From assembly GCA_037139515.1 (NCBI GenBank), contig JBAXGH010000004.1:7514-71513 (forward strand): 64,000 bases of DNA, in the 5' to 3' direction. The notes beneath the pieces are model-generated. The model saw nothing but the letters and a program-made list of their open reading frames with translations. It made no database searches and was not told the DNA's origin. This document shows, one piece after another, positions 1-64,000 of the stretch. How positions within the stretch are numbered: position 1 is the stretch's first letter; every line of letters begins with the position of its first letter. A program made the position numbers and the translations under genes. This DNA is from a bacterium. Lineage in GTDB: Bacteria > Patescibacteriota > Patescibacteriia > JBAXGH01.

Positions 1-1
1 T

Positions 2-1072
2 ACCGCTGTCGGTATCATGGCCGCGCAATCGATCGGTGAGCCTGGTACGCAGCTCACGATGAGAACCTTCCACTCCGGTGGTGTGGCTCAGAAAGATATT
101 ACCCAGGGTTTGCCGCGTGTCGAAGAATTGTTCGAAGCTCGTACGCCAAAACGTCGTGCAATCATGTCCGACGTCTCGGGTCAGGTAGTTGGCATTGAAA
201 TGCTTGAAAACCGCTCGATTGAAGATGAAAAAGGTAAGGTTTTGTTCGCTGGCGCGCCTGGTCAGAAGGCGATCAAAATCGCGTACAAGGGCGTTGAAGA
301 AGAATTCTACGCACTTGAAGAAGGTGATGATGTTCGCGTAAAAGACGGCGCCTCGGTTTCGAAGGGATCGGTAATTGCAGTTATGGCTGGGAACGAGGTG
401 CTCGCGGAGCACGGCGGTACGGCGAAAGTCGGACCGGAAGGCGTTGGCATTATCTTTGAAGGCGAAGGCACGAAAGAATACGCAATTCCGCCGGGCTACG
501 GAATCCTCGTCAAGAAAGATGACATGATTATGGCGGGCGATGCTTTGACTGATGGCCATTTGGACTTGCAGCAACTCTTCCGTCACAAAGGCAAAGACGC
601 GGTTATGCGCTACCTCTCGAAGGAAATACAGCACGTCTACGCTTCGGAAGGTGCACGCTTGAACAACAAACATATCGAAATCATGATTCGTCAGATGTTC
701 TCTCGTATGTACGTACGAGAGGCTGGCGACACGGATTTGTTGCCTGGCGAGTTGGTTGAAAAGCATCGCTTCGAACGTTCGAACGACAAGGTTGGCAAGA
801 AAGGCGAGATTGGTAAGGGCGACGAATTGTTGCTCGGTATCACCAAGGTTTCGCTTTCGACTGAGTCTTGGCTCTCGGCGGCTTCGTTCCAAGAAACCAT
901 GAAGGTTTTGGTGAACGCCGCGGTTACGGGCAAGATGGATACGCTCGAAGGTTTGAAGGAAAACGTGATTATCGGTCGCTTGATTCCGGTCGGCACCGGC
1001 TTCGATCGCAACTATCACGGACTCGGGTTCACGGAACGGGTTGAAGAGCCACCGACAGAACCGGTTGTGTAG
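2..1072 (+). CDS. rpoC: DNA-directed RNA polymerase beta' subunit, C-terminal part. The 5' end lies outside the window.
   Basis: The translation contains the conserved AAQSIGEPGTQLTMRTFHSGG block and the C-terminal region of beta'. The ORF runs in from the window edge and stops at 1072 (TAG). Confidence 0.9.
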   Translation, partial: TAVGIMAAQSIGEPGTQLTMRTFHSGGVAQKDITQGLPRVEELFEARTPKRRAIMSDVSGQVVGIEMLENRSIEDEKGKVLFAGAPGQKAIKIAYKGVEEEFYALEEGDDVRVKDGASVSKGSVIAVMAGNEVLAEHGGTAKVGPEGVGIIFEGEGTKEYAIPPGYGILVKKDDMIMAGDALTDGHLDLQQLFRHKGKDAVMRYLSKEIQHVYASEGARLNNKHIEIMIRQMFSRMYVREAGDTDLLPGELVEKHRFERSNDKVGKKGEIGKGDELLLGITKVSLSTESWLSAASFQETMKVLVNAAVTGKMDTLEGLKENVIIGRLIPVGTGFDRNYHGLGFTERVEEPPTEPVV

Positions 1073-1101
1073 ACATCAAAACAAGAACTCCCATCAGAGT
1101 C

Positions 1102-1128
1102 GTCATTCCTGCGAAGGCGGGAATCCAT
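1102..1128. repeat. Small palindromic repeat GTCATTCCTGCGAAGGCGGGAATCCAT (ATTCCC-N8-GGGAAT type), copy 1
   Basis: A perfect 8-bp stem ATTCC(T/C)GC/GCGGGAAT around a 4-nt loop. A second copy lies at 1180-1206. Confidence 0.6.
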
Positions 1129-1179
1129 CTGAGGGAGTTTTTGTTTTGCCCTATGTTGTCATCCCGTACTCTTCCGCTC

Positions 1180-1206
1180 GTCATTCCCGCGTAGGCGGGA
1201 ATCCAT
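1180..1206. repeat. Small palindromic repeat GTCATTCCCGCGTAGGCGGGAATCCAT, copy 2
   Basis: Near-identical to 1102-1128. A partial GTCATCCCG copy sits at 1158-1166. Confidence 0.6.
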
Positions 1207-1230
1207 TTTATGTCGCGAGCGCGGTTTGGC

Positions 1231-1281
1231 GACTCTCCCGGCGGACACGGGGACCATGTTAAGTGTCCGGCGGGAGAGTCG
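1231..1281. repeat. Long hairpin with ~18-bp stem arms and a 14-nt loop. Possibly the rpoC terminator or a REP-like element.
   Basis: gactctcccggcggacac and gtgtccggcgggagagtcg are reverse complements with one mismatch. There is no clear T-tract. Confidence 0.45.
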
Positions 1282-1322
1282 ACCAAAATCGCTCGCCTCG
1301 AGCCTTCTTTTCAGCCCCCTGT

Positions 1323-1347
1323 GTCATCCCGAAGCCGAGGGATCTTG
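1323..1347. repeat. Small hairpin repeat GTCATCCCGAAGCCGAGGGATCTTG. Further copies lie at 16742-16766 and 32308-32334.
   Basis: The same 25-mer recurs inverted at 16742-16766. A variant with a compensatory stem change is at 32308-32334. Confidence 0.6.
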
Positions 1348-1429
1348 AAACGTTTGGATGGCAAATGCGATGAAAGATTGTCGAGTCGGTATGTTTATGA
1401 TTATATAGATTCGAGAGGAGGCAAAACCA

Positions 1430-1867
1430 TTGAAAACGACGATTTGCGGAAGTTTCAAATTCCTGAAAGAAATTGATGAAGCGATACGTGAATGTCAGGG
1501 TTATGGAATCGAAGTTCTTTCGCCGCGTGGAACGAAAATCATCGGCGAGAATGAAGAATTCTTACTGCTCGAGGGTGATCGAAATACCGCGATAAAGCGG
1601 GTGGAGGATCGCCATCTTCGCTGCATCAAAGAATCAGATTTTGTTCTTTTAATCTGCCCAAACGGTTATTTCGGAGTATCTTGCGCCTTTGAAATCGGCG
1701 CCGCGCTTGCATCCCGGGTTCCGGTCTTTGTCATGAACGCGCCGAGTCGTTTGCTTGACGGCGATGGCCCGATTTCTTTCTGCGATAATGTCGAAGTGGT
1801 TTCCGGTATTCCGATGATTCTTGAGCGGCTCAGTGAAATCACAGAAGCCTCAACGGTGGTGCTATGA
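1430..1867 (+). CDS. Hypothetical protein, possibly a nucleoside 2-deoxyribosyltransferase-like Rossmann fold
   Basis: A 145-aa ORF. The N-terminal ICGS and the EIGAALA..PVF segment resemble the YLAGP/E.G.A motifs of nucleoside 2-deoxyribosyltransferase-like proteins. The similarity is weak and judged by eye. Confidence 0.45.
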   Translation: MKTTICGSFKFLKEIDEAIRECQGYGIEVLSPRGTKIIGENEEFLLLEGDRNTAIKRVEDRHLRCIKESDFVLLICPNGYFGVSCAFEIGAALASRVPVFVMNAPSRLLDGDGPISFCDNVEVVSGIPMILERLSEITEASTVVL

Positions 1868-1909
1868 CAGCCTCATTCAGGGCTGTTTTTTTCGAGCCGA
1901 TTCTCGAAT

Positions 1910-2176
1910 CTAAGTATTGTATATTTCATGGTCGCCGACAGCCAATAAATATGCTTCTCTCGGTTTTGATTTTGAATAGGTAAACACGATTCTAGTTTTG
2001 TAATTTACCGAAAAATTATATCGGCCTTGAAGACGACCTGATAATTTATGCACTTTTAACATCTTATTATTTTCAGCGTTCTTGAAGAGTTCAATTTTTT
2101 CAATGACTTCGGTCTGGAGATTAGGCGGTAGAGATTTAAAAAGACGTACGAAAGTCGGTAAATACAAAGCCTCCAT
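1910..2176 (-). CDS. RelE/ParE-family type II toxin
   Basis: 88 aa with KVHKLSGRLQGRYNFSVNYKTRIVF..AYLLAVGDHEIY, typical of RelE/YoeB-like mRNA interferases. It lies directly downstream of the RHH antitoxin gene. Confidence 0.8.
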   Translation of the reverse strand: MEALYLPTFVRLFKSLPPNLQTEVIEKIELFKNAENNKMLKVHKLSGRLQGRYNFSVNYKTRIVFTYSKSKPREAYLLAVGDHEIYNT

Positions 2177-2184
2177 ACTTCTTT

Positions 2185-2406
2185 TTAAGGCATGGATTTA
2201 GCAAGCTTTTTCAAATCACCACGCAACATTTTTCCGTCTTTGATCTCTTGTTCGGCACGCATGACGTCGGCCACGGCCTGATCTTCGGCGAATCTAACAA
2301 GTGCCTGGCGTACGACTTCGGCTTTATTCGGTGCGACACCGCGGCGAATCATCTCGTCGATAAAGATTTCGAGCGTGTGGGGAATCGGGACTGAAATTGT
2401 GGACAT
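2185..2406 (-). CDS. Ribbon-helix-helix (CopG/ParD-like) antitoxin
   Basis: MSTISVPIPHTLEIFIDEMIRRG..SEVVRQAL is an RHH fold. The start is chosen at the internal Met (2406), because the longer ORF would cover the operator and promoter. Confidence 0.7.
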   Translation of the reverse strand: MSTISVPIPHTLEIFIDEMIRRGVAPNKAEVVRQALVRFAEDQAVADVMRAEQEIKDGKMLRGDLKKLAKSMP

Positions 2407-2420
2407 AGTATTATATTTAA

Positions 2421-2437
2421 GTATGATAATATCATAC
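2421..2437. promoter_or_regulatory. Perfect 17-bp palindrome GTATGATAATATCATAC immediately upstream of the RHH antitoxin. Putative operator.
   Basis: The inverted repeat lies 15 bp upstream of the antitoxin start codon. RHH antitoxins usually autoregulate through such sites. Confidence 0.5.
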
Positions 2438-2468
2438 ATCTGAAGCGAGTTTTCGGCAAATACAGTGA

Positions 2469-2497
2469 TTGACATCGCTCCAAAGATAAGCTATATA
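2469..2497 (+). promoter_or_regulatory. Near-consensus sigma70-like promoter (TTGACA-17-TATATA)
   Basis: -35 TTGACA at 2469-2474, a 17-nt spacer, -10 TATATA at 2492-2497. It drives transcription toward the truncated ARH-like ORF and the repeat-rich region. Confidence 0.45.
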
Positions 2498-2536
2498 TCT
2501 CGGGTCGCAAGAGAGCGACCGGAGGAAGTCGTGCTG

Positions 2537-2782
2537 ATGAGTTTCCCGAATCCTGACATGCTTGTTTACGTTGCAATGGGCGATGCTTGTGCTCTCGGAA
2601 CTGAGTATCTTAAGTTTCCGCGTGACAGTCAGATCGAGCTTGATATCTTGCGCTTCGACCGGTACTGCTCGCATCCCTTTCACAAGAACGCGCCGGGCGG
2701 AAAAAAGGGGACTGTCCCTTTTCCCCTTAAAGGTACAGGACATACAACATTTTCGGCTGAGTGTGGCTATGAAAAGGTCTGA
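2537..2782 (+). pseudogene. Truncated ADP-ribosylglycohydrolase (ARH/DraG-like) N-terminal fragment
   Basis: GGAGGA ribosome-binding site 9 nt upstream of the ATG. VYVAMGDACALGTEYLKF matches the ARH N-terminal GDALG..EF motif. The ORF ends after 81 aa inside a palindromic repeat element, whereas full-length enzymes are ~300 aa. Confidence 0.35.
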
Positions 2783-2822
2783 CCCCTTTAGCCTTAAAAG
2801 GGACAGTCCCCTTTCATGTGGA
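2705..2822. mobile_element. MITE-like insertion bounded by 18-bp inverted repeats that carry the GGGACWGTCCC palindrome
   Basis: aaggggactgtccctttt at 2704-2721 and its reverse complement at 2796-2813 flank ~70 bp. The element truncates the ARH-like ORF. Confidence 0.4.
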
Positions 2823-2868
2823 CAAAAAAATTCCCCGGGCGCACGTGGCGACTGGGGGGTTGAGCGTT

Positions 2869-3300
2869 TCATCTTAAGGAACGAATATGATGCTCGGCCG
2901 CAGCTTGAGACTCGCCGGTCTTGCTCAAGTCCTCAAGCACGCTGCTCACCGCTTCGGCGAGCGTCCGCTTTTCTGGCGGGATGCTTGTGAGACTCGGCAG
3001 ATCCGATGCGAGTACGCGCGATCGTTCCAAAAACTCGATCATCGCAGCATCGTGTCCGGGTCCAATCCCGGAGATATGGTTGGTTGCGTTCCAGATCATG
3101 AGCTTGATCAAAGGTCGCTGCTTCAAGTCGAGCTTCTCGCTTCCTTGGAAAGCTTCTAGCGCGATTCGGAAAAAGTCTTGCAGATTACGATGAACCGCTT
3201 CCGGAAATGGTTCTGTTGGCAGTACCCCCTTTAGTAGTAGGCTGAGTCTTTCGAAGCTGAGAGTGACAGTATAGGCCCAATACTTTTCATCGTAGTTCAT
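2869..3300 (-). CDS. Hypothetical protein
   Basis: The start is set at MNYDEKYW, which is preceded by GGAGGAATAACA-ATG. No recognisable motif. Confidence 0.55.
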   Translation of the reverse strand: MNYDEKYWAYTVTLSFERLSLLLKGVLPTEPFPEAVHRNLQDFFRIALEAFQGSEKLDLKQRPLIKLMIWNATNHISGIGPGHDAAMIEFLERSRVLASDLPSLTSIPPEKRTLAEAVSSVLEDLSKTGESQAAAEHHIRSLR

Positions 3301-3393
3301 TGTTATTCCTCCTTGGAATAGCATTACACCTTTTCGGTGTTCGGTCAATACAAGAGGCGTGGTTTAAGAGAGGTCCTACTTTTACCCGTGAAA

Positions 3394-3834
3394 TTACATT
3401 TTGTAATGATAAAATCCCGTGATTTTTCGATTTTGTGCGCCGAAATTTATGTCGTGGCGAATTGGAAACCCGAATCGCGAAGAATTACTAATGGCTCGCG
3501 TTCCGCCGATAAAAAATCCGATATGAAGATGCGGTGTGACGTCATGAATGTTGCTCGGTCCCCAAACTATCACGTCACCCGGCACTGGTTTTTTAACGCG
3601 TCGAAAATTATTCGCGAGCATGTCGCGCTCTGTGCCCTCGACCGTCGTATGCAAATCCGAAATCATTTTGAAATGAAACAAAATAGAGGAAACAAAAAAC
3701 GCGCAGGATAGGCGACCGTTTTTTACGAGATCTTTTTTATGCCCATCGACTAAAGCGAAATTGTGTCGCCAAAGTTTGGCGCCGACGCTCGCCTGAACCA
3801 TCGAGATTATATTTTCACGCGTAAGAAATTTCAT
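3394..3834 (-). CDS. Hypothetical protein, possibly a papain-like Cys/His hydrolase fold
   Basis: A 146-aa ORF. The spacing of SCAFFVSSIL (Cys) and HIGFFIG (His) is reminiscent of NlpC/BtrH-type peptidases. This is weak. Confidence 0.45.
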   Translation of the reverse strand: MKFLTRENIISMVQASVGAKLWRHNFALVDGHKKDLVKNGRLSCAFFVSSILFHFKMISDLHTTVEGTERDMLANNFRRVKKPVPGDVIVWGPSNIHDVTPHLHIGFFIGGTRAISNSSRFGFPIRHDINFGAQNRKITGFYHYKM

Positions 3835-3877
3835 AGGTGTTGCACCGGTGTATCACCTGTGTTAAGCTTCAAAAACT

Positions 3878-4099
3878 ATGCCAACCACAAAGACAAGATT
3901 AGCGCTTTCGCTTGATTATGACTTGGAAAAAGCTCTCGAGCAAGTAGCTCGAAAGGCTAATGTTCCGGTTGCAACAAAAGCTCTCGAACTACTTCGGGAA
4001 GCTTTGGAGATTCAGGAAGATGTTTTGCTTGCACAGCTTGCGGAAGAACGCATGGCAGGAAAAATCAAATGGCTGAAACATGATTCGATATGGAAATAA
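3878..4099 (+). CDS. RelB/DinJ-type RHH antitoxin
   Basis: KTRLALSLDYDLEKALEQVARKANVPVATKALELLREALE. It overlaps the downstream RelE gene by 10 nt. A GGTGTATCACC palindrome lies at 3847-3857, just upstream. Confidence 0.75.
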   Translation: MPTTKTRLALSLDYDLEKALEQVARKANVPVATKALELLREALEIQEDVLLAQLAEERMAGKIKWLKHDSIWK

Positions 4100-4380
4100 G
4101 GTACCAACTGCGGTATCACGAAGCTGTGCTAGAAGCCGACATTCTGCGAATAGATAAAACAAACCGAATCAGAATAAAAATTGCCATCGAAAGCCGTCTG
4201 CAGACATTTCCGGAAAGATACGGAAAACCGCTCCGAAGTCCGCTTCAGGGTTATTGGAAACTAAGGGTTGGAGACTATCGCGTAGTCTTTATGATGGTTG
4301 GAGATGAAGTCAAAATAATCGCGATTCAGCATCGAAGTTTTGTTTATAAAAGTGAATCGGATTTAAAATCGCGAACATGA
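4090..4380 (+). CDS. RelE/ParE-family toxin
   Basis: GKPLRSPLQGYWKLRVGDYRVVF..EVKIIAIQHR is a RelE/StbE-like motif. Confidence 0.8.
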   Translation: MEIRYQLRYHEAVLEADILRIDKTNRIRIKIAIESRLQTFPERYGKPLRSPLQGYWKLRVGDYRVVFMMVGDEVKIIAIQHRSFVYKSESDLKSRT

Positions 4381-4841
4381 ACATCCTAGGCATCGATCCT
4401 GGCTTTGGTCGTCTCGGTTACGGCGCCGTGCGCGTCATTCGCGATACGCCGGAACTTATTTTGTGCGGCTGTTTGGAGACGCCGAAAGAAATGGCACATG
4501 GTGATCGCTTAGTCGCGGTGAGGCGCGAGGTTTTACGATTGCTTGATGAAATCCGTCCGGCTGCGGTCGGTGTTGAAACTTTGTTTTTCTCAAAAAATAT
4601 CAAAACGGCGATTAAAGTTGCCGAAGCGCGCGGCGTGATTTTGGAAACTTTGGCTGAACGGGGCGTGCGGATCATCGAATGTTCGCCGCAGGAAGTTAAA
4701 CTCGCCGTTACCGGTTACGGCAATGCCGAGAAGCAGCAAGTTCAGGAAATGGTGCGAATTTTTTTGAAATTAAAATCCGTGCCGAAGCCGGATGATGCCG
4801 CCGACGCACTCGCGCTCGCAATTGCGGCAAGTCGGATGTGA
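4377..4841 (+). CDS. ruvC: Crossover junction endodeoxyribonuclease RuvC
   Basis: An ILGIDPG start, an RNase H-like catalytic layout, and PDDAADALALAI at the C-terminus. Confidence 0.85.
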   Translation: MNILGIDPGFGRLGYGAVRVIRDTPELILCGCLETPKEMAHGDRLVAVRREVLRLLDEIRPAAVGVETLFFSKNIKTAIKVAEARGVILETLAERGVRIIECSPQEVKLAVTGYGNAEKQQVQEMVRIFLKLKSVPKPDDAADALALAIAASRM

Positions 4842-4874
4842 AGAATGTGACGAAATGAGGTATTCTTAAGGCGT

Positions 4875-7286
4875 ATGGCGGAAACAAAACCAAGTGATGT
4901 CAAAATAGTCGAGAATCTGGAAGGCGAGATGATTGATATTTTCGAGGCACCCAGAAAAGAATTTTCGGATGCGGCAGAAGAACTGTTTGGGCTCGAAAAA
5001 TTTACTGATGAGTTAAAAGTGGCGGAGATTTCAGTCCGCAGCAAAATCCGCGATGATGTTGGGGAAAAAGGATATGCGGAAGAACTGTCTGCTGGAACTC
5101 TAGCTAAACTGTTAGCTTTTGGAGCAAAATTATTGTCCGCTAAAGACGGTTTGAAGACCGCAAATTTGGTTCGGGTGCCGGAAGAGGGGATGAAGATCGT
5201 TGGAGTAGAGGAAGATGGCAAAAAATTTGAGCGCCTACTTACAGTTGATGAACAGGATTTTATTTTTGATTTGGAACTGAGTGCCGAGCAAGAATTGATG
5301 GCGGAAAATGTTCGCAGATTCAAAGTTTTTTTGGATGAGACATCTAAACTTTTGGAGGGCAGAGAGATGGAGGATCGCGAAAAGGAACTCCGCTTTATTG
5401 TTCGGCAACACTATAAATTGCTCGGTTTTTCCGCACAGGATGTAGATGTGCTTTTGGCCTCCGCTGGTTCGGGAATTCCCGAATTACACCCTGGTTCCAA
5501 GCCTGATGTTGATCGATTAGAAATCATGAAGCGGGTTTGGAATGAATATCTGACTCGGGCCGATAAGGGAAAGACGGCGGCTTTTGCCGGGGCGATGATG
5601 TGCATGGGCGCTTTTGAAGGTATCGCACCGAAAATCAGCCAGCAGCTTTTTGACTCGCCGGATATGCAATCGGCGGCGCTTTTCGGAGCGGCTTTTATGC
5701 TCATGCATCAGGTTACGGGGCGTTCAAAGGCGTTCATCGAGGAAAAGTATGGAATATTTATGCATGGGATTCTTGAACGATCAGGCGGTCTTTACGATCG
5801 AATTGGTCGGGCAGTCGTGAATATTCCGGGAGAGCAATTCTCTGAATCTGGCATAATGGAAAGAGGGCGTGTTTTTAGTCACGGCGAAGCGGCAATCGAT
5901 TCGACTCTGCGAGACGTTGTTCAGTCGCAGATTCCACAAATCGTAAGCCTCGGAACTACGATCGCGCTCCTGATTCAAACCGATTGGAGGTATGGTGCAG
6001 CTTCTTTGGTTTCTCTGCCGATTTCGATGTATGTTGAAAAGAGAATGCAGCGCAGAGTTGATGATGATTTGGATAGAGTTCGTGAACTGGCAAGGGCTAG
6101 TGAAGAAAGAGGCGAGAGGCTGAAAAAGGCGCATATCGAGGTGGCGCTTTCGGGAATGAGAAACATCATGTCCGATGCATATAAAGAGCTGCGTCAGACC
6201 GGGAATCGAAGGTCCGAGGCAATGACGTCTGATAGGAATAAAGACCGGATCTTGATGACGGATCTGATTGATCCTTTTTTTAAGATGTGGACGGTGGTGC
6301 TCGGAGTGGCTCTGCGGGCCGCCGGAAGCGGGGATGCCGGCAAAATTATTATGGCTCTGCAGTCGACCGAAGTTTTTAAAGGTTCAATCATGAATCTGAG
6401 CCGACAATATTCAAGATTATTTAGGTCATGTCGAGACGTGGTGGCTTTTGAGCGCGATCTTTTGATAACCGATGTGGAAGAAGCGGCGGATAAGAATCGT
6501 TTACCGGTTCAAGAAGTTCAGGAATATGCGTTTGAGTTGAAGGGCGTTGATTTTACTCAAGGCGATGCTCGGATTATAAAAAACGCCAGTTTTCAGGTAC
6601 CCGGTGGGGCGGTGGTTCGGCTTTCGGGTGAAAGCGGCCATGGAAAAACTACCTTAACTAAATTAATCACGGGATATTTTTCGCCATCAGTCGGGAGCGT
6701 GCTGCTTGACGGTCGCCCGATTGGAAATTTTAAGAAATCCGGGCCGGAATCGATTTATACGCGCTTTGCGTATCTAAATCAGATACCTTATGTGGAAGAG
6801 ACAGGGACTTTGCGAACGAATTTGATGTTTGGGAATGTTTCTAATAGTGATGATGTTTCGGAGGAAGATGAGGCTTTGATGCGCGATGTGATTGCCAGGT
6901 TGGGGCTGACTTCAAACCGTTTTTTGAAGAATGGCGTGGTTAATTTAGATGAAAGTGTGCGTGGAGTTTCTGGCGGTGAGCGCCGGCGTATCGGAATTGC
7001 GCGATTGCTTATGCGTTTGCGTAAAATGAAAGACGGCGGACTTGTGGTTTTGGATGAGCCGGCTGACGGTTTATCGGAAGATATGGAGCTTGAACTCGCA
7101 CAATTTATTCGTGAGGAAAAATTACGAAACCCAAAACTGACTTTGATTGTGGTGAGCCATCGCAGTAACTTTGTGCGTGGAATCGAGGGGGCTGAAACCG
7201 AGAATCCGCTCAATGTTCAAGAGGTGAATGTGCACATGGGAACGATAGTCGACGAGCTGCCTAAAAATCAGAAACCGGTTTTGTGA
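4875..7286 (+). CDS. Atypical ABC-type ATPase with a large N-terminal domain (~540 aa) and predicted TM segments
   Basis: The C-terminal domain has Walker A GESGHGKTT, the signature VSGGERRRIGIARLL and Walker B LVVLDEPADGLSED. The N-terminal region matches nothing I recognise. Confidence 0.7.
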   Translation: MAETKPSDVKIVENLEGEMIDIFEAPRKEFSDAAEELFGLEKFTDELKVAEISVRSKIRDDVGEKGYAEELSAGTLAKLLAFGAKLLSAKDGLKTANLVRVPEEGMKIVGVEEDGKKFERLLTVDEQDFIFDLELSAEQELMAENVRRFKVFLDETSKLLEGREMEDREKELRFIVRQHYKLLGFSAQDVDVLLASAGSGIPELHPGSKPDVDRLEIMKRVWNEYLTRADKGKTAAFAGAMMCMGAFEGIAPKISQQLFDSPDMQSAALFGAAFMLMHQVTGRSKAFIEEKYGIFMHGILERSGGLYDRIGRAVVNIPGEQFSESGIMERGRVFSHGEAAIDSTLRDVVQSQIPQIVSLGTTIALLIQTDWRYGAASLVSLPISMYVEKRMQRRVDDDLDRVRELARASEERGERLKKAHIEVALSGMRNIMSDAYKELRQTGNRRSEAMTSDRNKDRILMTDLIDPFFKMWTVVLGVALRAAGSGDAGKIIMALQSTEVFKGSIMNLSRQYSRLFRSCRDVVAFERDLLITDVEEAADKNRLPVQEVQEYAFELKGVDFTQGDARIIKNASFQVPGGAVVRLSGESGHGKTTLTKLITGYFSPSVGSVLLDGRPIGNFKKSGPESIYTRFAYLNQIPYVEETGTLRTNLMFGNVSNSDDVSEEDEALMRDVIARLGLTSNRFLKNGVVNLDESVRGVSGGERRRIGIARLLMRLRKMKDGGLVVLDEPADGLSEDMELELAQFIREEKLRNPKLTLIVVSHRSNFVRGIEGAETENPLNVQEVNVHMGTIVDELPKNQKPVL

Positions 7287-7322
7287 TTTGCTGATTTTGT
7301 CATGAATTTGACTAGTTGAGGC

Positions 7323-7351
7323 TTGACATTTTCGTAAAAAAATGGTAGATA
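7323..7351 (+). promoter_or_regulatory. Putative promoter TTGACA-17-TAGATA
   Basis: -35 at 7323-7328, -10 at 7346-7351. It lies upstream of the small ORF at 7377. Confidence 0.35.
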
Positions 7352-7376
7352 CTCCGTACTGACACTCGAGACTCGA

Positions 7377-7640
7377 GTGCAAAGGGAGGAAGCGATGAAG
7401 CAATTGGTGCAGGACCCGGTGCGGATTGCCCGCGAAACCGGCGGGTGTACGTTTGAGCCGGGGTTGGGGTGGTGGGCTTTCTCAAAGAGTCCGTTGCCCG
7501 GAGCGAAGTTGTTGCATAACAACAATCGGGCACGTTTCTTTATGCCCACCTTGACCCGCAATGGGCGCAAGATCAGCCACAAGCCGCCGCAGGATTGGAC
7601 CGGTGTTTCAGGTTTGCGCGAGGCGCGCTTTGCGGTGTGA
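7377..7640 (+). CDS. Small hypothetical protein. A second small overlapping ORF at 7595/7718-7828 is possible.
   Basis: AGGGAGGA ribosome-binding site 6 nt upstream of the ATG, and a promoter upstream. The region is higher-GC. Weak. Confidence 0.35.
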   Translation: MQREEAMKQLVQDPVRIARETGGCTFEPGLGWWAFSKSPLPGAKLLHNNNRARFFMPTLTRNGRKISHKPPQDWTGVSGLREARFAV

Positions 7641-7838
7641 CCAGTGCTAAGGGTCTCTGGATTCTCGCAACAGGGGCGGTACAGGTTGAAGACATCCTGA
7701 TTTATGAAGTTGAGGGGATGCCGGACAAGCTCGAGGATCACTTGTCCTCACTCGCTCTGCGGGTGAAAGAAACCTGCGATCAAGAATGCGTGGCGTTCGA
7801 GATCGGAAACGAATTGCGCTTTGTGTGATTTTTGGTGA

Positions 7839-7869
7839 GCGCCGAGACGAAGTTGTCTCGGCGTTTTAT
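7839..7869. terminator. Bidirectional intrinsic terminator
   Basis: gcgccgagacgaagttgtctcggcg hairpin followed by TTTTAT. It sits between convergent genes. Confidence 0.6.
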
Positions 7870-8615
7870 ATTTGAGTAGAGCTGACGCTCCAAAGAAATT
7901 CAAAAATCTGCTTAAGGCTGAAGGCTAAATCGGGTGAGTGAATAATAAAAGCCATGCCTTCGTTTTGCGAGGAGATTAGGCCGATATTATTTTCGTAAAT
8001 ATAAATCGAAGTTTTAAGATCGACGTAGGCGGGTAAATAACGGATTTGGCGAAGATATTCAGCCTCTTTAGTGAAGAGCGGGTCGTTCACGTTTTTATTC
8101 TGCACGCGAAGTGAGCGCGAACGTAGGCCTTTTTTAACTCGGTTTTCGATCCATTTTTTAATATAGGCGCGGTCTAAGGTTTGGGCGGTGAGTGACTGAG
8201 GAGAAAAATAGACGTATTCATTTTTTGCGACATTCAAAATATCGGCCAGCACTTCGCGGGCGGCGTGCGGGCCTTGAAAGGTTTGAGTGAATGGCGTTTT
8301 GGATTTTCCGGCGTAGAGCGAGAGAAAATCAGGGAGCAAATCTTTCAACTGATCACCCAAATTATCAAAGCGCTTTTTGAGTTCCTTCGGGTGCAGGGCG
8401 ACATAAGCGATGCGCTTGCCGTGTTTGATTGTCTGCACGTAGCCCCGAGATTCCAAAATTCGTAAGTTGTCATAGATAGCCGTTCGGCGCATTTTCATGG
8501 CGTCGGCGAGTTCGGCGGCTGTAGCTTCGCCTTTCGACAAAGTGGCGAGATAAAGCTCGGCCCTTTGTTCATCAAGACCGGTTTTGGTAAGCCAGGAAAG
8601 TAGGTTTGAGTTCAT
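7866..8615 (-). CDS. TrmB-family transcriptional regulator
   Basis: An N-terminal winged helix LDEQRAELYLATLSKGEATAAELADAMKMRRTAIYDNLRILESRGYV, plus the long C-terminal sugar-binding-like domain typical of TrmB. Confidence 0.7.
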   Translation of the reverse strand: MNSNLLSWLTKTGLDEQRAELYLATLSKGEATAAELADAMKMRRTAIYDNLRILESRGYVQTIKHGKRIAYVALHPKELKKRFDNLGDQLKDLLPDFLSLYAGKSKTPFTQTFQGPHAAREVLADILNVAKNEYVYFSPQSLTAQTLDRAYIKKWIENRVKKGLRSRSLRVQNKNVNDPLFTKEAEYLRQIRYLPAYVDLKTSIYIYENNIGLISSQNEGMAFIIHSPDLAFSLKQIFEFLWSVSSTQI

Positions 8616-8795
8616 ATGATGAGATATCTTTCATAAATAATTGACGAAGAAAGTATACATTAGTTGGCTAAAATAAGCAAATATGTGTGAATTTACTGTA
8701 TAGTCTTCTAAAATATTTGGCGTATTTGTATGGGTGGATTATGGTGTCTGTACCGCTGTGGTAGCGGCGCACACTGACAATCAAACGAGGAAAAC

Positions 8796-9074
8796 ATGAA
8801 GAACGCAATGCGCGATGGAAAACCGAGACGGCATCATGTCGGGTGTAAATGCGCTGGCTGTCGGCGTCCATGTCGGTGTTCGCGCTGTCTTAAGAAGATG
8901 CGGGTGCAGCAACTTACGAGGCTGGAAGAATTCGTGGCGCAGAACTTGAAGCACTTGATCGGTAACATTTGCTATTACGATTGTCCTCGGTGCGACATGC
9001 CACTTGTGCGGATCGACTATCTCTCCTCGGGCTTCCCTGGGTCGATGCGGATGAGCTGTAGCTGTGGTGAATAG
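8796..9074 (+). CDS. Small Cys-rich (zinc-ribbon-like) protein, paralog 1
   Basis: HHVGCKCAGCRRPCRCSRC... and CPRC, CSCGE. Paralogous to the protein encoded at 10520-10792. First gene of the higher-GC island. Confidence 0.55.
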   Translation: MKNAMRDGKPRRHHVGCKCAGCRRPCRCSRCLKKMRVQQLTRLEEFVAQNLKHLIGNICYYDCPRCDMPLVRIDYLSSGFPGSMRMSCSCGE

Positions 9075-9162
9075 TGGTACTCGTCTACACGCGCAGGTTG
9101 TCGTTTGACCTGCGCCTTCTTATGGGGCTCTGAAATCCATTCAGAGTCACTAGGGAGAAAAC

Positions 9163-9837
9163 ATGAAAGCTGTTCCGTTTGTGCCGAAGGACCATGTGCC
9201 GCCAATTTTGGGCCGGCTCAAGTGTGATGAACTCACAATGCAGCTTGTACCTGAAGTGCGGAGTGTAGCCTGTCTCGTGATGGACTGCTCGACTTCAATG
9301 CGCGATTTTGGCAAAGCGCCGCGTCGCGTCATGAACGAGTACGTGAGGACTCTCCGTGAGTCAGTGTCAGCCAAAACTACGAGCGTTTGCGTGTTGCGCT
9401 TTGCTGCGGAGCTCGAAGTAGTGGCGCAAAACCAAATCGCAGTGGCCGCGGGTGACGTTCCTCGTTTCGAGCTCACCCGAGGCACGCGCTTGTTTGGAGC
9501 GCTGCTCACAGTGCTCGAAAAAGTGGTCGGAGCGGTTGAAGCCGAAAGGGCTCGCGGTCGCCCGGTGAACGCCACGGTCACGCTCTTTACCGACGGCTAC
9601 GATTGGCTTTCGACGCAAGAAGAAAGGCAAGCGTTGCCGGATATGGTCATGCAGGCCAAGATGAATGACGTAAAGGTTCTCCTTGTGGGAATCGGCGTCG
9701 AGCTATATGGCTTTGCCGACGAAATCTGGGTGGCGCCGTCGGATGTGATTTTCATCAAGCCGACCTGCGATGAGTTGATTCAGTCAGGGCGGGCGATCTC
9801 TGAAATCACCAGAGAGCGCTCCGAAAGTGCTCGATGA
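9163..9837 (+). CDS. von Willebrand factor A (VWA) domain protein
   Basis: A MIDAS motif DCSTSM (DxSxS) and a downstream TDG. Good ribosome-binding site. Preceded by the conserved two-hairpin leader. Confidence 0.65.
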   Translation: MKAVPFVPKDHVPPILGRLKCDELTMQLVPEVRSVACLVMDCSTSMRDFGKAPRRVMNEYVRTLRESVSAKTTSVCVLRFAAELEVVAQNQIAVAAGDVPRFELTRGTRLFGALLTVLEKVVGAVEAERARGRPVNATVTLFTDGYDWLSTQEERQALPDMVMQAKMNDVKVLLVGIGVELYGFADEIWVAPSDVIFIKPTCDELIQSGRAISEITRERSESAR

Positions 9838-9960
9838 GTGTCTGGTTGAAAGGCCAGATAGCTGCGCTGGTCTAATAAATCAGCGCCTTCTTATGGAGCC
9901 CCGGAATGGTCCGAGGTTCCTCAGGAAGAAACCGCATGCTTCAAGAAAGGAAGGGACAAC

Positions 9961-10425
9961 ATGAGCCATGATTGTGATGGGGGCTTCTCAGAGGAATTTG
10001 AAAAGCGCGTCGAAGCGCGTCGGCAAGAGGCTCTGAAAAAGCAGATTCTGGAGAAGGCGATTACGATCGTCATCGGGCGTGGATCTTTCGCGCGTTTGTG
10101 GCGTGAAGAGCGCATTCCCGAGCAAGCACGTTGTGAATTCCAGCCGTTCACCATCACGGTGGACGCGAATGTCCGGGTGACATTTGCGGGGCGTCTGGTT
10201 TTCGACAGCGGCCGGTTTGGGATCGGCGATGAACTTGAAGGGCTTGTCTGCGACCCACAGGTCTTTATCCCGGGAGAGTGGGAGAAGATCTTTGATGGAC
10301 TCTTTGAGCAGGCAAAACCCGTTGCTCAAAGTGTTCAGAATGCGCATCGTGAAGTGCTCCGGCAAAAGGAGAAGGGAGAGCGTGATGAGCGTGAAAGAGA
10401 GGAAGCAAAAAAGTGGGGATTGTGA
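9961..10425 (+). CDS. Hypothetical protein (no recognisable motif; carries the leader-2 motif upstream)
   Basis: A 154-aa ORF. GGAAGGG ribosome-binding site. Preceded by copy 2 of the leader motif. Confidence 0.5.
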   Translation: MSHDCDGGFSEEFEKRVEARRQEALKKQILEKAITIVIGRGSFARLWREERIPEQARCEFQPFTITVDANVRVTFAGRLVFDSGRFGIGDELEGLVCDPQVFIPGEWEKIFDGLFEQAKPVAQSVQNAHREVLRQKEKGERDEREREEAKKWGL

Positions 10426-10519
10426 AAGCTGGCGGATGGGTGGCTAGCCCGGCGAAGTGAAATGCTTCGCCCTTTTATGGAGCTTCGGAATGATCCGGGG
10501 CTACTGGAGGGAGGAAAAG

Positions 10520-10792
10520 ATGGAAAAACATCATAAGGGGTGCATCTGCGTTGTCTGTAAGACGCCTTGCCACTGCCCGGACTGCATTCGTGAGCGGGAG
10601 GAGGCCGAGGCTCTGGCGGCGCGGATCGAGGCGGAGGCTAACCGGGTTGTGCGAGTGGAAGAGACGAGGTGTGAAAGGCACGGTTGCACGGTACGCGTTC
10701 TTCACCGCGCATCCGGCAAAACTGAAACCGACATTTGTCGAGTTTGCATGCGGGGTGGGGACCCTGGTCCCTGGCATGGGTCCGCATACTGA
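10520..10792 (+). CDS. Small Cys-rich protein, paralog 2
   Basis: MEKHHKGCICVVCKTPCHCPDC mirrors the 8796 protein. GGAGGGAGG ribosome-binding site. Preceded by copy 3 of the leader motif. Confidence 0.5.
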   Translation: MEKHHKGCICVVCKTPCHCPDCIREREEAEALAARIEAEANRVVRVEETRCERHGCTVRVLHRASGKTETDICRVCMRGGDPGPWHGSAY

Positions 10793-10827
10793 AGAAGCCC
10801 TTATTTTAGGGCCACGAAAGGAGAAGC

Positions 10828-11007
10828 GATGCACGGACTTGGAACCATCATCGGCATGAATGAAGCGGCTTATGCGCGATTCATGCAGGCAAAGAAGGCG
10901 GGCTTGATGCGAGAGCTCGAAGGTGACGATCGAAGCGAGCTCCGTGCGGTACCGGAAAACGAAAAAACGCAACCTCGCGATCATCCAAAGGGAAAGAAGA
11001 GGGACTA
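10828..11007 (+). CDS. Small hypothetical protein (59 aa)
   Basis: AAAGGAGAAGCG-ATG ribosome-binding site. Below the ORF-track size cutoff. Weak. Confidence 0.3.
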
Positions 11008-11099
11008 GTCGGTTTTTTACCCTTGCATTGATTGAAGTTTTCGTTTAACTTCGTCTGCAGGGAAGTGTCAAAACAGCGCTTTGCGCGAAAAGGAGCACA

Positions 11100-11525
11100 G
11101 TGATGATGAGTCTAGTGATTGCAGGGTTGTTTGCGGCCGTTCTTGGCCAAGTACCGAACACGGAAGCACTGAAGGGCGCGAAGGAGTGGCGAAAGGCAAG
11201 CCAAGCCGTCATGCTGAACCTGCCGGCGGATCCAAAGGCGAGTCAGGCAGAAATCAGGACGCGCTTGCGGCTCGTAATCCGGAAAGGCGATCTGGTCATC
11301 CAGGCGGAGAAAACTTTCATCGAGCAGAATCTGAAAGCGATTCTCGTGAAGTCGCTCAAGATGCCGGAAGACAAGCGGCATCCGGAGCTCGAAAACCTGG
11401 AAAAGATGAACGACCTCCAGTCGAGAACCTGCGCATTGTACCTTGTGAAGTTCGGGGGTCAGAGCGAAGAGGTTCCGGAGTGTGCGAAGCTACCTCCTCG
11501 ATTTCAGACCTGGCAACAGAAGTGA
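11100..11525 (+). CDS. Secreted hypothetical protein
   Basis: AAGGAG ribosome-binding site and a signal-peptide-like N-terminus MMSLVIAGLFAAVLGQV. Last gene of the higher-GC island. Confidence 0.55.
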   Translation: MMMSLVIAGLFAAVLGQVPNTEALKGAKEWRKASQAVMLNLPADPKASQAEIRTRLRLVIRKGDLVIQAEKTFIEQNLKAILVKSLKMPEDKRHPELENLEKMNDLQSRTCALYLVKFGGQSEEVPECAKLPPRFQTWQQK

Positions 11526-11531
11526 TGCCCA

Positions 11532-11562
11532 CGCCTTGAGGTGACTCAAGGCGTTTTTTTGT
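11532..11562 (+). terminator. Intrinsic terminator
   Basis: cgccttgaggtgactcaaggcg hairpin followed by TTTTTTTGTT. Confidence 0.65.
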
Positions 11563-11576
11563 TAACTTTATTCGTC

Positions 11577-11613
11577 AAAAACCAAAAGCCGGCATAGAGC
11601 GCCGGCTTTTGGT
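11577..11613. terminator. Bidirectional terminator hairpin (14-bp stem)
   Basis: aaccaaaagccggc...gccggcttttggtt, with T-rich sequence on both strands. Confidence 0.5.
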
Positions 11614-11742
11614 TTATTCTTCTTCGTCCTCGTCATCTTCCTCTTCCGCCTCCGCTTCGATCTCTTCAAGGTTTTCTTCTTCGTCGAGTCCTGGCTCTTC
11701 AGGCTTCTTTGCTGCTGGATCTATGAACTTATCGTCTGCCAT
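11614..11742 (-). CDS. Tiny acidic protein (42 aa), MADDKFIDPAAKKPEEPGLDEEE...
   Basis: Open frame with strongly biased D/E composition. The ERIC-like element begins 8 bp upstream of the start. Weak. Confidence 0.3.
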   Translation of the reverse strand: MADDKFIDPAAKKPEEPGLDEEENLEEIEAEAEEEDDEDEEE

Positions 11743-11749
11743 AAATTTT

Positions 11750-11910
11750 AAGTCTGTTACCATATAAGCTCCAACCCAAAATGATAGCTTTCGGCAAACT
11801 CTAGGCGAAAAATTTTTAGCTTAGCAGGGGCTAAACGAAAAATTTTGTCGCCGTCGATTTTGCTCGAAATCTATCATTTTGTCTAAGAAGCTTATATGGC
11901 AACAGACTTA
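11750..11910. repeat. Rod-like palindromic element, copy 1 (ERIC/MITE-like or structured RNA)
   Basis: Terminal inverted repeats taagtctgttaccatataagct / aagcttatatggcaacagactta, with nested complementary halves. A second copy at 45781-45980 shows compensatory changes. Confidence 0.6.
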
Positions 11911-11989
11911 TAGTTAATTTTGTAACTCGGCATATAATACAAAACCAAGCGAAATTTTTCAAAGCCCATTTTCCACAGCCTGTTCACAT

Positions 11990-12170
11990 ATGGCCAGCGC
12001 AAAATAAAATCGCAGGCCTTCCACGCCCCTGAACGCGATTCGCACCATTCTTCCCTTGAAAAAATTCTCAATGTATCTCGATACACCTCAAATTTTTTCA
12101 AGCTCCAGAATGGTGCGACTCATCATTCATCGGCGCGGAATACCTACGATTTTATTTTGCGCTGGCCATT
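11990..12170. repeat. ~180-bp imperfect palindrome centred at ~12078
   Basis: The arms atggccagcgcaaaataaaatcg... and ...cgattttattttgcgctggccat are complementary, as are inner segments. Centre is gtatctcgatac. It is immediately upstream of the membrane-protein gene at 12191. Confidence 0.5.
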
Positions 12171-12190
12171 GGTGCTATAATGTACTCAAT

Positions 12191-12607
12191 ATGATTAGGG
12201 GGAAAAAACTGCTGAAGAAGCGCAAGCTATCTTTGATTGAAAAACTTTACGTGCAACATGCTCATCCGATAAATCTCATCATGACGCTTGTCGGCATTAT
12301 GTGGGGCGTCTACTTTTTGTGGCTGCAAAACATTTTACTCGCGGCGATTTTCGCTTTCGGGTTCATGATTATTGGACATGCTTCTGTTTGGGGTGAAAAC
12401 GAAGATGGTTTAGCGGAAACCTGGCTTGGTAAAATCATGATTTTGCACTCGCACCCAATCAATACTCTTTTTCATCTCGTCGGAACGTTTATTGTCGCCG
12501 TGGGATTGTATTCTAACGTCATCGAGATGATTATGTGGGGCGTAACGATACTGTTATTCGGCCATTTGTGGGGCTGGAGCCGCGTGCATTTACTCGGAGA
12601 AGAATAA
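12191..12607 (+). CDS. Small polytopic membrane protein
   Basis: Start chosen at MIRGKK, downstream of TATAAT. Repeated HPIN..L(V/F)G motifs and hydrophobic segments. Confidence 0.5.
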   Translation: MIRGKKLLKKRKLSLIEKLYVQHAHPINLIMTLVGIMWGVYFLWLQNILLAAIFAFGFMIIGHASVWGENEDGLAETWLGKIMILHSHPINTLFHLVGTFIVAVGLYSNVIEMIMWGVTILLFGHLWGWSRVHLLGEE

Positions 12608-12612
12608 AAAAT

Positions 12613-15255
12613 ATGCCGCAGAGCGCATGGCACTCGATGTCGGTGCGAGCGGTTTTTGAGGCGCAAAAAACGAGTGCGTCCGGGCTCGCACAAAAAGAGG
12701 CGGAAAGCCGGCTTTTTAAGTTTGGTCCGAACTCATTGCCTGCGGATCATCACGAAACGTGGTTGCGGATATTTTTGCGACAGTTTGCAAGCCCGCTCAT
12801 ATTTATTTTGATTTTGTCAGCCTTCGCGGTTTTGTGGCTTGGCGATACGACCGACGCTTATATAATTTTCGGGGTTTTGTTTTTCAATGCCTGCATCGGC
12901 GCAATTCAGGAAGGAAAAGCAGCACGCTCACTTGAAGCTTTGAAACGTTTGGTCGTGGTTGAAGCGACGGTTTTGCGCGATGGCAAGGAAGTTCGTCTGA
13001 AAGATGAGCAAGTTGTGCCCGGCGACGTGCTGGTTTTGCGTGAGGGCGAAAGAATTTCGGCTGATGCGCGTCTGATTTTCGCGCGCGAGTTTCAGGTTGA
13101 TGAGGCGATGATGACCGGAGAATCATTGCCGGCGAGAAAGTCCGCGGAGGCCTCTATTTCGGAGAATGCTGCCGTTGCCGACCGTCGCGATATGGTTTTT
13201 CGTGGTACTTACGTGGTTTCCGGTTCGGCTAAGGCTGTTGTTGTTGAAACCGGTCTGAATACGGTAATCGGAACGCTCGCGAAGTCACTTACGGTTCCTG
13301 ATACGGAAATGCCTCTTAAGGCAACGCTCGCAAAATTAACTGCTGTAATTGGTGCCGTTGTAGCGATCTGCATGGCGCTTCTGTTTGCTCTGGGACTTGC
13401 GCGCGGGCTTCCTCTGCGAGAGGTTTTCACCATCGCCGTTTCACTCGCAGTTTCGATTATTCCGGAGGGTCTGCCGATTGTGCTCACTATAATTCTTGCT
13501 TCCGGAGTTTGGCGCATGGCTCGCAAGCACGTTCTGGTGCGTAAATTACAGGCCGTGGAGGCGCTCGGACGGGCGACGGTGCTTGCGGTTGATAAAACCG
13601 GCACGATTACGCGTAATGAGCTGATGGTTGAGCGCGTAATTGCATCTGGCACGCGATATGACGTTCAAGGCTCTGGATATCATGCCAAGGGCGAGGTCTT
13701 GTTTGAGGGAAAAGCTCTTTCGAAGTCACAGCGCTCGGAAATAGAGATGATTGGAATCGCAGCATCGGCCTGTGCCGGCGCGGAACTTATTCATGATATT
13801 AAAACTGATACCTGGAAAGTGGTTGGTGATCCGACGGAGGCGGCGCTCGGAGTTTTTGCGCGCAAGCTTGGGATAGAAAAAAAGAAACTTCGGGTTTTAG
13901 ACGTGCTGCCATTTTCATATAACGAAAAAATGCAGGCGGTCGAAATCATGATTGGTTCGGAAAGAAAGCTTCTTGTTATCGGGGCGCCCGAAACTATTTT
14001 GAAGCGCACCGGTTTAAGCGCAAATGATCGAAAAGATTTTGAACGCGATTTTCTTTCGATGTCTGATGAGGGCCTGCGCGTTGTGGCGGTCGCAGTTGCG
14101 GAGCGGCCGGAAAAATTGCACTTTAACGAAATAAAAAAACTTACATTTTTGGGTTTTATCGGCATGAACGATAGTATTCGGCGCGAGGCGAGTGAGGCGG
14201 TCGCGCGCTGTTCAAAAGCCGGGGTTAAAATCGTGATGATAACCGGGGATCATCTTCGAACCGCCGAAGCGATTGCGCGTAAAGTGGGTATATTGCGCGT
14301 TCACGACGCCGTGATGACGGGTTATGAACTTGATACGATGACCGAAAAAGAATTCGCGCGCCTGCTTCCGCGCGTTACGGTTTTTGCGCGCATGACTCCG
14401 GAGCATAAACTTCGAATCATAAAAAAATATCGCGAATTAGGTGAGATTGTGGCTATGACGGGCGATGGCGTGAACGATGTGCCGTCGCTCGTTGCGGCGG
14501 ACCTGGGAGTCGCGATGGGCGGAATCGGAACCGACGTAACAACTTCGGCGGCCGAGGTTGTGCTTACGAATGATAACTTCGCTAACTTGATTGTCGGAAT
14601 TGAAGAGGGGCGTCACATGTATTCGGCCTTCAAAAAAGTCACGCTATATTTATTCTCAACTAATTTAGGCGAGGCACTTACAATTATCGGAGCTTTGTTT
14701 ATCGGCATGCCTTTACCTTTACTTGCGGCTCAAATCATCTGGTTAAATCTTGTAACGGATACTTTTTTGGATGTTTCACTCGCTATGGAACCTAAAGAAG
14801 AAGGGCTTTTGAATCGAGCACCGCGACTTGCGGGTGATGATTTTTTGAACAAGTCTGCGTTGCGTAGAATGTTTCTCATGGCCTTTGTGATGGCTTCCGG
14901 AACTTTGCTTGTGTTTAATTCTTATTCTTCCAGAAACCCCGAACTTGCTCTCACAATGTCACTCGTGACACTCGCAATTTTCCAGTGGTTCAATGTTTGG
15001 AACTGTCGATCGGAAACCAAGTCTGTTTTTGAGATTTCGCCGGTTTCTAATCGGCCGCTCTTAGCTGCGTTTTTGGTCGTGATTGGTTTGCAGCTCGCAG
15101 CGGTATATTTTTCGCCGCTTCAAAAAATTCTGCACACAGCACCGCTTACCGCAAGCGATTGGCTGCTCGCTATTTTTGTCGCACTTTCAATTATTGTAGT
15201 TGAAGAGGTTCGAAAGGGGATAGCGCGGCGAAAAAGAAAATCAGCTCTCGTTTGA
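12613..15255 (+). CDS. P-type cation-transporting ATPase (type II, Ca2+/Mg2+-like)
   Basis: A DKTGTIT phosphorylation motif, the MTGDGVNDVPSL hinge, TGES and GPNSLP. Confidence 0.85.
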   Translation: MPQSAWHSMSVRAVFEAQKTSASGLAQKEAESRLFKFGPNSLPADHHETWLRIFLRQFASPLIFILILSAFAVLWLGDTTDAYIIFGVLFFNACIGAIQEGKAARSLEALKRLVVVEATVLRDGKEVRLKDEQVVPGDVLVLREGERISADARLIFAREFQVDEAMMTGESLPARKSAEASISENAAVADRRDMVFRGTYVVSGSAKAVVVETGLNTVIGTLAKSLTVPDTEMPLKATLAKLTAVIGAVVAICMALLFALGLARGLPLREVFTIAVSLAVSIIPEGLPIVLTIILASGVWRMARKHVLVRKLQAVEALGRATVLAVDKTGTITRNELMVERVIASGTRYDVQGSGYHAKGEVLFEGKALSKSQRSEIEMIGIAASACAGAELIHDIKTDTWKVVGDPTEAALGVFARKLGIEKKKLRVLDVLPFSYNEKMQAVEIMIGSERKLLVIGAPETILKRTGLSANDRKDFERDFLSMSDEGLRVVAVAVAERPEKLHFNEIKKLTFLGFIGMNDSIRREASEAVARCSKAGVKIVMITGDHLRTAEAIARKVGILRVHDAVMTGYELDTMTEKEFARLLPRVTVFARMTPEHKLRIIKKYRELGEIVAMTGDGVNDVPSLVAADLGVAMGGIGTDVTTSAAEVVLTNDNFANLIVGIEEGRHMYSAFKKVTLYLFSTNLGEALTIIGALFIGMPLPLLAAQIIWLNLVTDTFLDVSLAMEPKEEGLLNRAPRLAGDDFLNKSALRRMFLMAFVMASGTLLVFNSYSSRNPELALTMSLVTLAIFQWFNVWNCRSETKSVFEISPVSNRPLLAAFLVVIGLQLAAVYFSPLQKILHTAPLTASDWLLAIFVALSIIVVEEVRKGIARRKRKSALV

Positions 15256-15260
15256 GGGCT

Positions 15261-15285
15261 GATTTTCTTAGCGGGTAAAGGGATT
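15261..15285. repeat. Direct repeat copy of the tRNA-Gly 3' end plus flank (gattttcttagcgggtaaaggga)
   Basis: Identical 23-mer at 15460-15482, which is the real tRNA 3' end. The copies are separated by a 174-bp GC-rich segment. Confidence 0.55.
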
Positions 15286-15436
15286 TCCGCCTAGCCGCGC
15301 GGAGCCCTTGGCGCGGCGTCGTTGTCCTGGGCAGCGGCAAAGCAAAGCCATTTGCTTTGCCGGCGCTCCGCGTCGGCCGCGTCACGCGGCCTAGCGTCGA
15401 CTTCTGCCCGTTCGACTCCTATTTCCGCAAATAAGA

Positions 15437-15460
15437 AAATCAACCTTCAAAAGAAGGTTG
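15437..15460 (-). terminator. Intrinsic terminator downstream of tRNA-Gly
   Basis: tcaaccttcaaaagaaggttga hairpin, followed on the minus strand by TTTTCTTATTT. Confidence 0.5.
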
Positions 15461-15468
15461 ATTTTCTT

Positions 15469-15540
15469 AGCGGGTAAAGGGAGTCGAACCCTTGTGTAGG
15501 GTTTGGAAAACCCCCATAATAACCGTTATATGATACCCGC
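15469..15540 (-). tRNA. tRNA-Gly (anticodon UCC)
   Basis: Manual fold: acceptor stem GCGGGTA/TACCCGC, anticodon loop TTTCCAA, T-loop TTCGACT, discriminator U. CCA is not encoded. Confidence 0.8.
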
Positions 15541-15593
15541 ATGGGTATTTTTCTGTTTCGAAATTATACTCAAAGGTGGTTTTTTCGTCTAGT

Positions 15594-15977
15594 CTATGTT
15601 CGTCCGCAACTTTGGCATCTGGTTCCGTATGGTGAGGTGAAGCCGGTCATCGAGCCGTCATTGGCTTTTTGGCAGGTCAGGCAGTAGCTCTGTGCGATTT
15701 TATTGAAAATACAGATATAGCGCGGTTGACCGCTATCAAGCCTCGGCCCGTTTACAATGTGATGGTTCTTTAATAGGGTCAGTTCCTGAACGACTGAATT
15801 TCGGGTTAGGTGGAAACCTTTTCTAAATAGAAGAACTCGAATTTCTTCGATGCCGAAAGCGCGACTCTTAATTGCGAGGATTGAAATCAGCTCGCTTCTA
15901 AGCGGGCTCAGCGCATAGCCGGCATTCTGAAGTTTTCGCAAGATCAAGTTTGCAATCATACTAATCGTATTATACAA
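15594..15977 (-). CDS. Fur-family transcriptional regulator
   Basis: A winged-helix N-terminus (SPLRSELISIL...NSVVQELTLLKNHHIV) and a C-terminal HH/Cys cluster (CLTC...CQSC). Confidence 0.65.
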   Translation of the reverse strand: MYNTISMIANLILRKLQNAGYALSPLRSELISILAIKSRAFGIEEIRVLLFRKGFHLTRNSVVQELTLLKNHHIVNGPRLDSGQPRYICIFNKIAQSYCLTCQKANDGSMTGFTSPYGTRCQSCGRT

Positions 15978-16002
15978 AAATCACAGTTTCCTGTGACTCT
16001 TG

Positions 16003-16079
16003 TGGTCGGGCTGCCGAGACTTGAACTCGGAACCTTCTGCTCCCAAAGCAGACGCGATAGCCAATTACGCTACAGCCCG
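16003..16079 (-). tRNA. tRNA-Pro (anticodon UGG), CCA encoded
   Basis: Manual fold: C1-G72 acceptor stem, anticodon loop TTTGGGA, T-loop TTCAAGT, discriminator A, then CCA. Confidence 0.8.
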
Positions 16080-16305
16080 ATGATATGAGTGTTGCAGTTT
16101 TGTGGTCGGCGCGAATACGAGCCGCGAAGCGGCAGAATCCGGAACGATGACGACGAAAATAGCAATTTTCGATCGTTAGCGGAACGGATTCGAATCGCGA
16201 AGCGATTAAGTATTCGCGTTGCGGTTTCAAAAGTATTACCGAATGAAGCTGGGATGTATCGAGCAGGGCTCGATACACTCCTACCTTTTAAAAACCGCAT
16301 TCCTG

Positions 16306-16377
16306 TGCCGAAGGGCAGAGTCGAACTGCCTACGCCTGCCTCTTCAGGGCAGCGCTCTACCGGTGAGCTACTTCGGC
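16306..16377 (-). tRNA. tRNA-Phe (anticodon GAA)
   Basis: Manual fold: acceptor stem GCCGAAG/CTTCGGC, anticodon loop CTGAAGA, T-loop GTTCGACT, discriminator A. Confidence 0.8.
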
Positions 16378-16452
16378 AAGGGAATACGGTTTTTGATTGT
16401 GCCGTGACTGTCCCAAGGTCAGCCGATAACAGGTATGTTATCACCTAACCCT

Positions 16453-16528
16453 GGTGGGCGTGCCAAGAATCGAACTTGGGACCTCGTCATTATCAGTGAC
16501 GCGCTCTAACCATCTGAGCTACACGCCC
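16453..16528 (-). tRNA. tRNA-Ile (anticodon GAU), CCA encoded
   Basis: Manual fold: acceptor stem GGGCGTG/CACGCCC, anticodon loop CTGATAA, T-loop TTCGATT. It is not adjacent to the 16S gene. Confidence 0.8.
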
Positions 16529-16874
16529 GTGTTGTGAGTGATGTGGCCTGGGAGTTTTTACGCTAAATTCACGCAGTGAATTTTTATTGAACGATTGTGA
16601 TAGCCGAAAGCTTGCTTTCGAGCTATTCACAAGCGGTCAATAATTTCGCCGCAGGCGATTAGGCGTAAAAAAGTTTTGGCCGATTTCCGAACCGCGCGGC
16701 GGGTATCGATTGCAAGGCAATCGATACCTCTAGACTCCCGTCAAGATCCCTCGGCTTCGGGATGACAGCAAGGAGGGGATGGTGAATGGAAGGACTCTGC
16801 TTTTAGCCCGACTATCCTATCAAAACCTCGTCAGACAGGCAAGATGCGTGACGGGTCTGCTATAATAGTGGTCT

Positions 16875-18650
16875 ATGGAGGCAAAAAAGGAGGTTAAAAA
16901 TGGTGAAATATTCAAGTTCTTTTTTAAGCATGCCTGGCGATACAAACTTGCCTGTATCTGCTCGTTTTTAGTAGTTACCTTGGCCGTCTCAGGTGATTTA
17001 ATGTCACCTTGGTTCCAGAAAAATTTATTTGATCTGCTCACGAAAAATTCGCCCTCAAAAGAACTGCTGGGCGCTCTCGCGGTTGCTCTCGCCTGGGTAT
17101 TTGCCGCACGCATGATCGGTTGGGTAGGTTGGCGCTCATGGGGCTTTCTTCAGGTTTGGTTTCAGCCGAAAGTCATGGCTGATCTTCAGCAAACCGGTTT
17201 CGAAAACATGATCGGTCATTCGCACGACTTTTTTTCGAATGCTTTTTCCGGTTCTTTGGTTCGCAGAATTTCAAGAGTCGGGCGTGCTTTTGAAGGTGTG
17301 ATGGACGAGCTTTTTGCGAATCTATGGCCGACGGCTCTTGTAATCGTTGCCGCTCTTTTTGGCCTATATTCTCGCTTTCCAAGCCTCGCTTACATCTTCG
17401 CGGCTTTTATTGTGGTATTTATTGTTTTGAACTATCTCGCAACGATGTGGAAGATGAAGCTCGATGTGTTGCGCTCAGAAATGGATTCGAAGGTGACCGG
17501 TACGATTTCCGATGCAATCTCAAATAGTAGTGCGGTAAAGCAATATAGCGGCGAACTTTTTGAGGCCAGATTGATTCGTAATGTTTTAAATGCTTGGTCT
17601 GACCTGTATACGCGTGGCTGGCGAAGAGGTGAGTATGTGACTGCGGTTCAGGCTTTCGCTATGACAGTCATCAATATCGGAATCATGTGGTACAGCGTAA
17701 ATTTGTGGGTATCTGGAAGACTTTCAATTGGTGATTTGGTGCTGATTCAATCTTATCTTGGTATGGTCATGGATAAACTTTGGAATATCAGTCGATCATT
17801 CCGAAAAGTTTATGAGAGCCTTGCCGACGCTCGCGAAATGGTTGAAATCATAAATACCGAATACGAAGTTAAAGATGCTCAGGATGTAAAAAAACTTGCT
17901 GTAAAAGCCGGCGCCATTGAATTCCAAAATGTCGGCTTCGGTTTTAAAGAAGGTCGCAAAATACTGAAAGATTTTTCGCTTGCGATTAAGCCCGGAGAAA
18001 AAGTCGCGCTCGTCGGTCCATCGGGTGCCGGAAAATCGACGGTCACAAAGTTGTTGTTCCGCTTGTACGATATTCAAAAAGGCCAAATCATGATCGATGG
18101 TCAGGATATCGCGCAGGTGACGCAAAAAAGTTTGCGTGAAAATATCGCGCTCGTGCCGCAGGAGCCGGCGCTTTTCCATCGCACTCTTCGCGATAATATT
18201 CGCTATGGTCGCCGCAATGCGACGGATAAAGAAATCATCGAGGCAGCCAAAAAAGCGCATTGTCACGAGTTTATTTCAAAGCTTAAAGATGGCTATGATA
18301 CTTTCGTCGGCGAACGCGGCATAAAATTATCGGGCGGCGAAAGACAGCGCGTCGCAATCGCGCGAGCTATCTTAAAAGATGCGCCGATTTTGGTGCTCGA
18401 CGAAGCAACTTCAAGTCTAGATTCCGAATCCGAGCGTTTGATTCAGGACGCGCTACACGAATTAATGAAAGGCAAGACTTCAATCGTAATCGCGCACAGG
18501 CTTTCGACGGTTATGGAAATGGATCGGATTATCGTAGTTGAAAACGGTGAAGTGAAAGCGACCGGTACACACGATGAATTGCTCGGTGAAAAAGGCATGT
18601 ATCGAAAGCTCTGGAATATTCAGGTTGGCGGGTATGCCGGGAACGGTTGA
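16875..18650 (+). CDS. ABC exporter, fused permease and ATPase (MsbA/MdlB-like)
   Basis: An N-terminal six-TM region, Walker A GPSGAGKST, the signature LSGGERQRVAIARAIL and Walker B ILVLDEATSSLD. Confidence 0.85.
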   Translation: MEAKKEVKNGEIFKFFFKHAWRYKLACICSFLVVTLAVSGDLMSPWFQKNLFDLLTKNSPSKELLGALAVALAWVFAARMIGWVGWRSWGFLQVWFQPKVMADLQQTGFENMIGHSHDFFSNAFSGSLVRRISRVGRAFEGVMDELFANLWPTALVIVAALFGLYSRFPSLAYIFAAFIVVFIVLNYLATMWKMKLDVLRSEMDSKVTGTISDAISNSSAVKQYSGELFEARLIRNVLNAWSDLYTRGWRRGEYVTAVQAFAMTVINIGIMWYSVNLWVSGRLSIGDLVLIQSYLGMVMDKLWNISRSFRKVYESLADAREMVEIINTEYEVKDAQDVKKLAVKAGAIEFQNVGFGFKEGRKILKDFSLAIKPGEKVALVGPSGAGKSTVTKLLFRLYDIQKGQIMIDGQDIAQVTQKSLRENIALVPQEPALFHRTLRDNIRYGRRNATDKEIIEAAKKAHCHEFISKLKDGYDTFVGERGIKLSGGERQRVAIARAILKDAPILVLDEATSSLDSESERLIQDALHELMKGKTSIVIAHRLSTVMEMDRIIVVENGEVKATGTHDELLGEKGMYRKLWNIQVGGYAGNG

Positions 18651-18707
18651 CGTGGCCACTAATTTTGTGGTATATCGGGACGCGTCAATTGTGACGCGTT
18701 CCTTTTT

Positions 18708-19979
18708 TTGGAGGCAAGGATGCCCACTCATGAATACAATGGTGAAATGAGTGAAGCGCCTTTCGGGGGGCTTCCGATCGAGCCGTCAGGGGCTCGGTGT
18801 ATTGGCATGACGATCGAAGAGATTGCGCTCGAAGTCTTGATGGATGAGCCGGAGCTTCAGGAGAAAGCTCGCGCCTTCTTCAGGGCCAAGCAGGAGTCGC
18901 TCAGTTTGATCATGACGAGCAAGGCTGTTCAAAGGCTTTCCGGTTTGCGGATCTATGGTATTAAGTACGATCCGCGGCTCAACCTGAATGTCTCGATTCA
19001 CGACGACATGAGGCGGATCAAGGAAACGCCGTGTGCGCAGAGCCGGCTTTTCTTCATCCGTTTCATCGCCGGGCACTTTGTTGCGCTCGGCATCAGGATT
19101 GGACTGCTCGAGAACGTGCTTATGACCGGACTCATCGGCGTCATTCTGCACGATATCGGCCAGCCGGCTTTTTGTCCTGATGGTGACGCCCTGCTTGTTG
19201 AGCTCGGGCACGACCATCATGACAAACGGAGTGCTCGTCTCATCGCGGAGGACTCGGAAGTCATGCTCGCGATTCGGCGGGCCGATGTGGAAGTTGAAGA
19301 CGTCATTCAGATGATTCGCGGCAAGGGAGAGCTTTCGGTCCTGCGCGGCATCTCTATCCTTATCGGGTCAGTGGTTCTGGATGGTGAAATCACGGGGTAC
19401 GGACCCGGCATGGAGTTCTCGCGCAAGGTTAGGAAAACCATTCACGGCTTCGAGAAGAAGCATCTGAAGGTTTCGGACCAGGTGCATCTGAGCCAGCTTC
19501 TCAGTCATCGCACAGAGCTCTTGCGGAAAGTCTACTGCCACCCGTATAACCTGGTGGCCTCGTCGGCTTTCCGGTATGTCGTGAAGCATCTTGTTTCCGA
19601 ACATAAGTTTCCGATTAGGCTGATCGAATACGGCTCTGATGCGGAGGCGGAGGCCGGAATCGCGGGGACGATGAAGAGTATCCAGGGCGTGGTGCAGGAT
19701 TGGATTGTTTCTGCGCACAAATTGGGTCTCGGGAATCTTTACGAGATCCAGCGTTGGAAGATGCAGAAGTTCTTTACCCATGATAAGCATCGTGCATTCC
19801 TTGTGCACGCGGACCAGGGAGTCGCGGCGCGCACTTTTTCACTCTCGCCGGTCGACTTCACCGGTCGCGTGATCGACGTGGAGCTTCCGGATGGTCGCAG
19901 AAAAGCTCTGCGTGCCGATTCTGACTCGCTCCCGGAAGATGATCGCTTCTATCACACGCTCACCTGGAAAATGAGCTAA
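18708..19979 (+). CDS. HD-domain phosphohydrolase family protein
   Basis: GVILHDIGQ (an H..HD motif). Higher-GC gene with a GGAGGCAAGG ribosome-binding site. Confidence 0.6.
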   Translation: MEARMPTHEYNGEMSEAPFGGLPIEPSGARCIGMTIEEIALEVLMDEPELQEKARAFFRAKQESLSLIMTSKAVQRLSGLRIYGIKYDPRLNLNVSIHDDMRRIKETPCAQSRLFFIRFIAGHFVALGIRIGLLENVLMTGLIGVILHDIGQPAFCPDGDALLVELGHDHHDKRSARLIAEDSEVMLAIRRADVEVEDVIQMIRGKGELSVLRGISILIGSVVLDGEITGYGPGMEFSRKVRKTIHGFEKKHLKVSDQVHLSQLLSHRTELLRKVYCHPYNLVASSAFRYVVKHLVSEHKFPIRLIEYGSDAEAEAGIAGTMKSIQGVVQDWIVSAHKLGLGNLYEIQRWKMQKFFTHDKHRAFLVHADQGVAARTFSLSPVDFTGRVIDVELPDGRRKALRADSDSLPEDDRFYHTLTWKMS

Positions 19980-20079
19980 CAGCGCCCCTCCCGCCAAGCT
20001 TCGGCCGCGGGAGGTTTTTATTTGGGTCGAGTCTTGACTTTTGGTTTTTTTGATGTAATATCTCGTTTGGAGGTGAACC

Positions 20080-20616
20080 ATGGTTCACGAATCACTTGAT
20101 GGAGATGTCGAAGTTGATGTGGGTGATGGATTTGAATGTGCCTATGCAAAGGTGCTCGACCTGCTGCCGGAGGTGCGGCAAATGCCGGCCAAGGATTTCT
20201 TGCCGCGCACAGTGATGACTGACGACCTCGTGACGACGGTTCAGGATTATCTGAACAAGCTCGAGGGCGTCAATGAGAGGATGAAGCGAGAGCGGGCAGC
20301 AGAAGCGCGCACTGCGGCGCTCAAGGATATGGGCGTCAAGCATCTCTCGGAGACGATTGATTTGCTTGATCCTCGGGTACAGCAGGTGGCCGAGTTTCCG
20401 TCGCCACTCACGCCGACCTACTGTCGAGATCGCTGCGTCTTCCTTCTCCGCGACCCCGCGAGGCTTGAAGAACCACTCATCGTCGTGGGTGATGGTTTCT
20501 TGGACAAGGGTGTGGTTTGTGATGTGAAGAACCTCATCGAACGGGAAGCGCACGTCGCGGTCACCTTCGCGGATGATGTTCGTTCCGAGATTCGTCGGCG
20601 TCTGCAGATGAAGTAA
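20080..20616 (+). CDS. Hypothetical protein (178 aa; no recognisable motif)
   Basis: GGAGGTGA ribosome-binding site. Higher-GC. No recognisable motif. Confidence 0.5.
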   Translation: MVHESLDGDVEVDVGDGFECAYAKVLDLLPEVRQMPAKDFLPRTVMTDDLVTTVQDYLNKLEGVNERMKRERAAEARTAALKDMGVKHLSETIDLLDPRVQQVAEFPSPLTPTYCRDRCVFLLRDPARLEEPLIVVGDGFLDKGVVCDVKNLIEREAHVAVTFADDVRSEIRRRLQMK

Positions 20617-20717
20617 CTTCTTTTCGGCTCAGACCACGCGGCCCTGCGATTCACTCGCGCGGCCGCTTTTTAATATCCGGCGTCACGCGGTATAATAATG
20701 TTGAAGGATTCCGCTTT

Positions 20718-23700
20718 ATGGGTTCGGAGCTTGGTGTTGAAAATATTCTTGAACGCGAGCCGGATCATCGCGACACGCCAATAACAGAACCGCTTGAAAA
20801 ATTGCGGCGTGTTTTGGATACGGTCACGAAGGCGGAAAATATTCATAAAAAAGCACTCGAGGCTAATCAAAAAAAGGAAAAAGAGGCTGATGCGAGGTTG
20901 CATTCGCTGCGTGAAAAATCGACTGTTGAGCAGTTGGAGCATTTTGTCGGATTTGAAAAAGATCCGGAGTTTTTGGCTAAAATAGATGAGATAACTCAGA
21001 AGCTGGCTAAGGCCGCCGGGTTCACCAGAAAAGTGAAAACGATTTCTGTTTCCGGTGATACCATTAACGCTTTTGTTTATGTAGATAAATCGCCGGGTTC
21101 GAACGAGGACGCGCCCGGTGTTTATACCGGCTCACAAAATGAAGGGCATATTGTCTTTTTATATACCGGACTTGTAACCAAGCTTGCTGAACATTTAGCA
21201 AAGCAGGGAAAGAAACTCAACGAGGGTCATATAGCGGGTGTTTTAGCTCACGAGATGCGCCATCTGATTCAACAAAAAGAAAAAAGAAGCGAAAAAGTGA
21301 CCAGAAAACAGGAAGAATATGATGCTGATTTGGGTGGCGTCGAGTTGATGGGGCGTGCCGGGTATAGTCCGCGAGACGTGGTCGAGACGATGGACTTCTT
21401 AAAAGAGCTTTCCAAACGAATGCCGTATTCCAAGTCGCATCCGGCGGCCGCTAGTCGTATTGTCGAAATTTCAGGCCGGATTTCTAATCCTGATTTGCCG
21501 GTGCCCGGCATTGAAATTCCGAGTGTTGAACTTACGGCGCTTCCAAAAACCCAAACTTACGAAGGTAGATTCGATGAAAGTTTTGAAGCTTCGAAACCTG
21601 GGGGCGAGGTTACTGATTTTGTGCGCAATCTTTTGAGCAATTCCGAATCGATGTTTGATTTGCACGTTAAAAGATCTATCGCTTCAAGTGCGATAGATCT
21701 TGCATTTGCGAAAGAATTTGTGAACAGGCCTGAGATTCCGGGATTTTTCATGCAATATCTGCTTTTGGAAGGTCGGGCGGCGGAACAAGAAATTCAGAAT
21801 GAAGAAACTGTCATAAAAAATATCGAAGATGACGTTCTGGGTCTTGAAGCTAAGAAAATGTCAGGCGGTATCAGTAATGAAGAAGAATATAAACTCAATG
21901 AGTGGAAAGAAAGTATTCGCTTTCATCAAAAAAGTCTCGCTAGGGCTAAGCTTGGTGGCGATTCGCGTCTGCAGCTTACATATAATCTGACGCACGAATC
22001 GCGGCTCAAAGCTTGGGGTGGGGAACTTCCGCGGCTTGATTCCGAGGCTTCGCTTAGAATGCAGAGTAACACTGAGGAAAAGATTAACCGTGAAAAGTTT
22101 TTAGTTGAGAATGGATCATTAGCCGGTGGTCGCGAAGAAGCTCATTTGGAAGTTAAAGCTAATCAAAACGTAAATTGGGATGAGGCGGCTTCTGAGTGGT
22201 TAGCTGGAAAAGGTTTTTCAGGTGTTCATAAAGACACTCTTGAACTTGGTTATAAGCGAATTCAGGCTTCTTTTAAGAATGCTCAATCTAATAAAGATGA
22301 GTTGGTTAAGGGATTTGCTTTCGAGCTTGATAGGATGAATAGGCTGGAAGGCCTCGCGAAAGAGCAGGAATCGCGGCGACTGAGCGCTGTAGTTGCGGAT
22401 GATTTTAGGAATAAGTTTCAGGAAATACTTGATGCTGATCTGCCAAAAGATATTCCGGATAGCGAGCGTGCTCAAATATATGAACTATTTGCCGGAGCCT
22501 TTGATCCGATTCAATTAAGCGAGCCCGGCGCGAAAGCGGTTTTGGAATTTTTGAAAAAAGAGATCTTCGATAATAATTCGATAGATGTGGGCGGAAAGGC
22601 TGGAACGTTGACTAGCCAAAAGCCTGCAAGATTCAATTTGTATTATGTCGTTCGCGCGGTGGTCGAATCCGGGGTCAGTTTGGACGCCGAGTACTTAAAT
22701 AAAACAATCAGTGAACTTAAAATAAAATGCCCGGCTGAGATTTCCGCTTTCGAGCGCTTAGAGAAACTTAACCGTGAAACGCGGCTTTTGAGTGAGGAGG
22801 GCACAGCCGCGGGATATTATCTGGATACTGGTAGTAAACTACCTTCGGCCGAGCGTGATATTCTGAGAAAAAAAATAGTTTCTAACCTTTCTCGTTCGCA
22901 TCGGGATGTTTTTGGTTTTTTAATCCTTGCCTATGGTCTGTATCTCCCGAAAGATGGATTTCTGGATAAGGAATCATCGGCGCTTTTCTTGATTAAACTG
23001 ATTAAGGATGGCTACGACGATCATGTCATGACCGGTGTTCTTGGAAAACTCCAGGAGAAATCGCCGAGTGACAGAGAGACCAGACTTCGTATCGGCTCTT
23101 TGTATGATAGGCTGAAAAATCCAAGACGAAATACATATGATGCGTCGGGCAGCGAACTGGATTCGCTGTTGGAATTTATTAAAGCGGAAGGGATTCCGCT
23201 TCCAGAGGCGCTCGCCGAAGTCTATCGTCATAACCTTGAAGGCTCAGACGTATTTTTGGAGTATAAAAAACTTTGGCAGAACGGCGACCTGAAGGGTGCG
23301 GATTTAAGAAAATACTATGAGCTTATTCGCGGCATCGAAAGACGAACCAACGATTTCGGTTACGAACCGCATGCACACGGCATTCTGGCGTTCATTTCGG
23401 CGGAGCATTTTGAGAAAACTGATCCGGTCTTTGCTGCGAAAATCGTGGATGATCAGATGGGCGAATATAAATATAGTGAAAAAATTTATGAAGAGAAGCT
23501 TTCTTTTGAGCAAATAATTGCAGATTTCCCGAAAGGAAAACTTCGTAACGGTTTGCTTCATGATTGCTGGAAACGCAATGGTGCGAGTATTTCTGACTTT
23601 GAAAAGTTGAGCCCATTTTTCACTGAGGAACCGGAATCTTATGGGATGAAGGGTGAAAATAATCTCGGAGCTGGTTTTGTGATTATCTTCGGTAATAATA

Positions 23701-25970
23701 TCGAAGAGGGAAGCTTTGGCGGTAGCACGGAGGCTCAGAATAGTTATCGTGCGCGTGAGCAGAGCGGCGAAATGGTTGATTATAACTCCGGGCATTGGTA
23801 CGCAGATATAGATCGTCTGGGTTGCCTAGAATCCATCTACGCAAAACAACCAGAATATTTGCTGGATACCAAAAAGACATATTTAGAAAACAAAAAGAGA
23901 ATTCTTGAACTCTGCCCGAAATCACAATTTCGAGATTATCTTTTGATGAAAGCACTTGGTCTTGAGGTTCAGGGGAAACGTGGACTCTCGCGTGAATTTT
24001 CGATTTCACCGCTTGCTGATCGGCTGAATAATCCTGCTTTAATTGGCGCCACTGAAAATTCGGTTAATTTTATTGATACCTGGAAGTTTCCGGAAATGAC
24101 CCCGGCAATTTCAAAATATACTAAGTTTACGGAAAAAGCACGTGAAATTTTCAGCGAGCTTCGTTCCGATGATGCAAAAGATTTGCTTACAAGAATGGTT
24201 CTTGATAACGCGCCGAAAGATCTGCCGGAGCTTGAACTTCTTCGAATTACCGAATTTTATCCGGAGCCCTGCGTAGCGCGCGATGATTATCTGAAGAAGT
24301 TCATGCTTCGGAATTCTCTGAGCATTGAAAAGATTCAGGAGTTGCGCAAACTTTTCACGACCGAAGCGTTGCGTGGCGGGGAAGTTCCGCAAATGAAGAT
24401 GCTCGGACTGGAAGTCGCAAGAACCGAAGGGCGGCGACTCAAGAATAAAAAACGCAGTGATTATGTGAACTGGATTTTGGGCGTCGATAAGTATCCGCCG
24501 ACCGAAATGATGAATGCTGGCGGTGCTTTTGGTTTTTCTTTTGAAAGTATTCGCAACGGATTTGCGGGCTTAACCGAAACCGAACGCGAGCGTTCTTTTG
24601 ATGAGCTCCTTTTGCATGATGAGGGAATGCTGGATCCGAAGACTCCGGAGGATCACGAGGCGATGGATAATTTTTTGCGAAAAGTTTATCGCGAAAAATT
24701 TTCGGCTAAGAAAAATACAGAAGCGGAGGCGGAAAATGATATTTTTGAAAAAGTCTTCATGACGGTTTTTCAGAATTTCATTCCGGAGCGTCGAGCGAAA
24801 CTATTTTCCGCACTTTATTCGGCGATGAAAGATAAAAAAGGCGAGAGAATGGAATTCGAAGAGCTTGCCGGCACGTTTCTGGAACAAATTGGCGCCGTTG
24901 GAATCAAACTTGGCCAGATTCTTTCATCGAATGATAATTTACCTTTCAGCCGTGAGAATAAACCGATGCCGAAAAAGCTAAAAGATCGTCTGAAGCGGTT
25001 AAAAGATGGTGTTAGGCCGTTCTCAGTGATCGGTTCCGCTCAGCGCCTGGTTGATTTTGGTCTTGATAAGCAAGTCAAAACAATCGACGGACTCCTTGCC
25101 GCCGCTTCAATCAAGCAGGCGCATTCGGTAACGCTTGCGAACGGCGAGCGCGCGGTTTTGAAGGTGCGTCGCCCGGTTATCGATGATGTTCGCAATGATT
25201 TTGAGGTTCTGGGCGCGGTCTTTAAGGTTTTGAACGAAAATGGTTATCAGGTGCCAAAGTATCTATTGTCTGAGCTCGAAACCATCATTGCCGACGAAGC
25301 TGATTTCACCAAAGAGGCTTCAAACCAGCAGTTGCTTAGCGAAAATATGCCCGAGAGAGTTGGCGGCATGAAGGCGAAGACTCCGGAGATTAGCGCTACC
25401 GCGAGAGGCGTTATGCTTGAAAGGTTTGCTTCCAGCACACCGTATGAAAAATTCAAAAACAAGAATCCGGAAGAAGCTGGCAGAATTTCCGGCGATCTTG
25501 GGCTCGAGATATTGCGCGGGCTCACGAAGACCGGCGTTCTGCACGCCGATTTGCATGACGGAAATATTTTTGTCGATGGTGCCGGAAAAGAAATGACTCT
25601 GATTGACGCCGGTGCCGTTGCCGACATCAGAAAAGTTCAAAAATCAGTGCTCAGGATTTATAAAGGTCTCTCGATGAAAAATAGTCGCATGGTCGCGAAG
25701 TCGATTATCGCGCTTTCGGAGAAGTCCGACCTGGATGCAGAAGCCCTTGCCGGTTCACTCGAAGCAATCGTGAATAGCGGTGAAGGCGTTGATAAAAAGG
25801 CCACCAAACTTTCGTTTGAAATTCTTAATTCGGTTAATCCCGGACCGGAATTGCGATACTTTTTGAAAGCGCTCGCGACCGGCGGACATCATATCGATAA
25901 GATAGATGCGACGAAACCGAAAAATGCGTGGGAACTCGCAAAAGCCGGTGTTAGAATCATGGCTTCTTAA
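20718..25970 (+). CDS. Giant protein (1750 aa) with an N-terminal HExxH zincin-like motif, a long helical middle and a C-terminal UbiB/ABC1-family atypical kinase domain
   Basis: LAHEMRHL at ~aa 180. The C-terminus has AAASIKQAHSVTLANGERAVLKVRRP, VLHADLHDGNIFV and LIDAGAV, which matches the ABC1/UbiB kinase signature. Confidence 0.8.
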   Translation: MGSELGVENILEREPDHRDTPITEPLEKLRRVLDTVTKAENIHKKALEANQKKEKEADARLHSLREKSTVEQLEHFVGFEKDPEFLAKIDEITQKLAKAAGFTRKVKTISVSGDTINAFVYVDKSPGSNEDAPGVYTGSQNEGHIVFLYTGLVTKLAEHLAKQGKKLNEGHIAGVLAHEMRHLIQQKEKRSEKVTRKQEEYDADLGGVELMGRAGYSPRDVVETMDFLKELSKRMPYSKSHPAAASRIVEISGRISNPDLPVPGIEIPSVELTALPKTQTYEGRFDESFEASKPGGEVTDFVRNLLSNSESMFDLHVKRSIASSAIDLAFAKEFVNRPEIPGFFMQYLLLEGRAAEQEIQNEETVIKNIEDDVLGLEAKKMSGGISNEEEYKLNEWKESIRFHQKSLARAKLGGDSRLQLTYNLTHESRLKAWGGELPRLDSEASLRMQSNTEEKINREKFLVENGSLAGGREEAHLEVKANQNVNWDEAASEWLAGKGFSGVHKDTLELGYKRIQASFKNAQSNKDELVKGFAFELDRMNRLEGLAKEQESRRLSAVVADDFRNKFQEILDADLPKDIPDSERAQIYELFAGAFDPIQLSEPGAKAVLEFLKKEIFDNNSIDVGGKAGTLTSQKPARFNLYYVVRAVVESGVSLDAEYLNKTISELKIKCPAEISAFERLEKLNRETRLLSEEGTAAGYYLDTGSKLPSAERDILRKKIVSNLSRSHRDVFGFLILAYGLYLPKDGFLDKESSALFLIKLIKDGYDDHVMTGVLGKLQEKSPSDRETRLRIGSLYDRLKNPRRNTYDASGSELDSLLEFIKAEGIPLPEALAEVYRHNLEGSDVFLEYKKLWQNGDLKGADLRKYYELIRGIERRTNDFGYEPHAHGILAFISAEHFEKTDPVFAAKIVDDQMGEYKYSEKIYEEKLSFEQIIADFPKGKLRNGLLHDCWKRNGASISDFEKLSPFFTEEPESYGMKGENNLGAGFVIIFGNNIEEGSFGGSTEAQNSYRAREQSGEMVDYNSGHWYADIDRLGCLESIYAKQPEYLLDTKKTYLENKKRILELCPKSQFRDYLLMKALGLEVQGKRGLSREFSISPLADRLNNPALIGATENSVNFIDTWKFPEMTPAISKYTKFTEKAREIFSELRSDDAKDLLTRMVLDNAPKDLPELELLRITEFYPEPCVARDDYLKKFMLRNSLSIEKIQELRKLFTTEALRGGEVPQMKMLGLEVARTEGRRLKNKKRSDYVNWILGVDKYPPTEMMNAGGAFGFSFESIRNGFAGLTETERERSFDELLLHDEGMLDPKTPEDHEAMDNFLRKVYREKFSAKKNTEAEAENDIFEKVFMTVFQNFIPERRAKLFSALYSAMKDKKGERMEFEELAGTFLEQIGAVGIKLGQILSSNDNLPFSRENKPMPKKLKDRLKRLKDGVRPFSVIGSAQRLVDFGLDKQVKTIDGLLAAASIKQAHSVTLANGERAVLKVRRPVIDDVRNDFEVLGAVFKVLNENGYQVPKYLLSELETIIADEADFTKEASNQQLLSENMPERVGGMKAKTPEISATARGVMLERFASSTPYEKFKNKNPEEAGRISGDLGLEILRGLTKTGVLHADLHDGNIFVDGAGKEMTLIDAGAVADIRKVQKSVLRIYKGLSMKNSRMVAKSIIALSEKSDLDAEALAGSLEAIVNSGEGVDKKATKLSFEILNSVNPGPELRYFLKALATGGHHIDKIDATKPKNAWELAKAGVRIMAS

Positions 25971-25982
25971 CTTTAGAAAAAT

Positions 25983-26801
25983 ATGGAACCAAATGAGCAT
26001 ACGGGATTTAGTGATGTAAAGGATTCTCAGCGTGAGCCGACGGTTGCAAGGGCTCCAGATATTGATAAGCCTCATGCGGAGGAACCCGCTGAGCTGAAAC
26101 ATCGGCTCGCGTCGATGAAACGCGAGGATTTTGCTGAATATTTGATACATCATGGAAAAGAATTTGGTGAGATGGTTCAGATTCCGAGGTTTGGATCAGA
26201 CGTAAATCAGGTCTATGGAGTGATTACGAGAAGACCGGAGTTTCGCGGTCTTTCGGAAAAAGAAATCGATAAAGCGGTCAAGCCTTTGGAAGATGAAGTA
26301 TCGGGACCGTCACAGGTCTTTGGAATGCCACAGGTGATTCGTTCAATTAGAATTCAGGAAGAAACAAAAAATAGAGAAAATGTCGTTTATGAGTTTTCCG
26401 GCGCGTTCTTGAGTTGGAAATTTCGTAATGGCTCGACGGAAGACGTAGCTCATAAAAAAGCCTGGATTACGCTTCCAGATCCGCTTCATGAAATTACACC
26501 GCAACTAATAGGTAATGTGATTGAAGCTATCGTAGCTTCAGGTTTTTCAGGAAACCTGAAAATATTAAATCGCACCAAAGCAATAGTCAGACGCTACGAG
26601 AATATCACTATTCATGCGGATAACGATGAAGAACTCGATAAAGCGCAAAAAGCTGCGGTTCATGCCTTGCTCTTGGATGGCGTTATGCCGCAGGGTGTAG
26701 CGCGAGGACAGGATTCGGTCGAAATGTCTGATAATCAACTCTTGGCGGGAAAAATCTGCAAGGCGCTGACGCCAAATGGCAAAATAACCTGGTGGTTTTA
26801 G
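25983..26801 (+). CDS. Unknown-domain protein, paralog A (one copy of a ~250-aa domain)
   Basis: Shares ELK(H/R)RLASMKREDF...VITRRPEFRG...HKKAWITL.DP..EITP...TIHADNDDE.DKAQKA...PQGVARG with the two domains of the next gene. Confidence 0.6.
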   Translation: MEPNEHTGFSDVKDSQREPTVARAPDIDKPHAEEPAELKHRLASMKREDFAEYLIHHGKEFGEMVQIPRFGSDVNQVYGVITRRPEFRGLSEKEIDKAVKPLEDEVSGPSQVFGMPQVIRSIRIQEETKNRENVVYEFSGAFLSWKFRNGSTEDVAHKKAWITLPDPLHEITPQLIGNVIEAIVASGFSGNLKILNRTKAIVRRYENITIHADNDEELDKAQKAAVHALLLDGVMPQGVARGQDSVEMSDNQLLAGKICKALTPNGKITWWF

Positions 26802-26890
26802 GCGGACATCACATTGATAAAATTGATGTGAGCGATCCGAAGAGCGCTCAGGAACTCGCAAAAGCCGGTGTCAGAATCATGGCTTCTTAA
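26802..26890 (+). repeat. Duplicated 3'-end fragment of the giant gene (would encode GGHHIDKIDVSDPKSAQELAKAGVRIMAS*)
   Basis: Near-identical to 25881-25970 (GGHHIDKIDATKPKNAWELAKAGVRIMAS*). It is followed by the same spacer-and-start arrangement (ATGGAACCAA...). Confidence 0.6.
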
Positions 26891-26902
26891 TCTTAGAATA
26901 CT

Positions 26903-36150: not shown

Positions 36151-36954
36151 TTAGAGCTTAGCGATATCTTTTTGGGACTTACGCCACTCTGCTATCTTTG
36201 CATGATCGCCGGACATCAAAACTTCCGGGACTTTCCATTTTTTATAAACCGCCGGTCGCGTGTACTGCGCGGATTCAAGCACGCCCGGAGTGTTATGAGA
36301 TTCTTCGGTGAGTGATTCGGCGGCGCCCAAGACTCCAGGGATTTGGCGGGCGACGGCATCAATTACAACGAGTGCCGGTAATTCGCCACCGGTTAAAACA
36401 TACGGTCCGATACAAATTTCTTCGTCGATAAGATTTTCCGCGACGCGTTCGTCGATGCCTTCATAGCGACCGCAGAGCATCGTGATGCGTTTATATTTCG
36501 AAAGTCGCATGGCGTCTTGTGCGGTGAATGGTTTGCCTTTCGCTGAAAATAAAATCACGCGTTCAGTTTTTTTGCCGCGCTTGGCTTTGATTGCTTTGAG
36601 TGCGAGATCGAAAGGCTCGACGCGCATGACCATGCCCGGCCCGCCGCCGAAGGGTTTATCATCAACCGACTGATAATTGTTGCCCGACCAGTCACGCAAA
36701 TTATGGGCCGTGACTTTAATCAAGCCAGTGCCGGTTGCCCGACCGATGATGGAAACGCTTGTATACGGAGTAATTACTTCGGGTAAAATGGTTAGGACGT
36801 CGAAAGTTAATTTAGGCCGTAGGCCACAGGCCGTAGGGCGTAGGGCAACGTTTCGAAAAGTAGTACTATGGCCTACGGCCTGCAGCCTACGGCCTAGTAT
36901 TGATTTTTTGTTTTCTTGCTTTCTTGATTTTTTTGTCATAGTAAACTTGTTCAC
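36151..36954 (-). CDS. trmD: tRNA (guanine37-N1)-methyltransferase TrmD with a repeat-encoded N-terminal extension
   Basis: The core from LTFDVLTILPEVITPY to the C-terminus matches TrmD. The first ~47 codons overlap the GGCCGTAGG palindromic repeat, and no canonical start lies right at the core. Confidence 0.8.
   Translation of the reverse strand: MNKFTMTKKSRKQENKKSILGRRLQAVGHSTTFRNVALRPTACGLRPKLTFDVLTILPEVITPYTSVSIIGRATGTGLIKVTAHNLRDWSGNNYQSVDDKPFGGGPGMVMRVEPFDLALKAIKAKRGKKTERVILFSAKGKPFTAQDAMRLSKYKRITMLCGRYEGIDERVAENLIDEEICIGPYVLTGGELPALVVIDAVARQIPGVLGAAESLTEESHNTPGVLESAQYTRPAVYKKWKVPEVLMSGDHAKIAEWRKSQKDIAKL
36813..36897. repeat. ~85-bp palindrome built from GGCCGTAGG-family repeats, inside the trmD 5' region
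   Basis: ggccgtaggccacaggccgtagggcgtaggg (36815-36845) and the inverted partner ggcctacggcctgcagcctacggcc (36870-36894). Confidence 0.65.
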
Positions 36955-37046
36955 ATATATATTGTCATGCTTTTCGCCGGAATGCTACTATTCAGACGTA
37001 CACTCGGCCAAATCTAATTAATCACGGCCGAGAAAGATCACCGAAT

Positions 37047-37403
37047 ATGGAGAAAGATCAGAAGTTTGTCGAAGAGTTGGTTCGATCGCTTGTTAATCAC
37101 CCGGATGATGTGAAGACTGATCGCATCGTCGATGAACGCGGCGTGCTCATCACGCTTCACGTGAATCCGGAAGATATGGGTTACGTGATTGGGCGTCAGG
37201 GTCAAACGGCGCGCTCGATTCGCACGCTCTTGAAAATCGTCGGTGCTAAAGAAAATGCTCGCGTCAATTTGAAGATTCATGAACCGGAAGGTTCGACTCA
37301 TGTCCGTAAGCCTCGTCCGGAAGATGCCGGCTCCACGGGTCCGATGAACTCTGGCGCGGGGGATGATATTGATACTTCGGCGGTCGACAACTTGGTTATC
37401 TAA
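37047..37403 (+). CDS. KH-domain RNA-binding protein (UPF0109/YlqC-like)
   Basis: VEELVRSLVNHPDDVK...MGYVIGRQGQTARSIRTLL has the GXXG KH motif. This family normally sits with rpsP and trmD, but here it is on the opposite strand. Confidence 0.7.
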   Translation: MEKDQKFVEELVRSLVNHPDDVKTDRIVDERGVLITLHVNPEDMGYVIGRQGQTARSIRTLLKIVGAKENARVNLKIHEPEGSTHVRKPRPEDAGSTGPMNSGAGDDIDTSAVDNLVI

Positions 37404-37404
37404 A

Positions 37405-37445
37405 AATAAAAACAGCGGCTCACTCGAGCCGTTGTTTTTATTTAC
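37405..37445. terminator. Bidirectional terminator
   Basis: aaaaacagcggctcactcgagccgttgttttt. Confidence 0.55.
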
Positions 37446-38031
37446 CCGAATTTTTGATGAGGCTCGGGAGGCCGATAAAGGGGACGACGAAATCAAAATC
37501 GAATTGCGGGAGAAGGCCGTAGCATTGCGGGTCGGGCGTGAAATGAAATTCTTTGCCCGGGAAAATTTTGGTTTCGAAGATTTGCATTAGATCGGTTTTG
37601 ACTTTCGCGATATCTTCACCTGTCACAGCGGCGGAATATTCTTTGATGGCGTTTTGCCAGGAGACTTCGTCTTTCGCGAGAGTTTCGACGGATAATTTCA
37701 GGTGATCCGGCGGTTCCAAGCGCACGAAACTCAAATAAGTTGGTTCGCCGAGGACGTTCGTGGCTGTCGCGAATTTAAAAATATAAATCTTCCACTGCAT
37801 GCCGTTAAGTGCGACCGGTTCTTTGACCGCAACCCAATCGGCATCGCGAAGTTGATTGTGTTCATCAAGAAGCGCACCGCTCAAAACAAATTCGGTTTTG
37901 ATGGCTTCGGAAACTTTTTTATATTGCTCGGAGGCGAAAACTTGCTCGAGCTGTTTTTGGATGTCCATATTATTTTGCCAAATGCCGGTAAATATCATGA
38001 GCACCGATAGAGTAGAAGACAATGTCCGCAT
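37438..38031 (-). CDS. Secreted hypothetical protein. The start is uncertain and overlaps the upstream toxin gene.
   Basis: Signal-peptide-like N-terminus. It overlaps the RelE gene by ~60 nt if the first ATG is used. Confidence 0.45.
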   Translation of the reverse strand: MRTLSSTLSVLMIFTGIWQNNMDIQKQLEQVFASEQYKKVSEAIKTEFVLSGALLDEHNQLRDADWVAVKEPVALNGMQWKIYIFKFATATNVLGEPTYLSFVRLEPPDHLKLSVETLAKDEVSWQNAIKEYSAAVTGEDIAKVKTDLMQIFETKIFPGKEFHFTPDPQCYGLLPQFDFDFVVPFIGLPSLIKNSGK

Positions 38032-38248
38032 TGTCCATGCGCTTGAAAATTATGCGAATGTTCATCGTGACAGAAATTGACCAGGACTCTTTGAGCTCGC
38101 CGCTGAGTTGATGCAACCTGAGCGATGGATGAAGCGGGTTATTGCGAAACATGGATTCGGTCTTTGCGGCGCGTTTTTGAATCATCGAATCAAGCTTTTG
38201 AAATTCCTGCACGAATTTCGGATGATAAAGAATGGTTTTGACAACCAT
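37970..38248 (-). CDS. RelE/YafQ-family toxin
   Basis: LHPSLRLHQLSGELKESWSISVTMNIRIIF...IVFYSIGAHDIY. Confidence 0.7.
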   Translation of the reverse strand: MVVKTILYHPKFVQEFQKLDSMIQKRAAKTESMFRNNPLHPSLRLHQLSGELKESWSISVTMNIRIIFKRMDNADIVFYSIGAHDIYRHLAK

Positions 38249-38250
38249 AA

Positions 38251-38484
38251 TTATTTCATCAAATCGGCCAGGGATTTAGCTTTGATGAGCTTGCCTGATT
38301 TATGAAAACGGTCGACTTCCTGTGAGCGCTTAATCAATTCGTGTTCGCTGATTAAATCAGTGTCATCCTGATTGATTAAAAATCGAAGATAATCACTCGT
38401 GGTTTCGAAACCGCGCGATTTGGCGAGCTCGTGTGTTTTGGCGGATTCTTCTTTCGTGAGATTGAATGAAATAGATGTTCTCAT
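38251..38484 (-). CDS. RelB/DinJ-like antitoxin
   Basis: MRTSISFNLTKEESAKTHELAKSRGFETTSDYLRFLI. A ttgcatta-N6-taatgcaa palindrome lies upstream at 38489-38510. Confidence 0.65.
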   Translation of the reverse strand: MRTSISFNLTKEESAKTHELAKSRGFETTSDYLRFLINQDDTDLISEHELIKRSQEVDRFHKSGKLIKAKSLADLMK

Positions 38485-38554
38485 ATGCTTGCATTATAAA
38501 TGTAATGCAAGATTTCGGTCAAGCAAAAACCGCCTTGCGGCGGGTTTTGATTGT

Positions 38555-39058
38555 TTACGCTTTTGGAGCTTCGGCGGCCGGAGCTTCCGGAGCCGGAGTT
38601 GGGGCCGGAGCGGCGGCGGCTGCTTCTGCAGCGGCTTTGGCATCGGCCTTAGCCTGAGCTTCCGCTTCCTTTGCAGCTTTGGCCTCAGCGTCGGCTTTTT
38701 CCTTGGCGGCGGCAGCGGCTTTCACCTTAGCTTCAGCTTCGGCGACGGCTTTGCCCTTGGTTTCCGCAATCTTTGCGGTACGTTCCTTGGACATGCGAAT
38801 CGTCTTGGCTTTTTCGCCCTTGATGACTTTCATGTCAATCAAGAGGTTGCGCACGGTGTCGGTCGGCTGAGCACCTTTTTCGATCCAGTATTTGATGCGG
38901 TCGATGTTGAACTTGACGTTGCCGTCTTTGGCGCGAGGATCCATGGTACCGAGGTTCTCCATGTAATCACCCCACGGGTCAGCGGTCTTTTCAAGAACCA
39001 CGAGACGGAACTGAGGCATTTTCTTTTTGCCGAAGCGGGCGAGTTTGATAGCGAGCAT
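38555..39058 (-). CDS. rpsP: 30S ribosomal protein S16 with a C-terminal Ala/Lys/Glu-rich extension
   Basis: The MLAIKLARFGKKKMPQFRLVV start is diagnostic for S16. The tail is encoded by GC-rich low-complexity repeats. Confidence 0.85.
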   Translation of the reverse strand: MLAIKLARFGKKKMPQFRLVVLEKTADPWGDYMENLGTMDPRAKDGNVKFNIDRIKYWIEKGAQPTDTVRNLLIDMKVIKGEKAKTIRMSKERTAKIAETKGKAVAEAEAKVKAAAAAKEKADAEAKAAKEAEAQAKADAKAAAEAAAAAPAPTPAPEAPAAEAPKA

Positions 39059-39187
39059 GGCCGTGTAGCGTGTAACGTGTAGCGTGTATCGTCAACAGTG
39101 AGGACGATACAAGATACAGGATACACGATGTGGTTCTTGCGTTTTAGGCAGAGCTGCCATGACGCTTATAAGTTGGCGTTGATGCGA

Positions 39188-39216
39188 GAATACTAGGGAA
39201 TAGAGCGGAAATAGTC
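39188..39216 (-). promoter_or_regulatory. rpsP promoter TTGACT-17-TAGTAT (minus strand), followed by a ~120-nt leader with GTGTARC heptamer repeats
   Basis: Reverse complement of 39211-39216 gives TTGACT. Reverse complement of 39188-39193 gives TAGTAT. The leader at 39059-39130 holds four GTGTA(A/G/T)C repeats and a GATACA repeat hairpin. Confidence 0.4.
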
Positions 39217-39230
39217 AAGCTTGCCACGTT

Positions 39231-40721
39231 TTAGCGTTCAACACAGTTCACAGAGGCCGTAGTATCAGAAAGAATCGCAAGTGCCCGATAATCAGAGAAA
39301 ACCAGGTTTCGCCAATCAGCAGTCAGTCGTTTTTCGAGCAAGCATTTTTCGATTCCCAGGATATTTAGCGCTTGTCCGCCGTTCGCCTGGCTTATGATGA
39401 GTCCGTGAATTGCCGGAACCGCGTCGGATGAGAGGCGACCGAGGTATTGCGTATCCAAACGTGAAGTTTCTCCATTCAAGTATCGTGAAATATTTTCGTT
39501 TGCCACGATATTTTCGACGTTCACGAAAAGCAGGGTTGAATAGGCGAGGAAGACTGCGAGAAAAGTTTTCTTTAATGTCCCGCGATACTCTTTTTTCAAG
39601 ATAGCGGCAATCGCGATCGTGAGAAGCACGGCCGCGATTGTGAGGATTACGAAAATTGCCCAAATTCTTGAGACTGTATAACCGTATTCATTCATGTAGA
39701 GCATCACGCGGCGCAGAGCCGAGGCGATGATAACTCCGGTTTCGGCAATCAATGCAAGTGTCAGATATCTAATTTTCGCAACGCGCAAATTTGTTGTTCG
39801 ATATAAATACCAAACGATTCCGAAGACGAGTCCGGAAGCAAGCAAGAGCTGGGAGAACCCCTGACGCGCGGCTTGGGCATAGGTCTGGGTTCCGGTGATG
39901 AAGCCATCGACATCGCCGAAGACATATTTGATCTGGAAATAGGCGAAGACCAGGAAAAGCGCGTTAAGCACGCCAAGAAAAACTCCGGTCACGGTCGTGT
40001 CCAGCTCTTTTAAATGTTCCGTCCACTTGGCGCGGCGCTCTTCAAACGAACGGGTGAGCATGGTCCAGCCGAGTCCGGTTACGAAGAAAGTGATGATTAA
40101 ATCGCGCGGAATTTCGTAGAACCAAAAGCGCTGGCTAAAATTGGTGCTGAAGATGTTTTCGAGGGTGGTTCGAAAGGCGGTATCGGCGGTTGCGAAAAGA
40201 AATAGGAACACAAAGAAAAACGGAACCGCGATAATCAAGCCGCGCAGGATTTTGCTGGTGTCCGCACTGCCGCGGATTTGAGTTTCTTTGAGCGCTCCCG
40301 TGGCTCCGGAACCGGAACGCAACAAGTCATCGACGATTTCAAGATGCCAAACATGCGGAACTTCGACGAAGGGAATCGAAGGCGCCGTGAGCCAATAAAG
40401 AAAAAATATCAGGCCGAGAAAAGCCAAACACAGGCCGAGGGCACGAGGTACATCGCCGGCATAAAGCATCGAAGCCGCGGAACCGAGAATGATTGGAATC
40501 AAAAAGATATTACTCCATTTGTTGCCGCGGTTTCCGGTAAAAGCACCGATGACGAGAGCTCCGGCAACGGCCGAGGCCATAAAAATCACGAGCGAAATGC
40601 CGTATCCGCGGGCACCCAGAAAGAAATGATAGATGAGGGAAATTATGATACCGATACCGAGACAGATAAGCGCGAGGTGCTTATGGTGATGCGGATGTGG
40701 GTTCGGGAGAGCGTTTTCCAT
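39231..40721 (-). CDS. Polytopic membrane protein (≥10 TM), unknown function
   Basis: A His-rich N-terminus, then hydrophobic segments throughout. Confidence 0.7.
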   Translation of the reverse strand: MENALPNPHPHHHKHLALICLGIGIIISLIYHFFLGARGYGISLVIFMASAVAGALVIGAFTGNRGNKWSNIFLIPIILGSAASMLYAGDVPRALGLCLAFLGLIFFLYWLTAPSIPFVEVPHVWHLEIVDDLLRSGSGATGALKETQIRGSADTSKILRGLIIAVPFFFVFLFLFATADTAFRTTLENIFSTNFSQRFWFYEIPRDLIITFFVTGLGWTMLTRSFEERRAKWTEHLKELDTTVTGVFLGVLNALFLVFAYFQIKYVFGDVDGFITGTQTYAQAARQGFSQLLLASGLVFGIVWYLYRTTNLRVAKIRYLTLALIAETGVIIASALRRVMLYMNEYGYTVSRIWAIFVILTIAAVLLTIAIAAILKKEYRGTLKKTFLAVFLAYSTLLFVNVENIVANENISRYLNGETSRLDTQYLGRLSSDAVPAIHGLIISQANGGQALNILGIEKCLLEKRLTADWRNLVFSDYRALAILSDTTASVNCVER

Positions 40722-40786
40722 ATAGATATGTTTTTACTAATTCTGCAGTGAAAAACCGCAAATGTCAATCGCCGCCGTGAAAAATT

Positions 40787-40825
40787 CGCTTAAAATGCTC
40801 GGGACTGTCCCCAGCATTTTAAGCG
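40787..40825. terminator. 39-bp palindrome CGCTTAAAATGCTCGGGACTGTCCCCAGCATTTTAAGCG (GGGACWGTCCC family). Probable terminator.
   Basis: Near-perfect inverted repeat. A second copy at 63093-63131 has compensatory swaps. It lies after the gene at 40888-41154 on the minus strand. Confidence 0.55.
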
Positions 40826-40887
40826 AAAAAAATCGGGGCGTGGCTCGCGGCATTTTCATGGCCGCGAGTTCGTTTCCCGTTTCGAAC

Positions 40888-41154
40888 CTATTGCCACATC
40901 CAGGCGAGGCTCGCGATTGCAATTGAAGCTGCGCAGCAGGCCGTCATGCCGATAAGCGTGCTTCGCTGTTTGTTCTTGTAGGCCATCTCGGCGAGCGTCG
41001 CTTGGATGAAGGCGAACATCAGATAGCTTGGCGCCGATACACCGACGGCGCTCCTGTCTTCAACAATCTTCCAGAGCTGGATCAAGAGCGCCACGATATT
41101 GATGGCGTTCGCAGCCCAGAGGCGCGCCTCGAGTGAAAAGAATCGACGGATCAT
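40888..41154 (-). CDS. Small membrane protein (88 aa)
   Basis: AAAGGAG ribosome-binding site. Two hydrophobic helices. Confidence 0.45.
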   Translation of the reverse strand: MIRRFFSLEARLWAANAINIVALLIQLWKIVEDRSAVGVSAPSYLMFAFIQATLAEMAYKNKQRSTLIGMTACCAASIAIASLAWMWQ

Positions 41155-41174
41155 GGAACGCTCCTTTCGCTGGT

Positions 41175-41939
41175 TTAGCTTGCACTCAGCTGTGCACTCT
41201 TACGGAACTTCAAAGTTGCGATGGCCTCCTTGAGTGACGTAATCACGCTCGATGGTTCGTGGCGACTTTTCGCGTAGCTGATTTGATGCCCATTCGCGAG
41301 AACCCGGGTCTCGAAGTATCGAGTGTATTCGCGGGTATCGACTGCGAGTTCGAGATGCAACTCGATCCCAAGATCTTTCATCTCCTTGCGCAGGATCAGA
41401 AGATCCGAGTCAGCCATGTCGGTGAGCTTTTTTCCGAACATGCGTTTGAATAGTGCGATTCCGGCTTCGGGACCTTGATCAAGGTCGTAGGCTCCGAAGA
41501 TTGCCTCCAGGACATCGGCCAGGATTTTCGGATTCCGTTCGATTGCGAGTGCCGAGCATCGCACGAATTTTGCGATTCCGAGCTCTGTGCAGATTTCGGA
41601 GAACATCTTGTTGGTGAGCAGTGTCTCCTTATTTTGCATGAGCTCAACGAGCGCCACTGATTCGCTGCGCAGCGCCATGAGGCGGAGCAGATAATACCTC
41701 ATGACAGCGTCGCCAAGGTGCTCAAGCGTGACGTAGTCCGGCGTCATATCCGGAAAGTTATCCTCGTCCGGCTTGTAGCTTGAGTGCGTGATTGCCTGGA
41801 GCAGGAGCTTCTTGTTCTTGAAGTTGATTTTCAGAATCTTTTCGATTGCCCGCAAATCGTCCAGCGTATTTTCACTGAGCTCGTCCACGATGGTCCTCTG
41901 ATGATTGGCTTCTGAATTGAAGCTCACATGATATAGCAA
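41175..41939 (-). CDS. rnc: Ribonuclease III
   Basis: The QAITHSSY signature, LEHLGDAVMRYYL, and a C-terminal dsRBD. Confidence 0.85.
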   Translation of the reverse strand: MLYHVSFNSEANHQRTIVDELSENTLDDLRAIEKILKINFKNKKLLLQAITHSSYKPDEDNFPDMTPDYVTLEHLGDAVMRYYLLRLMALRSESVALVELMQNKETLLTNKMFSEICTELGIAKFVRCSALAIERNPKILADVLEAIFGAYDLDQGPEAGIALFKRMFGKKLTDMADSDLLILRKEMKDLGIELHLELAVDTREYTRYFETRVLANGHQISYAKSRHEPSSVITSLKEAIATLKFRKSAQLSAS

Positions 41940-42040
41940 GAAAAACTTGTCGTGTCAATCATCGGGCGCGCGAAACTTTTGGATAAAAAACGGCCACAGT
42001 CGGAGTTGACTGTGGCCTGGTTGGGGGTTTTGGGGGGGGG

Positions 42041-42565
42041 TTAGCGTCCGGAGGAGATGATTGCGTTCTCTTCGGGCGTCATTTCGCCGAAGAGTCGCGG
42101 GCAGTCCTTCCAGCCTTCGTGACCATGGAGACCGCCGAGCGCGTCTCCGACGCGGATGCAGTTGTCCTGGGCGCGGCGCCCGGTCGCGTGCAAGAGCGCC
42201 TGCGAGCGCAGGCTCTGCTTTGTGCGCTCGGGGTCGGCCTTCTCGCGCGCCAGACCAGTCTCGCATTCCTCGAGGATCTTCGTGGCCGCGTACCAGACCC
42301 GCGTCAGGGCGTCCAGCTTCCGGTGCAGTTTGAGAAGCCTTTCGCGGCTGCAGGGGCCGTCTTCCTTGGCTCCGACGAGCGGGCACGCCGTCGCCAGAAA
42401 CACCTGGCGCTTTGTGCTCTCGTCATCCCGTTCGAGAGCGTCGATGCTCTCGACAATCTTCTCGTACTTGGCCACGCATTGCAATGCGAGAGCCGACGGC
42501 TCTGCGGCTGGGTTGGACTCTGGTGCTGCGGCGAGGAAACTGACGACAAAAACGAATTGAAGCAT
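42041..42565 (-). CDS. Secreted hypothetical protein, higher-GC
   Basis: AGGGAGGA ribosome-binding site and a signal peptide MLQFVFVVSFLAAAP. The overlapping ORF at 41955-42386 is R/P-rich and judged spurious. Confidence 0.55.
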   Translation of the reverse strand: MLQFVFVVSFLAAAPESNPAAEPSALALQCVAKYEKIVESIDALERDDESTKRQVFLATACPLVGAKEDGPCSRERLLKLHRKLDALTRVWYAATKILEECETGLAREKADPERTKQSLRSQALLHATGRRAQDNCIRVGDALGGLHGHEGWKDCPRLFGEMTPEENAIISSGR

Positions 42566-42632
42566 GTACGTCCTCCCTGTGTTGGTTGAACTTCAGTAAC
42601 TTGGCAGAGTATAGCTCATTTTAAGCCTTTTG

Positions 42633-43763
42633 TCAAGGCTTGAGCTTATTATCGGCGCCGATGGCTTCGGAGATATTTTTAAACCCGTCACGCTTCAAAA
42701 GCTCAATCAATCCGGCATTGATCTCGCCGACTAACTGTGGTCCTTCAAAAATCATACCCGTAATGAGTTGGAGCAGGGAAGCGCCGGCGCGAATTTTTAG
42801 GTAAGCATCTTCGGCGCTAAAAATGCCGCCGCAACCGACAAGCGTAAATCGCGAACCGTATTTTTTATATAAGTGTGAGAGTTGAGCGTTGGCTTTTTCT
42901 TCGACGAGTTTTCCGGAAAGTCCACCGTGAGTCGGGCGCAGCGCCTCGGGAACGGCTTCGTAGGTTTTGGTGAGATTGCTCGAAATCAAGCCTTGAATTC
43001 GGTGGCGCGCGGCGACATCGATCAGCGAATCAAGCTGTTCAAACGTCAGATCCGGTGAAAGTTTTATAAAGATAGGCCGTGGGCCGTAGGCCGTAGGGCG
43101 TAGGGAAACATTTTCGAGCGCAGTGAGCAGCTTTTCTAAGCGCGGGGCATCATTAAAAGGTTGGCCGCCGAATGCATTCGGGCAGCTGATATTGATTGTT
43201 ATGTAATCAGCGGTATCTTTTACGGCTTCCAGGGCGGCGCCATAGTCCGCAATCGCGGCTTCGTCTTCGGCGGTTTCGGCGCAATTAGTTTTAGCGATAC
43301 TTACTCCGACCGGAAAACGATGAGACACGGCGTGTAAACGAACCGCGACATTCGCCGCGCCTTCGTTCTTTAAACCATACCAAACCACAAGTGATTGCTG
43401 ATCTTTGAGGCGCCAGAGCCGCGGTTTTGGATTTCCCGCGCAGGTTTTTCCTGTGACTGATCCGGCTTCCATAAAGCCGAATCCAACGTCAGGCAAAATA
43501 TTTAAAAGATGAGCGTCTTTATCAAAACCGGCGGCGAGTCCAACCGGATTTTTAAATTCAAGTCCGCGAATATTTTGGACGAGCGACGGGTCTTCGATAT
43601 GAAAAGCTAAGCGAGTGAAAAATCGAGTCACCGAAAAGCGCCCGAGAAACTCGCCGAGGTGAGTCATCGAATCATGAACATCTTCCGGGTCGCGGCGAAA
43701 GAAAAGCGGTTTGGCTAGATTTTTGTAAATGAATCGTGATGTGGCGTGAAAAACTTTTTTCAT
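42633..43763 (-). CDS. pyrD: Dihydroorotate dehydrogenase (quinone type) carrying an in-frame repeat insertion
   Basis: A DHOD family-2 layout (NPVGLAAGFDKDAHLLNILPDVGFGFMEAGSVTGKTCAGNPKPRLWRL; GGIFSAEDAYLKIRAGASL). The segment SLRPTAYGPRPI is encoded by the GGCCGTAGG repeat at 43075-43105. Confidence 0.85.
   Translation of the reverse strand: MKKVFHATSRFIYKNLAKPLFFRRDPEDVHDSMTHLGEFLGRFSVTRFFTRLAFHIEDPSLVQNIRGLEFKNPVGLAAGFDKDAHLLNILPDVGFGFMEAGSVTGKTCAGNPKPRLWRLKDQQSLVVWYGLKNEGAANVAVRLHAVSHRFPVGVSIAKTNCAETAEDEAAIADYGAALEAVKDTADYITINISCPNAFGGQPFNDAPRLEKLLTALENVSLRPTAYGPRPIFIKLSPDLTFEQLDSLIDVAARHRIQGLISSNLTKTYEAVPEALRPTHGGLSGKLVEEKANAQLSHLYKKYGSRFTLVGCGGIFSAEDAYLKIRAGASLLQLITGMIFEGPQLVGEINAGLIELLKRDGFKNISEAIGADNKLKP
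43075..43105. repeat. GGCCGTGGGCCGTAGGCCGTAGGGCGTAGGG repeat, in frame within pyrD
   Basis: The same 31-mer family occurs at 36815-36845 and 62008-62037. Confidence 0.65.
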
Positions 43764-43870
43764 ACCGCTCTATTTTGCGCTTTTGGTTCGTGAGGTCAAG
43801 GTATCTTGACTTTTTGCCACATTCTGGCCACATTGCGGTATCGAAGTTCCTTTCCCGCCAAGGAGGCGTC

Positions 43871-45037
43871 ATGCAGAAGACTCAAGCTGAGATCGAAGTT
43901 GAGCGTCGTTCCCGCCAGGTTTACGATTACAAGACGGACGAAGAGAGGATGAACGTCGTAAGGTCGGATGAGCCGACCGCGGTCCGTGTGGCGGCCGTTT
44001 CCGGCCTTGAAGACCAGAAACTGTTGCCGGAAATTCTTTTCGGTGACAGGGAAGTACCGGTTCGGATTGCGGCCGTTGATCGAGTACGTGGCGGGGGTGT
44101 GTTGCGATGCGTGGTCAGAGAGGATACGGATTGGCGCGTCAGACTTCGAGCGCTACAACGACTTCCGGAATCCGACATCGCGGAAGCCATTGAGCGCGAC
44201 CCGAGCGTTGAAGTGAAGCGTTCTGGTATTGCAGAGCTTCCGTCTGGTCACGTTCTGCGTCTCAAGTTTGCGCTCGAAACCGAAGACACGGTGCTTGCAC
44301 GAAACTCGCTTGCGAATGTCTTCGGATATGAGACGACGGCGCTCTCGGATGAGCAGCTGCGCCTGGTTGTGGCGCGAAGTGTTTCAAAGGTGACGGCTCT
44401 CGTCGCACTTCGCCTGATTCGTGAGACGCAGCAGGTTCACGAGCTTTACAGTTCTCTCCAGGCTGAGTTGCCGGTATGGAAGTCTCTTTCCGAGCTGCTC
44501 GAAGTTCTAAAGTGTGCCGAGTTCGCGAGGCAGTTCACGATTGAGTTCCCGGGAATCACGAAGACGACCGCTGAGGATTTGGAAAACAAAGTTCGGACGC
44601 TCGATGCGCGGATTGGAGTTTTGTCTGCGACGGAAATCGCAGATGCGCGCTCGAGTCTCGCAAGAATCGTGATTGACCTTCGCGAGGTGATGCGGGCCGC
44701 TGATTGGTGGGCGAGTGGGAAAAAGCTCGGAATTCCGGATTCACTCGCGAACATTTTCAAAGAAAAAGCCGAAGTCATGACGCGCATCGCACTTCTCGTC
44801 ATGGTGGCAGAATTCGGGCGGCTGGGTTCGCTTGCAAAGAAGGAAAAGCTCGTGGCGATGTGCGAGTTCATCGCGAAGAGTCTGGGCCGGACCGGAAAAG
44901 AGAAGGTGGTTGAGGATCGGAAGAAGTCGCACAAGAAGATGAAATCAAGCATCGAGCTTGTGCGGGATGAACTCGAGGCTCAAAGAGAGCGCTTCGACCA
45001 AATTGTGGGCGAGGTGAAGCTGCGGCTCAGGCTGTAG
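43871..45037 (+). CDS. HEAT/PBS-lyase-like repeat protein, higher-GC
   Basis: Start at MQKTQAEIE with an AAGGAGG ribosome-binding site. Repeated VRxAAV..L.d..LLP units at the N-terminus. Confidence 0.55.
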   Translation: MQKTQAEIEVERRSRQVYDYKTDEERMNVVRSDEPTAVRVAAVSGLEDQKLLPEILFGDREVPVRIAAVDRVRGGGVLRCVVREDTDWRVRLRALQRLPESDIAEAIERDPSVEVKRSGIAELPSGHVLRLKFALETEDTVLARNSLANVFGYETTALSDEQLRLVVARSVSKVTALVALRLIRETQQVHELYSSLQAELPVWKSLSELLEVLKCAEFARQFTIEFPGITKTTAEDLENKVRTLDARIGVLSATEIADARSSLARIVIDLREVMRAADWWASGKKLGIPDSLANIFKEKAEVMTRIALLVMVAEFGRLGSLAKKEKLVAMCEFIAKSLGRTGKEKVVEDRKKSHKKMKSSIELVRDELEAQRERFDQIVGEVKLRLRL

Positions 45038-45149
45038 CGCGGTGTGCGATGCTGAGTTCGGCGGGTCCTCCGGGGCCCGCATTTTTAATCCTATAAACCC
45101 CCAGCGTAGCTGGGGTGTACGTTTGAAGGCGACGCCGTATGTTTTCATC

Positions 45150-45385
45150 CCTCCGTCGTCCTCGAAAAATCAGCAGATTTTATCGAGGATCTAAGACAAC
45201 TGCATGGATCCCCGATAATTCGTGCTCGAATTTCGGGGAAGACGTACTTTAGGGCCAGCAAGGCACACAGAGGATCTTTCTGTTTCAAGAAACTGCCGTC
45301 TGGACTTTGCAGAACGCCCTGCCGGCGATTAAGCCGGCGAACACAAAGCCACCGGACTTCAGTCCGGTGGTCGTTTACTTTTGCA
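45150..45385 (+). ncRNA. Candidate structured small RNA, copy A (shares a 5' module with the 57977-58157 copy)
   Basis: Conserved TCGAAAAATCAGCAGATTTTATCGAG(G/A)ATC...GGATCC(C/T)CGATA...GGAAGACGT with covarying stems. It ends in the ccaccggacttcagtccggtgg hairpin plus a T-rich tail. Confidence 0.35.
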
Positions 45386-45424
45386 CAAAAAATCGGAACT
45401 CGACGCACGCAGGTCGGGTTCCGT

Positions 45425-45751
45425 TCAGGTCGGGGTGAAAAGACGAATGGCTTCGATGGCCTCGCATTCACGGCAGTAGCCGTGGCGAAGTTCTTCGGGG
45501 TTGTTTTCTTCCATGCGGGTACGGCGCCAGCGTCTCGCGGTCAATCGGAACATCATCGTGTTCATAGCGGCGTCGTCGTGGCCGTGAAACTCACTTGTTG
45601 CGCAGTCGGCGCCATCATGATTCGCGCAAAGCAGGTTCTCGTGGATAATCTTGAGTGCCGCAGACTCGTTTTCAGCTTCCACGACTGCGGTTTCACGCGG
45701 AGGTTCTTTTGAAGCGCCACGAGTTTCAAAAAAGTGCACAGCGATGAGCAT
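45425..45751 (-). CDS. Small Cys/His-rich hypothetical protein, higher-GC
   Basis: Start set at MLIAVHFF. The longer ORF would run into the palindromic element. HGYCRECEAI and CANHDGADC clusters. Confidence 0.4.
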   Translation of the reverse strand: MLIAVHFFETRGASKEPPRETAVVEAENESAALKIIHENLLCANHDGADCATSEFHGHDDAAMNTMMFRLTARRWRRTRMEENNPEELRHGYCRECEAIEAIRLFTPT

Positions 45752-45780
45752 GGTCTGCTCCTTTTTTGGTTGCGGGTTAG

Positions 45781-45980
45781 TAAGCCTGTTGCCATTTAAG
45801 CTCCAGCTCAAAATGGTAGCTTTCGGCAAACTCTAGGTAAAATATTTTTACCCTTCTACTTATGTTAAATAAGTCGGGTACCCTGTGGCTTAGCTATGGC
45901 TAAACAAAAAATATTTTACCGTCGACTTTGCTCGAAATCTACCTATTTTTATCAGGAAGCTTAAATGGCAACAGGCTTAC
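45781..45980. repeat. Rod-like palindromic element, copy 2
   Basis: Perfect 22-bp terminal inverted repeats, taagcctgttgccatttaagct and its reverse complement. Internal complementary halves. Homologous to 11750-11910. Confidence 0.6.
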
Positions 45981-46037
45981 TGGTTTGCTTATCACAAAAA
46001 CAAAAGCCCGGCAAGACCCGGGCTTTCGTTTGATGCC

Positions 46038-47204
46038 TTACTCCATTCGTGAAACCCACTTTCGAAGTACAGCGCCTTCTGCGGGACGTCTTTTTTCAAA
46101 AGCTTCACGATCGCTCGCTAAATATTTAGCGGTCAGTTCAGCCCAATATTCCGTCACTTTGATGTAAAGTTCTTTTTTTGGATCGTTGTTTTTGATTCGG
46201 TCAACGTAACCGGAGTGAAAGGCGCTTGAATCGGGGTAGCGAGTTTCGAAAAGTCCGCCAATATCTTCAAGAAACTCCAGCCTTTCTTGATTCGAAAGAA
46301 TTTCGGAGTTCATCCAGTCATTCGTGTGAGCCGACTCATGCAGGATTACTTCTATTAGTGAGGCTTTTCGAGCTCCGGCGGCGAATTTTTCAACCACATC
46401 TGGTTCTTCTTTAAATTCTGAAAACTCCCTGCGCGCTTCATCCATGCTTTTGACTTGCAAAAAAACACGAATGGGAACTCGGTGTTCGCTAATGCTTGTT
46501 GTTTGTACTTCGCCCCCAACAGTGCCGCCGGTGCCGTATTCCGCCGGCATCGATTTGACTTCGCGGTCGTAGATAATTTCTGTGGTTGAGTTTTTAAGCC
46601 AAAGACTTGTTGTGCGATATTCGAGCTGACTCCGAATTTCTTTTTCGCTAATACCTGGTTCATCGGGGAGGCCACGAATCGGGATATCGCGTTTTCGCAT
46701 CGATGATTTTTGTTCTTCGGTTGCAGCTTTCCATTCTTCGGAAATTGCCGCAAGGCTTTGACCGAGAGTATCGGTGTTAGCTTTTTCGCTGTTAATGTAA
46801 AGGTCTTTCTTGCCAGATTTTTCTCCAGCTTCAATATCTTCCACGAACCATTTCGCCTCATTGAATCCTCGAACGCGTAGGAGCGGACTGATGTTCTCTC
46901 CGTATTTTTCCTTGAGAGCAGCAACGCGCTCGTTTATTCGTTCTCGTTTGAAAATGTCACGAACAAAATCACATTCTTTTTTAATGCCTTCTTCGCGTTC
47001 ATCCAGTTCTTTTTTTGAAAGTTTTGTTTCGACGAAGGAATACCGGCTGGGTTCATGAGCGAGAGCTTTGCCGCCTACTAGGCTGACCGCAAGAGAGGAA
47101 GAGAGTGTAAAAACACGAAGCCATTTTAGGCGTTTGGATTTCTCGAATCTGTCCTGTGCTATAAGAGCTTCACTTCGTTCTTGGTTTTTAGGTTTTCCAA
47201 ACAT
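46038..47204 (-). CDS. Secreted/anchored zinc metalloprotease-like protein (HExxH)
   Basis: An N-terminal hydrophobic anchor and ILHESAHTNDW near the C-terminus. Confidence 0.6.
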   Translation of the reverse strand: MFGKPKNQERSEALIAQDRFEKSKRLKWLRVFTLSSSLAVSLVGGKALAHEPSRYSFVETKLSKKELDEREEGIKKECDFVRDIFKRERINERVAALKEKYGENISPLLRVRGFNEAKWFVEDIEAGEKSGKKDLYINSEKANTDTLGQSLAAISEEWKAATEEQKSSMRKRDIPIRGLPDEPGISEKEIRSQLEYRTTSLWLKNSTTEIIYDREVKSMPAEYGTGGTVGGEVQTTSISEHRVPIRVFLQVKSMDEARREFSEFKEEPDVVEKFAAGARKASLIEVILHESAHTNDWMNSEILSNQERLEFLEDIGGLFETRYPDSSAFHSGYVDRIKNNDPKKELYIKVTEYWAELTAKYLASDREAFEKRRPAEGAVLRKWVSRME

Positions 47205-47214
47205 AATCGTCTGG

Positions 47215-47523
47215 CTATCTTGTGATTTCTTTTTCTTTCGTGAGAAGCACCTGCCAGGCAGCAGTATTTCCGGATTTCAAAATCTCGATTTTTTTCTTGG
47301 TGAGAAGCGTAAACTTTTGACGCTCGTCAATCGAAAGCGATTCGAGAAATATAAACAACTCGCGTAACTCAAAAGGCGTGATGCGCGCGGTTGCTTCAAG
47401 AAGCAAAGAGACTTCTTCTGTGTTAAAAGAAAGTTCTTTGAGCTTATTTAGTATGTCTTTTTCTGAGTAAAAAGGTGCTGTCATAGGCGTTCTATTGCCG
47501 TGCGTAGCTACCGATTTCTTCAA
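47215..47523 (-). CDS. Small hypothetical protein
   Basis: An ORF downstream of smc on the same strand. Start uncertain. Confidence 0.4.
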   Translation of the reverse strand: MKKSVATHGNRTPMTAPFYSEKDILNKLKELSFNTEEVSLLLEATARITPFELRELFIFLESLSIDERQKFTLLTKKKIEILKSGNTAAWQVLLTKEKEITR

Positions 47524-49729
47524 GCTTGACCGAAAGTAATTTAGAGATTCCGTCGGTTCCCATGGTCACGCCGTACAAAATGTCCGCGGTTTCCATCGTC
47601 GTGCGGTTGTGGGTGATGATGACAAACTGTGTGCGCTCCGAAAGTTCTTTCAAAATTTCGGCGTAGCGACGCGAGTTGGCTTCGTCGAGCGCGGCGTCGA
47701 CTTCGTCCAGAATCACAAACGGCGACGGGTTCATGCTTATGATTGCGGCGATCAAAGCGAGCGAAGTCATGGCGCGTTCGCCGCCCGAAAGCAGGTTGAT
47801 CGATTTAAGTTTTTTGCCTGGAGGTGTGGCTTGAATATCGACGCCAACCAGTCCTTTAGTCTTCTCAACCTCAGCCTTTTCTTCGTCGGTCATGAGCGCG
47901 AGTTCTTCTTCCGTCACTTCCTGGCGCACTTCAAGAATTCGCGCGATACCGCCGCCAAAAATCTTTTTGAAATATCTTTCGAACTCGCGATTCAGAATTT
48001 TGAGCGCCGCTTCCGAGCGCGACTGAATTTCTTCGCCCAACTCTTTCATGATTTTTTTGGTATCGATAATCGCCGCGTCCAAATCGGTGATTTGAGTTGT
48101 GAGGTGGTCGTGGCGCGCTTTAACTTCTTCAAATTCCTGAGGCACGCCCGGGTCAATTCCGCCGATAAATTCCAGCTTGCGCTTAATCGAGAACATTTCT
48201 TCACGCAGTTGTTCGTGATTCAGAGAGTTGGAGCTTTCTTGATTTCTTGATTTATTGTTTTCTTGATTTTTTATTCCAGCAACCTGCTCTTCCCCGAGCG
48301 CTCCATGCATTTCTTCGTTCAAAGTTTCGCGACGGGTTTCGACGCGGGCGATTTCCACCCGGACTTCGTTTAGCGAGCGCTCCAGATCAAACAAAGCACG
48401 CTGATGAACCTGAGCTGAGCGCTGCAATTCAAAAAGCGCGCCCTTCTTTTTTTGCTCGTTCTTGGAATAATCGGCGAGTAACATTTCGGACTCGCGAATC
48501 TTCGGATTGAAGGCTTCAATCAGTTTTGTGAGCTCCGCAAGTTCGGCGAGGAGCACCGGATCTTCCTTTGGTTTCTCATCATCCGGCGGGCGCTGCAAGC
48601 CGGTTAAAAGTTTGTGGGCGCGCTCGTGAAGAAGGGAAAGTGAGTCGTGGCAGGTTGCGAGTACATCTTTTCCGCCTTTCAAACAGGTGCCGAGTTCGCG
48701 AACGATAGCATCGATTTCGGCGATGATTTTTGAAAGCGGCAATGGTACGAATGGTTTTTCGAGGCGAATCTTTTGAACCGCGATTTTTCGTTCAAGTTCA
48801 AAGCGCGCGTGTTCGAGTTTGGTTTTTTCGCGCACCAATTCCTGATACGAAGCCTGCATCTTGGAAAGATCGCCGGTTTCTTCTTCGTATTTTTCCATGC
48901 CGGCGAAAGTCGCATTAGCTTCATCGACTTTTTTCTTTTTTTCATCAAGCGCGGCTTCGGCGGTCGCGAGTTTCAATCTTAAAGCGCCTTCGTGGCTCAC
49001 GAGTTCGTGCCAAAGACCGCCGTAATATTGGCCTTGAACCAAACCCAAGTCGCGTTCCAGATCCTCGCGCTGTTTCAGGCGGTTCATTTGGCGCTCCAAA
49101 GCTTTGAGGTGGGGGACGATTTCGGCGAGAATAGTTTGCGCCTGTTTCAAGTTGTCTTCGGAGCGGTCGAGTTTGAGTTCGGCTTGGTGACGTTTGAGCT
49201 GTAATGATTTAACGCCGGCGGCATCATCAAAAAATTCTTTGCGTTCATGAGGTGCGGCAACCAAAACGTGGTCAATCATGCCTTGGGCGATGACGCCGTA
49301 AGAACGCTGGCCGAAATTGGCTTCGGCAAGAAGCAGCTGAATATCCGACAGGCGAACATTGTTGCCGTTCAACAAATATTCGGAATCACCGTCACGATAG
49401 AGCCGTCGCGAAATCACGATTTGCGCGTAATCGATCTTGGCGCGCTTATCTTCGTTATTGATAGTGATGGTGGCTTCGGCGAAACCAGAGCGCCCACGAC
49501 CTTCGGAGCCGGAGAAAATCACGTCTTCGGAATTTTTGCCGCGCAATAGCTTAAGCGATTGTTCGCCCAAGACCCAGCGTACCGAGTCCGCGATATTAGA
49601 TTTGCCGCTGCCATTCGGTCCGACGACGGCGGTGATGTGATGAGGCTTGCCCTTGCCATTATCAAAATTCAAAATGGTTTTTTGGGCGAAAGTTTTAAAG
49701 CCGACAAGTTCGAGGCTTTCTAAATGCAT
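47492..49729 (-). CDS. smc: Chromosome segregation SMC-like ATPase, short form (745 aa)
   Basis: N-terminal Walker A GPNGSGKSN, a coiled-coil middle, and a C-terminal LSGGERAMTSLALIAAI...FVILDEVDAALD. Confidence 0.8.
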   Translation of the reverse strand: MHLESLELVGFKTFAQKTILNFDNGKGKPHHITAVVGPNGSGKSNIADSVRWVLGEQSLKLLRGKNSEDVIFSGSEGRGRSGFAEATITINNEDKRAKIDYAQIVISRRLYRDGDSEYLLNGNNVRLSDIQLLLAEANFGQRSYGVIAQGMIDHVLVAAPHERKEFFDDAAGVKSLQLKRHQAELKLDRSEDNLKQAQTILAEIVPHLKALERQMNRLKQREDLERDLGLVQGQYYGGLWHELVSHEGALRLKLATAEAALDEKKKKVDEANATFAGMEKYEEETGDLSKMQASYQELVREKTKLEHARFELERKIAVQKIRLEKPFVPLPLSKIIAEIDAIVRELGTCLKGGKDVLATCHDSLSLLHERAHKLLTGLQRPPDDEKPKEDPVLLAELAELTKLIEAFNPKIRESEMLLADYSKNEQKKKGALFELQRSAQVHQRALFDLERSLNEVRVEIARVETRRETLNEEMHGALGEEQVAGIKNQENNKSRNQESSNSLNHEQLREEMFSIKRKLEFIGGIDPGVPQEFEEVKARHDHLTTQITDLDAAIIDTKKIMKELGEEIQSRSEAALKILNREFERYFKKIFGGGIARILEVRQEVTEEELALMTDEEKAEVEKTKGLVGVDIQATPPGKKLKSINLLSGGERAMTSLALIAAIISMNPSPFVILDEVDAALDEANSRRYAEILKELSERTQFVIITHNRTTMETADILYGVTMGTDGISKLLSVKLEEIGSYARQ

Positions 49730-49820
49730 AAAAATGATGTTTGAGTCTGTAGCTTATCGCGAAAAGCTCAAAAAAACAAAACCGCCATGGTTTTGGCGGG
49801 TTTGTTTTTGTAATTTGAGT

Positions 49821-51689
49821 CTATTTGGTCCACGGCATGGTTCGCTTGCTGAAGTAATCCTTAGCCTGATCAAGCAGAATATCTCCGGCCTTAGTCAAGC
49901 CCACTTTATCACCGACTTTAAGACGAATTTCTTCAACCATATTACTTGTGCTGAATCGCGGATCGGCATCCTGAAGCTTGTAGTAGGCATCAACCGCGAA
50001 CTTATGAATATCATTTGCGGTATTCTTGACGCCATACTGCGCCGGATTCTTTTTCACGATAGCTTCGACGGTATCGACGATACCACTTCCAGGTTTAACG
50101 GACTCATAAACCGGTAAGCCGGTTGGGACGGGAGGAGCGACCGGAGCTTTTTCAAACCAACCTTCCATGATACCGACGCTTGCGAGTGCGGCGATGGCAC
50201 CGATCGCCTTCGCAGCCGTATCTTTCCAACGCTTCACCTTAACCTGTTCGGCCCAAAGTGCGCTTGAAGCTCCGTGCATTTCGCGAACCTTGAGTTCGGC
50301 GGCATGCATGGTCTCGCGAGCTTTTTCCGGCATCGTTTCCAGGGCTTCTTGCGTTTCCATGTCGACGGCCTCGGCACGCTTCATTCGCTCTGCATAAAGG
50401 ACTTTATAGCCTTCATGGCCTTTCACGGATTTGCTTCCGTGTGTGGCGCTGGTTTCGACGTTCTGCATGAGCTTGTCAATTTGCTCAGTTGTCATTTCAG
50501 AAACTTCTTTTGCGTTTAGCTTTTCGGAAGTCTGGCTGATGAATAGCCGTTCAGCGCCTCCGTAGACTCCGAGTCCGGTACCAAATCCGCTAAAAGCTGT
50601 TTTTGCGGTGGCAAAGGCTACGGCACCGGCAACTCCCAAGGCTCCGCCGACTGATCCGACTGCAAAGCCGCCACCAACCAAAGCTCCGCCAATCAAGACA
50701 CGTTTCGTGAGGCTAAGCTTCTTGTACGAATCGATGGCTTTTTTGTACCAAGGCATGACCTTGGCTTTCTCGGTTTCCATTTCGGCAGCAAGCTGCATGC
50801 GCTCTTCGACCATGAGCATCTGGCTCGCGCCAATCATCTCCGCTTCGGCTTCGCGATATTCTTTCTCAGCGTTATCGTATTCCTCTTTCATGACCCAATA
50901 TTCGGTTTTGCCGTTTGTCGTGAAGCGATTGACGGCGCCAAAACCTTGATACTTGCGAATCTTATTTGACCAAATAACAAACTCGTTGCGCTTTTCAGCG
51001 GCAATCGCCTTGAGTTCTTCAAAGCTCGGACTTTCATCCTCAGGAGTTTTAGGTACTTCCGGGGTTTTTGGAGTCTCTGGGCGAGGTGGGGCTGGTGGCA
51101 CTTCCGGTCTAGGTGGTACTTCCGGTTTCACCGGCGGAACTACCGGCGGAAGTTCATCATCCCAAAAAGCATCAACGCCTTTCGGGTTAGGTTTATCGCC
51201 AGGTCTAAGCGCTCGTGTGCGAGATGGTTTTTTTGGAGGAGTTGGCGGCGTTTCTTCGTCCCAAATAGCGTCTACGACCGGTTTTTTAACATCCGGTTTT
51301 TTGCGATTATTGATTTGCTCCCGAAGAGTTTCGATGCGGCGTGCCAGATCAAGTAAGCGGCGCTGTCTTTCGTTGTTCTTCTCGCGCATGTCGGCATTTT
51401 CAGGTTTGCCGGAATGCTGTGCGAGTTCATGATAAGCCCGTTCAGCCTTGAGCTGCTCGTTATGCATGTGCGTGAGCATTTCCGTGGCCTGCGCATCGGT
51501 CAGTGTTTCCGGTTTGACGACGCGACTTTCATCGATGTTATTCTTGGTTCTTTCTTCCGGCGTGAAGGTGCTGAAAAGCAGGCCGCGCATGCGGTCTTGA
51601 TTTTCTTTTTTCTGTTTTTCCTGCGCTGCCTTTTCTGCTTGTTCTGCGGCGGCCCCCGTATTCGATCCTCGTTCTGGAGAAGCTGGCAT
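49821..51689 (-). CDS. Pro-rich, glycine-zipper membrane-anchored hypothetical protein (622 aa)
   Basis: PEVPPRPEVPPAPPRPETPKTPEVPKTPE repeats and the TM segment LIGGALVGGGFAVGSVGGALGVAGAVAFA. Confidence 0.6.
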   Translation of the reverse strand: MPASPERGSNTGAAAEQAEKAAQEKQKKENQDRMRGLLFSTFTPEERTKNNIDESRVVKPETLTDAQATEMLTHMHNEQLKAERAYHELAQHSGKPENADMREKNNERQRRLLDLARRIETLREQINNRKKPDVKKPVVDAIWDEETPPTPPKKPSRTRALRPGDKPNPKGVDAFWDDELPPVVPPVKPEVPPRPEVPPAPPRPETPKTPEVPKTPEDESPSFEELKAIAAEKRNEFVIWSNKIRKYQGFGAVNRFTTNGKTEYWVMKEEYDNAEKEYREAEAEMIGASQMLMVEERMQLAAEMETEKAKVMPWYKKAIDSYKKLSLTKRVLIGGALVGGGFAVGSVGGALGVAGAVAFATAKTAFSGFGTGLGVYGGAERLFISQTSEKLNAKEVSEMTTEQIDKLMQNVETSATHGSKSVKGHEGYKVLYAERMKRAEAVDMETQEALETMPEKARETMHAAELKVREMHGASSALWAEQVKVKRWKDTAAKAIGAIAALASVGIMEGWFEKAPVAPPVPTGLPVYESVKPGSGIVDTVEAIVKKNPAQYGVKNTANDIHKFAVDAYYKLQDADPRFSTSNMVEEIRLKVGDKVGLTKAGDILLDQAKDYFSKRTMPWTK

Positions 51690-51715
51690 ATTTTTATAAA
51701 ATCAAGCGAGAGAGA

Positions 51716-52018
51716 TTAATCTTTTGGCAAGCTAGCAATTAACTCATCTTTGATTTTCATGGCTTCTTCCTCTGCAATCTCGTTGAAGTTTGGAACTAGG
51801 CCTGCGAGATAGTCCATCAGCTTGTCTGGCGTATCGGAAAGCTTTTCAACTTCGGCTTGCTGCTCTTCGGTTAAATTGTCGGTGAGTCGCATGGCGAGAT
51901 TGACCTGAACGAGTTCGGAAAGGCGAGTCAGGAATTTGATTTTCTTCTGTTCCGGCCAGGCGTCAAGCTTTAAAGCTGTGAGCAGGCTTTGGGAATTCAT
52001 CGAGTCAGCAAAAGACAT
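51716..52018 (-). CDS. Small hypothetical protein (100 aa; no recognisable motif)
   Basis: A 100-aa ORF with no recognisable motif. Confidence 0.4.
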   Translation of the reverse strand: MSFADSMNSQSLLTALKLDAWPEQKKIKFLTRLSELVQVNLAMRLTDNLTEEQQAEVEKLSDTPDKLMDYLAGLVPNFNEIAEEEAMKIKDELIASLPKD

Positions 52019-52079
52019 AATTGTGCAATTAAAAATAATTGTGATTATTATAGCACCTTTTACTCGTGAAAATATAAAA

Positions 52080-52112
52080 CCGCCCCGGACGATGAACGTC
52101 GGGGCGGGGGTT
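52080..52112. terminator. GC-rich hairpin terminator
   Basis: ccgccccggacgatgaacgtcggggcggggg. Confidence 0.45.
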
Positions 52113-52127
52113 GGTCAGGCGGGCAGG

Positions 52128-52553
52128 TCAATCGATGCTTGCGGAAAGAGCGATGAGAGCGCGCCTGTCATGCAGCGCGTAGATTTCGGTTAGGCTCGCC
52201 GGCTCCAGGTCGTCGGTCTTCACTTCGACGATAAGCACGGCCTGATTTTCACGCCTCCTGTAGGTGCGGAAAATCGGGAGCCTGAAGGTCTTCACGCCAC
52301 CCGGAACCGCGAAACTCATCGAAAGAACGGTGATTTCGGAGTCGAGTTTGCTTGGCTCCGATTGGAACTCGATGCTGACGTCAAGAGCATAGGCTCCCTG
52401 GTCAATGACGACGCCTTTCAGGTTTTCTTTTGCGACCGTGATGGCGCCAGGTTCGGGCGCCTTCTTTGGTTCCGGCGACGCCTTCTCGAAGCTCTTCATG
52501 GCGCGTCGTGCGCGAAGCTCATCAATTGAAACAATCTCTGCTAGTTCATTCAT
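52128..52553 (-). CDS. Hypothetical protein, higher-GC
   Basis: A 141-aa ORF with no recognisable motif. Confidence 0.45.
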   Translation of the reverse strand: MNELAEIVSIDELRARRAMKSFEKASPEPKKAPEPGAITVAKENLKGVVIDQGAYALDVSIEFQSEPSKLDSEITVLSMSFAVPGGVKTFRLPIFRTYRRRENQAVLIVEVKTDDLEPASLTEIYALHDRRALIALSASID

Positions 52554-52688
52554 GGCTAATCTCCTTTATGGCTAAGCTATCAGAAAAATCTGGCTTTGTC
52601 AAGGGCTCGGTGATAAGCCCAAAATGCCTGTGATATAATAAGAGCATATCTAGAAGGGACAAATATTTTTTAATTTATTGAAGAAGGT

Positions 52689-53696
52689 ATGGCTATAAAA
52701 AAGACAAAAAAACTTTCGGCTTCACCGGAGAATTTGCCGGTCGTAGATGAAGCTGTTTCAGTCAAAGCAAAAAAATCACCAAAGAAAATGGTGATGGAGA
52801 AGGTGGCTCCGATGCAGAAAGAGAGAAGTTTAAAAGAGCTGGAAAGCGAAATCGACAGTCTTTTGAATCTACCGGTTCTTGCCGCGGAAGTTGAAGAGTC
52901 GCCGGTTGTGGCTCCGAAAGTTATTGAAGTACCAAAGCCAGAACCCGTTCAGCCAATTATCGCGCCAAGAGCGATGTTGCGCCCGATCGTGCGCCCGCCG
53001 ATTAAGCCAAGCGCTCAATATCAGGTCAAGCACGTTGGAACACAGTCAGCTACGCATACAAAAACCAAAACAGCCGTAGCGGTTTCGCTTATCGCCGCCG
53101 GAGCCTTGGCGCTTGCAGCCGGAGCAGCCTTGCTTTCGTTGCGCAGTAATACGCAACAAACGCCCCTCAAGGGACCGTACGCGACTATTGCGACGAGGTT
53201 TGCGACTATGACGCTTCGTGCCCGTTCGATTATCAAATTTGTGTTTGTGTCGAATAATCAAATTACGCCTGGAGTCGTGACCGATATCGTAGGCGACGGT
53301 AGTGAACACGCCATTGCTTCGTTTAAAGTAAATACGCTTGGTTCCGATTGGACTTTCGAAAAAATGCGCGTGAATATCGTGGGATACGAAATGCTGAAGG
53401 GGATTATGGTGCGAGATGAAATTGGAAGAATGGTTTCTGGATCTTATGTGGCTGTTTCTGGGATGCCGGGGACTTATGACTTGTCTTTTTCTGAAGATGT
53501 CGCCTTGGACTCTTCCAAGGTTTACACGGTTTACGCATCTTTCGGTCTTCAAAGTGGCAAGTGGCCTGCCAAGCTTACGGTCATGAAAGAAAATTTCGTG
53601 GCACGCACGGCTACCGGCGAAGTCTCTTCGGCGCTCGCAGCTCCGATTTCCGGACCTGATTTCCGTGTTGTCGCGGCTCCGAAAAAGAAAAAATAA
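52689..53696 (+). CDS. Membrane-anchored/secreted hypothetical protein
   Basis: A Lys-rich N-terminus and the TM segment VAVSLIAAGALALAAGAALL. No recognisable motif. Confidence 0.55.
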   Translation: MAIKKTKKLSASPENLPVVDEAVSVKAKKSPKKMVMEKVAPMQKERSLKELESEIDSLLNLPVLAAEVEESPVVAPKVIEVPKPEPVQPIIAPRAMLRPIVRPPIKPSAQYQVKHVGTQSATHTKTKTAVAVSLIAAGALALAAGAALLSLRSNTQQTPLKGPYATIATRFATMTLRARSIIKFVFVSNNQITPGVVTDIVGDGSEHAIASFKVNTLGSDWTFEKMRVNIVGYEMLKGIMVRDEIGRMVSGSYVAVSGMPGTYDLSFSEDVALDSSKVYTVYASFGLQSGKWPAKLTVMKENFVARTATGEVSSALAAPISGPDFRVVAAPKKKK

Positions 53697-55007
53697 ATGA
53701 GTGAGTTATTTCTCGGCGTTTTCGCATTGTTGCCTTTGATTATTGATGCATCTGCGATAAGACCATTCGAAACGCCAAAAATTCAATTATTCGAAATCGC
53801 CGTCGTATTTTTTGCGGCGGCGGTTTTGATTTCTAGGTTCCACAGTCGTTTGCGCTCAGGCAAGTGTCCCTCGGGGACAGTCCCCGGGGGACACCTGCCT
53901 GGAGTAGACGTGTCCACTTTGGATTTATGCGTGCTTGGAAGTTTTGCAATCTTAGCGCTTGCTTCAGCCTTTTCGATTTCACCGGGTTTGTCGTTCTTTG
54001 GTTCGGAGGAGCGGGTTTTAGGATTAGTTTTTTATCTTGCCGTTACAGCGATGTATTTCTGTATTCGAATCGATGCCAACTCTGAAGGTTTGCGGAAATA
54101 TTTTTTCGCGAGCCTCGCGGTTTCCGTAATCGTCGCGGTCTACGGTATCGCGCAGTGGTTCGGATTTGATGTCGCGGGTTTGCAGAATTCTTTTCCGGTC
54201 TACGGAACCTATGGCGCCGAGCGCGCTTTTGGAACCATCGGGCATCCGAATCTTTTTGCTGCCTATCTCGCGATGATTCTGCCCTTCGCCCTGCTTTTAC
54301 CGCGATTTTGGATGCGAACTCTTTTTGTGTTCATACTCTCGTTTGCGATTTTAGCCTCGTATTCACGCGCCGCTTGGATTGCTGCCGGCCTTGGCATGAT
54401 GGCTTCGGTTTCGTGTCTTTATCCGGTTTTGGCGCGAAAATGGTTACCACGATTTGCGGGAATTGCCGCGGTCTTAATAACCGTGATTTTTCTAAACGGG
54501 CCAAGCCTTCTCAACTCTTCGAATTCATTTTTGTTTCGTCTCGGAACTTTGACTGATTTTCAAAACGGCTCGGCGCGAGCGCGTTTGGAGGAGTGGAAGT
54601 TTGGCGCGACAAAATTACTCGAGCGTCCGATTTTGGGCTATGGCCCGGAAACCTATGCGCTTATTTCCTATACGCGAGTAAAAAATCCGCATGAAGCGGC
54701 CCGCGGCGCCCCGGGTCCGGATCCGTCGATTGCCGACAGGCTTCATAATTTGGAGCTGGATACTCTGTGGAACTCCGGGATTCTTGGACTCGTGGCGCTA
54801 CTCATGACGCTCTGGTTTGCGTTTCGTGAGTTGCGAGTCTGGCTAAAATCCGGAAAAAATCGCGTTGAAGCCGCGGCCGTCATGGGTTCGCTCGTCGCAT
54901 ATCTTGTTGCAAATCAAGCGGGTTTTGATTTTTCAGTGACAGCGATTTTGTTTTCGCTTTTGCTCGCGAGAATCGCTTTTGCGGAAGAAGAAAAACCGGA
55001 GTTTTGA
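53697..55007 (+). CDS. O-antigen ligase (Wzy_C/WaaL-like) family membrane protein with an in-frame palindrome insert
   Basis: Multi-TM, with YSRAAWIAAGLGMMASV (Wzy_C-like). The segment GKCPSGTVPGGHLPG is encoded by the 32-bp palindrome at 53863-53894. Confidence 0.6.
   Translation: MSELFLGVFALLPLIIDASAIRPFETPKIQLFEIAVVFFAAAVLISRFHSRLRSGKCPSGTVPGGHLPGVDVSTLDLCVLGSFAILALASAFSISPGLSFFGSEERVLGLVFYLAVTAMYFCIRIDANSEGLRKYFFASLAVSVIVAVYGIAQWFGFDVAGLQNSFPVYGTYGAERAFGTIGHPNLFAAYLAMILPFALLLPRFWMRTLFVFILSFAILASYSRAAWIAAGLGMMASVSCLYPVLARKWLPRFAGIAAVLITVIFLNGPSLLNSSNSFLFRLGTLTDFQNGSARARLEEWKFGATKLLERPILGYGPETYALISYTRVKNPHEAARGAPGPDPSIADRLHNLELDTLWNSGILGLVALLMTLWFAFRELRVWLKSGKNRVEAAAVMGSLVAYLVANQAGFDFSVTAILFSLLLARIAFAEEEKPEF
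53863..53894. repeat. 32-bp near-perfect palindrome GTGTCCCTCGGGGACAGTCCCCGGGGGACAC (GGGACWGTCCC family) inside a coding sequence
   Basis: One mismatch between the arms. The reading frame is maintained. Confidence 0.6.
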
Positions 55008-55021
55008 TATAATGCTGCTAT

Positions 55022-58000
55022 ATGAAATTTGACTTTGAATCCGTCGCCAAAAATGCATCCGAGTATCCAGGAGAAGCTAGTAGCAACAAGCGTCCGCGCC
55101 GTAAGGTGGCCGAAATGTCGACGCCCGAAAAGGCGCAGCTACTTTGGGATTCCTATCAAGACTTAAAAACTGTTTGGCGCGCGTTTTTGATACAGAAAAA
55201 AGAAAGCACTGGTGATCAGAATACGGTGTTGAAGCATTTAGCTCATCTAACCGATGCGAATGACGACTTAGCGAAAGAGTTTAAAGCCTCTTCCTTGGCG
55301 CAAAAACTATTGAAGCAAGTGAAGGATCTGTATTCCGAGCCGGAAGTTCAGGTGACTTTTAAATCGAATCAAGAAAATTATCGAAAACAATGGGATGGCG
55401 TAAATGGAAAATGGAAAGAATTCTCGGCTCTTCGAGAGGAGATTAAAGAACTGGAGGCGGAATATGACGATTTGGAGCGCGAACGCTTCGACGAGCGCGG
55501 CAAGCCGGAAGTGCAAAAGCGCCGAACTTTAAAGTACGACATTGCGAATTCTAAAAAATCGCTCGAAGCGGCTCGTGAAGCTGAAAAGACTTTACTCTCC
55601 GAGAATCGTGAACTAAGTCTTCGCGTGCTTTCTGAAACGCTCGACGAAAGACGCAGTGAACTTCGCCAAGGCGACGGGTTTATGTGGTTTCCGAGTCGGC
55701 GTTTAATTTTGGAAAAGCTGGAAGATAAAATCGCCGAAGCTAGAACCTTGCGCGTAATAACCCTTGAAGGAGAATCAGGCACCGGTAAGACGAGTTTTGC
55801 CGATGCTGCCGCGGTAAAGCTTACCCGCGAACATTTGGTTGCGAGCCCAGTTGCGCGCGCCGACATGAAAGTTGACCGGGCGCTTTTCGCGGATGAAAAG
55901 ATTGCTCCCGAAGGCAGCCGAACTGCATACCAGGAAGTACTTCGGGCGATTACCGGAAAAGTTGGTCCCGAAAAACCGATCCAGCATTCCGGTCGAGTGG
56001 CCTTTTTGGATGAGTTAAACCGTCTGACGAATGACCAAGCTAGTGCGTTTTTGACGGCACTCGACAGCATGAAAGTTGGCGGCGAAACCCGCTATGCTTT
56101 AAATGATGCCGATCCGAAGGATAAGGTTCAGGGAAGAGCTTTGGTGCTCGCAGCCCAGAATCCGGCCGGTGAGACTTTTCCGGATCGTACGGTTTTTAGC
56201 CCTGAAGTTGAGCGCAAACAACAAAAAGTTCAGGTTTCGTATTTTAATCAAACGCCAGAAGATCCGGAATTATACGAAGCACTGCTTGTTTCGATGATGG
56301 ATGCCGACGGCCGTATTCTGGCCGCGAAAAGTGACCTAGCTCCAGCTTTTACGGATCCGGAAATTTCTCCGGATGGTAAAACGAAACAGTCTAAACTAAA
56401 AATTGAAGACGCGTCCGGCGGCGCACTTTGGCGATTCTCAAACTTTTTGCATGAAATTTACGAAAACTTTTATCGTCGTCCAAACTTGCTAACTAAGTCT
56501 AATCCTGATGCCTGGCTCAAGCGTCATGTTTTAACGCCGGGCGACGCGATTGAATGGCTAACTAAATATACAGAAATACTGGAAGAGCGTGAGAATCTTC
56601 AAAATTATCTATCAAATCGCCTGCGGGAATGGATCGAAGAAAAAATGCGTGGTAATGCTGATGTCGAAGAAAAGCGTCTTTATCTTGAACTTGCGCAGAA
56701 GTTTGTGTTTTTGACTCCAAGTGGAGATACGGTGACTGATTCAAATTCTGCAACGCAAAGCATCATGACAAAACGCGAAATCGCCGAAATGTCGCCACGT
56801 ATTCCGCGAGCAATCGAGGGTTTGGTGGAAGCTCCCAAGAATGATGAACAAGAAAATCGAATCATGAATCTTGAGATGATTGATGGCACGAAACTAAATC
56901 GAGTTAGTTTTCGCTTTTCGGCGACAAAGGTTTTGCAGAATGGGTTCGAAGGCCCAGGAGGAAAAGAACTTCGTTTTATCGGACACATTGTGACTTGTGG
57001 GGATAAGCCTGAGCTAAAAGGTATGGTTCTACTTGAGGAAATTGGTAGACCGGAGCGGAAAATTGTAGCGACCTCGAAGCAGGCGAATAAGATGTTTGAA
57101 TTATTTTCGAACAAGAAAGTTGAGCGCAAAGAAGCTACAGATGAAATCGAAGCACGGAAAATATTCGGCAAAGATTTTTTGGGTCGCCAGGAAGTCAAAG
57201 CACTTTTTGATGTCGATGTGCCGGAAACCAAGATTCCGTATTCTGCCGTCGAGCTGAAAGAAGCTCAAAAAGAAGGCATGATGCTTGTATATCGAATTGA
57301 TAAAGATGCGAAAGGTAAAAAGTTAGACATGACTGCGATTGATGCCATGGCGCTCGCGAGGTGTGGAACAAAGGGTCAGAAAGCTTTTATTCCGCCGAAT
57401 GATGGTAGTCGAAATGAACTATTTTTCACCGATTCACCGCGAGCCGGTTGGAAACTAGTTTCAAAGGAATTGCTTGGCATGAAAGATGGAAAGCCAATCG
57501 GAAAAGTTGAAGATCAGTCAATGAATAAAGACTATCTTGCGGAAACCAAAGTGCTTATCAAATATGCCGTCAAACACAAATTACTTAACGCTCAAGAATT
57601 AACAGAGTGTTCGGATGCCGAATTAGACAAAGTGGCTCGTACTATATTTTCTGGAAAAACCATGCAAGAATTGGTCGACTCTCAAAATGATGTTGAATGG
57701 AAATTCGCGGCGGAGTTCTTATCAAGCTTGAAGGTGAATGAGAAACTTCGTCGCACACCGGCTGAAGTGCTTTATGATATGGTACTGCATCTTCACGCTA
57801 ACGGCGACCGTTTGCTTTCCGGGGTCTATGATAGAGCTAATCGCCGTAATTCTTCGGGTAGCTTGGCGTATCTTGGTGATTTCGATGCCTCGGGTCTGGG
57901 CGTGTCTTGGCATAGGCCCGATGGTGCCCGTCCGAATATTGGTGTTTGCGTCTCCCGAAATGTTTCTCATTTCAACAAACGAGACCGTTCTAAGACCACG

Positions 58001-58171
58001 TCTTTCTCGAAAAATCAGCAGATTTTATCGAGAATCAATGGATCCTCGATACCCCGGATTCGCTGTCCGGGGTTCGAGGAAGACGTCATTGGGTACGTCT
58101 ATTTCCGAGTATTAAAACGGTCTCACGAACAGGCCTTTACGGCCTGTTTGTTTTTGGTTCCGGGTTTTTAA
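55022..58171 (+). CDS. MoxR-like AAA+ ATPase, large form. Its 3' end is probably corrupted by an insertion, so the true stop is uncertain (before ~57980).
   Basis: Walker A ITLEGESGTGKTS and Walker B/sensor VAFLDELNRLTNDQASAFLTALD. The last ~65 codons overlap ncRNA-like copy B and read through by chance. Confidence 0.7.
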   Translation: MKFDFESVAKNASEYPGEASSNKRPRRKVAEMSTPEKAQLLWDSYQDLKTVWRAFLIQKKESTGDQNTVLKHLAHLTDANDDLAKEFKASSLAQKLLKQVKDLYSEPEVQVTFKSNQENYRKQWDGVNGKWKEFSALREEIKELEAEYDDLERERFDERGKPEVQKRRTLKYDIANSKKSLEAAREAEKTLLSENRELSLRVLSETLDERRSELRQGDGFMWFPSRRLILEKLEDKIAEARTLRVITLEGESGTGKTSFADAAAVKLTREHLVASPVARADMKVDRALFADEKIAPEGSRTAYQEVLRAITGKVGPEKPIQHSGRVAFLDELNRLTNDQASAFLTALDSMKVGGETRYALNDADPKDKVQGRALVLAAQNPAGETFPDRTVFSPEVERKQQKVQVSYFNQTPEDPELYEALLVSMMDADGRILAAKSDLAPAFTDPEISPDGKTKQSKLKIEDASGGALWRFSNFLHEIYENFYRRPNLLTKSNPDAWLKRHVLTPGDAIEWLTKYTEILEERENLQNYLSNRLREWIEEKMRGNADVEEKRLYLELAQKFVFLTPSGDTVTDSNSATQSIMTKREIAEMSPRIPRAIEGLVEAPKNDEQENRIMNLEMIDGTKLNRVSFRFSATKVLQNGFEGPGGKELRFIGHIVTCGDKPELKGMVLLEEIGRPERKIVATSKQANKMFELFSNKKVERKEATDEIEARKIFGKDFLGRQEVKALFDVDVPETKIPYSAVELKEAQKEGMMLVYRIDKDAKGKKLDMTAIDAMALARCGTKGQKAFIPPNDGSRNELFFTDSPRAGWKLVSKELLGMKDGKPIGKVEDQSMNKDYLAETKVLIKYAVKHKLLNAQELTECSDAELDKVARTIFSGKTMQELVDSQNDVEWKFAAEFLSSLKVNEKLRRTPAEVLYDMVLHLHANGDRLLSGVYDRANRRNSSGSLAYLGDFDASGLGVSWHRPDGARPNIGVCVSRNVSHFNKRDRSKTTSFSKNQQILSRINGSSIPRIRCPGFEEDVIGYVYFRVLKRSHEQAFTACLFLVPGF
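57977..58157 (+). ncRNA. Candidate structured small RNA, copy B
   Basis: The same conserved 5' module as 45162-45245. Outer inverted repeat cgagaccgtt/aacggtctc. It ends in the acaggcctttacggcctgt hairpin plus TTTGTTTTTGG. Confidence 0.35.
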
Positions 58172-58189
58172 TCCAACCGCCAAGCATTT

Positions 58190-58489
58190 TTCCTATCTCA
58201 ACCAACAGCTATTCGTGAATTTCTTGCGAGGCATCTTCAAATGGAGCTTCATCCGAAGAAAATCACGATTGAAAAATATAACCACGGCGTGGATTTTCTT
58301 GGATACGTTTGTTTTCCGCATCATCGAATTTTAAGAACAAAAACGAAAAAGCGACTGTTCGCAAAAATCTGTTATAAAAATTGGAGCTCGTATTTGGGAG
58401 TTTTGAGATGCTGCAGTTCACGCGGGATACAAACGTCGATATTGGTCAAAATGGGTCTTGAAACTGTTCGTGCGTGTGATATAATTTGA
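58190..58489 (+). pseudogene. Reverse transcriptase C-terminal remnant (RT domain 6/7, FLGY motif)
   Basis: AIREFLARHLQMELHPKKITIEKYNHGVDFLGYVCFPHH matches the end of group II-intron or retron RT palm/thumb. The N-terminal RT domains are absent. Confidence 0.5.
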
Positions 58490-58496
58490 TTGAAAT

Positions 58497-58733
58497 ATGA
58501 ACCTTCGTAAAACACTTTTTTGGGACACTGATGTTAAGACAATCAGTTTAAATCGGAACGCTCGATATATTATCGAGCGGGTTTTGGAATTCGGTAATGA
58601 TCGAGAGGTACGTTGGCTTACGAAAGAGTATGGGCGTCGTAAAATCAGAAATGCGGTTCTGGCCAGTCGCTCGCTTGATCGTAAAAGTCGTGCTTTATGG
58701 CTACTTCTCACGGAAAAGAAAACTGGCAAGTAA
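58497..58733 (+). CDS. Small protein upstream of AbiEii. Putative cognate antitoxin.
   Basis: 78 aa, overlapping the nucleotidyltransferase gene by 37 nt. Assigned by position only. Confidence 0.35.
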   Translation: MNLRKTLFWDTDVKTISLNRNARYIIERVLEFGNDREVRWLTKEYGRRKIRNAVLASRSLDRKSRALWLLLTEKKTGK

Positions 58734-59374
58734 AAGTTATGCCGGTCGCGACCAGGCGCGCCCTGGATTTTTTTGCTTCCAAAAAATGGATGCGTGCCTC
58801 TGGGTGGTATTTGGCGGGTGGTACGGCCTTGGCTTTAGCCTGCGGCCATAGGCGCTCGGTGGATTTGGATTTTTTTCAAGCAAAGCCTTTCTCGACTGAT
58901 AGTTTGTTGCGTCACCTGAATACTGACAAGCTTTGGAAGACAGAAAAAATAGAAGAAAACACGGTACATGGATCTTTTGGTGGTGCCAAAATAAGTTTCA
59001 TGACCAACTCATCGTTTCGCCCGGCTTTTTCTTTTGGAGAATATGGCATGGTGCGTATATTAGATGAACGAGATGTCGCCGCGACCAAATTAATTTCCGT
59101 GAGTCAGCGTGGAAAAAAGCGGGATTTCGTTGATCTATTTTGGTATGCTAAAAATCGGGAACCACTTCGGACACTTTTTAATCGTTTTGCAATGCAGTAT
59201 CCCGATGTCGGACGTAATTTTCACCACATAATAAAAAGTTTGGTATATTTTGAGGATGCGGAACGCGATCCGATGCCGCTTGTAAATTTTGCGGTGACCT
59301 GGAAAGAAATAAAAACCTCATTTGTAAAAGATGCTTCCGAACTGTCGCGTGATTTACTTGGTGTTGAGTTATAA
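58697..59374 (+). CDS. AbiEii/DUF1814-family nucleotidyltransferase (type IV TA toxin-like)
   Basis: LAGGTALALACGHRRSVDLDFF is an NTase-fold GS..D.D motif typical of AbiEii. Confidence 0.6.
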   Translation: MATSHGKENWQVKVMPVATRRALDFFASKKWMRASGWYLAGGTALALACGHRRSVDLDFFQAKPFSTDSLLRHLNTDKLWKTEKIEENTVHGSFGGAKISFMTNSSFRPAFSFGEYGMVRILDERDVAATKLISVSQRGKKRDFVDLFWYAKNREPLRTLFNRFAMQYPDVGRNFHHIIKSLVYFEDAERDPMPLVNFAVTWKEIKTSFVKDASELSRDLLGVEL

Positions 59375-59377
59375 AAT

Positions 59378-61897
59378 ATGTCGAATGAACCAGGAACTCG
59401 CGGTGATGTGACGGAGCAGGATCGTGAAAATCAAGCGGCGCCAAAAGAGCGACCGGCTTTTGATATACGAAATCGTATTCGCAGCGAAGCCGACATAGAA
59501 GCGCAAAAACTCTGGCAGAATTCAGGCGATTCGATTCTGCGGGCGGCGCGCCGCATGTTTGATGATATTTCCGCGCATGGCGCCGAGGCAAAACCGGTTT
59601 CCCTGGGCTTGCCGGAAACAGATCAATTACTAGCGGATTTAGCGCTAGCCGCCAAAGATTCAAAAGCCGCGGTTTCTTCGAATTGGCAGTCAGAAATCGA
59701 AAAACTACGTAATTTTCAAACCAGTCAGGGAAAAATTAACGTGTTTGATGTGCTTACACATCCCGACATGCCGGCTGCTACACGCTTGGATTTTTGGAAC
59801 AAAGAAGTTGCGGGCTTGTTGAAATTTACTTACGAAAATGATTTGGCACAGATTCGCGAAACGGAAACGCGCTTGCCGCATGAACCAGAAACGGAATCGG
59901 ATTCGAATTCGGATTCGAGCGACGAAGAAGTCGCGCCGCCGGATAGCGAGACTATGGATACGAGCATGGACAAGATGGAGAAGAATAAAGAAAAAGAATC
60001 TCACGGATATTTTTCAATTCATCCGTATTTCGGCGGATATTTTCGCGAAGAAGTTTTTGAAGAGCATCGGGGCGGAACGCGGTGGGCCAAGCGCCCACGT
60101 ATTTTGAAGCCAGCGCAAGAGATTTTAGGATTACTCGACGAAAGAATTTGCCGTGGCACGATTTTAGGCGGGCGAATTACTAAGTTACCGCTTCCGGCTG
60201 GTTTTGTGCCCTTACCATCGTCGCTTCGCGGTACTCCCGGAGTTAAAGTTAGCGTCGATGAACACGGCTTGTATTCACTTGATGCCTCAGCTGTCACTGG
60301 TAATATCAGATTTAGTGTGACGATTGGAAAACCGGAAAACGGCGCGATACAAAATCAGGTTGAGCCAGCCGAACTCGCGGTTAGAAATGCGGTTGTGAGC
60401 TTGGAAACACGGACGATGCTTGAGGGCTTGACCGGTACGGAAATTGAAAAAGCCCGCGCCATACAAACTTTCGTGCGTCAGACCTTGGAATATTCCAACG
60501 ATGGCGATTTGAATTTGGTGTACGAAAATCATTCTGAAGGTTATTTTCGCGCTATCGAAATCAATAAAAAAGCTGATTGCGATGTCTCGAATGCTTATTT
60601 TATCAATTTGCTTTCAGCGCTTGGTATCAAGGCGCGACTCGCGGTTGGGCATTATGTGAAACAGAAAGATCATTCCGGGGCTGCGGTTATGAATTCGGGT
60701 TCGCGCCATGCTTGGTCGGAAGTTTGGGATGATACCGTACGTGTTTGGGTTCGGCTTGATGCGACGCCGCCTGGCGATCCAACGCTTGATGATGAGCCGA
60801 CCGATGAGGAGCCTGAAGATAGTTCTGGTGAAGGTGATTTTGGCGAACAAGAATCTTTTCGGCTTTCCGACGAAGAGTTGGAAGAGCTGCGGGAGAAGCT
60901 AAAAAAAGAATTACCGAAGCCGGAAACTTCGGAGGAAAAAGAAAACCGTGAATTTGCGCGCGAGGCAGGCTGCTCGGAAGAAGAAGCGCGGATTATTAAA
61001 AATAAAATCGAAGCGGCGCGACGAATTCGTGATCGCAAAGGTCGTGTGATTCGCGATGCTTTGAGTTCGGAATTTCGGCAAATCGTGGAAACTAATATCA
61101 AAGAAGCGCCGGGTTGGCGCGGGCCGGTCAAGAAAAGCGAGGGCGAAGAATTGGATGACGTGGTCATGGCTATCAAAGATTTGCGCACCGGGCATGCTGA
61201 TCCATTGGGTTATGTACAGGAATTCGTAGATCGGAAAATCGTTCAAGAATACGGCGGGTTTAATGCTTATTTTGTTTTTGATCGCTCCGGCTCGATGAAT
61301 GATTTAGATTCAGCTTCCGGACAGACAAAGAAAACAGAACAGCAACTGGCTGGTTTTTTGGTACTCGATGGTATTAAATCTTTTAGTTATCAAACTGAAG
61401 TCGCGAGACGTCAAAATCAACTCACTTCGCCACTCCGAGTTAATTCCTGGGTTGGTGCTTTTCAAAATGGTGCGGCGACGGAATTAAAACCGCTTGGCGG
61501 TGATTGGGGTCCACGCGAACAGACTGCTGTTTGGAAGGGATTGGAATCGAACGTTGGCGGGGGAACCCCGGCTCATTTGGGCCTGCGGCGCGTTCGTGAG
61601 CAAATCGAGCAAGAACTTGAAATTGAGAAGCAAAGTGGGCAAAAGGGAAAACCGCTTGTGCGCATGGTTATGGTTTTTATGGATGGCGACGTTGACGATA
61701 GGCCTGGATATCTTGCCGAACAGGCTAAACTTGAAGCGCTCGGCGTTTCGGTTTCAAGCTGGGGCATGACCGCGAGCGCAAATGCTGTGGCGGCATTCCC
61801 TGAGGGTCATTGTCTACCTTCGGTTAAGGATATTATTGAACCGGTTACGGAACATATTGTTTTGAAGGCGAAGAAGTTGCGGGCGAAAAGATCGTGA
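59378..61897 (+). CDS. Transglutaminase-like plus VWA-domain protein, the expected partner of the MoxR ATPase
   Basis: The TGase core is ADCDVSNAYFINLLSALGIKARLAVGHYV...RHAWSEVWDDTVRVWVRLDATP (C-H-D). The VWA MIDAS motif is YFVFDRSGSMND. An acidic low-complexity linker. Confidence 0.75.
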   Translation: MSNEPGTRGDVTEQDRENQAAPKERPAFDIRNRIRSEADIEAQKLWQNSGDSILRAARRMFDDISAHGAEAKPVSLGLPETDQLLADLALAAKDSKAAVSSNWQSEIEKLRNFQTSQGKINVFDVLTHPDMPAATRLDFWNKEVAGLLKFTYENDLAQIRETETRLPHEPETESDSNSDSSDEEVAPPDSETMDTSMDKMEKNKEKESHGYFSIHPYFGGYFREEVFEEHRGGTRWAKRPRILKPAQEILGLLDERICRGTILGGRITKLPLPAGFVPLPSSLRGTPGVKVSVDEHGLYSLDASAVTGNIRFSVTIGKPENGAIQNQVEPAELAVRNAVVSLETRTMLEGLTGTEIEKARAIQTFVRQTLEYSNDGDLNLVYENHSEGYFRAIEINKKADCDVSNAYFINLLSALGIKARLAVGHYVKQKDHSGAAVMNSGSRHAWSEVWDDTVRVWVRLDATPPGDPTLDDEPTDEEPEDSSGEGDFGEQESFRLSDEELEELREKLKKELPKPETSEEKENREFAREAGCSEEEARIIKNKIEAARRIRDRKGRVIRDALSSEFRQIVETNIKEAPGWRGPVKKSEGEELDDVVMAIKDLRTGHADPLGYVQEFVDRKIVQEYGGFNAYFVFDRSGSMNDLDSASGQTKKTEQQLAGFLVLDGIKSFSYQTEVARRQNQLTSPLRVNSWVGAFQNGAATELKPLGGDWGPREQTAVWKGLESNVGGGTPAHLGLRRVREQIEQELEIEKQSGQKGKPLVRMVMVFMDGDVDDRPGYLAEQAKLEALGVSVSSWGMTASANAVAAFPEGHCLPSVKDIIEPVTEHIVLKAKKLRAKRS

Positions 61898-61918
61898 GAG
61901 CTGATATAATACTTATAT

Positions 61919-63073
61919 ATGAACCTCGATTCAACGACGCTCCGATATATTGCCGTGGCTTTGACCGCTCTCGCCGGAGGACTCTATTGGTTTTGGAATC
62001 GCGGTGAGGCCGTAGGCCATCGGCCGCAGGGCGTAGGAGTGCTCAAAAATCTTACCGAACTTGCAAAAACCGGGGCGCTTGATGCCGTCATCGGTCGCGA
62101 TGATGAGATCGATCGCATTATCCAAATCATCCAGCGACGCACCAAAAATAATCCTTTATTGCTTGGCGACCCGGGAGTAGGGAAGACGGCTATCGTTGAA
62201 GGTCTCGCAGTTCGAATCATTAAAAACAATGTTCCGAAGGCTTTACAGGGAAAACAGATATTTGAACTTTCGGTCGCCGAACTGATTGCCGGCACCAAAT
62301 ATCGCGGAGAATTTGAGGAGCGCTTACGTGGCGTTATGAAGGAATTAGAGAAGGCTCCGCGTCAGACGATTTTGTTTGTTGATGAGATTCATCTACTCGA
62401 GCAAACCAAGGGCGCCGAGGGCGCAGTTTCGGCTTCCGATGTTTTGAAGCCAGCGCTTGCTCGTGGTGATGTTTCGATTATCGGTGCCACGACACTCAAA
62501 GAATACGAAGAATATATTCGCCCGAACACGGCGCTCGATCGTAGGTTTCAACCGGTTTTGGTTGCTGAACCGACTCCGGAAGCGGCGCTTGCTGTGCTTC
62601 GTGGTATCGCAAACTTATACGAGAAGCATCACGACGTGATTATCGACGACGACGCGCTTGAAGCCGCGGTCACGCTTTCGATTGAAAAATTAAAGGGTCG
62701 TCGTTTGCCGGACAAAGCGATTGATATCATCGACGAAGCTTCGGCCAAGGTCGCGATTGAAATGCAGGGCGCGCACGCAACGGCCATCGGTGTTATGCAT
62801 GCTGCCGCTGAGAAGTCTCGCGAGAGAGCCGCCAAAGAACGCCAGGATATCGGATTCGAAACCAAGCATTTAGAGGAGTTGTCGAAGAAGTATCCCGGCG
62901 ATCCGGCTCTCATGAGCGCGGAGAAAACCCTGCAGAGACATGAAGCAGAGCTCGCGGTCGTGGCTTCGGCGCGGGTTTCGGACGATGGTCGGGCGCGGGT
63001 TTTGCGCAAAGACGTGGAAGAAGTCATCGCCGCCTGGGCGGATCTTGGAAAAGCCGAGGAAAAATCAAAATAA
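61919..63073 (+). CDS. Clp/Hsp100 D1-type AAA+ ATPase (single domain, membrane-anchored) with an in-frame repeat
   Basis: LDAVIGRDDEIDRIIQIIQRRTKNNPLLLGDPGVGKTAIVEGLAVRI...GTKYRGEFEERL matches ClpA/B D1. N-terminal TM segment. EAVGHRPQGVGV is encoded by the 62008-62037 repeat. Confidence 0.7.
   Translation: MNLDSTTLRYIAVALTALAGGLYWFWNRGEAVGHRPQGVGVLKNLTELAKTGALDAVIGRDDEIDRIIQIIQRRTKNNPLLLGDPGVGKTAIVEGLAVRIIKNNVPKALQGKQIFELSVAELIAGTKYRGEFEERLRGVMKELEKAPRQTILFVDEIHLLEQTKGAEGAVSASDVLKPALARGDVSIIGATTLKEYEEYIRPNTALDRRFQPVLVAEPTPEAALAVLRGIANLYEKHHDVIIDDDALEAAVTLSIEKLKGRRLPDKAIDIIDEASAKVAIEMQGAHATAIGVMHAAAEKSRERAAKERQDIGFETKHLEELSKKYPGDPALMSAEKTLQRHEAELAVVASARVSDDGRARVLRKDVEEVIAAWADLGKAEEKSK
62008..62037. 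repeat. GGCCGTAGGCCATCGGCCGCAGGGCGTAGG repeat, in frame within the Clp-like gene
   Basis: Third member of the 31-bp GGCCGTAGG family. Confidence 0.6.
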
Positions 63074-63092
63074 AGTATTTTTTCGCTTTTTT

Positions 63093-63131
63093 CGCTTAAA
63101 ATGCTGGGGACAGTCCCGGGCATTTTAAGCG
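63093..63131 (+). terminator. 39-bp palindrome CGCTTAAAATGCTGGGGACAGTCCCGGGCATTTTAAGCG plus T-tract. Terminator of the Clp-like gene.
   Basis: Second copy of the 40787-40825 palindrome, followed by GTTTTTTATTG. Confidence 0.6.
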
Positions 63132-63221
63132 GTTTTTTATTGTTTCTCCCTGTTGACAAGGGTGAGCCGTTGTGATAGCAATTAGCGCAGTAACCCGTGG
63201 AGGGAATCCAAGGAGGAAGGC

Positions 63222-64000
63222 ATGCTGAAGAATGTAAAAGTGTCGGACCGTTATATTTACGGAACGGCCAAGAACAAGCCTCCGCACATTGAAGACCTTC
63301 TCAGGGTCTTTCGCGGAGCTGCCACCCAGGGGCTGTGCTTCGGAACCAAGGAGGATGTCGATAAGACTCTTCTTCTGGTGAGTACGCTCTACTCGTATCA
63401 CGAAGCGAATGAAGGAGTCTTCCGGTTTTTGCTCGAGGAAGGAGTTCTGCTTCGTGACGCGGATCCGAGTGGAGACGCGAAGCTCGACCGGTTCTACTTC
63501 GACGGCAAGCGTGCGAAACACGTCGCACACTGCATCGAAAGATCGCGTCCGACGGAGAAGACGAATGTCTTGCTTCGGAAAGATGCGCTTGAAAGGCTCA
63601 AGAAGTACGCCCCCTCGCCGCCGCCCGTTCCGATGAATCCAGGTCGCGCGGTTCCCGAGATTCAAAAACCCGAAATCGGAGCTGTCGCGGCTTCGAAGGA
63701 GCAGTACATGTCCGAGAAGACGGAGCAGGTTGCGGATGAGCAGGTGATTGTTGTGAAGCCGCAGAGCGAATTTCATCGCCTTTGCTTGCTTCCGGGAGTC
63801 GAGCGAGTGGTCTGGGCGGACATCGCCCGTGGCGCGCCGATCCAGAAGGAAACCGTTGTTGATGAGCAGAAGCGCACCTACGAGGAGCTGATTGGCGCCG
63901 GGGTGCTTCGGCTCGAAGACGGCGTGTTTTCTCTCGCAAGGCCGATCGAGACCTTCATCATCCTGAACCTCGAAGAGCGTCGCGTGCTTCGGGTGAACCG
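63222..64000 (+). CDS. Hypothetical protein, higher-GC. Its 3' end lies outside the window.
   Basis: AAGGAGGAAGGC-ATG ribosome-binding site. Open to the window end. Antisense ORFs here are R/P-rich and judged spurious. Confidence 0.55.
   Translation, partial: MLKNVKVSDRYIYGTAKNKPPHIEDLLRVFRGAATQGLCFGTKEDVDKTLLLVSTLYSYHEANEGVFRFLLEEGVLLRDADPSGDAKLDRFYFDGKRAKHVAHCIERSRPTEKTNVLLRKDALERLKKYAPSPPPVPMNPGRAVPEIQKPEIGAVAASKEQYMSEKTEQVADEQVIVVKPQSEFHRLCLLPGVERVVWADIARGAPIQKETVVDEQKRTYEELIGAGVLRLEDGVFSLARPIETFIILNLEERRVLRVN

Follow-up and report, generated by a model that had tools for sequence, protein, structure and literature searches.

Is a short palindrome that recurs behind genes, beside a truncated gene and within a reading frame of a small, probably Uhrbacteria-like CPR bacterium a mobile repeat, a recognition sequence, or just a set of unrelated hairpins? 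The question arises from the window analysed here (the whole 64-kb stretch of DNA), in which the 11-nt core GGGACWGTCCC, W being A or T, is found exactly at five sites (Table 1), within 1 nt of the coordinates first given for them. Dinucleotide-preserving shuffles of the window predict only 0.01 sites. The original prediction of one family with a common core in differing contexts is supported. The core is joint top 11-mer of the window by frequency, the equally frequent ones being all A-rich and of low complexity, and among palindromes of the form N5-x-N5' it is the only one present more than twice. The enrichment of the core in the window is real. The density is about 1 per 13 kb. A search of the window allowing up to two mismatches gave extra matches at chance level only, and the half-sites GGGAC (32) and GTCCC (19) are not enriched against the ~62 expected per 5-mer by simple arithmetic under uniform base composition.

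Table 1. Positions of the cores, of the elements that carry them and of the adjoining gene remnant in the 64-kb window
Feature	Position	Strand	Description or basis
Exact GGGACWGTCCC sites	2708-2718, 2800-2810, 40801-40811, 53874-53884, 63107-63117		n=5 in 64 kb
ADP-ribosylglycohydrolase gene remnant, residues 1-55	2537-2698	+	phmmer, tblastn
Composite element, two inverted arms (2704-2733 and 2785-2814)	2704-2814	.	111 nt, inverted repeat
~51-nt A-type palindromic element	40780-40831	-	fold, inverted repeat, sequence comparison
45-nt palindrome, in frame, 15 codons	53857-53901	+	inside Wzy_C (O-antigen-ligase-like) gene 53697-55007
A-type palindromic element	63087-63138	+	begins 14 nt past stop of AAA+ gene 61919-63073

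Palindromic elements at gene 3' ends

Two of the elements belong to what we call the A-type. Read on the minus strand, its layout is a T-run, CGCTTAAAATGCT, G, GGGACAGTCCC, G, AGCATTTTAAGCG and an A-run. The copy at 40780-40831(-) lies downstream of an 88-aa ORF, 40888-41154(-), and directly upstream of a promoter-like site (TTGACA-17-CAGAAT, 40768-40740) for a DUF4153 gene; its minus-strand RNA folds with -31.8 kcal/mol (z -6.7) and UUUUU comes directly after the stem. In the copy behind the AAA+ gene, the stem at 63093-63131 is followed by G and T6 (63133-63138), and the fold reaches -27.6 kcal/mol (z -6.2). The first 9 nt of this copy (TTTTTCGCT) are tandemly duplicated immediately upstream, and contig L033 of an independent Logan assembly breaks off inside the core, at window position 63116. 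A second repeat of the window, 62006-62046, lies inside the AAA gene and is, by its length, no insertion.

The two 39-bp palindromes described previously are present at 40787-40825 and 63093-63131, and extend to 52-nt arms that are 94% complementary. The "reciprocal, compensatory changes" noted between them turned out to be an effect of orientation, since a single A/G difference, giving U.G, is left once one copy is reverse-complemented. In other words, the same asymmetric element is present twice, once in each orientation, and its two copies truly differ at one position. Their assignment to terminator positions holds, with stems followed by T5-T6 behind genes: a stable G+C-containing stem and a U-run downstream of a stop codon, the anatomy of an intrinsic terminator, is found at 63093-63138(+) and at 40825-40775(-). 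A simple consensus terminator scan did not call the A-type copies of the window. Many other hairpin terminators are present in the window, and their sequences are all unique.

We found four more near-identical ~51-nt copies in CPR contigs of one JGI metagenome (Ga0194060). In the six copies together the left arm is invariant and the asymmetry is common to all, a G.G mismatch stands beside the core in 4/6, and no base pair is changed on both sides. The Ga0194060 contigs are otherwise similar to the window only in other short repeats; this dissimilarity, together with the common asymmetry, indicates that the six copies descend from one asymmetric master copy. Gene contexts of the additional copies are unrelated and chromosomal (RNase J, ECF sigma factor, phosphoesterase, TrpRS/TyrRS, DnaG, RuvC), and one of them provides the stop codon of the sigma gene. 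All six copies of the 39-51-nt palindrome are intergenic or at a gene 3' edge. Where the context is unambiguous, the RNA-sense orientation is identical (loop CAG, 4/4 copies), and all 3 one-sided stem changes are G.U in the RNA sense. A T-run follows the stem directly in only 3 of the 6, and the copy in contig L017 is antisense to its neighbouring genes.

No flanking duplication common to the A-type copies was seen, and 44 kb of flanks of the related contigs held no further cores. In the nearest available relatives (Uhrbacteria-like loci, 50 kb) we found 0 cores, and no hairpin element behind their orthologous AAA genes, as would fit a gain specific to this lineage. Near-identical copies in unrelated contexts, together with absence from relatives, favour the "mobile repeat" of the original prediction.

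A composite element beside a truncated gene

The 111-nt element holds one core in each arm, GGGACTGTCCC at 2708-2718 and GGGACAGTCCC at 2800-2810. Its arms of 30 nt match at 83%, the inner 19 nt being exact reverse complements, and are separated by a hairpin-forming spacer of 51 nt; the whole folds as a single long hairpin of -50 or -53 kcal/mol depending on the strand (z -3.4 and -4.0). This architecture is REPIN/MITE-like. No target-site duplication was found at 2704-2814, the flanks GGCGGAAA and CATGTGGA not being direct repeats, and outer inverted repeats or flank similarity around it were not significant (280 of 500 shuffles score as high).

Upstream of the element lies the ADP-ribosylglycohydrolase remnant, for which phmmer matches to proteins of ~300 aa carrying PF03747 are confined to query residues 1-55. 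By tblastn the homology stops at 2698, 6 nt before the arm, and the remainder of the gene is absent from the 64-kb window. A MITE-like inverted-repeat element adjoining a truncated gene of this family, as had been proposed, is thus what we find: the arms are there and the homology to the ~300-aa family ends 6 nt before one of them.

An in-frame copy in a Wzy_C gene

The copy inside the O-antigen-ligase-like gene, whose product matches Pfam Wzy_C, is indeed in frame; its size is not 32 bp as first given, the palindrome spanning 45 nt. It reads GTCCC-N3-GGGAC-A-GTCCC-N3-GGGAC, bordered by CAGGCA/TGCCTG, and folds with -41.2 kcal/mol (z -7.3). It encodes part of the loop after TM1, where two homologues (P0002 and P0003) are shorter by 16 and 15 residues and an Uhrbacteria homologue (L141) by about 9. 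The closest homologues behind the insertion arguments are only 42-76% identical, so these comparisons include no truly empty orthologous site in the CPR lineage.

The core in phage contigs and bacterial MAGs

About 90 stretches of viral contigs contain units of the form core-hairpin-core, ~7 times the number for a control palindrome. For paired cores the count is 57 viral stretches with a gap of 1-30 nt and 34 with a gap of 31-60 nt, some stretches being counted in both lists, as against 8-9 for control palindromes. Many of the contigs bearing units are Mu-like; the units are not at the phage ends, though MuA is encoded. Their stems show compensatory changes at 3 pairs, and one phage subfamily carries CCGTAGA in the stem. 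Many lie exactly between a stop codon and the next start (e.g., L042 10612-10656), and both orientations are found within one co-directional operon of phage contig L077. Two phages also have units in frame in their MuA genes, whose products are 62% identical in the aligned C-terminal region; in these units the cores are kept and the spacer is completely different. Presence or absence of the unit differs between orthologous phage genes (p286 gene). Core-hairpin-core is apparently an undescribed repeat unit, present in many uncultivated Mu-like and other tailed-phage contigs.

For the in-frame units we considered translational bypassing of the T4 gene 60 or byp type, and rejected it: the MuA cores of L077 lie at a distance of 37 nt, over which a hop would put translation out of frame, and plain read-through keeps the conserved C-terminus. 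The count of units "inside long open frame" was discarded as uninformative in high-GC contigs. As to the W position, paired cores are 78 direct vs 17 inverted; these counts are not usable as evidence, since the units fall in few sequence families and are non-independent. In some phage contigs the core or the half-sites GGGACA/TGTCCC recur in tandem or at even spacing, the period being 10-19 nt; the half-site arrays look more like protein-binding arrays than transposable units.

The core also appears in bacterial MAGs. A gammaproteobacterial one contains at least 5 copies of a ~140-nt double-core element, and a single core with different arms behind a histidine-kinase gene; a Thermoguttaceae MAG holds a core-hairpin-core unit. 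Across lineages with GC from 0.33 to 0.72 the core is exact and its surroundings are variable. This conservation of the core alone lends indirect support to the original "recognition sequence". No protein or candidate regulator common to the CPR and phage contigs was found.

Searches for a partner enzyme and for known families

The original prediction named a dedicated recombinase as one possibility, and a nearby Y1/HUH transposase or orphan methyltransferase as a thing to look for. Among the scanned ORFs of the window and of 44 kb of related contigs there was no match to Y1/HUH, DDE or serine/tyrosine recombinases and no orphan methyltransferase (in the last scan, among the top 25 families listed). 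Nor did the Pfam scans of the window ORFs give a restriction gene (in part among the top 25 families). Likewise, Y1_Tnp (RAYT) had no match among the ORFs scanned in the window and four related contigs (~108 kb, partly the top 25 families listed). A GIY-YIG profile match in the ORF scan could not be assigned to any ORF by motif search and was dropped.

Rfam 15, searched by gathering threshold and by E-value, recognised only rRNA and tRNAs in the window and none of the elements, and eight phage loci and the gammaproteobacterial loci were also without match for the units. Full-text literature searches with the core in DNA, RNA and degenerate spellings returned only eukaryotic primers and probes. 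By blastn of the A-type, the gammaproteobacterial element and a phage unit against cultured plasmids and phages, nothing meaningful was obtained. We also rejected an identity with TIGR-Tas arrays, which are clustered units with box C and box D flanking two spacers beside a Nop-domain tas gene (10.64898/2026.09.09.750476): the copies here occur one by one at scattered sites, a RUGAUGA/CUGA pair is missing from the A-type, and no Nop-domain match was seen among the scanned ORFs (partly the top 25 families).

A proposed family of dispersed hairpin repeats

The explanation that we favour, at about an even chance, is that the five sites form a family of short, non-coding, hairpin-forming dispersed repeats, similar to REP/REPIN sequences or to small MITEs, with the core as a determinant for protein recognition. 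Each element would be an extended palindrome around the core that multiplies through copying to new places. A trans-acting enzyme or binding protein, probably encoded outside the window, may recognise the core as a duplex or as a folded single strand. Insertion signatures are the 45 nt (15 codons) with a Wzy_C loop excess of 9-16 residues, the ADP-ribosylglycohydrolase homology that ends 6 nt before the 111-nt unit, and the break of L033 in the core. Copies would persist where they do little harm: behind genes, in frame in the flexible Wzy_C loop, and at the gene-loss junction of the ADP-ribosylglycohydrolase remnant. Behind genes, at 40780-40831(-) and 63087-63138(+), the long stem and the T-run would likely stop transcription or protect the transcript 3' end. 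The same core is constant in phage units and in at least two unrelated bacterial MAGs, which suggests that it may be a widely used recognition module whose arms are lineage-specific. The data show directly the enrichment, the architecture, the copy-like relatedness, the genomic positions, the in-frame insertion and the occurrence across lineages with covarying stems; from these we infer movement in trans, termination activity and recognition of the core by a protein.

The nearest known parallel is given by REP sequences and their REPIN doublets, mobilised by RAYT (Y1/HUH) transposases (Bertels & Rainey, 2011, PMC3116915; Nunvar et al., 2010, PMC2817692; Messing et al., 2012, PMC3479197). The elements share with them the short imperfect palindrome (about 20-40 nt in REP, 39-51 nt here), the several, mainly extragenic copies, the non-autonomous nature, the occurrence of singlets beside inverted doublets whose fold is a single long hairpin (2704-2814 and the phage units), and the position behind genes with a possible effect on transcript ends. 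However, GTAG/CTAC, the conserved tetranucleotide at the foot of REP hairpins, neither occurs within nor adjoins the A-type consensus, the 111-nt element or the 45-nt palindrome, and the single-copy RAYT gene that the repeats flank in such systems did not show up in the ORF scans of the ~108 kb (in part among the top 25 families listed). The host is a reduced CPR genome instead of a proteobacterium. Furthermore, REP families are lineage-specific and vertically inherited, while the perfect 11-nt palindrome is common to phyla and phages, and copies here are also found in frame inside genes. REP copies typically exceed 100 per genome; the density in the window is 5 per 64 kb.

With bacterial MITEs (Correia, ERIC, RUP, Nezha) and PATEs, derived from IS200/IS605, there is agreement in small size, terminal inverted repeats, lack of coding capacity, insertion at gene ends (sometimes giving stop codons or terminators) and presence/absence differences between related genomes, here seen in the phage p286 gene. 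They differ in that no target-site duplication, no matching autonomous IS and no transposase was found in the CPR sequence scanned (partly top 25 families), in that our units are far smaller (39-111 nt), and in that the core is central, not terminal, in the A-type and Wzy copies. The Rickettsia palindromic elements (RPE), of 100-150 bp and confined to Rickettsia, are likewise palindromes in frame in genes, tolerated as extra loop peptides, as here in Wzy_C and, in phages, in MuA and the p286 gene; they have no sequence in common with the core family, and most copies here are intergenic.

A broader proposal, which we regard as possible and rather improbable, is that the core serves for recognition in a class of structured elements that crosses phyla and has not been described before, comprising single-core hairpins and polar core-hairpin-core units, common to temperate (notably Mu-like) phages and to bacterial chromosomes, CPR included. 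A conserved protein would act on the class. It could be a new kind of mobilising nuclease that depends on hairpins, giving an analogue of REP/RAYT able to pass from host to host aboard phages, or else a DNA-binding factor widespread in phages and hosts. The copies in CPR bacteria would on this view be members of the class, either domesticated or invading. To our knowledge, dispersed palindromic repeats are not a known characteristic of reduced CPR genomes, and the literature searched contained no report of them there. If a repeat family makes terminators, lengthens membrane proteins by peptide segments and marks the junctions of gene loss, it would actively shape the evolution of CPR genomes. 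The exact 11-nt core in phages and bacteria from 33% to 72% GC, with covarying stems, points to a conserved system of protein-nucleic-acid recognition, one that Rfam lacks and that had no match in the literature searched. Once identified, the partner protein could reveal a new mechanism of mobilisation or regulation in temperate phages, and would also offer a handle on gene-boundary control in uncultivated lineages.

Alternative explanations

Among the alternatives, we consider it unlikely that the core is primarily an operator bound by a dimeric protein (for instance a global repressor, a protein of partition or of the nucleoid, or a phage repressor of stoperator/CIR type), the arms being secondary and the sites kept as a transcription block or insulation at gene boundaries. 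In its favour are a perfect 5-1-5 palindrome conserved over the whole GC range while all around it varies, cores that stay exact inside coding sequence despite differing reading frames, the arrays of cores or half-sites in some phage contigs, and a copy (40780-40831) immediately upstream of a promoter-like site. Temperate phages do have dispersed, intergenic repressor sites, such as the stoperators of Cluster A mycobacteriophages and the conserved inverted repeats (CIRs) of phiC31, which are also short, repeated many times per phage, mostly at gene boundaries and often by a stem-loop. However, those are specific to one phage cluster and its repressor, whereas the core is found in many types of phage and in bacterial chromosomes, is paired around a covarying hairpin and behaves like an insertion. 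An operator leaves unexplained the identical ~51-nt arms with one common asymmetry at six unrelated loci, the insertion-like in-frame segments in conserved genes and the covarying stems between paired cores; also, most copies in the window mark 3' ends rather than promoters, and no candidate regulator is common to CPR and phage contigs.

Improbable, too, is a processing or stability signal acting mainly in RNA, for example a long hairpin cut by RNase III or bound by a protein reading the GGGAC-W-GUCCC helix or loop, whose spread would reflect selection at cistron boundaries. The strong folds, the compensatory changes in the phage stems, one-sided changes that are G.U only in the transcribed sense, the sense-orientation bias of the CPR copies and the phage units set exactly between stop and start codons would all agree with it. 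There are precedents as well: in E. coli, mRNA is stabilised by REP hairpins downstream of it, and RNase III sites separate cistrons of phage T7. Nevertheless, units in both orientations coexist in the L077 operon, copies in essential coding regions would get cleaved, RNase III needs no sequence conservation of an 11-nt helix, and no Rfam family matched.

Ordinary, independently evolved intrinsic terminators plus chance palindromes, alike through local duplication or gene conversion and with no meaning as a family, are very improbable. Two copies do have the anatomy and position of Rho-independent terminators, with a stable stem and a T-run right behind a stop codon, in a window with many other hairpin terminators. 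Yet those other terminators are each unique in sequence, while this one is common to several loci; the A-type element itself has its T-run 5' and its A-run 3', a usable 3' T-run being found in only 3 of 6 copies, and the same core is found within the coding insert as well as in the doublet, which has no T-runs. The observed number of sites, the identical elements on other contigs and the recurrence of the core across phyla and phages all contradict this explanation.

Least credible of all is a DNA-uptake sequence or a restriction-modification or methylation target. It would draw on the dependence of CPR bacteria on DNA uptake, as is thought, on the DUS of Neisseria, often inverted pairs in terminators, and on the presence in the core of GGGAC and ACNGT, the BsmFI-type IIS site and the TaaI site. 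HIP1 (GCGATCGC) of cyanobacteria and the Neisseria and Haemophilus uptake sequences are, like the core, short palindromic words over-represented in coding and non-coding DNA and sometimes paired in terminators; they number hundreds to thousands per genome, ~1 per kb, without long conserved arms, whereas here every core sits within an extended hairpin. An uptake role is unlikely at a density of only ~1 per 13 kb; besides, the half-sites are not enriched, the core is absent from 50 kb of close relatives, no methyltransferase or restriction gene was seen among the window ORFs scanned with Pfam (partly top 25 families) and nothing else pointing to restriction was found, and the presence of the core in many phages is the opposite of restriction-site avoidance.

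Core palindromes in the window

We found five exact copies of the 11-nt palindrome GGGACWGTCCC (W = A/T; hereafter the core, with half-sites GGGAC and GTCCC) in the window, against a mean of 0.01 and a maximum of 1 in dinucleotide-preserving shuffles. It is the joint most frequent 11-mer of the window, equalled only by A-rich low-complexity words, and the sole 5-1-5 palindrome occurring more than twice. Allowing two mismatches added matches at chance level only, and the half-sites by themselves are not enriched in the window. The proposed palindrome family with a common core is supported. All five cores lie within, or at the middle of, a longer palindrome, and these fold far better than shuffles (z -3.4 to -7.3). 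Of about 18 strong hairpins that the window contains, the longest are the three centred on a core; the remainder are ordinary terminators, each with a unique sequence. The core feature of the window is real and statistically solid. Locations are collected in the table.

Location of the core-bearing elements and of other features (L-numbers denote retrieved loci; other coordinates are those of the window)
Feature	Location	Strand	Remarks
Core sites (starts)	2708, 2800, 40801, 53874, 63107		
111-nt composite unit	2704-2814		
Toxin-antitoxin-like genes	1910-2475		RelE/ParE-like 88-aa ORF and 96-aa partner
Toxin-antitoxin-like gene	3878-4099		RHH-like 73-aa ORF
A-type copy	40780-40831	-	downstream of 88-aa ORF and another hairpin
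A-type copy	63087-63138	+	begins 14 nt past AAA+ stop; then G and T6
A-type copy	L021		overlaps ECF sigma gene, providing its TAA stop
A-type copy	L019		between convergent genes
A-type copy	L027		downstream of 687-aa ORF
A-type copy	L017	antisense	between 294-aa ORF and RNase J
In-frame palindrome	53857-53901		within Wzy_C gene, 53697-55007
Phage units	L042:10612-10656; L077:6772-6819, 8611-8658, 9220-9268		
Half-site/core arrays	L108:7818-7886, L078:1060-1166, L058:3670-3705, L095:8484-8512, L080:122-170, L072:6213-6245		
16S rRNA gene	33424-34920	-	complete
tRNA cluster	15469-16528	-	Gly, Pro, Phe, Ile
Near-identical hairpins	15234-15270, 15432-15468		edge of tRNA cluster; second adjoins tRNA-Gly
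Putative island	55022-61897		
TGTCATCCCGAAGCCGAGGGATCTTGA repeat	1322-1348, 16741-16767, 32293-32321; L017:5494-5525		
GGCCGTAGG-rich repeat	36813-36896, 43073-43113, 62006-62046		
MITE-like elements	11741-11918, 45779-45981		
CGTCGTCCTCGAAAAATCAGCAGATTTTATCGAGGATC repeat	45154-45247, 57999-58036; L027:853-895, 6851-6945		
Tandem paralogues	25881-28459		genes 25983-26801, 26903-28459

Six copies of the A-type element

Two 39-nt palindromes of the window extend into arms of 52 nt, with 94% complementarity from one locus to the other, and form the A-type element, a palindromic repeat of about 51 nt around the core. The reciprocal compensatory changes originally seen between them are an orientation effect, because the copy at 40801, once reverse-complemented, equals that at 63107 save for one A/G. 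The earlier description was otherwise mostly right, with only the size of a coding palindrome understated.

Four further copies were found in JGI metagenomes, on four contigs of sample Ga0194060 (L017, L019, L021 and L027). These contigs (GC 0.47-0.53) have in common with the window only the A-type repeat and other short repeat families, and they are chromosomal, encoding TrpRS/TyrRS, DnaG, RuvC, sigma-70, GreA and T4SS pilins. With the loop read as CAG, the consensus of the six copies is T6-CGCTTAAAATGCT-G-GGGACAGTCCC-G-AGCATTTTAAGCG-A(n). Only one base of the left arm varies, in L027, all other changes being confined to the right arm; a G.G mismatch lies beside the core in four of six copies. 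No base pair is changed on both sides, and the three one-sided stem changes all lead to G.U in the CAG-loop sense. This is the signature that descendants of one asymmetric master element, and not convergent terminators, would be expected to carry.

A T-run directly follows the stem in only half of the copies (3/6), the element's own T-run sits on the 5' side, and neither window copy was called by a simple scan for terminators. Termination by these two copies is plausible; it is not what defines the repeat family. Past the minus-strand copy come AATTTTTC and a promoter-like TTGACA-17-CAGAAT for a DUF4153 gene. The first 9 nt of the plus-strand copy (TTTTTCGCT) are tandemly duplicated directly upstream (63078-63096), which may be the footprint of slippage or of an insertion. 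One Logan contig terminates within the core at 63116, a break to be expected of assemblers at a palindrome present in several copies.

Composite unit and in-frame copy

The 111-nt unit has 30-nt inverted arms and folds into one long hairpin in which its two cores pair. The ORF upstream corresponds to residues 1-55 of an ADP-ribosylglycohydrolase (ARH), the only residues to which proteins of about 300 aa carrying PF03747 align in phmmer. Homology, by alignment and tblastn, ends at 2698, 6 nt ahead of the inverted arm, and the other ~245 codons are absent throughout the window. Neither a target-site duplication nor a significant outer repeat accompanies the unit. The original reading of a MITE-like element at a truncated ARH gene is supported; we infer that the unit caused the truncation. 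The surroundings resemble an accessory patch: small genes of toxin-antitoxin type stand on either side of the unit and the ARH remnant.

The O-antigen-ligase-like gene (Wzy_C by Pfam) reads through a palindrome of 15 codons (..SGKCPSGTVPGGHLP..) with the layout GTCCC-N3-GGGAC-A-GTCCC-N3-GGGAC, in frame as originally seen but 45 nt long instead of 32 bp. The conserved first transmembrane segment of the protein precedes the palindrome, and the remainder follows it with no change of frame. Exactly at this point the two closest homologues have 16 and 15 residues fewer, and a Uhrbacteria homologue about 9 fewer. An insertion is well supported, short of proof, since identity to the homologues is no more than 42-47% and the loop varies.

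The core in other bacteria and in viral contigs

A scan of a collection of species-representative genomes with one arm plus the core gave no match in a genome containing the window, but five in a gammaproteobacterial MAG, which carries a dispersed intergenic element of about 140 nt containing the double core GGGGACAGTCCC-TTA-GGGACTGTCCCC and having about 26 nt in common with the CPR arm. The same MAG has a single core with different arms, AAATGGGGACTGTCCCCATTT, 48 nt behind a histidine-kinase gene. Loci of the ~140-nt element are L006, L010, L011, L015 and L016 (CAVXCW01, Gammaproteobacteria MAG MFD03551.bin.1.18), and also L018, L020 and L023; it has conserved flanks, and four copies on one 206-kb contig share the same orientation (4/4). 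A core-hairpin-core arrangement is present in a Thermoguttaceae MAG.

Two cores lie 1-30 nt apart in 57 stretches of IMG/VR and 31-60 nt apart in 34, for an estimated chance expectation below 1. For two control palindromes matched in composition, the first with the same half-sites, the figures were 9 and 8, mostly tandem iteron-like arrays. The usual phage unit is (G)GGGACTGTCCC, a hairpin and GGGACTGTCCC(C), the stem sequence being particular to each phage group; most apparent singleton cores have a partner core at 1-2 mismatches. Unit-bearing contigs range in GC from 0.33 to 0.72, several with 3-8 units, and the folds of entire units have a median z of -5.6. Loci with such units, on contigs of uncultivated Mu-like and other tailed phages, include L042, L049, L056, L077, L099, L120 and about 80 more. 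One subfamily of 17 non-identical units is polar, has T/T cores in all, and pairs core 1 with core 2 around a central U.U; three of its stem pairs show compensatory double changes (A-U/U-A 9:7; G-C/A-U/C-G 9:7:1).

L042 and L077 are Mu-like (MuA-like transposase, MuB, Gam, portal, MuF), genes common to at least 20-30 of 83 viral loci; others have lambda-like portal and protease modules. Units lie between cistrons, in L042 directly past the portal stop and 15 nt before the next start, and also in frame within genes (MuA, phrog_286). Two phages (62% identical in the aligned C-terminal region of MuA) have exact cores at an identical position in the linker of this protein, in different reading frames and with a spacer wholly different in sequence and length. 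The phrog_286 gene has a unit in L077 and none in its L099 orthologue. In some high-GC or AT-rich viral contigs, the core or TGTCCC/GGGACA half-sites are also arrayed in tandem at periods of 10-19 nt, resembling iteron or centromere arrays.

Nature of the repeat

The core stays exact from phylum to phylum, with arms that vary and covary, which indicates that something reads the core sequence-specifically. The reading that we favour, and in which we place about half of our belief, is a non-autonomous mobile element, whose activity would have left copy-like relatedness, in-gene segments in multiples of three and presence/absence between relatives. The original proposal of a mobile or recognised repeat is partly supported, by this relatedness, the insertions and the conservation of the core across phyla. 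ORF scans of the window and of 44 kb of related contigs, one of them covering its 25 top families, brought up no recombinase, HUH nuclease or methyltransferase that could be the partner, nor the suggested nearby orphan methyltransferase or Y1/HUH transposase. REP/REPIN sequences with RAYT show the closest known behaviour, small MITEs are a further analogue, and Rickettsia palindromic elements one for the coding copies. However, the GTAG of REPs and the target-site duplications of MITEs are missing, so we class the core repeat as a short dispersed palindromic repeat belonging to neither family.

Use of the core as an operator for a DNA-binding protein would account for the arrays of half-sites and the duplex-like symmetry, and not for the identical long arms, the covarying stems or the insertions; we consider it unlikely. 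Somewhat more doubtful is a role in RNA processing or stability, where the folds and the G.U pattern agree and the mixed orientations inside one operon do not. Chance terminators are very improbable and uptake or restriction sites even harder to believe, both being contradicted by the counts and the distribution.

CPR and phage loci have no protein family in common. No Rfam family matches the elements, and neither the literature nor cultured plasmids and phages gave a match, in the former case to the core motif. By its presence in both, the core connects a CPR chromosome with structured units of uncultivated temperate phages, a large family that is apparently undescribed, and this makes it more interesting than a lineage-private repeat.

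Organism and other repeats

The window, also present in ENA and Logan assemblies, contains a single 16S rRNA gene, no 23S rRNA match across its 64 kb, four tRNAs and many ORFs lacking a Pfam family. Its proteins are nearest to those of Candidatus Uhrbacteria / Patescibacteria; for instance, identity of the AAA protein reaches 61% with a named Uhrbacteria protein and 76% with its top match, a JGI protein. The nearest relatives' loci (50 kb: L029, 21 kb; L139-L141, 29 kb), with AAA proteins 61-76% identical to that of the window, contain zero cores and no A-type-like element behind these AAA genes.

A block of about 6.9 kb, encoding a 1049-aa AAA_5 ATPase, AbiEii and a transglutaminase-core protein, parts Wzy_C from AAA+, genes that are adjacent in the Uhrbacteria relative L141; it looks like an inserted defence-type island. 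The GGCCGTAGG-rich family, the third dispersed repeat, includes an 84-nt back-to-back palindrome directly upstream of the conserved trmD part, one copy within the pyrD (DHO_dh) ORF and, within the AAA+ gene, a weaker copy, rejected as an insertion for having no length excess over homologues. The second, TGTCATCCCGAAGCCGAGGGATCTTGA, has its own small hairpin inside and two copies that are 100% complementary. Two MITE-like elements of about 180-200 nt are bounded by terminal inverted repeats of 24-30 nt (AGTAAGCCTGTTGCCATTTAAGCT...), and segments of their interiors are 76-87% identical. The repeat CGTCGTCCTCGAAAAATCAGCAGATTTTATCGAGGATC is found in both the window and a Ga0194060 contig. Finally, two tandem paralogous genes of no Pfam family share segments 73-82% identical at an offset of ~908-920 nt.

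Follow-up and report, generated by a model that had tools for sequence, protein, structure and literature searches.

The region described here lies within a 64-kb stretch of DNA from an uncultured bacterium, which was analysed in full and is referred to below as the window, and comprises six small genes on the same strand that together form a GC-rich island (Table 1). Between positions 8796 and 11525 the GC content is 0.548 compared with a window mean of 0.487, making this the GC-richest 2.7-kb stretch of the window; only 0.16 % of stretches of the same length were as GC-rich, every one of them overlapping the island. The GC3 of the island genes is likewise raised (0.56–0.68 versus ∼0.5 for neighbouring genes), and a strong Shine–Dalgarno (SD) sequence precedes all six of them (dG −5.9 to −13.6), compared with 8 of 44 host genes. 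A sequence-only reading had described both a GC-richer block and six small same-strand genes, and both descriptions agree with the composition and the ORF list. Exactly at its ends the island is bracketed by an imperfect inverted repeat of 19 nt (16 of 19 positions complementary), a match that was reached by none of 300 shuffles of the flanks; its two arms are the only occurrences in the window, where 0.09 would be expected. From the raised GC and GC3, the ORFan proteins, the flanking inverted repeat and an SD frequency above that of the host, the island is probably foreign.

Table 1. Coordinates of the island, its repeated module and adjoining features (positions in the window)
Feature	Position	Strand	Remarks
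TrmB-family HTH regulator, 249 aa	7866..8615	-	Pfam TrmB E 2.2e-12; NCBIfam TrmB-type matches
Left inverted-repeat arm	8641..8659	.	19 nt, TTGACGAAGAAAGTATACA
Cys-rich protein 1, 92 aa	8796..9074	+	HHxGCxCxxCxxPCxCxxC and C-terminal CxxC...CxC; no module upstream
Copy 1 P1	9091..9115	+	10-bp GC hairpin, then directly CUUCUUAU; terminator-like
Copy 1 P2	9116..9157	+	CUUCUUA (9116-9122) paired with UAGGGAG (9151-9157), the VWA gene SD
VWA-domain protein, 224 aa	9163..9837	+	DxSxS MIDAS motif present as DCSTS
Copy 2 P1	9864..9886	+	8-bp GC hairpin, then directly CUUCUUAU
Copy 2 P2	9887..9928	+	CUUCUU paired with AGGAAG (9923-9928); loop AUGG
Putative uORF, 11 codons	9936..9971	+	MLQERKGQHEP*; predicted by reading the sequence
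154-aa protein, small uncharacterised family	9961..10425	+	Conserved (Y/F)(I/V)PGxWE, C-terminal KWG(L/F)
Copy 3 P1	10451..10471	+	8-bp GC hairpin, then directly CUUUUAU
Copy 3 P2	10472..10511	+	CUUUUA paired with UGGAGG (10505-10510), first half of tandem SD UGGAGGGAGG
Cys-rich protein 2, 90 aa	10520..10792	+	N-terminal Cys motif paralogous to that of protein 1
59-aa ORF	10829..11008	+	Strong SD; short hairpin upstream, no module
141-aa protein	11100..11525	+	N-terminal hydrophobic signal-like segment; no module upstream
Intrinsic terminator of island operon, canonical	11531..11554	+	10-bp stem, then TTTTTTT
Right inverted-repeat arm	11560..11578	.	Reverse complement = TTGACGAATAAAGTTAACA

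Of the hallmarks of a transposable or MITE-like element, the island has terminal inverted repeats, but neither a target-site duplication nor a transposase was found (by sequence and Pfam), and no integrase or recombinase is encoded in the island or among the neighbouring genes. Of the two strong terminators that had been proposed to flank the block, the right-hand one stands, whereas the left-hand one (7837–7866) lies beyond a divergent TrmB-family gene. This gene adjoins the island, has a host-like GC content (0.459) and may control the neighbouring genes of the island; no promoter was identified for the putative island operon. The window is matched at 100 % identity by each further contig carrying the island, searches of phage and plasmid DNA with the island returned no relatives, and cluster look-ups with the flanking genes returned no strain-level relative at ≥ 90 % identity.

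The island proteins themselves gave few matches, with nothing informative from PADLOC, PHROGs or NCBIfam. The VWA gene scored 23.4 bits against Pfam PF00092 (gathering score 23.8; E 7.7e-5) and also matched phrog_7371; a viral search returned no relatives of it. For the 154-aa protein we detected seven full-length remote homologs (E 3.6e-6 to 6.1e-4; HMMER, 1.84 G representatives), and its AF2 model (pLDDT 79, pTM 0.68) had no significant match in a fold search against the PDB, nor did sequence searches of the PDB return any. Cys-rich protein 1 has no Pfam, PHROG, PADLOC or NCBIfam match, and its single-sequence structure model was unusable (pLDDT 43.5); its sole homolog is the second Cys-rich protein of the island, for which gene callers disagree between starts giving 90 or 100 aa. 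The suggested paralogy of these two proteins is real, if weak (21 aa aligned by BLASTP, E 1e-5). Against 5.8 G protein clusters, the VWA (in a word-indexed search), 154-aa and Cys-rich proteins matched only themselves, and by these searches most island proteins are ORFans.

A two-hairpin module in three consecutive spacers

The same module of ∼65 nt, consisting of two hairpins (P1 and P2), occupies three consecutive intergenic spacers of the island, at 9091–9157, 9864–9928 and 10451–10511. This three-fold repeat had been noticed at these places in the sequence-only reading and was recovered by a computed search for repeat families. The motif CTTYTTATGGRGC, allowing up to one mismatch, occurs within the 64 kb only in the three copies, and a covariance model run with filters off gave 69–78 bits for them and at most 20 bits elsewhere; the module is thus confined to the island and, as regards the suggestion that might have undone it, is not a terminator or promoter repeated throughout the genome. 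It precedes neither the first Cys-rich gene nor the last two island genes. The block had also been viewed as an amplified cassette array. This is not supported, as the three genes led by the module are unrelated (VWA, 'KWGL' family and Cys-rich) and no leader precedes the other of the two Cys-rich paralogs. In the module core the copies are 63–79 % identical and have blocks of identical sequence in common: copies 2 and 3 have most of the upper stem of P2 (P2b) in common and copies 1 and 2 most of P1, whilst the P1 of copy 3 is unrelated in sequence to the other two and nevertheless keeps the same position and the same zero linker to what follows.

Searches for relatives of the module gave nothing beyond this genome. 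Rfam at gathering thresholds returned no match in the island (whole window searched), and at E-values up to 10 the island gave chance-level matches only; the strongest, to ylbH, scored 14.6 bits, where the gathering score is 50. Two strict degenerate-pattern scans of viral collections yielded no matches; a looser viral scan yielded 11, genome contigs four and metagenome contigs 39. As relatives we rejected all of these, since they have neither the two-hairpin fold nor a covariance-model score. Most represent a single hairpin repeat of Prevotella/Segatella, in the loop of which the motif lies, and the rest are singletons. The module is real but found in this one genome only.

Both hairpins fold in all three copies, in line with what had been proposed, with z-scores of −3.8, −3.2 and −2.5. 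P2 is a near-continuous hairpin of 17–18 bp with a bulge and a 1 × 1 internal loop at the same position in every copy, and has a predicted stability of about −18 kcal/mol at 37 °C in copies 1 and 2. Its upper stem runs from 9126–9134 to 9140–9148 in copy 1, around the loop AUCCA, and in copy 3 includes two adjacent U·G pairs below the loop AUGA. The idea of a covarying second stem survives in that the stem is paired in all copies, although copy 2 contains one C·A mismatch. In disagreement with the sequence-only reading, however, most of the conserved segment that it had taken to be single-stranded falls within predicted helices, CUUYUU(A) pairing with a purine tract further downstream (the basal helix P2a) and GGRGC lying in the second stem.

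Across the three copies, 96 % of P2 cells are paired and six pairs have both sides changed; for the whole structure, 90.5 % of cells are paired, compared with 34–61 % when the 3′ partners were slid, and eight pairs are changed on both sides, a figure matched by 1 of 500 shuffles. These statistics are weak because they come from three copies in one genome that are not independent, and for the same reason, with no relatives to add, an R-scape-type covariation test has no power. In addition, 14 of the 75 predicted pairs are G·U, and owing to these pairs the plus strand folds 5–11 kcal/mol better than the minus strand in all three copies. This strand asymmetry, and pairing kept through the eight double changes, support the proposal of structure at the RNA level, and on these predicted folds the best reading of the module is a sense-strand RNA. 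Primary sequence in and around P2 is also kept beyond what pairing needs. Two further ideas were discarded: a kissing loop or pseudoknot between the P1 and P2 loops, for which complementarity is not conserved, and a coding role for the conserved AUG, whose frame closes after three codons in copy 1 and which has no SD upstream.

Terminator-like P1 and proposed SD masking by P2

In all three copies P1 has 8–10 pairs, five or six of them G–C, and a loop of 3–7 nt, as in the stem and loop of an intrinsic terminator, and together with its tail it passes a terminator consensus scan in each copy. The tails contain five T in an 8-nt window and are interrupted by C (CTTCTTAT, CTTTTAT), and these U tracts are far weaker than those of the genome's clear terminators, which have at least four consecutive T directly after the stem (seven at 11531–11554). 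The module resembles intrinsic terminators and intra-operon attenuators in having a GC stem directly followed by a T-rich tail, and differs from them in that this tail is conserved in sequence and also forms one side of the helix that follows.

The 3′ end of the 16S rRNA reads GGAUCACCUCCUUUC, and the U/C tract of the module, CUUYUU(A), differs by a single base from the 16S anti-SD CCUCCUU. The 3′ strand of P2a is the SD of the VWA gene itself in copy 1 and half of a tandem SD in copy 3. In copy 1 the SD window has a mean unpaired probability of 0.21 against a background of 0.51 ± 0.17; in copy 3 the value is 0.42, about as accessible as an average gene. In copy 2 the real SD of the 154-aa gene lies 25 nt beyond P2, is left unmasked by it and has an unpaired probability of 0.56. 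What P2 would mask here is the AGGAAG located 7 nt before the AUG of the putative uORF, the stop end of which runs 11 nt into the 154-aa gene. Judged from predicted accessibility, SD masking is convincing for copy 1 only, partial for copy 3, and in copy 2 would act on the putative uORF. P2a could also be a by-product, because a U/C tract following a terminator is inherently complementary to a purine-rich SD.

The reading that we favour, with a probability of roughly one in two, is that the module is a leaky terminator or 3′ stabiliser fused to an SD-masking hairpin and located between the cistrons of a foreign six-gene operon mRNA. The six genes would form one transcribed operon of foreign origin, three spacers of which carry the ∼65-nt bipartite element in the mRNA. 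P1, a stable GC hairpin of free sequence and fixed position with zero linker to a C-interrupted U tract, would serve as a weak intrinsic terminator, as a stabiliser of the 3′ end of the upstream cistron, or both. The U/C tract CUUYUU(A) is predicted to fold over P2b, a covarying hairpin of 9–11 bp, onto the purine-rich ribosome-binding tract, which the resulting G·U-rich helix P2a would mask in vivo. The expected outcome is stepwise attenuation along the operon, with repressed translation of the VWA gene, the 154-aa gene (via the short uORF) and the gene for Cys-rich protein 2. Relief might come when the weak basal helix opens, be it through temperature, a protein (e.g. one of the Zn-ribbon proteins of the island) or endonucleolytic cleavage.

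Among the known systems close to this arrangement are fourU and ROSE elements and other SD-sequestering hairpins, in which the foot of a hairpin is formed by weak A–U and G·U pairs between a U-rich strand and a purine-rich SD; one or more hairpins lie upstream of it, and translation of the following ORF is controlled in cis. P2a is correspondingly rich in U and G·U, and in copies 1 and 3 it overlaps the SD, with no match to the families themselves. The predicted minimum free energy structure of copy 1, the copy on which this result rests, is unchanged from 10 to 45 °C. Unlike these elements, the module has no Rfam thermometer match, contains a very stable P2, completes its masking for one of three genes, and is repeated inside one operon instead of being placed at a 5′ UTR. 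If the module is functional, a horizontally acquired operon would bring compact post-transcriptional control of its own, with one short U/C tract doubling as terminator tail and anti-SD and the module copied before several genes; uncultured lineages, which are poorly studied, would then also have in it a candidate for a new RNA motif.

Competing explanations

Early mRNA of phage T7 contains several intercistronic hairpin sites that are cut by RNase III (R0.3, R0.5, R1.1 and others); after cutting, the upstream message is left with a hairpin at its 3′ end, and the downstream gene can be activated for translation. A site of this type, at which P2 is cut, the upstream cistron ends in a protective P1 and the downstream SD is freed, seems to us unlikely, though it would account for the near-continuous helix of P2 with its bulge and 1 × 1 loop in every copy, for a P1 that abuts P2 with zero linker, the right spot for a 3′ protective hairpin, and for modules that are strictly intercistronic within one operon. 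The likeness to T7 extends to several similar internal-loop hairpins that separate successive cistrons of a single foreign operon. The present helix is shorter, however, and falls below the approximately two turns that RNase III usually prefers; moreover, the module has an extra terminator-like hairpin in front and no sequence similarity to the T7 sites, and cleavage leaves the anti-SD-like and SD-like nature of the P2a strands unexplained. Such processing is in any case compatible with a terminator fused to an SD-masking hairpin, and not exclusive of it.

Equally to be weighed is that the module has no dedicated function, being a set of ordinary weak terminators in a locally duplicated spacer, with the hairpin copied whole and little time for decay. 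P1 passes a generic terminator scan, and its resemblance to an ordinary weak intrinsic terminator means that part of the module may be mundane. Because the module is found nowhere else, there is no evidence of selection across lineages, and the blocks of identical sequence common to the copies would also follow from recent duplication. Simple copying is nevertheless a rather improbable source of a core that is only 63–79 % identical and yet pairs in 96 % of P2 cells, with six double-sided changes, of a copy 3 P1 that, though unrelated in sequence, forms a hairpin in the same place and with zero linker, and of the drop to 34–61 % in the slid-partner controls.

More doubtful is an operator RNA for a trans-acting protein, for instance the Cys-rich Zn-ribbon proteins of the island, or a put-like RNA that modifies RNA polymerase in cis; the recognition surface would be the conserved bases UUAUGGRGC and GRAAU. 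The sequence kept in and around P2 beyond pairing, and the presence in the same operon of two genes for small proteins of Zn-binding type, speak for it. The put RNAs of phage HK022 are ∼70 nt long with two stem-loops and occur as two similar copies per genome, the differences between which keep pairing (PMC9378689), and are similar in size, build and occurrence in multiple copies. This likeness is one of gross shape only: put sites follow directly on an early promoter instead of preceding each gene, render RNA polymerase termination-resistant via the β′ zinc-binding domain and have a first stem that is not terminator-like, whereas the module lies between cistrons, has a terminator-like first stem and a second that ends in an SD, and has no sequence similarity to put. 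We also detected no RNA-binding domain in any island protein (Pfam, PHROG, PADLOC and NCBIfam), and the Cys-rich structure model (pLDDT 43.5) is of no use here. It is likewise a long shot that a small mobile ORFan islet has in the module a novel class of cis-acting regulatory RNA, be it an operator for the Zn-ribbon proteins of the islet or directed at polymerase or ribosome. Were this so, the islet would meter its VWA-centred gene set autonomously after transfer into a largely leaderless host. The only relatives detectable for one of the genes come from archaeal-type contexts, a hint of exchange across domains between microbes that resemble episymbionts.

A site that works as DNA, either an attC-like site of cassette recombination or a protein-binding palindrome at cassette boundaries, is very improbable. 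As with integron attC sites, imperfect palindromes lie between promoterless small genes of a compositionally foreign block, P1 is a variable palindrome beside a conserved core, and the island ends in an inverted repeat. A pair of the inverse core sites R″ (RYYYAAC) and R′ (GTTRRRY) of attC was, however, not seen on reading the three copies, and no integrase or recombinase lies in the island or beside it; on the opposite strand, as in duplex cruciforms, each G·U pair turns into an A·C mismatch, and the minus strand folds 5–11 kcal/mol worse; and the module lies 5′ of mutually unrelated genes, with its purine tract serving as SD. Lastly, a small ligand-binding riboswitch repeated before three genes would fit the compact two-helix build ending in an SD-containing helix, and is hardly tenable given no Rfam family match at E-values up to 10, only ∼7 conserved unpaired nucleotides, no evident alternative, mutually exclusive fold and three downstream genes without a common metabolic theme. 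For now, the module is a single-genome curiosity, of practical value mainly because it is well defined and easy to synthesise and so lends itself as a test case to compensatory-mutant reporter assays.

Composition and boundaries of the islet

Six small plus-strand ORFs were found between a TrmB-family regulator gene and the terminator at 11531-11554, and three copies of a repeated ~65-nt module occupy three consecutive intergenic spacers among them (see the table below). With a GC content of 0.548, compared with 0.487 for the window, this island (8796-11525) is the most GC-rich 2.73-kb stretch in the 64 kb; windows of the same length match it in only 0.16 % of cases, every one of which overlaps the island. 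GC3 is 0.56-0.68 in the island genes and ~0.5 in their neighbours. The sequence-only reading, which had described six small same-strand genes in a block richer in GC than its flanks, is thus borne out, and the k-mer comparison it had suggested places the tetranucleotide distance of the island in the top 6 %.

Coordinates of the island genes, their neighbours and the three module copies (window positions)
Feature	Position	Strand	Remarks
TrmB-family regulator gene	7866-8615	minus	divergent; left neighbour of island
Cys-rich protein 1	8796-9074	plus	92 aa
Module, copy 1	9091-9157		
VWA-like protein	9163-9837	plus	224 aa; DCSTS MIDAS motif; Pfam E-value 7.7e-5, slightly below gathering score
Module, copy 2	9864-9928		
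154-aa protein	9961-10425	plus	
Module, copy 3	10451-10511		
Cys-rich protein 2	10520-10792	plus	90 aa
59-aa ORF	10829-11008	plus	
141-aa protein	11100-11525	plus	signal-like N-terminus
Canonical terminator	11531-11554		flanks island on the right

The island is bracketed exactly by a 19-nt imperfect inverted repeat (TTGACGAAGAAAGTATACA at 8641-8659, partner at 11560-11578). Its arms are complementary at 16 of 19 positions, a value that 300 shufflings of the sequence on either side never reached, and the window holds no further copy at ≤ 3 mismatches (0.09 expected); the repeat is non-random. No transposase, integrase or target-site duplication was found for the island.

A strong Shine-Dalgarno (SD) sequence precedes each of the six island genes (duplex dG to the 16S tail -5.9 to -13.6), whereas among 44 other long ORFs only 8 reach a dG of -6 when scored at the first start. 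Many host genes carry TATAAT 6-8 nt before the ATG and lack an SD (e.g. 16875, 32370 on the minus strand, 55022 and 61919), an arrangement that suggests widespread leaderless mRNAs in this host, whilst those with a strong SD (e.g. 1430, 20080 and 42041) are a minority. As the host 16S rRNA ends in GGAUCACCUCCUUUC, keeping the canonical anti-SD, SD-led initiation is available. Taken together, composition, SD use and inverted-repeat ends make the island look like an acquired islet.

Predicted architecture and covariation of the repeated leader

The three module copies share a 38-nt core that is 63-79 % identical in a repeat search, and, with ≤ 1 mismatch allowed, no place in the 64 kb other than these three matches the 13-nt motif CTTYTTATGGRGC. 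A covariance model built from the copies scores them at 69-78 bits and the rest of the window at ≤ 20 bits with filters off, the best other match being a P1-like terminator at 36097; this search placed no module before the first island gene or the last two. The earlier proposal of an amplified cassette array is unsupported, because the genes that follow the leaders are unrelated.

All three copies are predicted to adopt an identical architecture (z-scores -3.8, -3.2 and -2.5), in agreement with the two-hairpin element originally described before three consecutive genes. The first hairpin, P1, is a GC stem of 8-10 bp with a U/C tail; its sequence varies by copy, copy 3 being unrelated to copies 1 and 2, which differ from each other by an A-U to U-A swap. 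The second hairpin, P2, follows with no linker. In its basal helix (P2a) the conserved CUUCUUA, CUUCUU or CUUUUA pairs with a downstream purine tract (UAGGGAG, AGGAAG and UGGAGG, respectively); a bulged U and a G/A 1x1 loop separate it from an upper stem (P2b) of 9-11 bp closed by a loop of 4-5 nt. The conserved segment had been read as single-stranded; folding instead predicts it to be mostly paired, within P2. The P2 loops of copies 3 (10490) and 2 (9906) each include an AUG with GGAG-N7 ahead of it. The one in copy 3 shares its frame with the Cys-rich 2 ORF and was chosen as the start by one gene caller (100 aa versus 90); the one in copy 2 shares its frame with a putative upstream ORF (uORF). 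As copy 1 has AUC at this position, we treated the loop AUG as coincidental.

For pair counts, the structure was written by hand on a MAFFT alignment of the three copies. Standard pairs made up 90.5 % of cells, versus 34-61 % when the 3' partners were slid by 1-3 columns, and eight pairs changed on both sides, the observed values being reached by 1 of 500 shuffles; these counts come from three sequences of one genome with blocks in common, for which formal covariation tests have no power, and P1 is undercounted, since copy 3 lies one column out of register. P2 alone (17 pairs) was 96 % paired, with compensatory changes at six pairs. The claim that the hairpins stay paired as their sequence differs therefore holds for these copies. 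G·U pairs account for 14 of 75 predicted pairs, and for each copy the fold of the plus strand is more stable than that of the minus (-33.6/-23.1, -33.1/-28.3 and -28.9/-18.0 kcal/mol). This asymmetry and the G·U pairs are more in keeping with an RNA read from the sense strand than with a palindrome in the DNA and, with the compensatory changes, make the RNA-level structure originally proposed a reasonable interpretation.

Rfam returned no match to the module, either at gathering thresholds or at E-values up to 10, and degenerate exact-pattern scans of viral, genome and metagenome collections found nothing related; their matches, one unrelated Prevotella/Segatella hairpin repeat and singletons, do not score with the covariance model. 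Other public contigs bearing the island match the window at 100 % identity, and searches recovered neither relatives of the flanking host genes at ≥ 90 % identity nor phage or plasmid DNA similar to the island. The module thus appears so far to be unique to this island, and the first impression that it fits no familiar system agrees with its absence from every curated family.

Proposed mode of action and alternatives

In each copy, P1 with its tail is picked up by a consensus scan for terminators. C residues interrupt all three tails, which are clearly weaker than those of the host's real terminators. P1 itself is probably a weak terminator of the ordinary kind. The caution that the motif might be a terminator plus promoter found widely would then bear on P1 and not on the module as a whole, whose model scores above 20 bits only for the three copies in the 64 kb. 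The CCUUCUU conserved across the leaders differs from the anti-SD CCUCCUU by a single base. In copy 1 the paired purine tract is the SD of the VWA gene, with a predicted mean unpaired probability of 0.21 (0.51±0.17 for 28 other genes); in copy 3, where the corresponding value is 0.42, it coincides with the first half of a tandem SD. In copy 2 it lies 7 nt before the AUG of the putative 11-codon uORF (9936-9971), which overlaps the start of the 154-aa gene, whilst P2 does not reach the SD of that gene (0.56), whose pairing, in a 4-bp CUUC/GAAG mini-hairpin, is weak.

We propose, at a probability of about one in two, that P1 serves either to terminate transcription leakily or to stabilise the 3' end, and that its tail has a second role as an anti-SD, which the covarying hairpin clamps onto the next ribosome-binding site. 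The net outcome would be attenuation plus translational masking, the latter relieved when the weak, G·U-rich basal helix opens. The foremost alternative, a T7-like RNase III processing site, is compatible with this mechanism, as a cut there would expose the SD whilst P1 stayed behind to cap the 3' end. Next in weight is a functionless local duplication, with which the shared sequence blocks are consistent and against which the compensatory changes can be set. Third comes an operator recognised by a protein acting in trans, or else an RNA of the put type; put RNAs are ~70 nt long with two stem-loops (PMC9378689). A DNA recombination site is less probable again, given the strand asymmetry, and a riboswitch is the least favoured. 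The module, confined to one ORFan islet of one uncultured bacterium, is best placed, as a new variant, among mRNA structures of an already known class, those that mask an SD or lie between cistrons.

Island proteins and other repeats in the window

A word-indexed search of 5.8 billion clusters returned only themselves for the VWA and 154-aa proteins, and only themselves or each other for the two Cys-rich proteins, and defence-system and phage family libraries gave no informative match for any island protein. The Cys-rich proteins share HHxGCxCxxCxxPCxCxxC (BLASTP E-value 1e-5), and their C-terminal halves are zinc-ribbon-like. For the 154-aa protein a full HMMER search recovered seven full-length remote homologs (133-167 aa; E-values 3.6e-6 to 6.1e-4) sharing (Y/F)(I/V)PGxWE and a C-terminal KWG(L/F). 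Neighbouring genes were read on three of five contigs fetched (homologs at L057 539-973, L059 646-1077 and L058 911-1312), and all three contexts were archaeal-type housekeeping ones: SBDS-X-Rrp4, SecY-X-adenylate kinase and a position beside eRF1. By these similarities, the protein belongs to an uncharacterised small family, here in a bacterial islet. An AlphaFold model on the homolog alignment is of fair quality (pLDDT 79, pTM 0.68) and comprises two helices, a four-strand meander and a long helix, with no significant fold match in the PDB.

A near-perfect foldback of ~180-215 nt is present at 11745-11952, 170 nt beyond the right-hand edge of the island, where it overlaps the start of a 49-aa acidic ORF (11614-11763, minus strand), and again at 45777-45990, where its tip carries a 37-nt insertion. 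Aligned blocks are 76-87 % identical, and of 68 predicted pairs, almost all Watson-Crick, eight changed on both sides between copies. There was no Rfam match at gathering thresholds, and candidates for the nature of the foldback are a MITE-like element and a long structured RNA. At 25.9-28.5 kb, tandem paralogous genes (repeat pairs 25881-25992/26801-26912 and 26091-26771/26999-27679) have in common a 112-nt repeat at their junction (82 % identical), which runs from a '...ELAKAGVRIMAS*' end into the next 'MEP' start; 54-nt tandem repeats (29417-29632) lie inside a 981-aa ORF, and nowhere else in the window do tetranucleotide composition and skew deviate as strongly as in this region. Lastly, a TAGGCCG/TAGGGCG-rich 41-nt repeat occurs in three distant copies (36813-36853, 43073-43113 and 62006-62046) at 71-88 % identity.

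Follow-up and report, generated by a model that had tools for sequence, protein, structure and literature searches.

Two related palindromic elements lie in the window, which is the whole 64-kb stretch of DNA that was analysed. Read on the minus strand, copy A is followed by a small acidic ORF and then a terminator-like hairpin, and copy B lies between the terminator of an upstream gene and the ribosome-binding site of a 108-aa gene; neither the acidic ORF nor the 108-aa gene had a Pfam match. Coordinates are listed in Table 1. An earlier inspection of the bases alone (the sequence-only reading) had placed related rod-like palindromes at 11750–11910 and 45781–45980, in the same orientation and just 5′ of minus-strand ORFs. 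Its coordinates proved right within 1 nt, both elements are near-complete rods, and copies A and B lie 6 nt and 29 nt from the ATG codons at 11742 and 45751, respectively.

Table 1. Features of the two window copies and of their immediate surroundings (positions in the window).
Feature	Position	Strand	Remarks
Copy A, basic form	11749..11910 (162 nt)	− (better-folding strand)	Covariance model 174.5 bits on minus, 101 bits on plus
Terminal inverted repeat arms, copy A	11749..11772 and 11887..11910		Partners in helix 1 (24 pairs); exact pattern matches
Promoter-like site TTGAAA-17-TATTAT	11934..11962	−	Directed towards copy A; consensus match only; −10 hexamer ends 23 nt ahead of element
Small acidic ORF 3′ of copy A	11614..11763	−	42 aa from ATG 11742; 49 aa from in-frame ATG in terminal repeat
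Terminator-like hairpin	11579..11615	.	Closes small transcription unit of copy A and acidic ORF
Copy B, basic form plus one nested module	45781..45979 (199 nt)	−	Covariance model 150.7 bits on minus
Terminal inverted repeat arms, copy B	45781..45804 and 45956..45979		Partners in helix 1; exact pattern matches
Nested 37-nt hairpin module	45851..45887	−	Minus-strand reading CACAGGGTACCCGACTTATTTAACATAAGTAGAAGGG; from alignments; copy A is without it
108-aa gene 3′ of copy B	45425..45751	−	Own AAGGAG ribosome-binding site 7 nt before ATG
Terminator-like hairpin and T-run of upstream 388-aa gene	45992..46026	−	Read from the sequence; not flagged by a scan

The terminal inverted repeats and internal sequence that had been described as common to both copies were recovered by pattern search: the 22-nt terminal repeat TAAGYCTGTTRCCATWTAAGCT has four exact matches in the 64-kb window, namely both arms of copies A and B (0 matches in 100 shuffles of the window), and each element has one match to the internal motif GCTTTCGGCAAACTCTAGG. 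Outside the 37-nt insert of copy B, the two copies share 82% column identity. RNA minimum free energies were −86.2 kcal/mol on the minus strand versus about −72 kcal/mol (−71.9 to −72.5) on the plus strand for copy A, and −91.6 versus about −86 kcal/mol (−85.8 to −86.3) for copy B. Even the plus-strand folds had z-scores of −11.4 (copy A) and −13.2 (copy B), and 0 of 200 shuffles folded as well.

Copy census and host genome

Further copies were sought in metagenomes, where the scan returned six contigs with full elements, all from one JGI metagenome (Ga0194060 = 3300021602). A covariance model built from eight copies added a ninth, much diverged copy (L007:5719-5881, here L007b) and a tenth (L031:15995-16156); scanned over the window, it gave nothing beyond copies A and B. 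The family thus stands at 10 full copies in ~138 kb of one population genome, with different flanking genes at each of the 10 loci. The sequence-only reading had tied its proposal to the existence of more than the two window copies, and eight further ones were found. Two copies in an unselected 64-kb window would suggest ~30 per Mb.

All 10 copies start with TAAG and end with CTTA, so that TA stands at both termini, and the flanks are unrelated up to those bases. GC content is 35–44% in the copies versus 48.8% in the window. Three size forms were seen: a basic form of 162–163 nt, the 199-nt form of copy B with one nested 37-nt module and a 235-nt form (L019/L031a) with two modules, which sit at mirror positions and both in direct orientation. 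The module is flanked by YA...TA, and its core GTACCCGACTTA was found only inside these copies and nowhere else in the sequence examined. Nine copies are 82–91% identical (median 86%) and L007b is 55–62% identical to the rest; judged from these values it is a diverged subfamily. Beyond the outer TAAGCC its terminal-stem sequence is entirely different, and it still has the same rod, the same internal loop and bulge positions and the apical stem GTTTAGCC-NNNN-GCTAAGC. Across the two subfamilies the element centre is thus more conserved than the termini. The two copies on the L007 contig lie 3.5 kb apart in opposite orientations.

Homologues of the SMC, RlmD and ATPase proteins of the window carry the names Candidatus Uhrbacteria, Patescibacteria or Parcubacteria; even the closest share just 50–68% identity. 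Scanning 185,579 species-representative genomes with the pattern AAGNCTGTTNCCATNTAAGCT gave five single matches in unrelated taxa, where ~17 are expected by chance from its 18 fixed bases; as only chance-level matches occur there, the window genome is absent from this collection. The terminal-repeat pattern had one single match, again at chance level, in viral contigs. Tetranucleotide correlations with the window were 0.89–0.96 for element contigs >10 kb, compared with 0.97 when the two halves of the window are set against each other and with 0.88 for the 68% relative. Genes of the window and of the L019 contig were both present in three samples (JGI 3300021602, ENA ERZ27300037 and Logan SRR7053541), whose assemblies are mutually 99.99–100% identical. 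The Ga0194060 contigs show no synteny with the window. On composition and co-occurrence, these contigs and the window most likely belong to the same Patescibacteria (Uhrbacteria-like) population genome; the alternative that the six metagenome contigs come from another organism, which would imply horizontal transfer, was rejected on the tetranucleotide match and the co-occurrence in three samples.

Copies and sites agree among the three independent assemblies, without presence/absence differences, and no two copies are identical. Recent movement left no sign, in that no two copies are >91% identical and the three assemblies agree on the sites; the family is probably old. Solo terminal repeats were absent from the genome sequence examined, and 29 kb from two related genomes held no copy. 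Two Logan contigs end within copies.

Pairing, covariation and strand preference

For the eight-copy set, sequences were aligned with MAFFT and the structure was taken from individual folds (69 pairs). Standard pairs filled 97.5% of cells and 16 of the 69 pairs had changed on both sides, and neither value was reached in any of 500 shuffles; when partner columns were slid by 1–3 positions, 0–3 double-changed pairs remained. With 10 copies aligned to the model, 96.8% of cells were paired and 33 of 69 pairs had changed on both sides (0 of 500 shuffles; 2–5 double-changed pairs with slid columns). This second alignment leans towards the structure; the diverged L007b nevertheless folds into the same rod when folded alone. 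Helix 1, the 24-bp terminal helix, is about 97.5–97.9% paired. The internal loops and bulges (a 3-by-2 loop and single-base bulges) are invariant in all 10 copies, including L007b. Minimum free energies on the favoured strand ranged from −75 to −94 kcal/mol, with z-scores of −11 to −13 calculated for copies A, B and L007b.

At ~14% divergence between copies, unconstrained change would break far more pairs than the 3.2% observed, and the alignments show that pairing of the rod is maintained across the family by compensatory substitutions. The paired differences pointed out by the sequence-only reading (GGCGA/TCGCC versus GGTAA/TTACC, and T:A versus C:G in the terminal repeat) are present, and the pattern extends across the family. 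That reading was to be given up if the differences were not consistently compensatory once more homologs were aligned; the 33 double-changed pairs in 10 copies speak for it.

Nine of the 10 copies fold more stably on one element strand (minus in the window), which is also the strand that scores higher in the covariance model; the sole exception is L016. The difference amounts to −83.4 versus −56.6 kcal/mol in L023 and −93.9 versus −82.2 kcal/mol in L007b. Counting each column-and-state once, 15 independent G·U events were found versus 4 A·C events (two-sided p = 0.019), an A·C on the favoured strand being a G·U on the opposite strand. At columns 37/206, three copies have G at 206, two of them with T·G and L031a with a compensated C-G. 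Such a bias shows selection, or mutational bias, acting on one strand as a single strand. DNA energy parameters favour the same strand, so the bias cannot separate RNA from single-stranded DNA. It tracks element polarity and not the direction of the neighbouring genes, since L007b, antisense to both neighbours, is still biased.

Gene boundaries and insertion sites

Gene context was read 5′ to 3′ on the favoured strand. L007a lies between RelA/SpoT and a 473-aa gene that starts at 43 nt; L031a lies between the divergent SpoU and RlmD genes, 10 nt from the RlmD ATG and 0 nt from a SpoU GTG; and L012 has a divergent TrmB-like gene at 4 nt and TypA at 558 nt. L016 is antisense, with the start of a 522-aa gene 7 nt away on one side and a P-type ATPase on the other, and L007b is antisense to both neighbours and follows the TopA terminator. 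L017 and L023 are placed between convergent gene ends and L031b between the convergent Dus and RsmE genes. Together with copies A and B, this gives a co-directional gene start downstream of 5 of the 10 copies, four at 6–43 nt and L012 at 558 nt. Promoter-like sites directed into the element were found on the favoured side in three copies (A, L007a and L031a) and on the other side in none of the 10; the distance from the end of the −10 hexamer to the element is 23, 5 and 6 nt, respectively, and these are consensus matches in small numbers.

The sequence-only reading had added that the elements could be transcribed leaders, which holds in part: a co-directional start in 5 of 10 copies and a promoter-like site in three agree with it, and against it the remaining copies are convergent or antisense and the downstream genes are unrelated. 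Because the neighbours are unrelated housekeeping genes, the elements are not a dedicated leader or riboswitch-type RNA. A further idea, that the hairpin bridges an upstream ribosome-binding site to a downstream start, was dropped, as no such site was found on the far side of any copy.

The element termini supply outward-facing ATG and inward-facing TAA stop codons at gene boundaries. At L031b the RsmE stop codon is the first TAA of the element, and from the opposite side Dus reads 18 nt into the element before it terminates, the Pfam domains of both proteins being complete. The ATG of the terminal repeat (ATGGCAACAGACTTA joined to GTG...) is in frame with SpoU, as it also is with the acidic ORF after copy A; the public gene call for the latter (L034) is the 49-aa form, with its ATG inside the repeat. 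For SpoU the public gene call reaches further into the element and gives 185 aa, compared with 147–148 aa in relatives.

At one locus a filled and an empty site could be compared. The 235-nt L031a separates SpoU from RlmD, and the same divergent pair is spaced by 6 and 21 nt, with no element, in the L029 and L030 contigs; this is the one such locus examined, and the relatives are distant (RlmD 67% and 57% identical to the L031 protein in L029 and L030, SpoU 62% and 54%). SpoU is intact along its length in L031. For RlmD, a promoter-like site (TTGTAA-17-TAGAAT) falls within the SpoU coding sequence; at the corresponding position in L029 there is a near-identical one (TTGTAC-17-TAGAAT) with the same spacing. 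As L031a sits 6 nt after the −10 hexamer of the former, the rod is now expected at the start of the RlmD mRNA. By this comparison at least one copy is shown to be an insertion relative to related genomes.

Empty sites were reconstructed at two loci. At Dus/RsmE, a single TA gives proteins of 308 + 233 aa and a flush junction gives 328 + 248 aa with a long convergent overlap, compared with 309 + 233 aa with the element in place. At SpoU/RlmD, the SpoU N-terminus becomes NEIVVLILDNIR, with a GTG start, for a single TA and MRLVLILDNIR for a flush junction, compared with MATDL-VLILDNIR with the element; SpoU of the relatives begins MEIVLILDNIR or MLAMILENIR, so both models are tenable at this site. 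Both reconstructed sites can thus accommodate a TA target, which Dus/RsmE favours. Flush insertion without target duplication was withdrawn as a general account after the Dus/RsmE reconstruction. For the window copies there was no empty site to compare: the P-type ATPase next to copy A had no relative closer than 51% identity, and the SMC contig of the nearest relative (L027, 68% identity) showed no synteny around copy B and carried no element.

Family assignment and competing explanations

The elements probably represent a non-autonomous, MITE-like family of palindromic repeats with at least 10 copies in one Patescibacteria genome, previously undescribed and of a familiar kind. Bacterial MITEs are <~200 bp long and AT-rich, have terminal inverted repeats and 5′-TA-3′ termini, give long stem-loop transcripts, and occur in short and long forms and as ORF fusions (PMC2229807). 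Size and dispersal, terminal inverted repeats, TA ends with AT-richness, a filled and an empty site (at one locus) and a predicted stem-loop were all found here; a cognate autonomous element or a transposase with matching ends was not, in ~170 kb of the genome and the contigs of the relatives. To our knowledge, ERIC likewise is without a cognate autonomous element. The ERIC-like MITE proposed by the sequence-only reading is borne out by the multiple copies, the sharp TA ends, the terminal repeats, the AT-richness, the compensated hairpin, the size variants and the one filled/empty locus.

The partner enzyme was searched for in ~170 kb of the genome, where no transposase with matching (TAAGYCTGTTGCCAT-like) ends was found, nor was one found in the contigs of the relatives. 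DDE or HUH/Y1 transposases of any kind were likewise absent from the ~170 kb, Pfam scans of neighbouring and unannotated ORFs included; the only recombinase seen was a large serine recombinase 870 nt from the L012 copy. Several other candidates were excluded. Integron attC sites do not agree with the termini (TGGCAAC/GTTGCCA instead of RYYYAAC...GTTRRRY) or with single copies among housekeeping genes outside cassette arrays. A plasmid single-strand origin, 6S RNA and SRP RNA are at odds with the motifs, context and copy number seen here. An IS200/IS605-derived palindrome-associated element was rejected on the lack of a conserved tetra- or pentanucleotide in the flanks and the presence of full terminal inverted repeats.

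The closest known families are ERIC/IRU (127 bp) and Correia/NEMIS (~107 and 155 bp), which like the present elements are small (below ~200 bp), non-coding, TA-ended and AT-rich, have terminal inverted repeats and are predicted to give transcripts that fold as a single long stem-loop, 5′ end against 3′ end; an internal segment separates their short from their long form, and copies are met at gene boundaries, occasionally fused to ORFs (PMC2229807). The terminal repeat of 24 bp resembles that of Correia, whereas ERIC has 7 bp; and unlike in both families, the extra segment itself is a small hairpin, of which one element may hold two in direct orientation. Their hosts are proteobacteria, whereas the host here is an uncultivated Patescibacteria bacterium. 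No sequence similarity to either family was noticed, and the present elements are set apart from them without formal comparison to their consensus sequences. RUP of Streptococcus pneumoniae, a ~107-bp MITE that inserts at TA dinucleotides (PMC2229807), would be the best mechanistic model by analogy if the TA ends are target duplications; RUP has a candidate partner with matching ends, IS630-Spn1, whereas none was found for the present family.

Two further groups share single traits. Within a reduced genome, Rickettsia palindromic elements are tolerated at and inside genes and give codons to host proteins; they typically lie in frame within genes and are translated as a peptide segment. By contrast, the present copies contribute at the extremes of genes, either a start codon and 4 codons or a stop and up to 6 codons. 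Rickettsia palindromic elements are moreover listed as ORF-bearing (PMC2229807). A REPIN combines two short, GC-rich REP palindromes and is associated with a REP-flanked RAYT gene, whereas the terminal arms of the present family are AT-rich and not palindromes themselves, and no RAYT/Y1 gene was found in the loci examined. In REPINs too, compensatory changes occur in mobile DNA hairpins, and selection on the single-stranded fold has been proposed (PMC3116915).

A MITE-like family of this kind would have spread, now or once, by transposition into TA sites with the enzyme supplied in trans. As the intergenic spacers are tiny, most copies would be transcribed into neighbouring mRNAs and fold there as a compact stem-loop, several of them at the mRNA 5′ end or close to it. 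Variants unable to form the hairpin would be lost, either because mobilisation of a single strand with defined polarity depends on the fold or because an unfolded 160-nt insert near a start or stop would be harmful. That the elements are tolerated at gene edges is attributed to their folding away and to the start and stop codons at their ends.

The genomes of candidate-phyla-radiation bacteria measure ~1 Mb, and their intergenic spacers are very short. We came across no description of MITEs in these bacteria, and a full-text search combining MITEs and Patescibacteria yielded just two mentions in passing. The present family indicates that genomes of this type are colonised by small palindromic mobile repeats, which settle exactly where housekeeping genes begin or end. 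In practical terms the elements distort public gene calls (the 185-aa SpoU, the 49-aa ORF) and break short-read assemblies. No new category is opened, the elements being of the same kind as ERIC, Correia and the Rickettsia palindromic elements, and the family lends itself well to the question whether covarying hairpins in mobile DNA owe their pairing to RNA function or to the mobilisation mechanism.

Strand-biased wobbles, a conserved centre between divergent termini, the direct instead of mirrored orientation of the two modules in one copy and the lack of a transposase in ~170 kb leave room for two extensions of the MITE-like reading, to which we give a small but real chance. The rods may have been co-opted as transcribed 5′ mRNA modules of one polarity, in which case they would protect or process the message and supply start or stop codons, allowing insertions at gene boundaries; or they may have moved via a strand-specific single-stranded intermediate with an enzyme other than a recognisable transposase.

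That the elements are functional structured RNAs (cis leaders or small RNAs), with the rod selected as RNA for its control of stability, RNase III processing or translation of the downstream gene, is unlikely. The wobble pairs do favour one strand, the apical stem and internal loops were kept where the outer stems diverged, an RNase III gene lies in the window, and a co-directional start follows 5 of 10 copies, four of them within 6–43 nt; of the copies with a promoter-like site upstream (A, L007a and L031a), the latter two would place the hairpin at the start of the mRNA. The strand preference, however, is the same with DNA energy parameters, and the downstream genes are unrelated (the acidic peptide, hypothetical proteins, RlmD, TypA). 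Two copies (L016, L007b) run antisense to the genes on either side, three (L031b, L023, L017) are found where 3′ ends converge, and the SpoU/RlmD site is empty in two relatives; TA ends and a nested module are typical of mobile repeats. Known RNA families were also searched: in the window only rRNA and tRNAs passed the Rfam gathering thresholds, and up to an E-value of 10 the region around copy A matched only plant microRNA-precursor models, far below threshold, which is generic long-hairpin noise.

We likewise consider it improbable that the family consists of single-stranded DNA hairpins moved by a structure-reading enzyme (an HUH/Y1 transposase, as in REPINs with RAYT or in IS200/IS605-derived elements, or a folded-DNA recombinase) instead of a DDE transposase that binds terminal repeats. 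Enzymes that read folded DNA use bulges and loops, and the hairpin here runs the whole length of the element with invariant bulges and loops. The strand bias holds with DNA parameters, and conservation is higher in the centre than at the termini, where a transposase that reads the terminal repeats would predict the reverse. The SpoU/RlmD site is compatible with flush insertion, and REPINs show the same kind of compensatory change (PMC3116915). Against this, the ~170 kb hold no Y1/HUH gene, no conserved 4–5-nt target occurs at one end, and the termini are without REP-like GC-rich palindromes with GTAG or CGTC heads; in addition, the two L007 copies lie 3.5 kb apart in opposite orientations, and at Dus/RsmE a TA target is the better fit.

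When template switching rewrites one palindrome arm from the other, the outcome can look like compensatory change, and on this general ground arm matching could be a neutral by-product of repair or replication (template switching or arm conversion) with no selection on the fold; this is very improbable, since such correction would erase imperfections, whereas the same loops and bulges occur in 10 of 10 copies, including the 55–62% identical L007b, and it predicts neither the 15:4 excess of G·U over A·C nor the stepwise path through G·U at columns 37/206.

Effects of the repeat on assembly and gene calls

Two Logan short-read contigs, L026 (end corresponding to window 45888) and L033 (positions 1–67), stop inside element copies, and the repeat is therefore an assembly breakpoint. 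Gene annotation is distorted as well, by the ATG and the open frames that the element carries. The public call for SpoU at L031:8988–9545, which adjoins the 235-nt copy L031a between the divergent SpoU and RlmD genes, extends into the repeat and reaches 185 aa, versus 147–148 aa in relatives; the call covering the acidic ORF next to copy A (L034:9002–9151, equivalent to window 11614–11763) begins at an ATG within the terminal repeat and encodes 49 aa.

In L031a the terminal-repeat ATG facing RlmD (L031:9640–9660) is mutated, with TTATCTGG in place of TTAAATGG or TTATATGG. An intact ATG at this site would give RlmD an out-of-frame upstream start; because this is a single case, its loss may be due to chance.

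Genes beside the copies

The putative acidic ORF lies 3' of copy A; its 42-aa product is extremely acidic (…EEENLEEIEAEAEEEDDEDEEE) and gave no Pfam match. It forms part of a compact unit consisting of a predicted promoter, the hairpin, the ORF and a predicted terminator. On contig L012, a large serine recombinase with Resolvase, Recombinase and zinc-ribbon domains (L012:7241–8923) is located 870 nt from the element copy, a link that is positional only; it was the only recombinase seen close to any copy of the repeat.

Other inverted repeats and RNA genes

The intergenic region that holds copy A also contains, 80 nt away, a rod-like palindrome unrelated to it (ATGGCCAGCGCAAAATAAAATCG...CGATTTTATTTTGCGCTGGCCAT; about 180 nt), with RNA minimum free energies of −124.7 (minus strand) and −99.4 kcal/mol (plus strand) and fold z-scores of about −15 and −14, respectively. 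Further copies were absent from the 64-kb window and the other loci examined. Owing to this palindrome, the ORF listed as 12056–12607 appears to exceed the likely gene in length; ATG 12191 is the probable start of that gene.

The rRNA genes appear to be unlinked, since no 23S rRNA match was found across the whole 64-kb window, in which the 16S rRNA gene is complete. An 84-nt palindrome composed of TAGGCCG-like heptamers and the shorter stretches partially matching it may represent another short repeat family. A further inverted repeat (AAAGGGGACTGTCCCTTTTCC...) has 30-nt arms of 83% complementarity, separated by 51 nt.

Positions of features in the window
Feature	Position	Strand
Inverted repeat, 30-nt arms	2704–2814	
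Acidic ORF	11614–11742	
Copy A	11749–11910	−
Rod-like palindrome	11990–12169	
tRNA cluster, four genes	15469–16528	
16S rRNA gene, complete	33424–34920	−
Heptamer palindrome	36813–36896	
Partial matches to heptamer palindrome	43073–43113, 62007–62037

Follow-up and report, generated by a model that had tools for sequence, protein, structure and literature searches.

An exactly repeated tRNA-Gly 3′ end beside a P-type ATPase gene in a Patescibacteria genome: a possible degraded scar of site-specific integration

The 64,000-nt stretch of DNA analysed here, henceforth referred to as the window, comes from an ordinary part of the chromosome of a Patescibacteria MAG and contains the genes of RpoC, RuvC, TrmD, RNase III, DHODH and a 16S rRNA. 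The locus under study lies between a P-type ATPase gene and a tRNA-Gly(UCC) gene of opposite orientation (Table 1). The tRNA gene was identified with ARAGORN and Rfam as the final gene of a minus-strand cluster with the order Ile-Phe-Pro-(small gene)-Gly; it has no encoded CCA, and its discriminator base is U. The strand of this gene was not given in a previous inspection of the letters alone, henceforth referred to as the sequence-only reading. An Rfam scan of the whole window at gathering thresholds and an Rfam 15 E-value scan of positions 13000–18000 returned only the four tRNAs and the 16S gene. The predicted tRNA-Gly promoter is one of two promoter-like sites in the region 14900–16100, the other (15969–15997) being located upstream of the small gene; no sigma-70-like promoter facing the insert described below was found on either strand of this region; CPR promoters may deviate from that consensus. 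The lineage is an isolated one, with the nearest ATPase 51% identical and the nearest ABC transporter 56%. The small wHTH-like protein encoded beside tRNA-Gly had 0 homologues among 5.8 billion proteins, and synteny was not kept, the contigs of the ABC-transporter homologues being devoid of tRNAs.

Table 1 Features of the ATPase/tRNA-Gly locus, in window coordinates.
Feature	Position	Strand	Basis or description
P-type (Ca2+/HAD-IC) ATPase gene	12535–15255	+	ORF and Pfam domains
Hairpin 1	15234–15270		Inverted repeat; 16-bp stem, 4-nt loop, T-tracts on both sides
Core copy 1 (attR-like)	15260–15283		Exact repeat
Displaced tRNA-Gly 3′ fragment	15270–15283	−	Identical to 15469–15482 of the intact gene
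GC-rich filler	15284–15409		126 nt, 69.8% GC
Perfect palindromic hairpins in the filler	15294–15317, 15335–15362, 15375–15391		Inverted repeats
Long-range 6-bp pair in the filler	15329–15334 with 15404–15409		Pairing
Inverted degenerate tRNA-Gly 3′-end-like piece, GTTCGACTCCTATTTCCGCAAA	15410–15431	+	Inverted repeat, self-BLAST
Hairpin 2	15432–15469		Inverted repeat; perfect 17-bp stem, 4-nt loop, T-tracts on both strands
Core copy 2 (attL-like), part of both the intact tRNA gene and the hairpin 2 base	15459–15482		Exact repeat
Intact tRNA-Gly(UCC)	15469–15540	−	ARAGORN; Rfam tRNA model, 57 bits
Sigma-70-like promoter of tRNA-Gly	15563–15591	−	Promoter scan; TAGACG, 17-nt spacer, TATAAT

The window contains exactly two copies of a 24-nt block, TGATTTTCTTAGCGGGTAAAGGGA, both of them at the locus and without mismatch to each other. 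In the orientation of the tRNA, this block comprises the last 14 nt of the tRNA (T-loop nt 60, the 3′ strand of the T-stem, the 3′ strand of the acceptor stem and the discriminator) followed by the first 10 nt of the trailer. The sequence-only reading had reported an exact repeat of the tRNA-Gly 3′ end directly after the ATPase stop codon, and both the repeat and its placement were confirmed. Its division into 15 + 8 nt was corrected to 14 + 10 nt, and the stated distance of 175 bp proved to be the gap between the copies, which are 199 nt apart from start to start. With ~7e-6 exact 24-mer repeats expected by chance in the window, the repeat is not a chance occurrence, and the nearest other 24-mers differ from the core at 7 positions. 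The displaced 14-nt tRNA fragment is located 185 nt from the intact gene. When as many as 2 mismatches are allowed in 13 nt, only the fragment and its counterpart in that gene are recovered from the window; the next most similar 14-mers differ at 3 positions and lie outside any tRNA context. A bigger island bounded by a third copy of the core was rejected, as a third copy is absent from the window.

Each copy of the core forms the base of a bidirectional terminator hairpin. By their stems and T-tracts, hairpins 1 and 2 look like bidirectional intrinsic terminators, and both were missed by a simple terminator scan, apparently because the A- and T-tracts pair with each other and extend the stem. 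Hairpin 1 folds at −23.4 kcal/mol on the plus strand, with one G·U pair, and at −19.0 kcal/mol on the minus strand, with a C·A mismatch; it is more stable as ATPase-sense than as tRNA-sense RNA. Hairpin 2 folds symmetrically and is about equally stable on both strands (−22.2 and −22.8 kcal/mol). It begins at the discriminator base of the tRNA and is the current tRNA-Gly terminator, in agreement with the previous observation that the interval between the repeats ends in the terminator of the tRNA.

The ATPase stop codon (15253–15255) is located inside hairpin 1, in the loop region, and the ascending arm and loop of this hairpin supply the last codons of the gene (…RRKRKSALV*). The C-terminus of the protein consists of VEEVRK followed by GIARRKRKSALV, a tail whose length and basic character match those of homologues, for example …VEEIRKFFYRRRRKI and …VEEIRKFFARRRISYI. 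Because this C-terminus is normal and is encoded by the A-rich arm of hairpin 1, hairpin 1 and the displaced tRNA fragment represent the original chromosome side of the locus. We infer that hairpin 1 was the original terminator common to the ATPase gene and tRNA-Gly. Removal of one repeat unit yields the ATPase gene, hairpin 1 and tRNA-Gly as a compact convergent pair with a single terminator, which is a plausible ancestral attB. The reconstructed empty attB junction would read …GTTTGAGGGC/TGATTTTCTTAGCGGGTAAAGGGA/GTCGAACCC…, and the predicted junction of an excised circle would read …AAAAGAAGGT/core/TTTCCGCCTAGCC….

When the comparison is extended beyond the core, a gap-free repeat reaches 56 nt at 80% identity (15228–15283 versus 15427–15482). 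Mismatches are distributed unevenly within it, with 0 of 24 positions in the core versus 11 of 32 in the adjoining flank (Fisher p = 0.0013), and similarity past its two ends is random (4/30 and 7/30). Hairpin complementarity to the core forces 10 of the 21 matches in the flank; the other 22 flank positions are 50% alike, and all four loop positions differ. The uneven mismatches and the random similarity beyond them are better accounted for by an att core whose arms are non-homologous than by a duplication that has drifted. The differences between the hairpins, which seem compensatory, are most simply explained as two distinct hairpins resting on one fixed 10-nt base. The exact identity of the core could have been kept by gene conversion. 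A simple tandem duplication of a 199-nt unit was rejected, as positions 15284–15426 and 15483–15625 are unrelated.

The locus is base-for-base identical in two other public assemblies, one from Logan and one from ENA, over 4.6 kb and 8.6 kb. These assemblies probably share the same or related read sets and are not fully independent, which leaves some room for an artefact in which two haplotypes or organisms were joined through the common tRNA end. Such an artefact is extremely unlikely given the identity of the assemblies, contig names that suggest different assemblers, and the continuation of both flanks into normal genes. Additionally, the common 24-nt block is shorter than the k-mer size hinted at by the ENA contig name (k141). 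It is also shorter than the k of 31 used by Logan, so a false join across it is unlikely.

The 175-nt interval between the repeats is composed of a 126-nt GC-rich segment, the inverted tRNA-3′-end-like piece and hairpin 2. The high GC content ascribed to the interval by the sequence-only reading was verified for the 126-nt filler, which lies ~3.3 sd above the window mean of ~48.7–48.8% (sd 6.5%, 126-nt windows). A GC content of at least 68% is reached at five places in the window, and the filler alone among them is not coding-like; the other GC-rich patches were rejected as elements of the same kind, as all of them read as coding sequence. The insert is unrelated to the GC-rich repeat family of the window itself (TAGGCCGTAGGCC…), and a second copy of it was not found in the 64 kb. 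Six-frame translations of the insert gave zero Pfam or PHROG signal, and a coding remnant such as the end of an integrase gene was rejected on this basis.

The stems of the filler are all perfect Watson-Crick palindromes with zero G·U pairs and therefore do not mark either strand as transcribed. Compared to shuffled sequences, and with the terminators excluded, the fold of the insert has z = −1.7 to −2.6 with RNA parameters and z = −2.7 to −3.6 with DNA parameters. It was considered whether the GC-rich segment might be a functional structured RNA or 3′ UTR, either a small RNA or an ATPase mRNA tail produced by read-through of hairpin 1, with the repeated hairpin and tRNA end serving as a terminator or processing signal. 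The GC content of the segment is high for its mid-GC genome, a frequent property of stable RNAs; the segment also has several stable stems, has plus-strand ends that can pair at 10 of 13 positions, and is situated within a tRNA cluster with terminators on both sides. This explanation is nevertheless quite unlikely, as the segment is only modestly more structured than shuffled sequence, more so with DNA than with RNA parameters, the perfect stems favour neither strand, and no sigma-70 consensus site faces the insert, CPR promoters possibly differing. The strong bidirectional terminators should also shield the insert from transcription, and metagenome scans returned no homologues in which covariation could be followed. 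No Rfam family matched the insert even at E = 10, and assignment to a known RNA family was rejected by these scans; interpretations as SRP RNA, 6S, tmRNA, YrlA, a retron or a T-box were likewise unsupported by Rfam, ARAGORN and the gene context. As judged from its sequence, the filler, insulated between two bidirectional terminators, is probably inert.

The interval of 175 nt is too small to contain an integrase gene. Pfam scans of 30 window ORFs, which included all ORFs of 224–520 aa, yielded no PF00589 integrase, and rescanning of 10 hypothetical window ORFs with PHROGs and NCBIfam returned nothing. Viral contigs contained neither the tRNA 3′ half nor the core with its trailer part nor any of three strings taken from the insert, and a 16-mer gave five chance matches without tRNA context. 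In metagenome contigs the insert strings and the core were absent in both scans, and BLAST of phage genomes and plasmids produced only chance matches of 22–39 nt. Thus, of the tRNA-3′-end integration footprint proposed in the sequence-only reading, the att anatomy was upheld, and neither a cognate integrase (window ORFs; Pfam, PHROGs and NCBIfam) nor a homologue of the insert (window, phage, plasmid, viral and metagenome sequence) was obtained in its support.

The T-arm-like string GTTCGACTCC at 15410–15419, also noticed in that reading, is real, being part of a copy of the tRNA-Gly 3′ end that is inverted and degenerate. This piece (15410–15431) is a ~25% diverged inverted copy of the segment from T-loop to discriminator, and was not called as a tRNA by ARAGORN or Rfam. 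Hairpin 2, flanked by this piece and by the real tRNA end, is the centre of a palindrome whose arms measure ~40 nt, detected as a self-inverted BLAST match at 15410–15489 with 78.6% identity over 84 columns. An inverted tRNA-end fragment beside hairpin 2 is outside the classic att footprint and is not explained by an integration scar. It directs attention to a local rearrangement independent of any recombinase, in which template switching, slippage or short-tract gene conversion between similar A/T-based terminator hairpins would have copied the hairpin base and the adjacent 14 nt of the tRNA beside the ATPase terminator, the GC-rich spacer being old intergenic DNA or filler; an event of the same type might have made the inverted copy across hairpin 2. 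The locus is dense in palindromes, and quasi-palindrome arms of ~40 nt are a typical product of hairpin-primed template switching. The window also contains other near-identical hairpins (40780–40831 and 63087–63138, 94% complementary), and homology to an integrase or mobile element was found nowhere in the searches of window ORFs, phages and plasmids. A rearrangement of this kind is possible but somewhat unlikely. It leaves unexplained a 70% GC spacer unlike other non-coding DNA of the window, and it requires prior similarity of the two terminators. The boundary of the identity block falls on a recognised att sublocation of tRNA genes, and with an exact direct copy and an inverted copy that is ~25% diverged, two events of different age would be needed.

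A collection of genomes was scanned with the tRNA-Gly 3′ half as query, and 28 loci were returned, the source genome not being among them. The closest tRNA-Gly(UCC) genes (L003, L023 and L027) are ~86% identical and Uhrbacteria-like. All three have an encoded CCA and one terminator, and in all three the second tRNA fragment is absent; at their distance these relatives reveal neither an empty site nor a full-length element at tRNA-Gly. Hairpin 2 weakly resembles the tRNA-Gly terminator of one of them (L023), a distant Uhrbacteria relative. In a Flemingiibacterium MAG, the same tRNA-Gly 3′ sequence (22 nt) is present twice on one contig. At one site (L015) it is part of an intact tRNA-Gly gene, after which comes a gene for a GH25 lysin; at the other (L028) it lies in an orphan tRNA-Gly fragment that follows a PF00589 integrase gene at a distance of 43 nt, RecT and YqaJ being close by. 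The prophage bounded by these identical copies is a bona fide one and encodes a tyrosine integrase, so that this tRNA end is a real att site elsewhere. The identity at the prophage site includes the T-loop; in the present locus it starts later, at nt 60, and continues 10 nt into the terminator stem.

Genomic islands in the Islander collection are characterized by a regenerated tDNA and a displaced, usually 3′, fragment in the same orientation, with crossover sites in the anticodon loop, the T loop or the T/acceptor junction; they enclose an integrase gene and are 2–200 kb long, and the T-stem-region class of attP sites accounts for 1836 of 3919 islands (PMC4383910). In the present locus, the fragment and the intact gene are both on the minus strand, and the fragment is terminal, running from T-loop nt 60 to the discriminator plus 10 nt, with a standard inner boundary. 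An integrase is not contained in the interval, and the size of the locus (175 nt between the repeats, period 199 nt) is below the island range. To judge by sequence, the locus would thus share with tDNA islands and prophages a 3′ fragment in direct orientation, identity starting in the T-loop/T-stem-acceptor region, foreign DNA in between and a tRNA that is still functional, and would differ from them in being 175 bp long, gene-less and integrase-less.

We assign a probability of about 0.5 to the interpretation that an element once integrated site-specifically at the 3′ end of tRNA-Gly(UCC) and that the locus is its degraded attL / remnant / attR footprint. This interpretation is favoured by an intact tDNA accompanied by a 3′-terminal fragment in direct orientation with exact identity over 24 nt, and by the start of the block at tRNA nt 60, which places the crossover in the T-stem-region class of attP sites. 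It is also favoured by the foreign composition of the filler, the sensible empty site obtained after removal of the unit, and the normal ATPase C-terminus, which puts the displaced fragment on the native side. The anatomy agrees with published criteria for site-specific integration at tRNA genes (PMC4383910, PMC9897764). The absence of an integrase and of any homologue of the insert argues against it, as do a 175-bp interval far under the usual island size, the inverted degenerate copy of the tRNA end, and the likeness of hairpin 2 to the L023 terminator.

For such an integration we infer the following order of events. The ATPase gene and tRNA-Gly would first have converged on one common bidirectional terminator, hairpin 1. 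The attP of an incoming element would have carried the 24-bp identity, that is, the last 14 nt of the tRNA and the first 10 nt of the trailer, and recombination, presumably by a tyrosine integrase, would have taken place inside this block at the T-stem/acceptor junction. In the rebuilt tRNA gene, both the 3′ end and the terminator, hairpin 2, would have come from the element; the descending arm of that hairpin must complement the core, hence the compensatory look of the two hairpins. The original 3′ end, now at a distance of 199 bp, would have remained with hairpin 1 and the ATPase gene. A later deletion would then have stripped nearly the whole element, leaving 175 bp with the GC-rich palindromic filler, the inverted tRNA-end-like piece and hairpin 2. 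In the present arrangement, hairpin 1 would terminate the ATPase mRNA and hairpin 2 the tRNA-Gly transcript.

CIMEs (cis-mobilizable elements) are att-flanked, integrase-less derivatives of ICEs and IMEs. The present locus resembles them in its att-type repeats, the absence of recombination and transfer genes, and its presumed origin as a deletion derivative. Described CIMEs differ in being kilobases long, with a known cognate ICE of the same att site; here the remnant is ~10–100x smaller, and neither a cognate element nor sequence related to the remnant was found in viral, metagenome, phage and plasmid searches. The term appears in PMC5704250. In a related explanation, the unit would be an intact miniature non-autonomous element, a ~199-bp att-flanked 'mini-CIME' whose size had never been much greater and whose movement would depend, in trans, on a co-resident element or on an integrase gene at another site of the genome. 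The exactness of the two cores means that both att sites would be intact, the unit carries its own terminator, which would repair tRNA expression, and the palindromes could be binding sites for the recombinase or an accessory protein. We regard this as very improbable, given that there is no second copy in 64 kb, that viral and metagenome collections gave zero matches, and that an integrase was not found in the window ORFs. We know of no described tRNA-targeting integrative unit this small. It is improbable, too, that the ~199-bp unit is either a live mini integrative element, inserted and excised at the tRNA-Gly 3′ end by an integrase acting in trans, or a new tRNA-linked structured RNA/DNA element with functional palindromes; a live mini element would be, to our knowledge, the smallest tRNA-targeting integrative unit.

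A likeness to REP sequences and MITEs was also noted, in that GC-rich palindromic non-coding DNA with imperfect inverted ends (10/13 pairing) lies between convergent genes by terminators. Dispersed copies are typical of those elements, whereas the insert is present as a single copy in the 64 kb. It is flanked by a 24-nt exact repeat of a tRNA end and terminator base, far longer than the target-site duplication of a transposase (2–14 bp). A duplicated terminator around an ORF beside the 16S gene was examined as a parallel and rejected: the similarity is limited to a 6-bp GC stem with its GAAA loop, and it does not include any duplicated piece of rRNA.

Att-type duplications of tRNA ends are unremarkable as a class, and insertion at tRNA genes is a common event; the form seen here is unusually small and gene-less and occurs in a poorly sampled lineage. 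The case opens no long-standing question. If the locus is indeed an integration scar, it documents, on a small scale, a former passage of mobile elements through a tRNA gene of a Patescibacteria (CPR) lineage without sequenced close relatives, and it would indicate that an incoming element can bring both the replacement 3′ end of a tRNA and its terminator. An element-borne terminator would then be forced to co-vary with the att core, mimicking compensatory evolution.

Fragments of tRNA genes arising from integration are pervasive, and some orphan fragments (attR) have been mis-annotated as tRNA genes; in the Thermococcaceae examples given there, the fragments are located ~9–23 kb from the intact gene (PMC9897764). 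The fragment described here is likewise a partial 3′ tRNA copy made by duplication at an insertion site, if the scar interpretation holds, and differs in its distance of 185 nt from the intact gene and in its length of 14 nt, which is too short for tRNA calling. In annotation, a 14-nt tRNA fragment next to GC-rich palindromic filler may pass for a small RNA gene.

Contig JAZNMQ010000013.1 of a Flemingiibacterium MAG carries a prophage inserted at the tRNA-Gly 3' end, with its two ends lying in separate loci of the genome-collection scan (L015, 1683-1704; L028, 7712-7733). At the first end, a GH25 lysin gene comes after the intact tRNA-Gly. At the second, genes for a tyrosine integrase, RecT and YqaJ precede an orphan tRNA-Gly 3' fragment. 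A similar orphan fragment was observed in a Candidatus Alloruminococcus genome. In an Uhrbacteria MAG (L027, about 3902-4035), tRNA-Gly(UCC) is followed by an imperfect and unusually long hairpin of ~130 nt, AAAAACAGCTTTACTTG…CAAGTAAAGCTGTTTTT, which stands where a simple terminator would be expected.

Within the window, tRNA-Gly belongs to a single tRNA cluster in which CCA is encoded in tRNA-Ile and tRNA-Pro but not in tRNA-Phe and tRNA-Gly. The cluster also contains a 121-aa gene, whose product weakly resembles Fur/winged-helix proteins (Pfam E = 0.0098) and matched only itself among 5.8 billion proteins. A TATAAT ends ~10 nt ahead of the ATG, and the gene looks leaderless. Coordinates of the window features are collected in the table below.

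Features of the window and their coordinates.
Feature	Position	Strand	Remark
Inverted repeat	11985-12033 / 12126-12174		49-nt arms, upstream of ATPase gene
tRNA cluster	15469-16528	-	
121-aa gene	15594-15959	-	between tRNA-Pro and tRNA-Gly
16S rRNA gene	33424-34920	-	full-length
GC patches, 68% or more	35714-35875, 38564-38698, 42062-42411		apparently coding
GC-rich repeat, copy 1	36813-36896		84-nt palindromic pair, upstream of trmD
GC-rich repeat, copy 2	43073-43113		within dihydroorotate dehydrogenase reading frame
GC-rich repeat, copy 3	62006-62046		close to start of AAA-ATPase ORF
Hairpins, 52 nt each	40780-40831 / 63087-63138		terminator-like, palindromic
AbiEii-type nucleotidyltransferase toxin gene	58697-59374	+	type IV toxin-antitoxin

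Upstream of the P-type ATPase gene, no ORF of at least 70 aa was left in ~1 kb (11540-12535) after a crude longest-ORF filter. This region contains an inverted repeat whose arms are 84% complementary. Just upstream of it lies 11749-11887, two segments of which recur 34 kb away at 45781-45955 with 76-87% identity.

Between the two terminator-like hairpins lie 22 kb, and their sequences are 90-94% alike. A likeness this high is too great for convergence and suggests that terminator hairpins have been duplicated or are mobile in this genome. Three copies of a repeat rich in GC, TAGGCCGTAGGCC…GTAGGGCGTAGGG, were also identified as a family, the second of which encodes …SLRPTAYGPRP… in the dihydroorotate dehydrogenase frame.

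The 23S gene is absent after the 16S rRNA gene, which is instead followed by a short terminator and then a 299-aa ORF with no family matches. A CCGCCC-GAAA-GGGCGG hairpin is common to the 16S gene's terminator and the end of this ORF. The three GC-rich patches, whose products matched no Pfam, PHROG or NCBIfam family, may be foreign genes. The AbiEii-type toxin gene is defence- or mobile-element-associated, and the region surrounding it is otherwise core.
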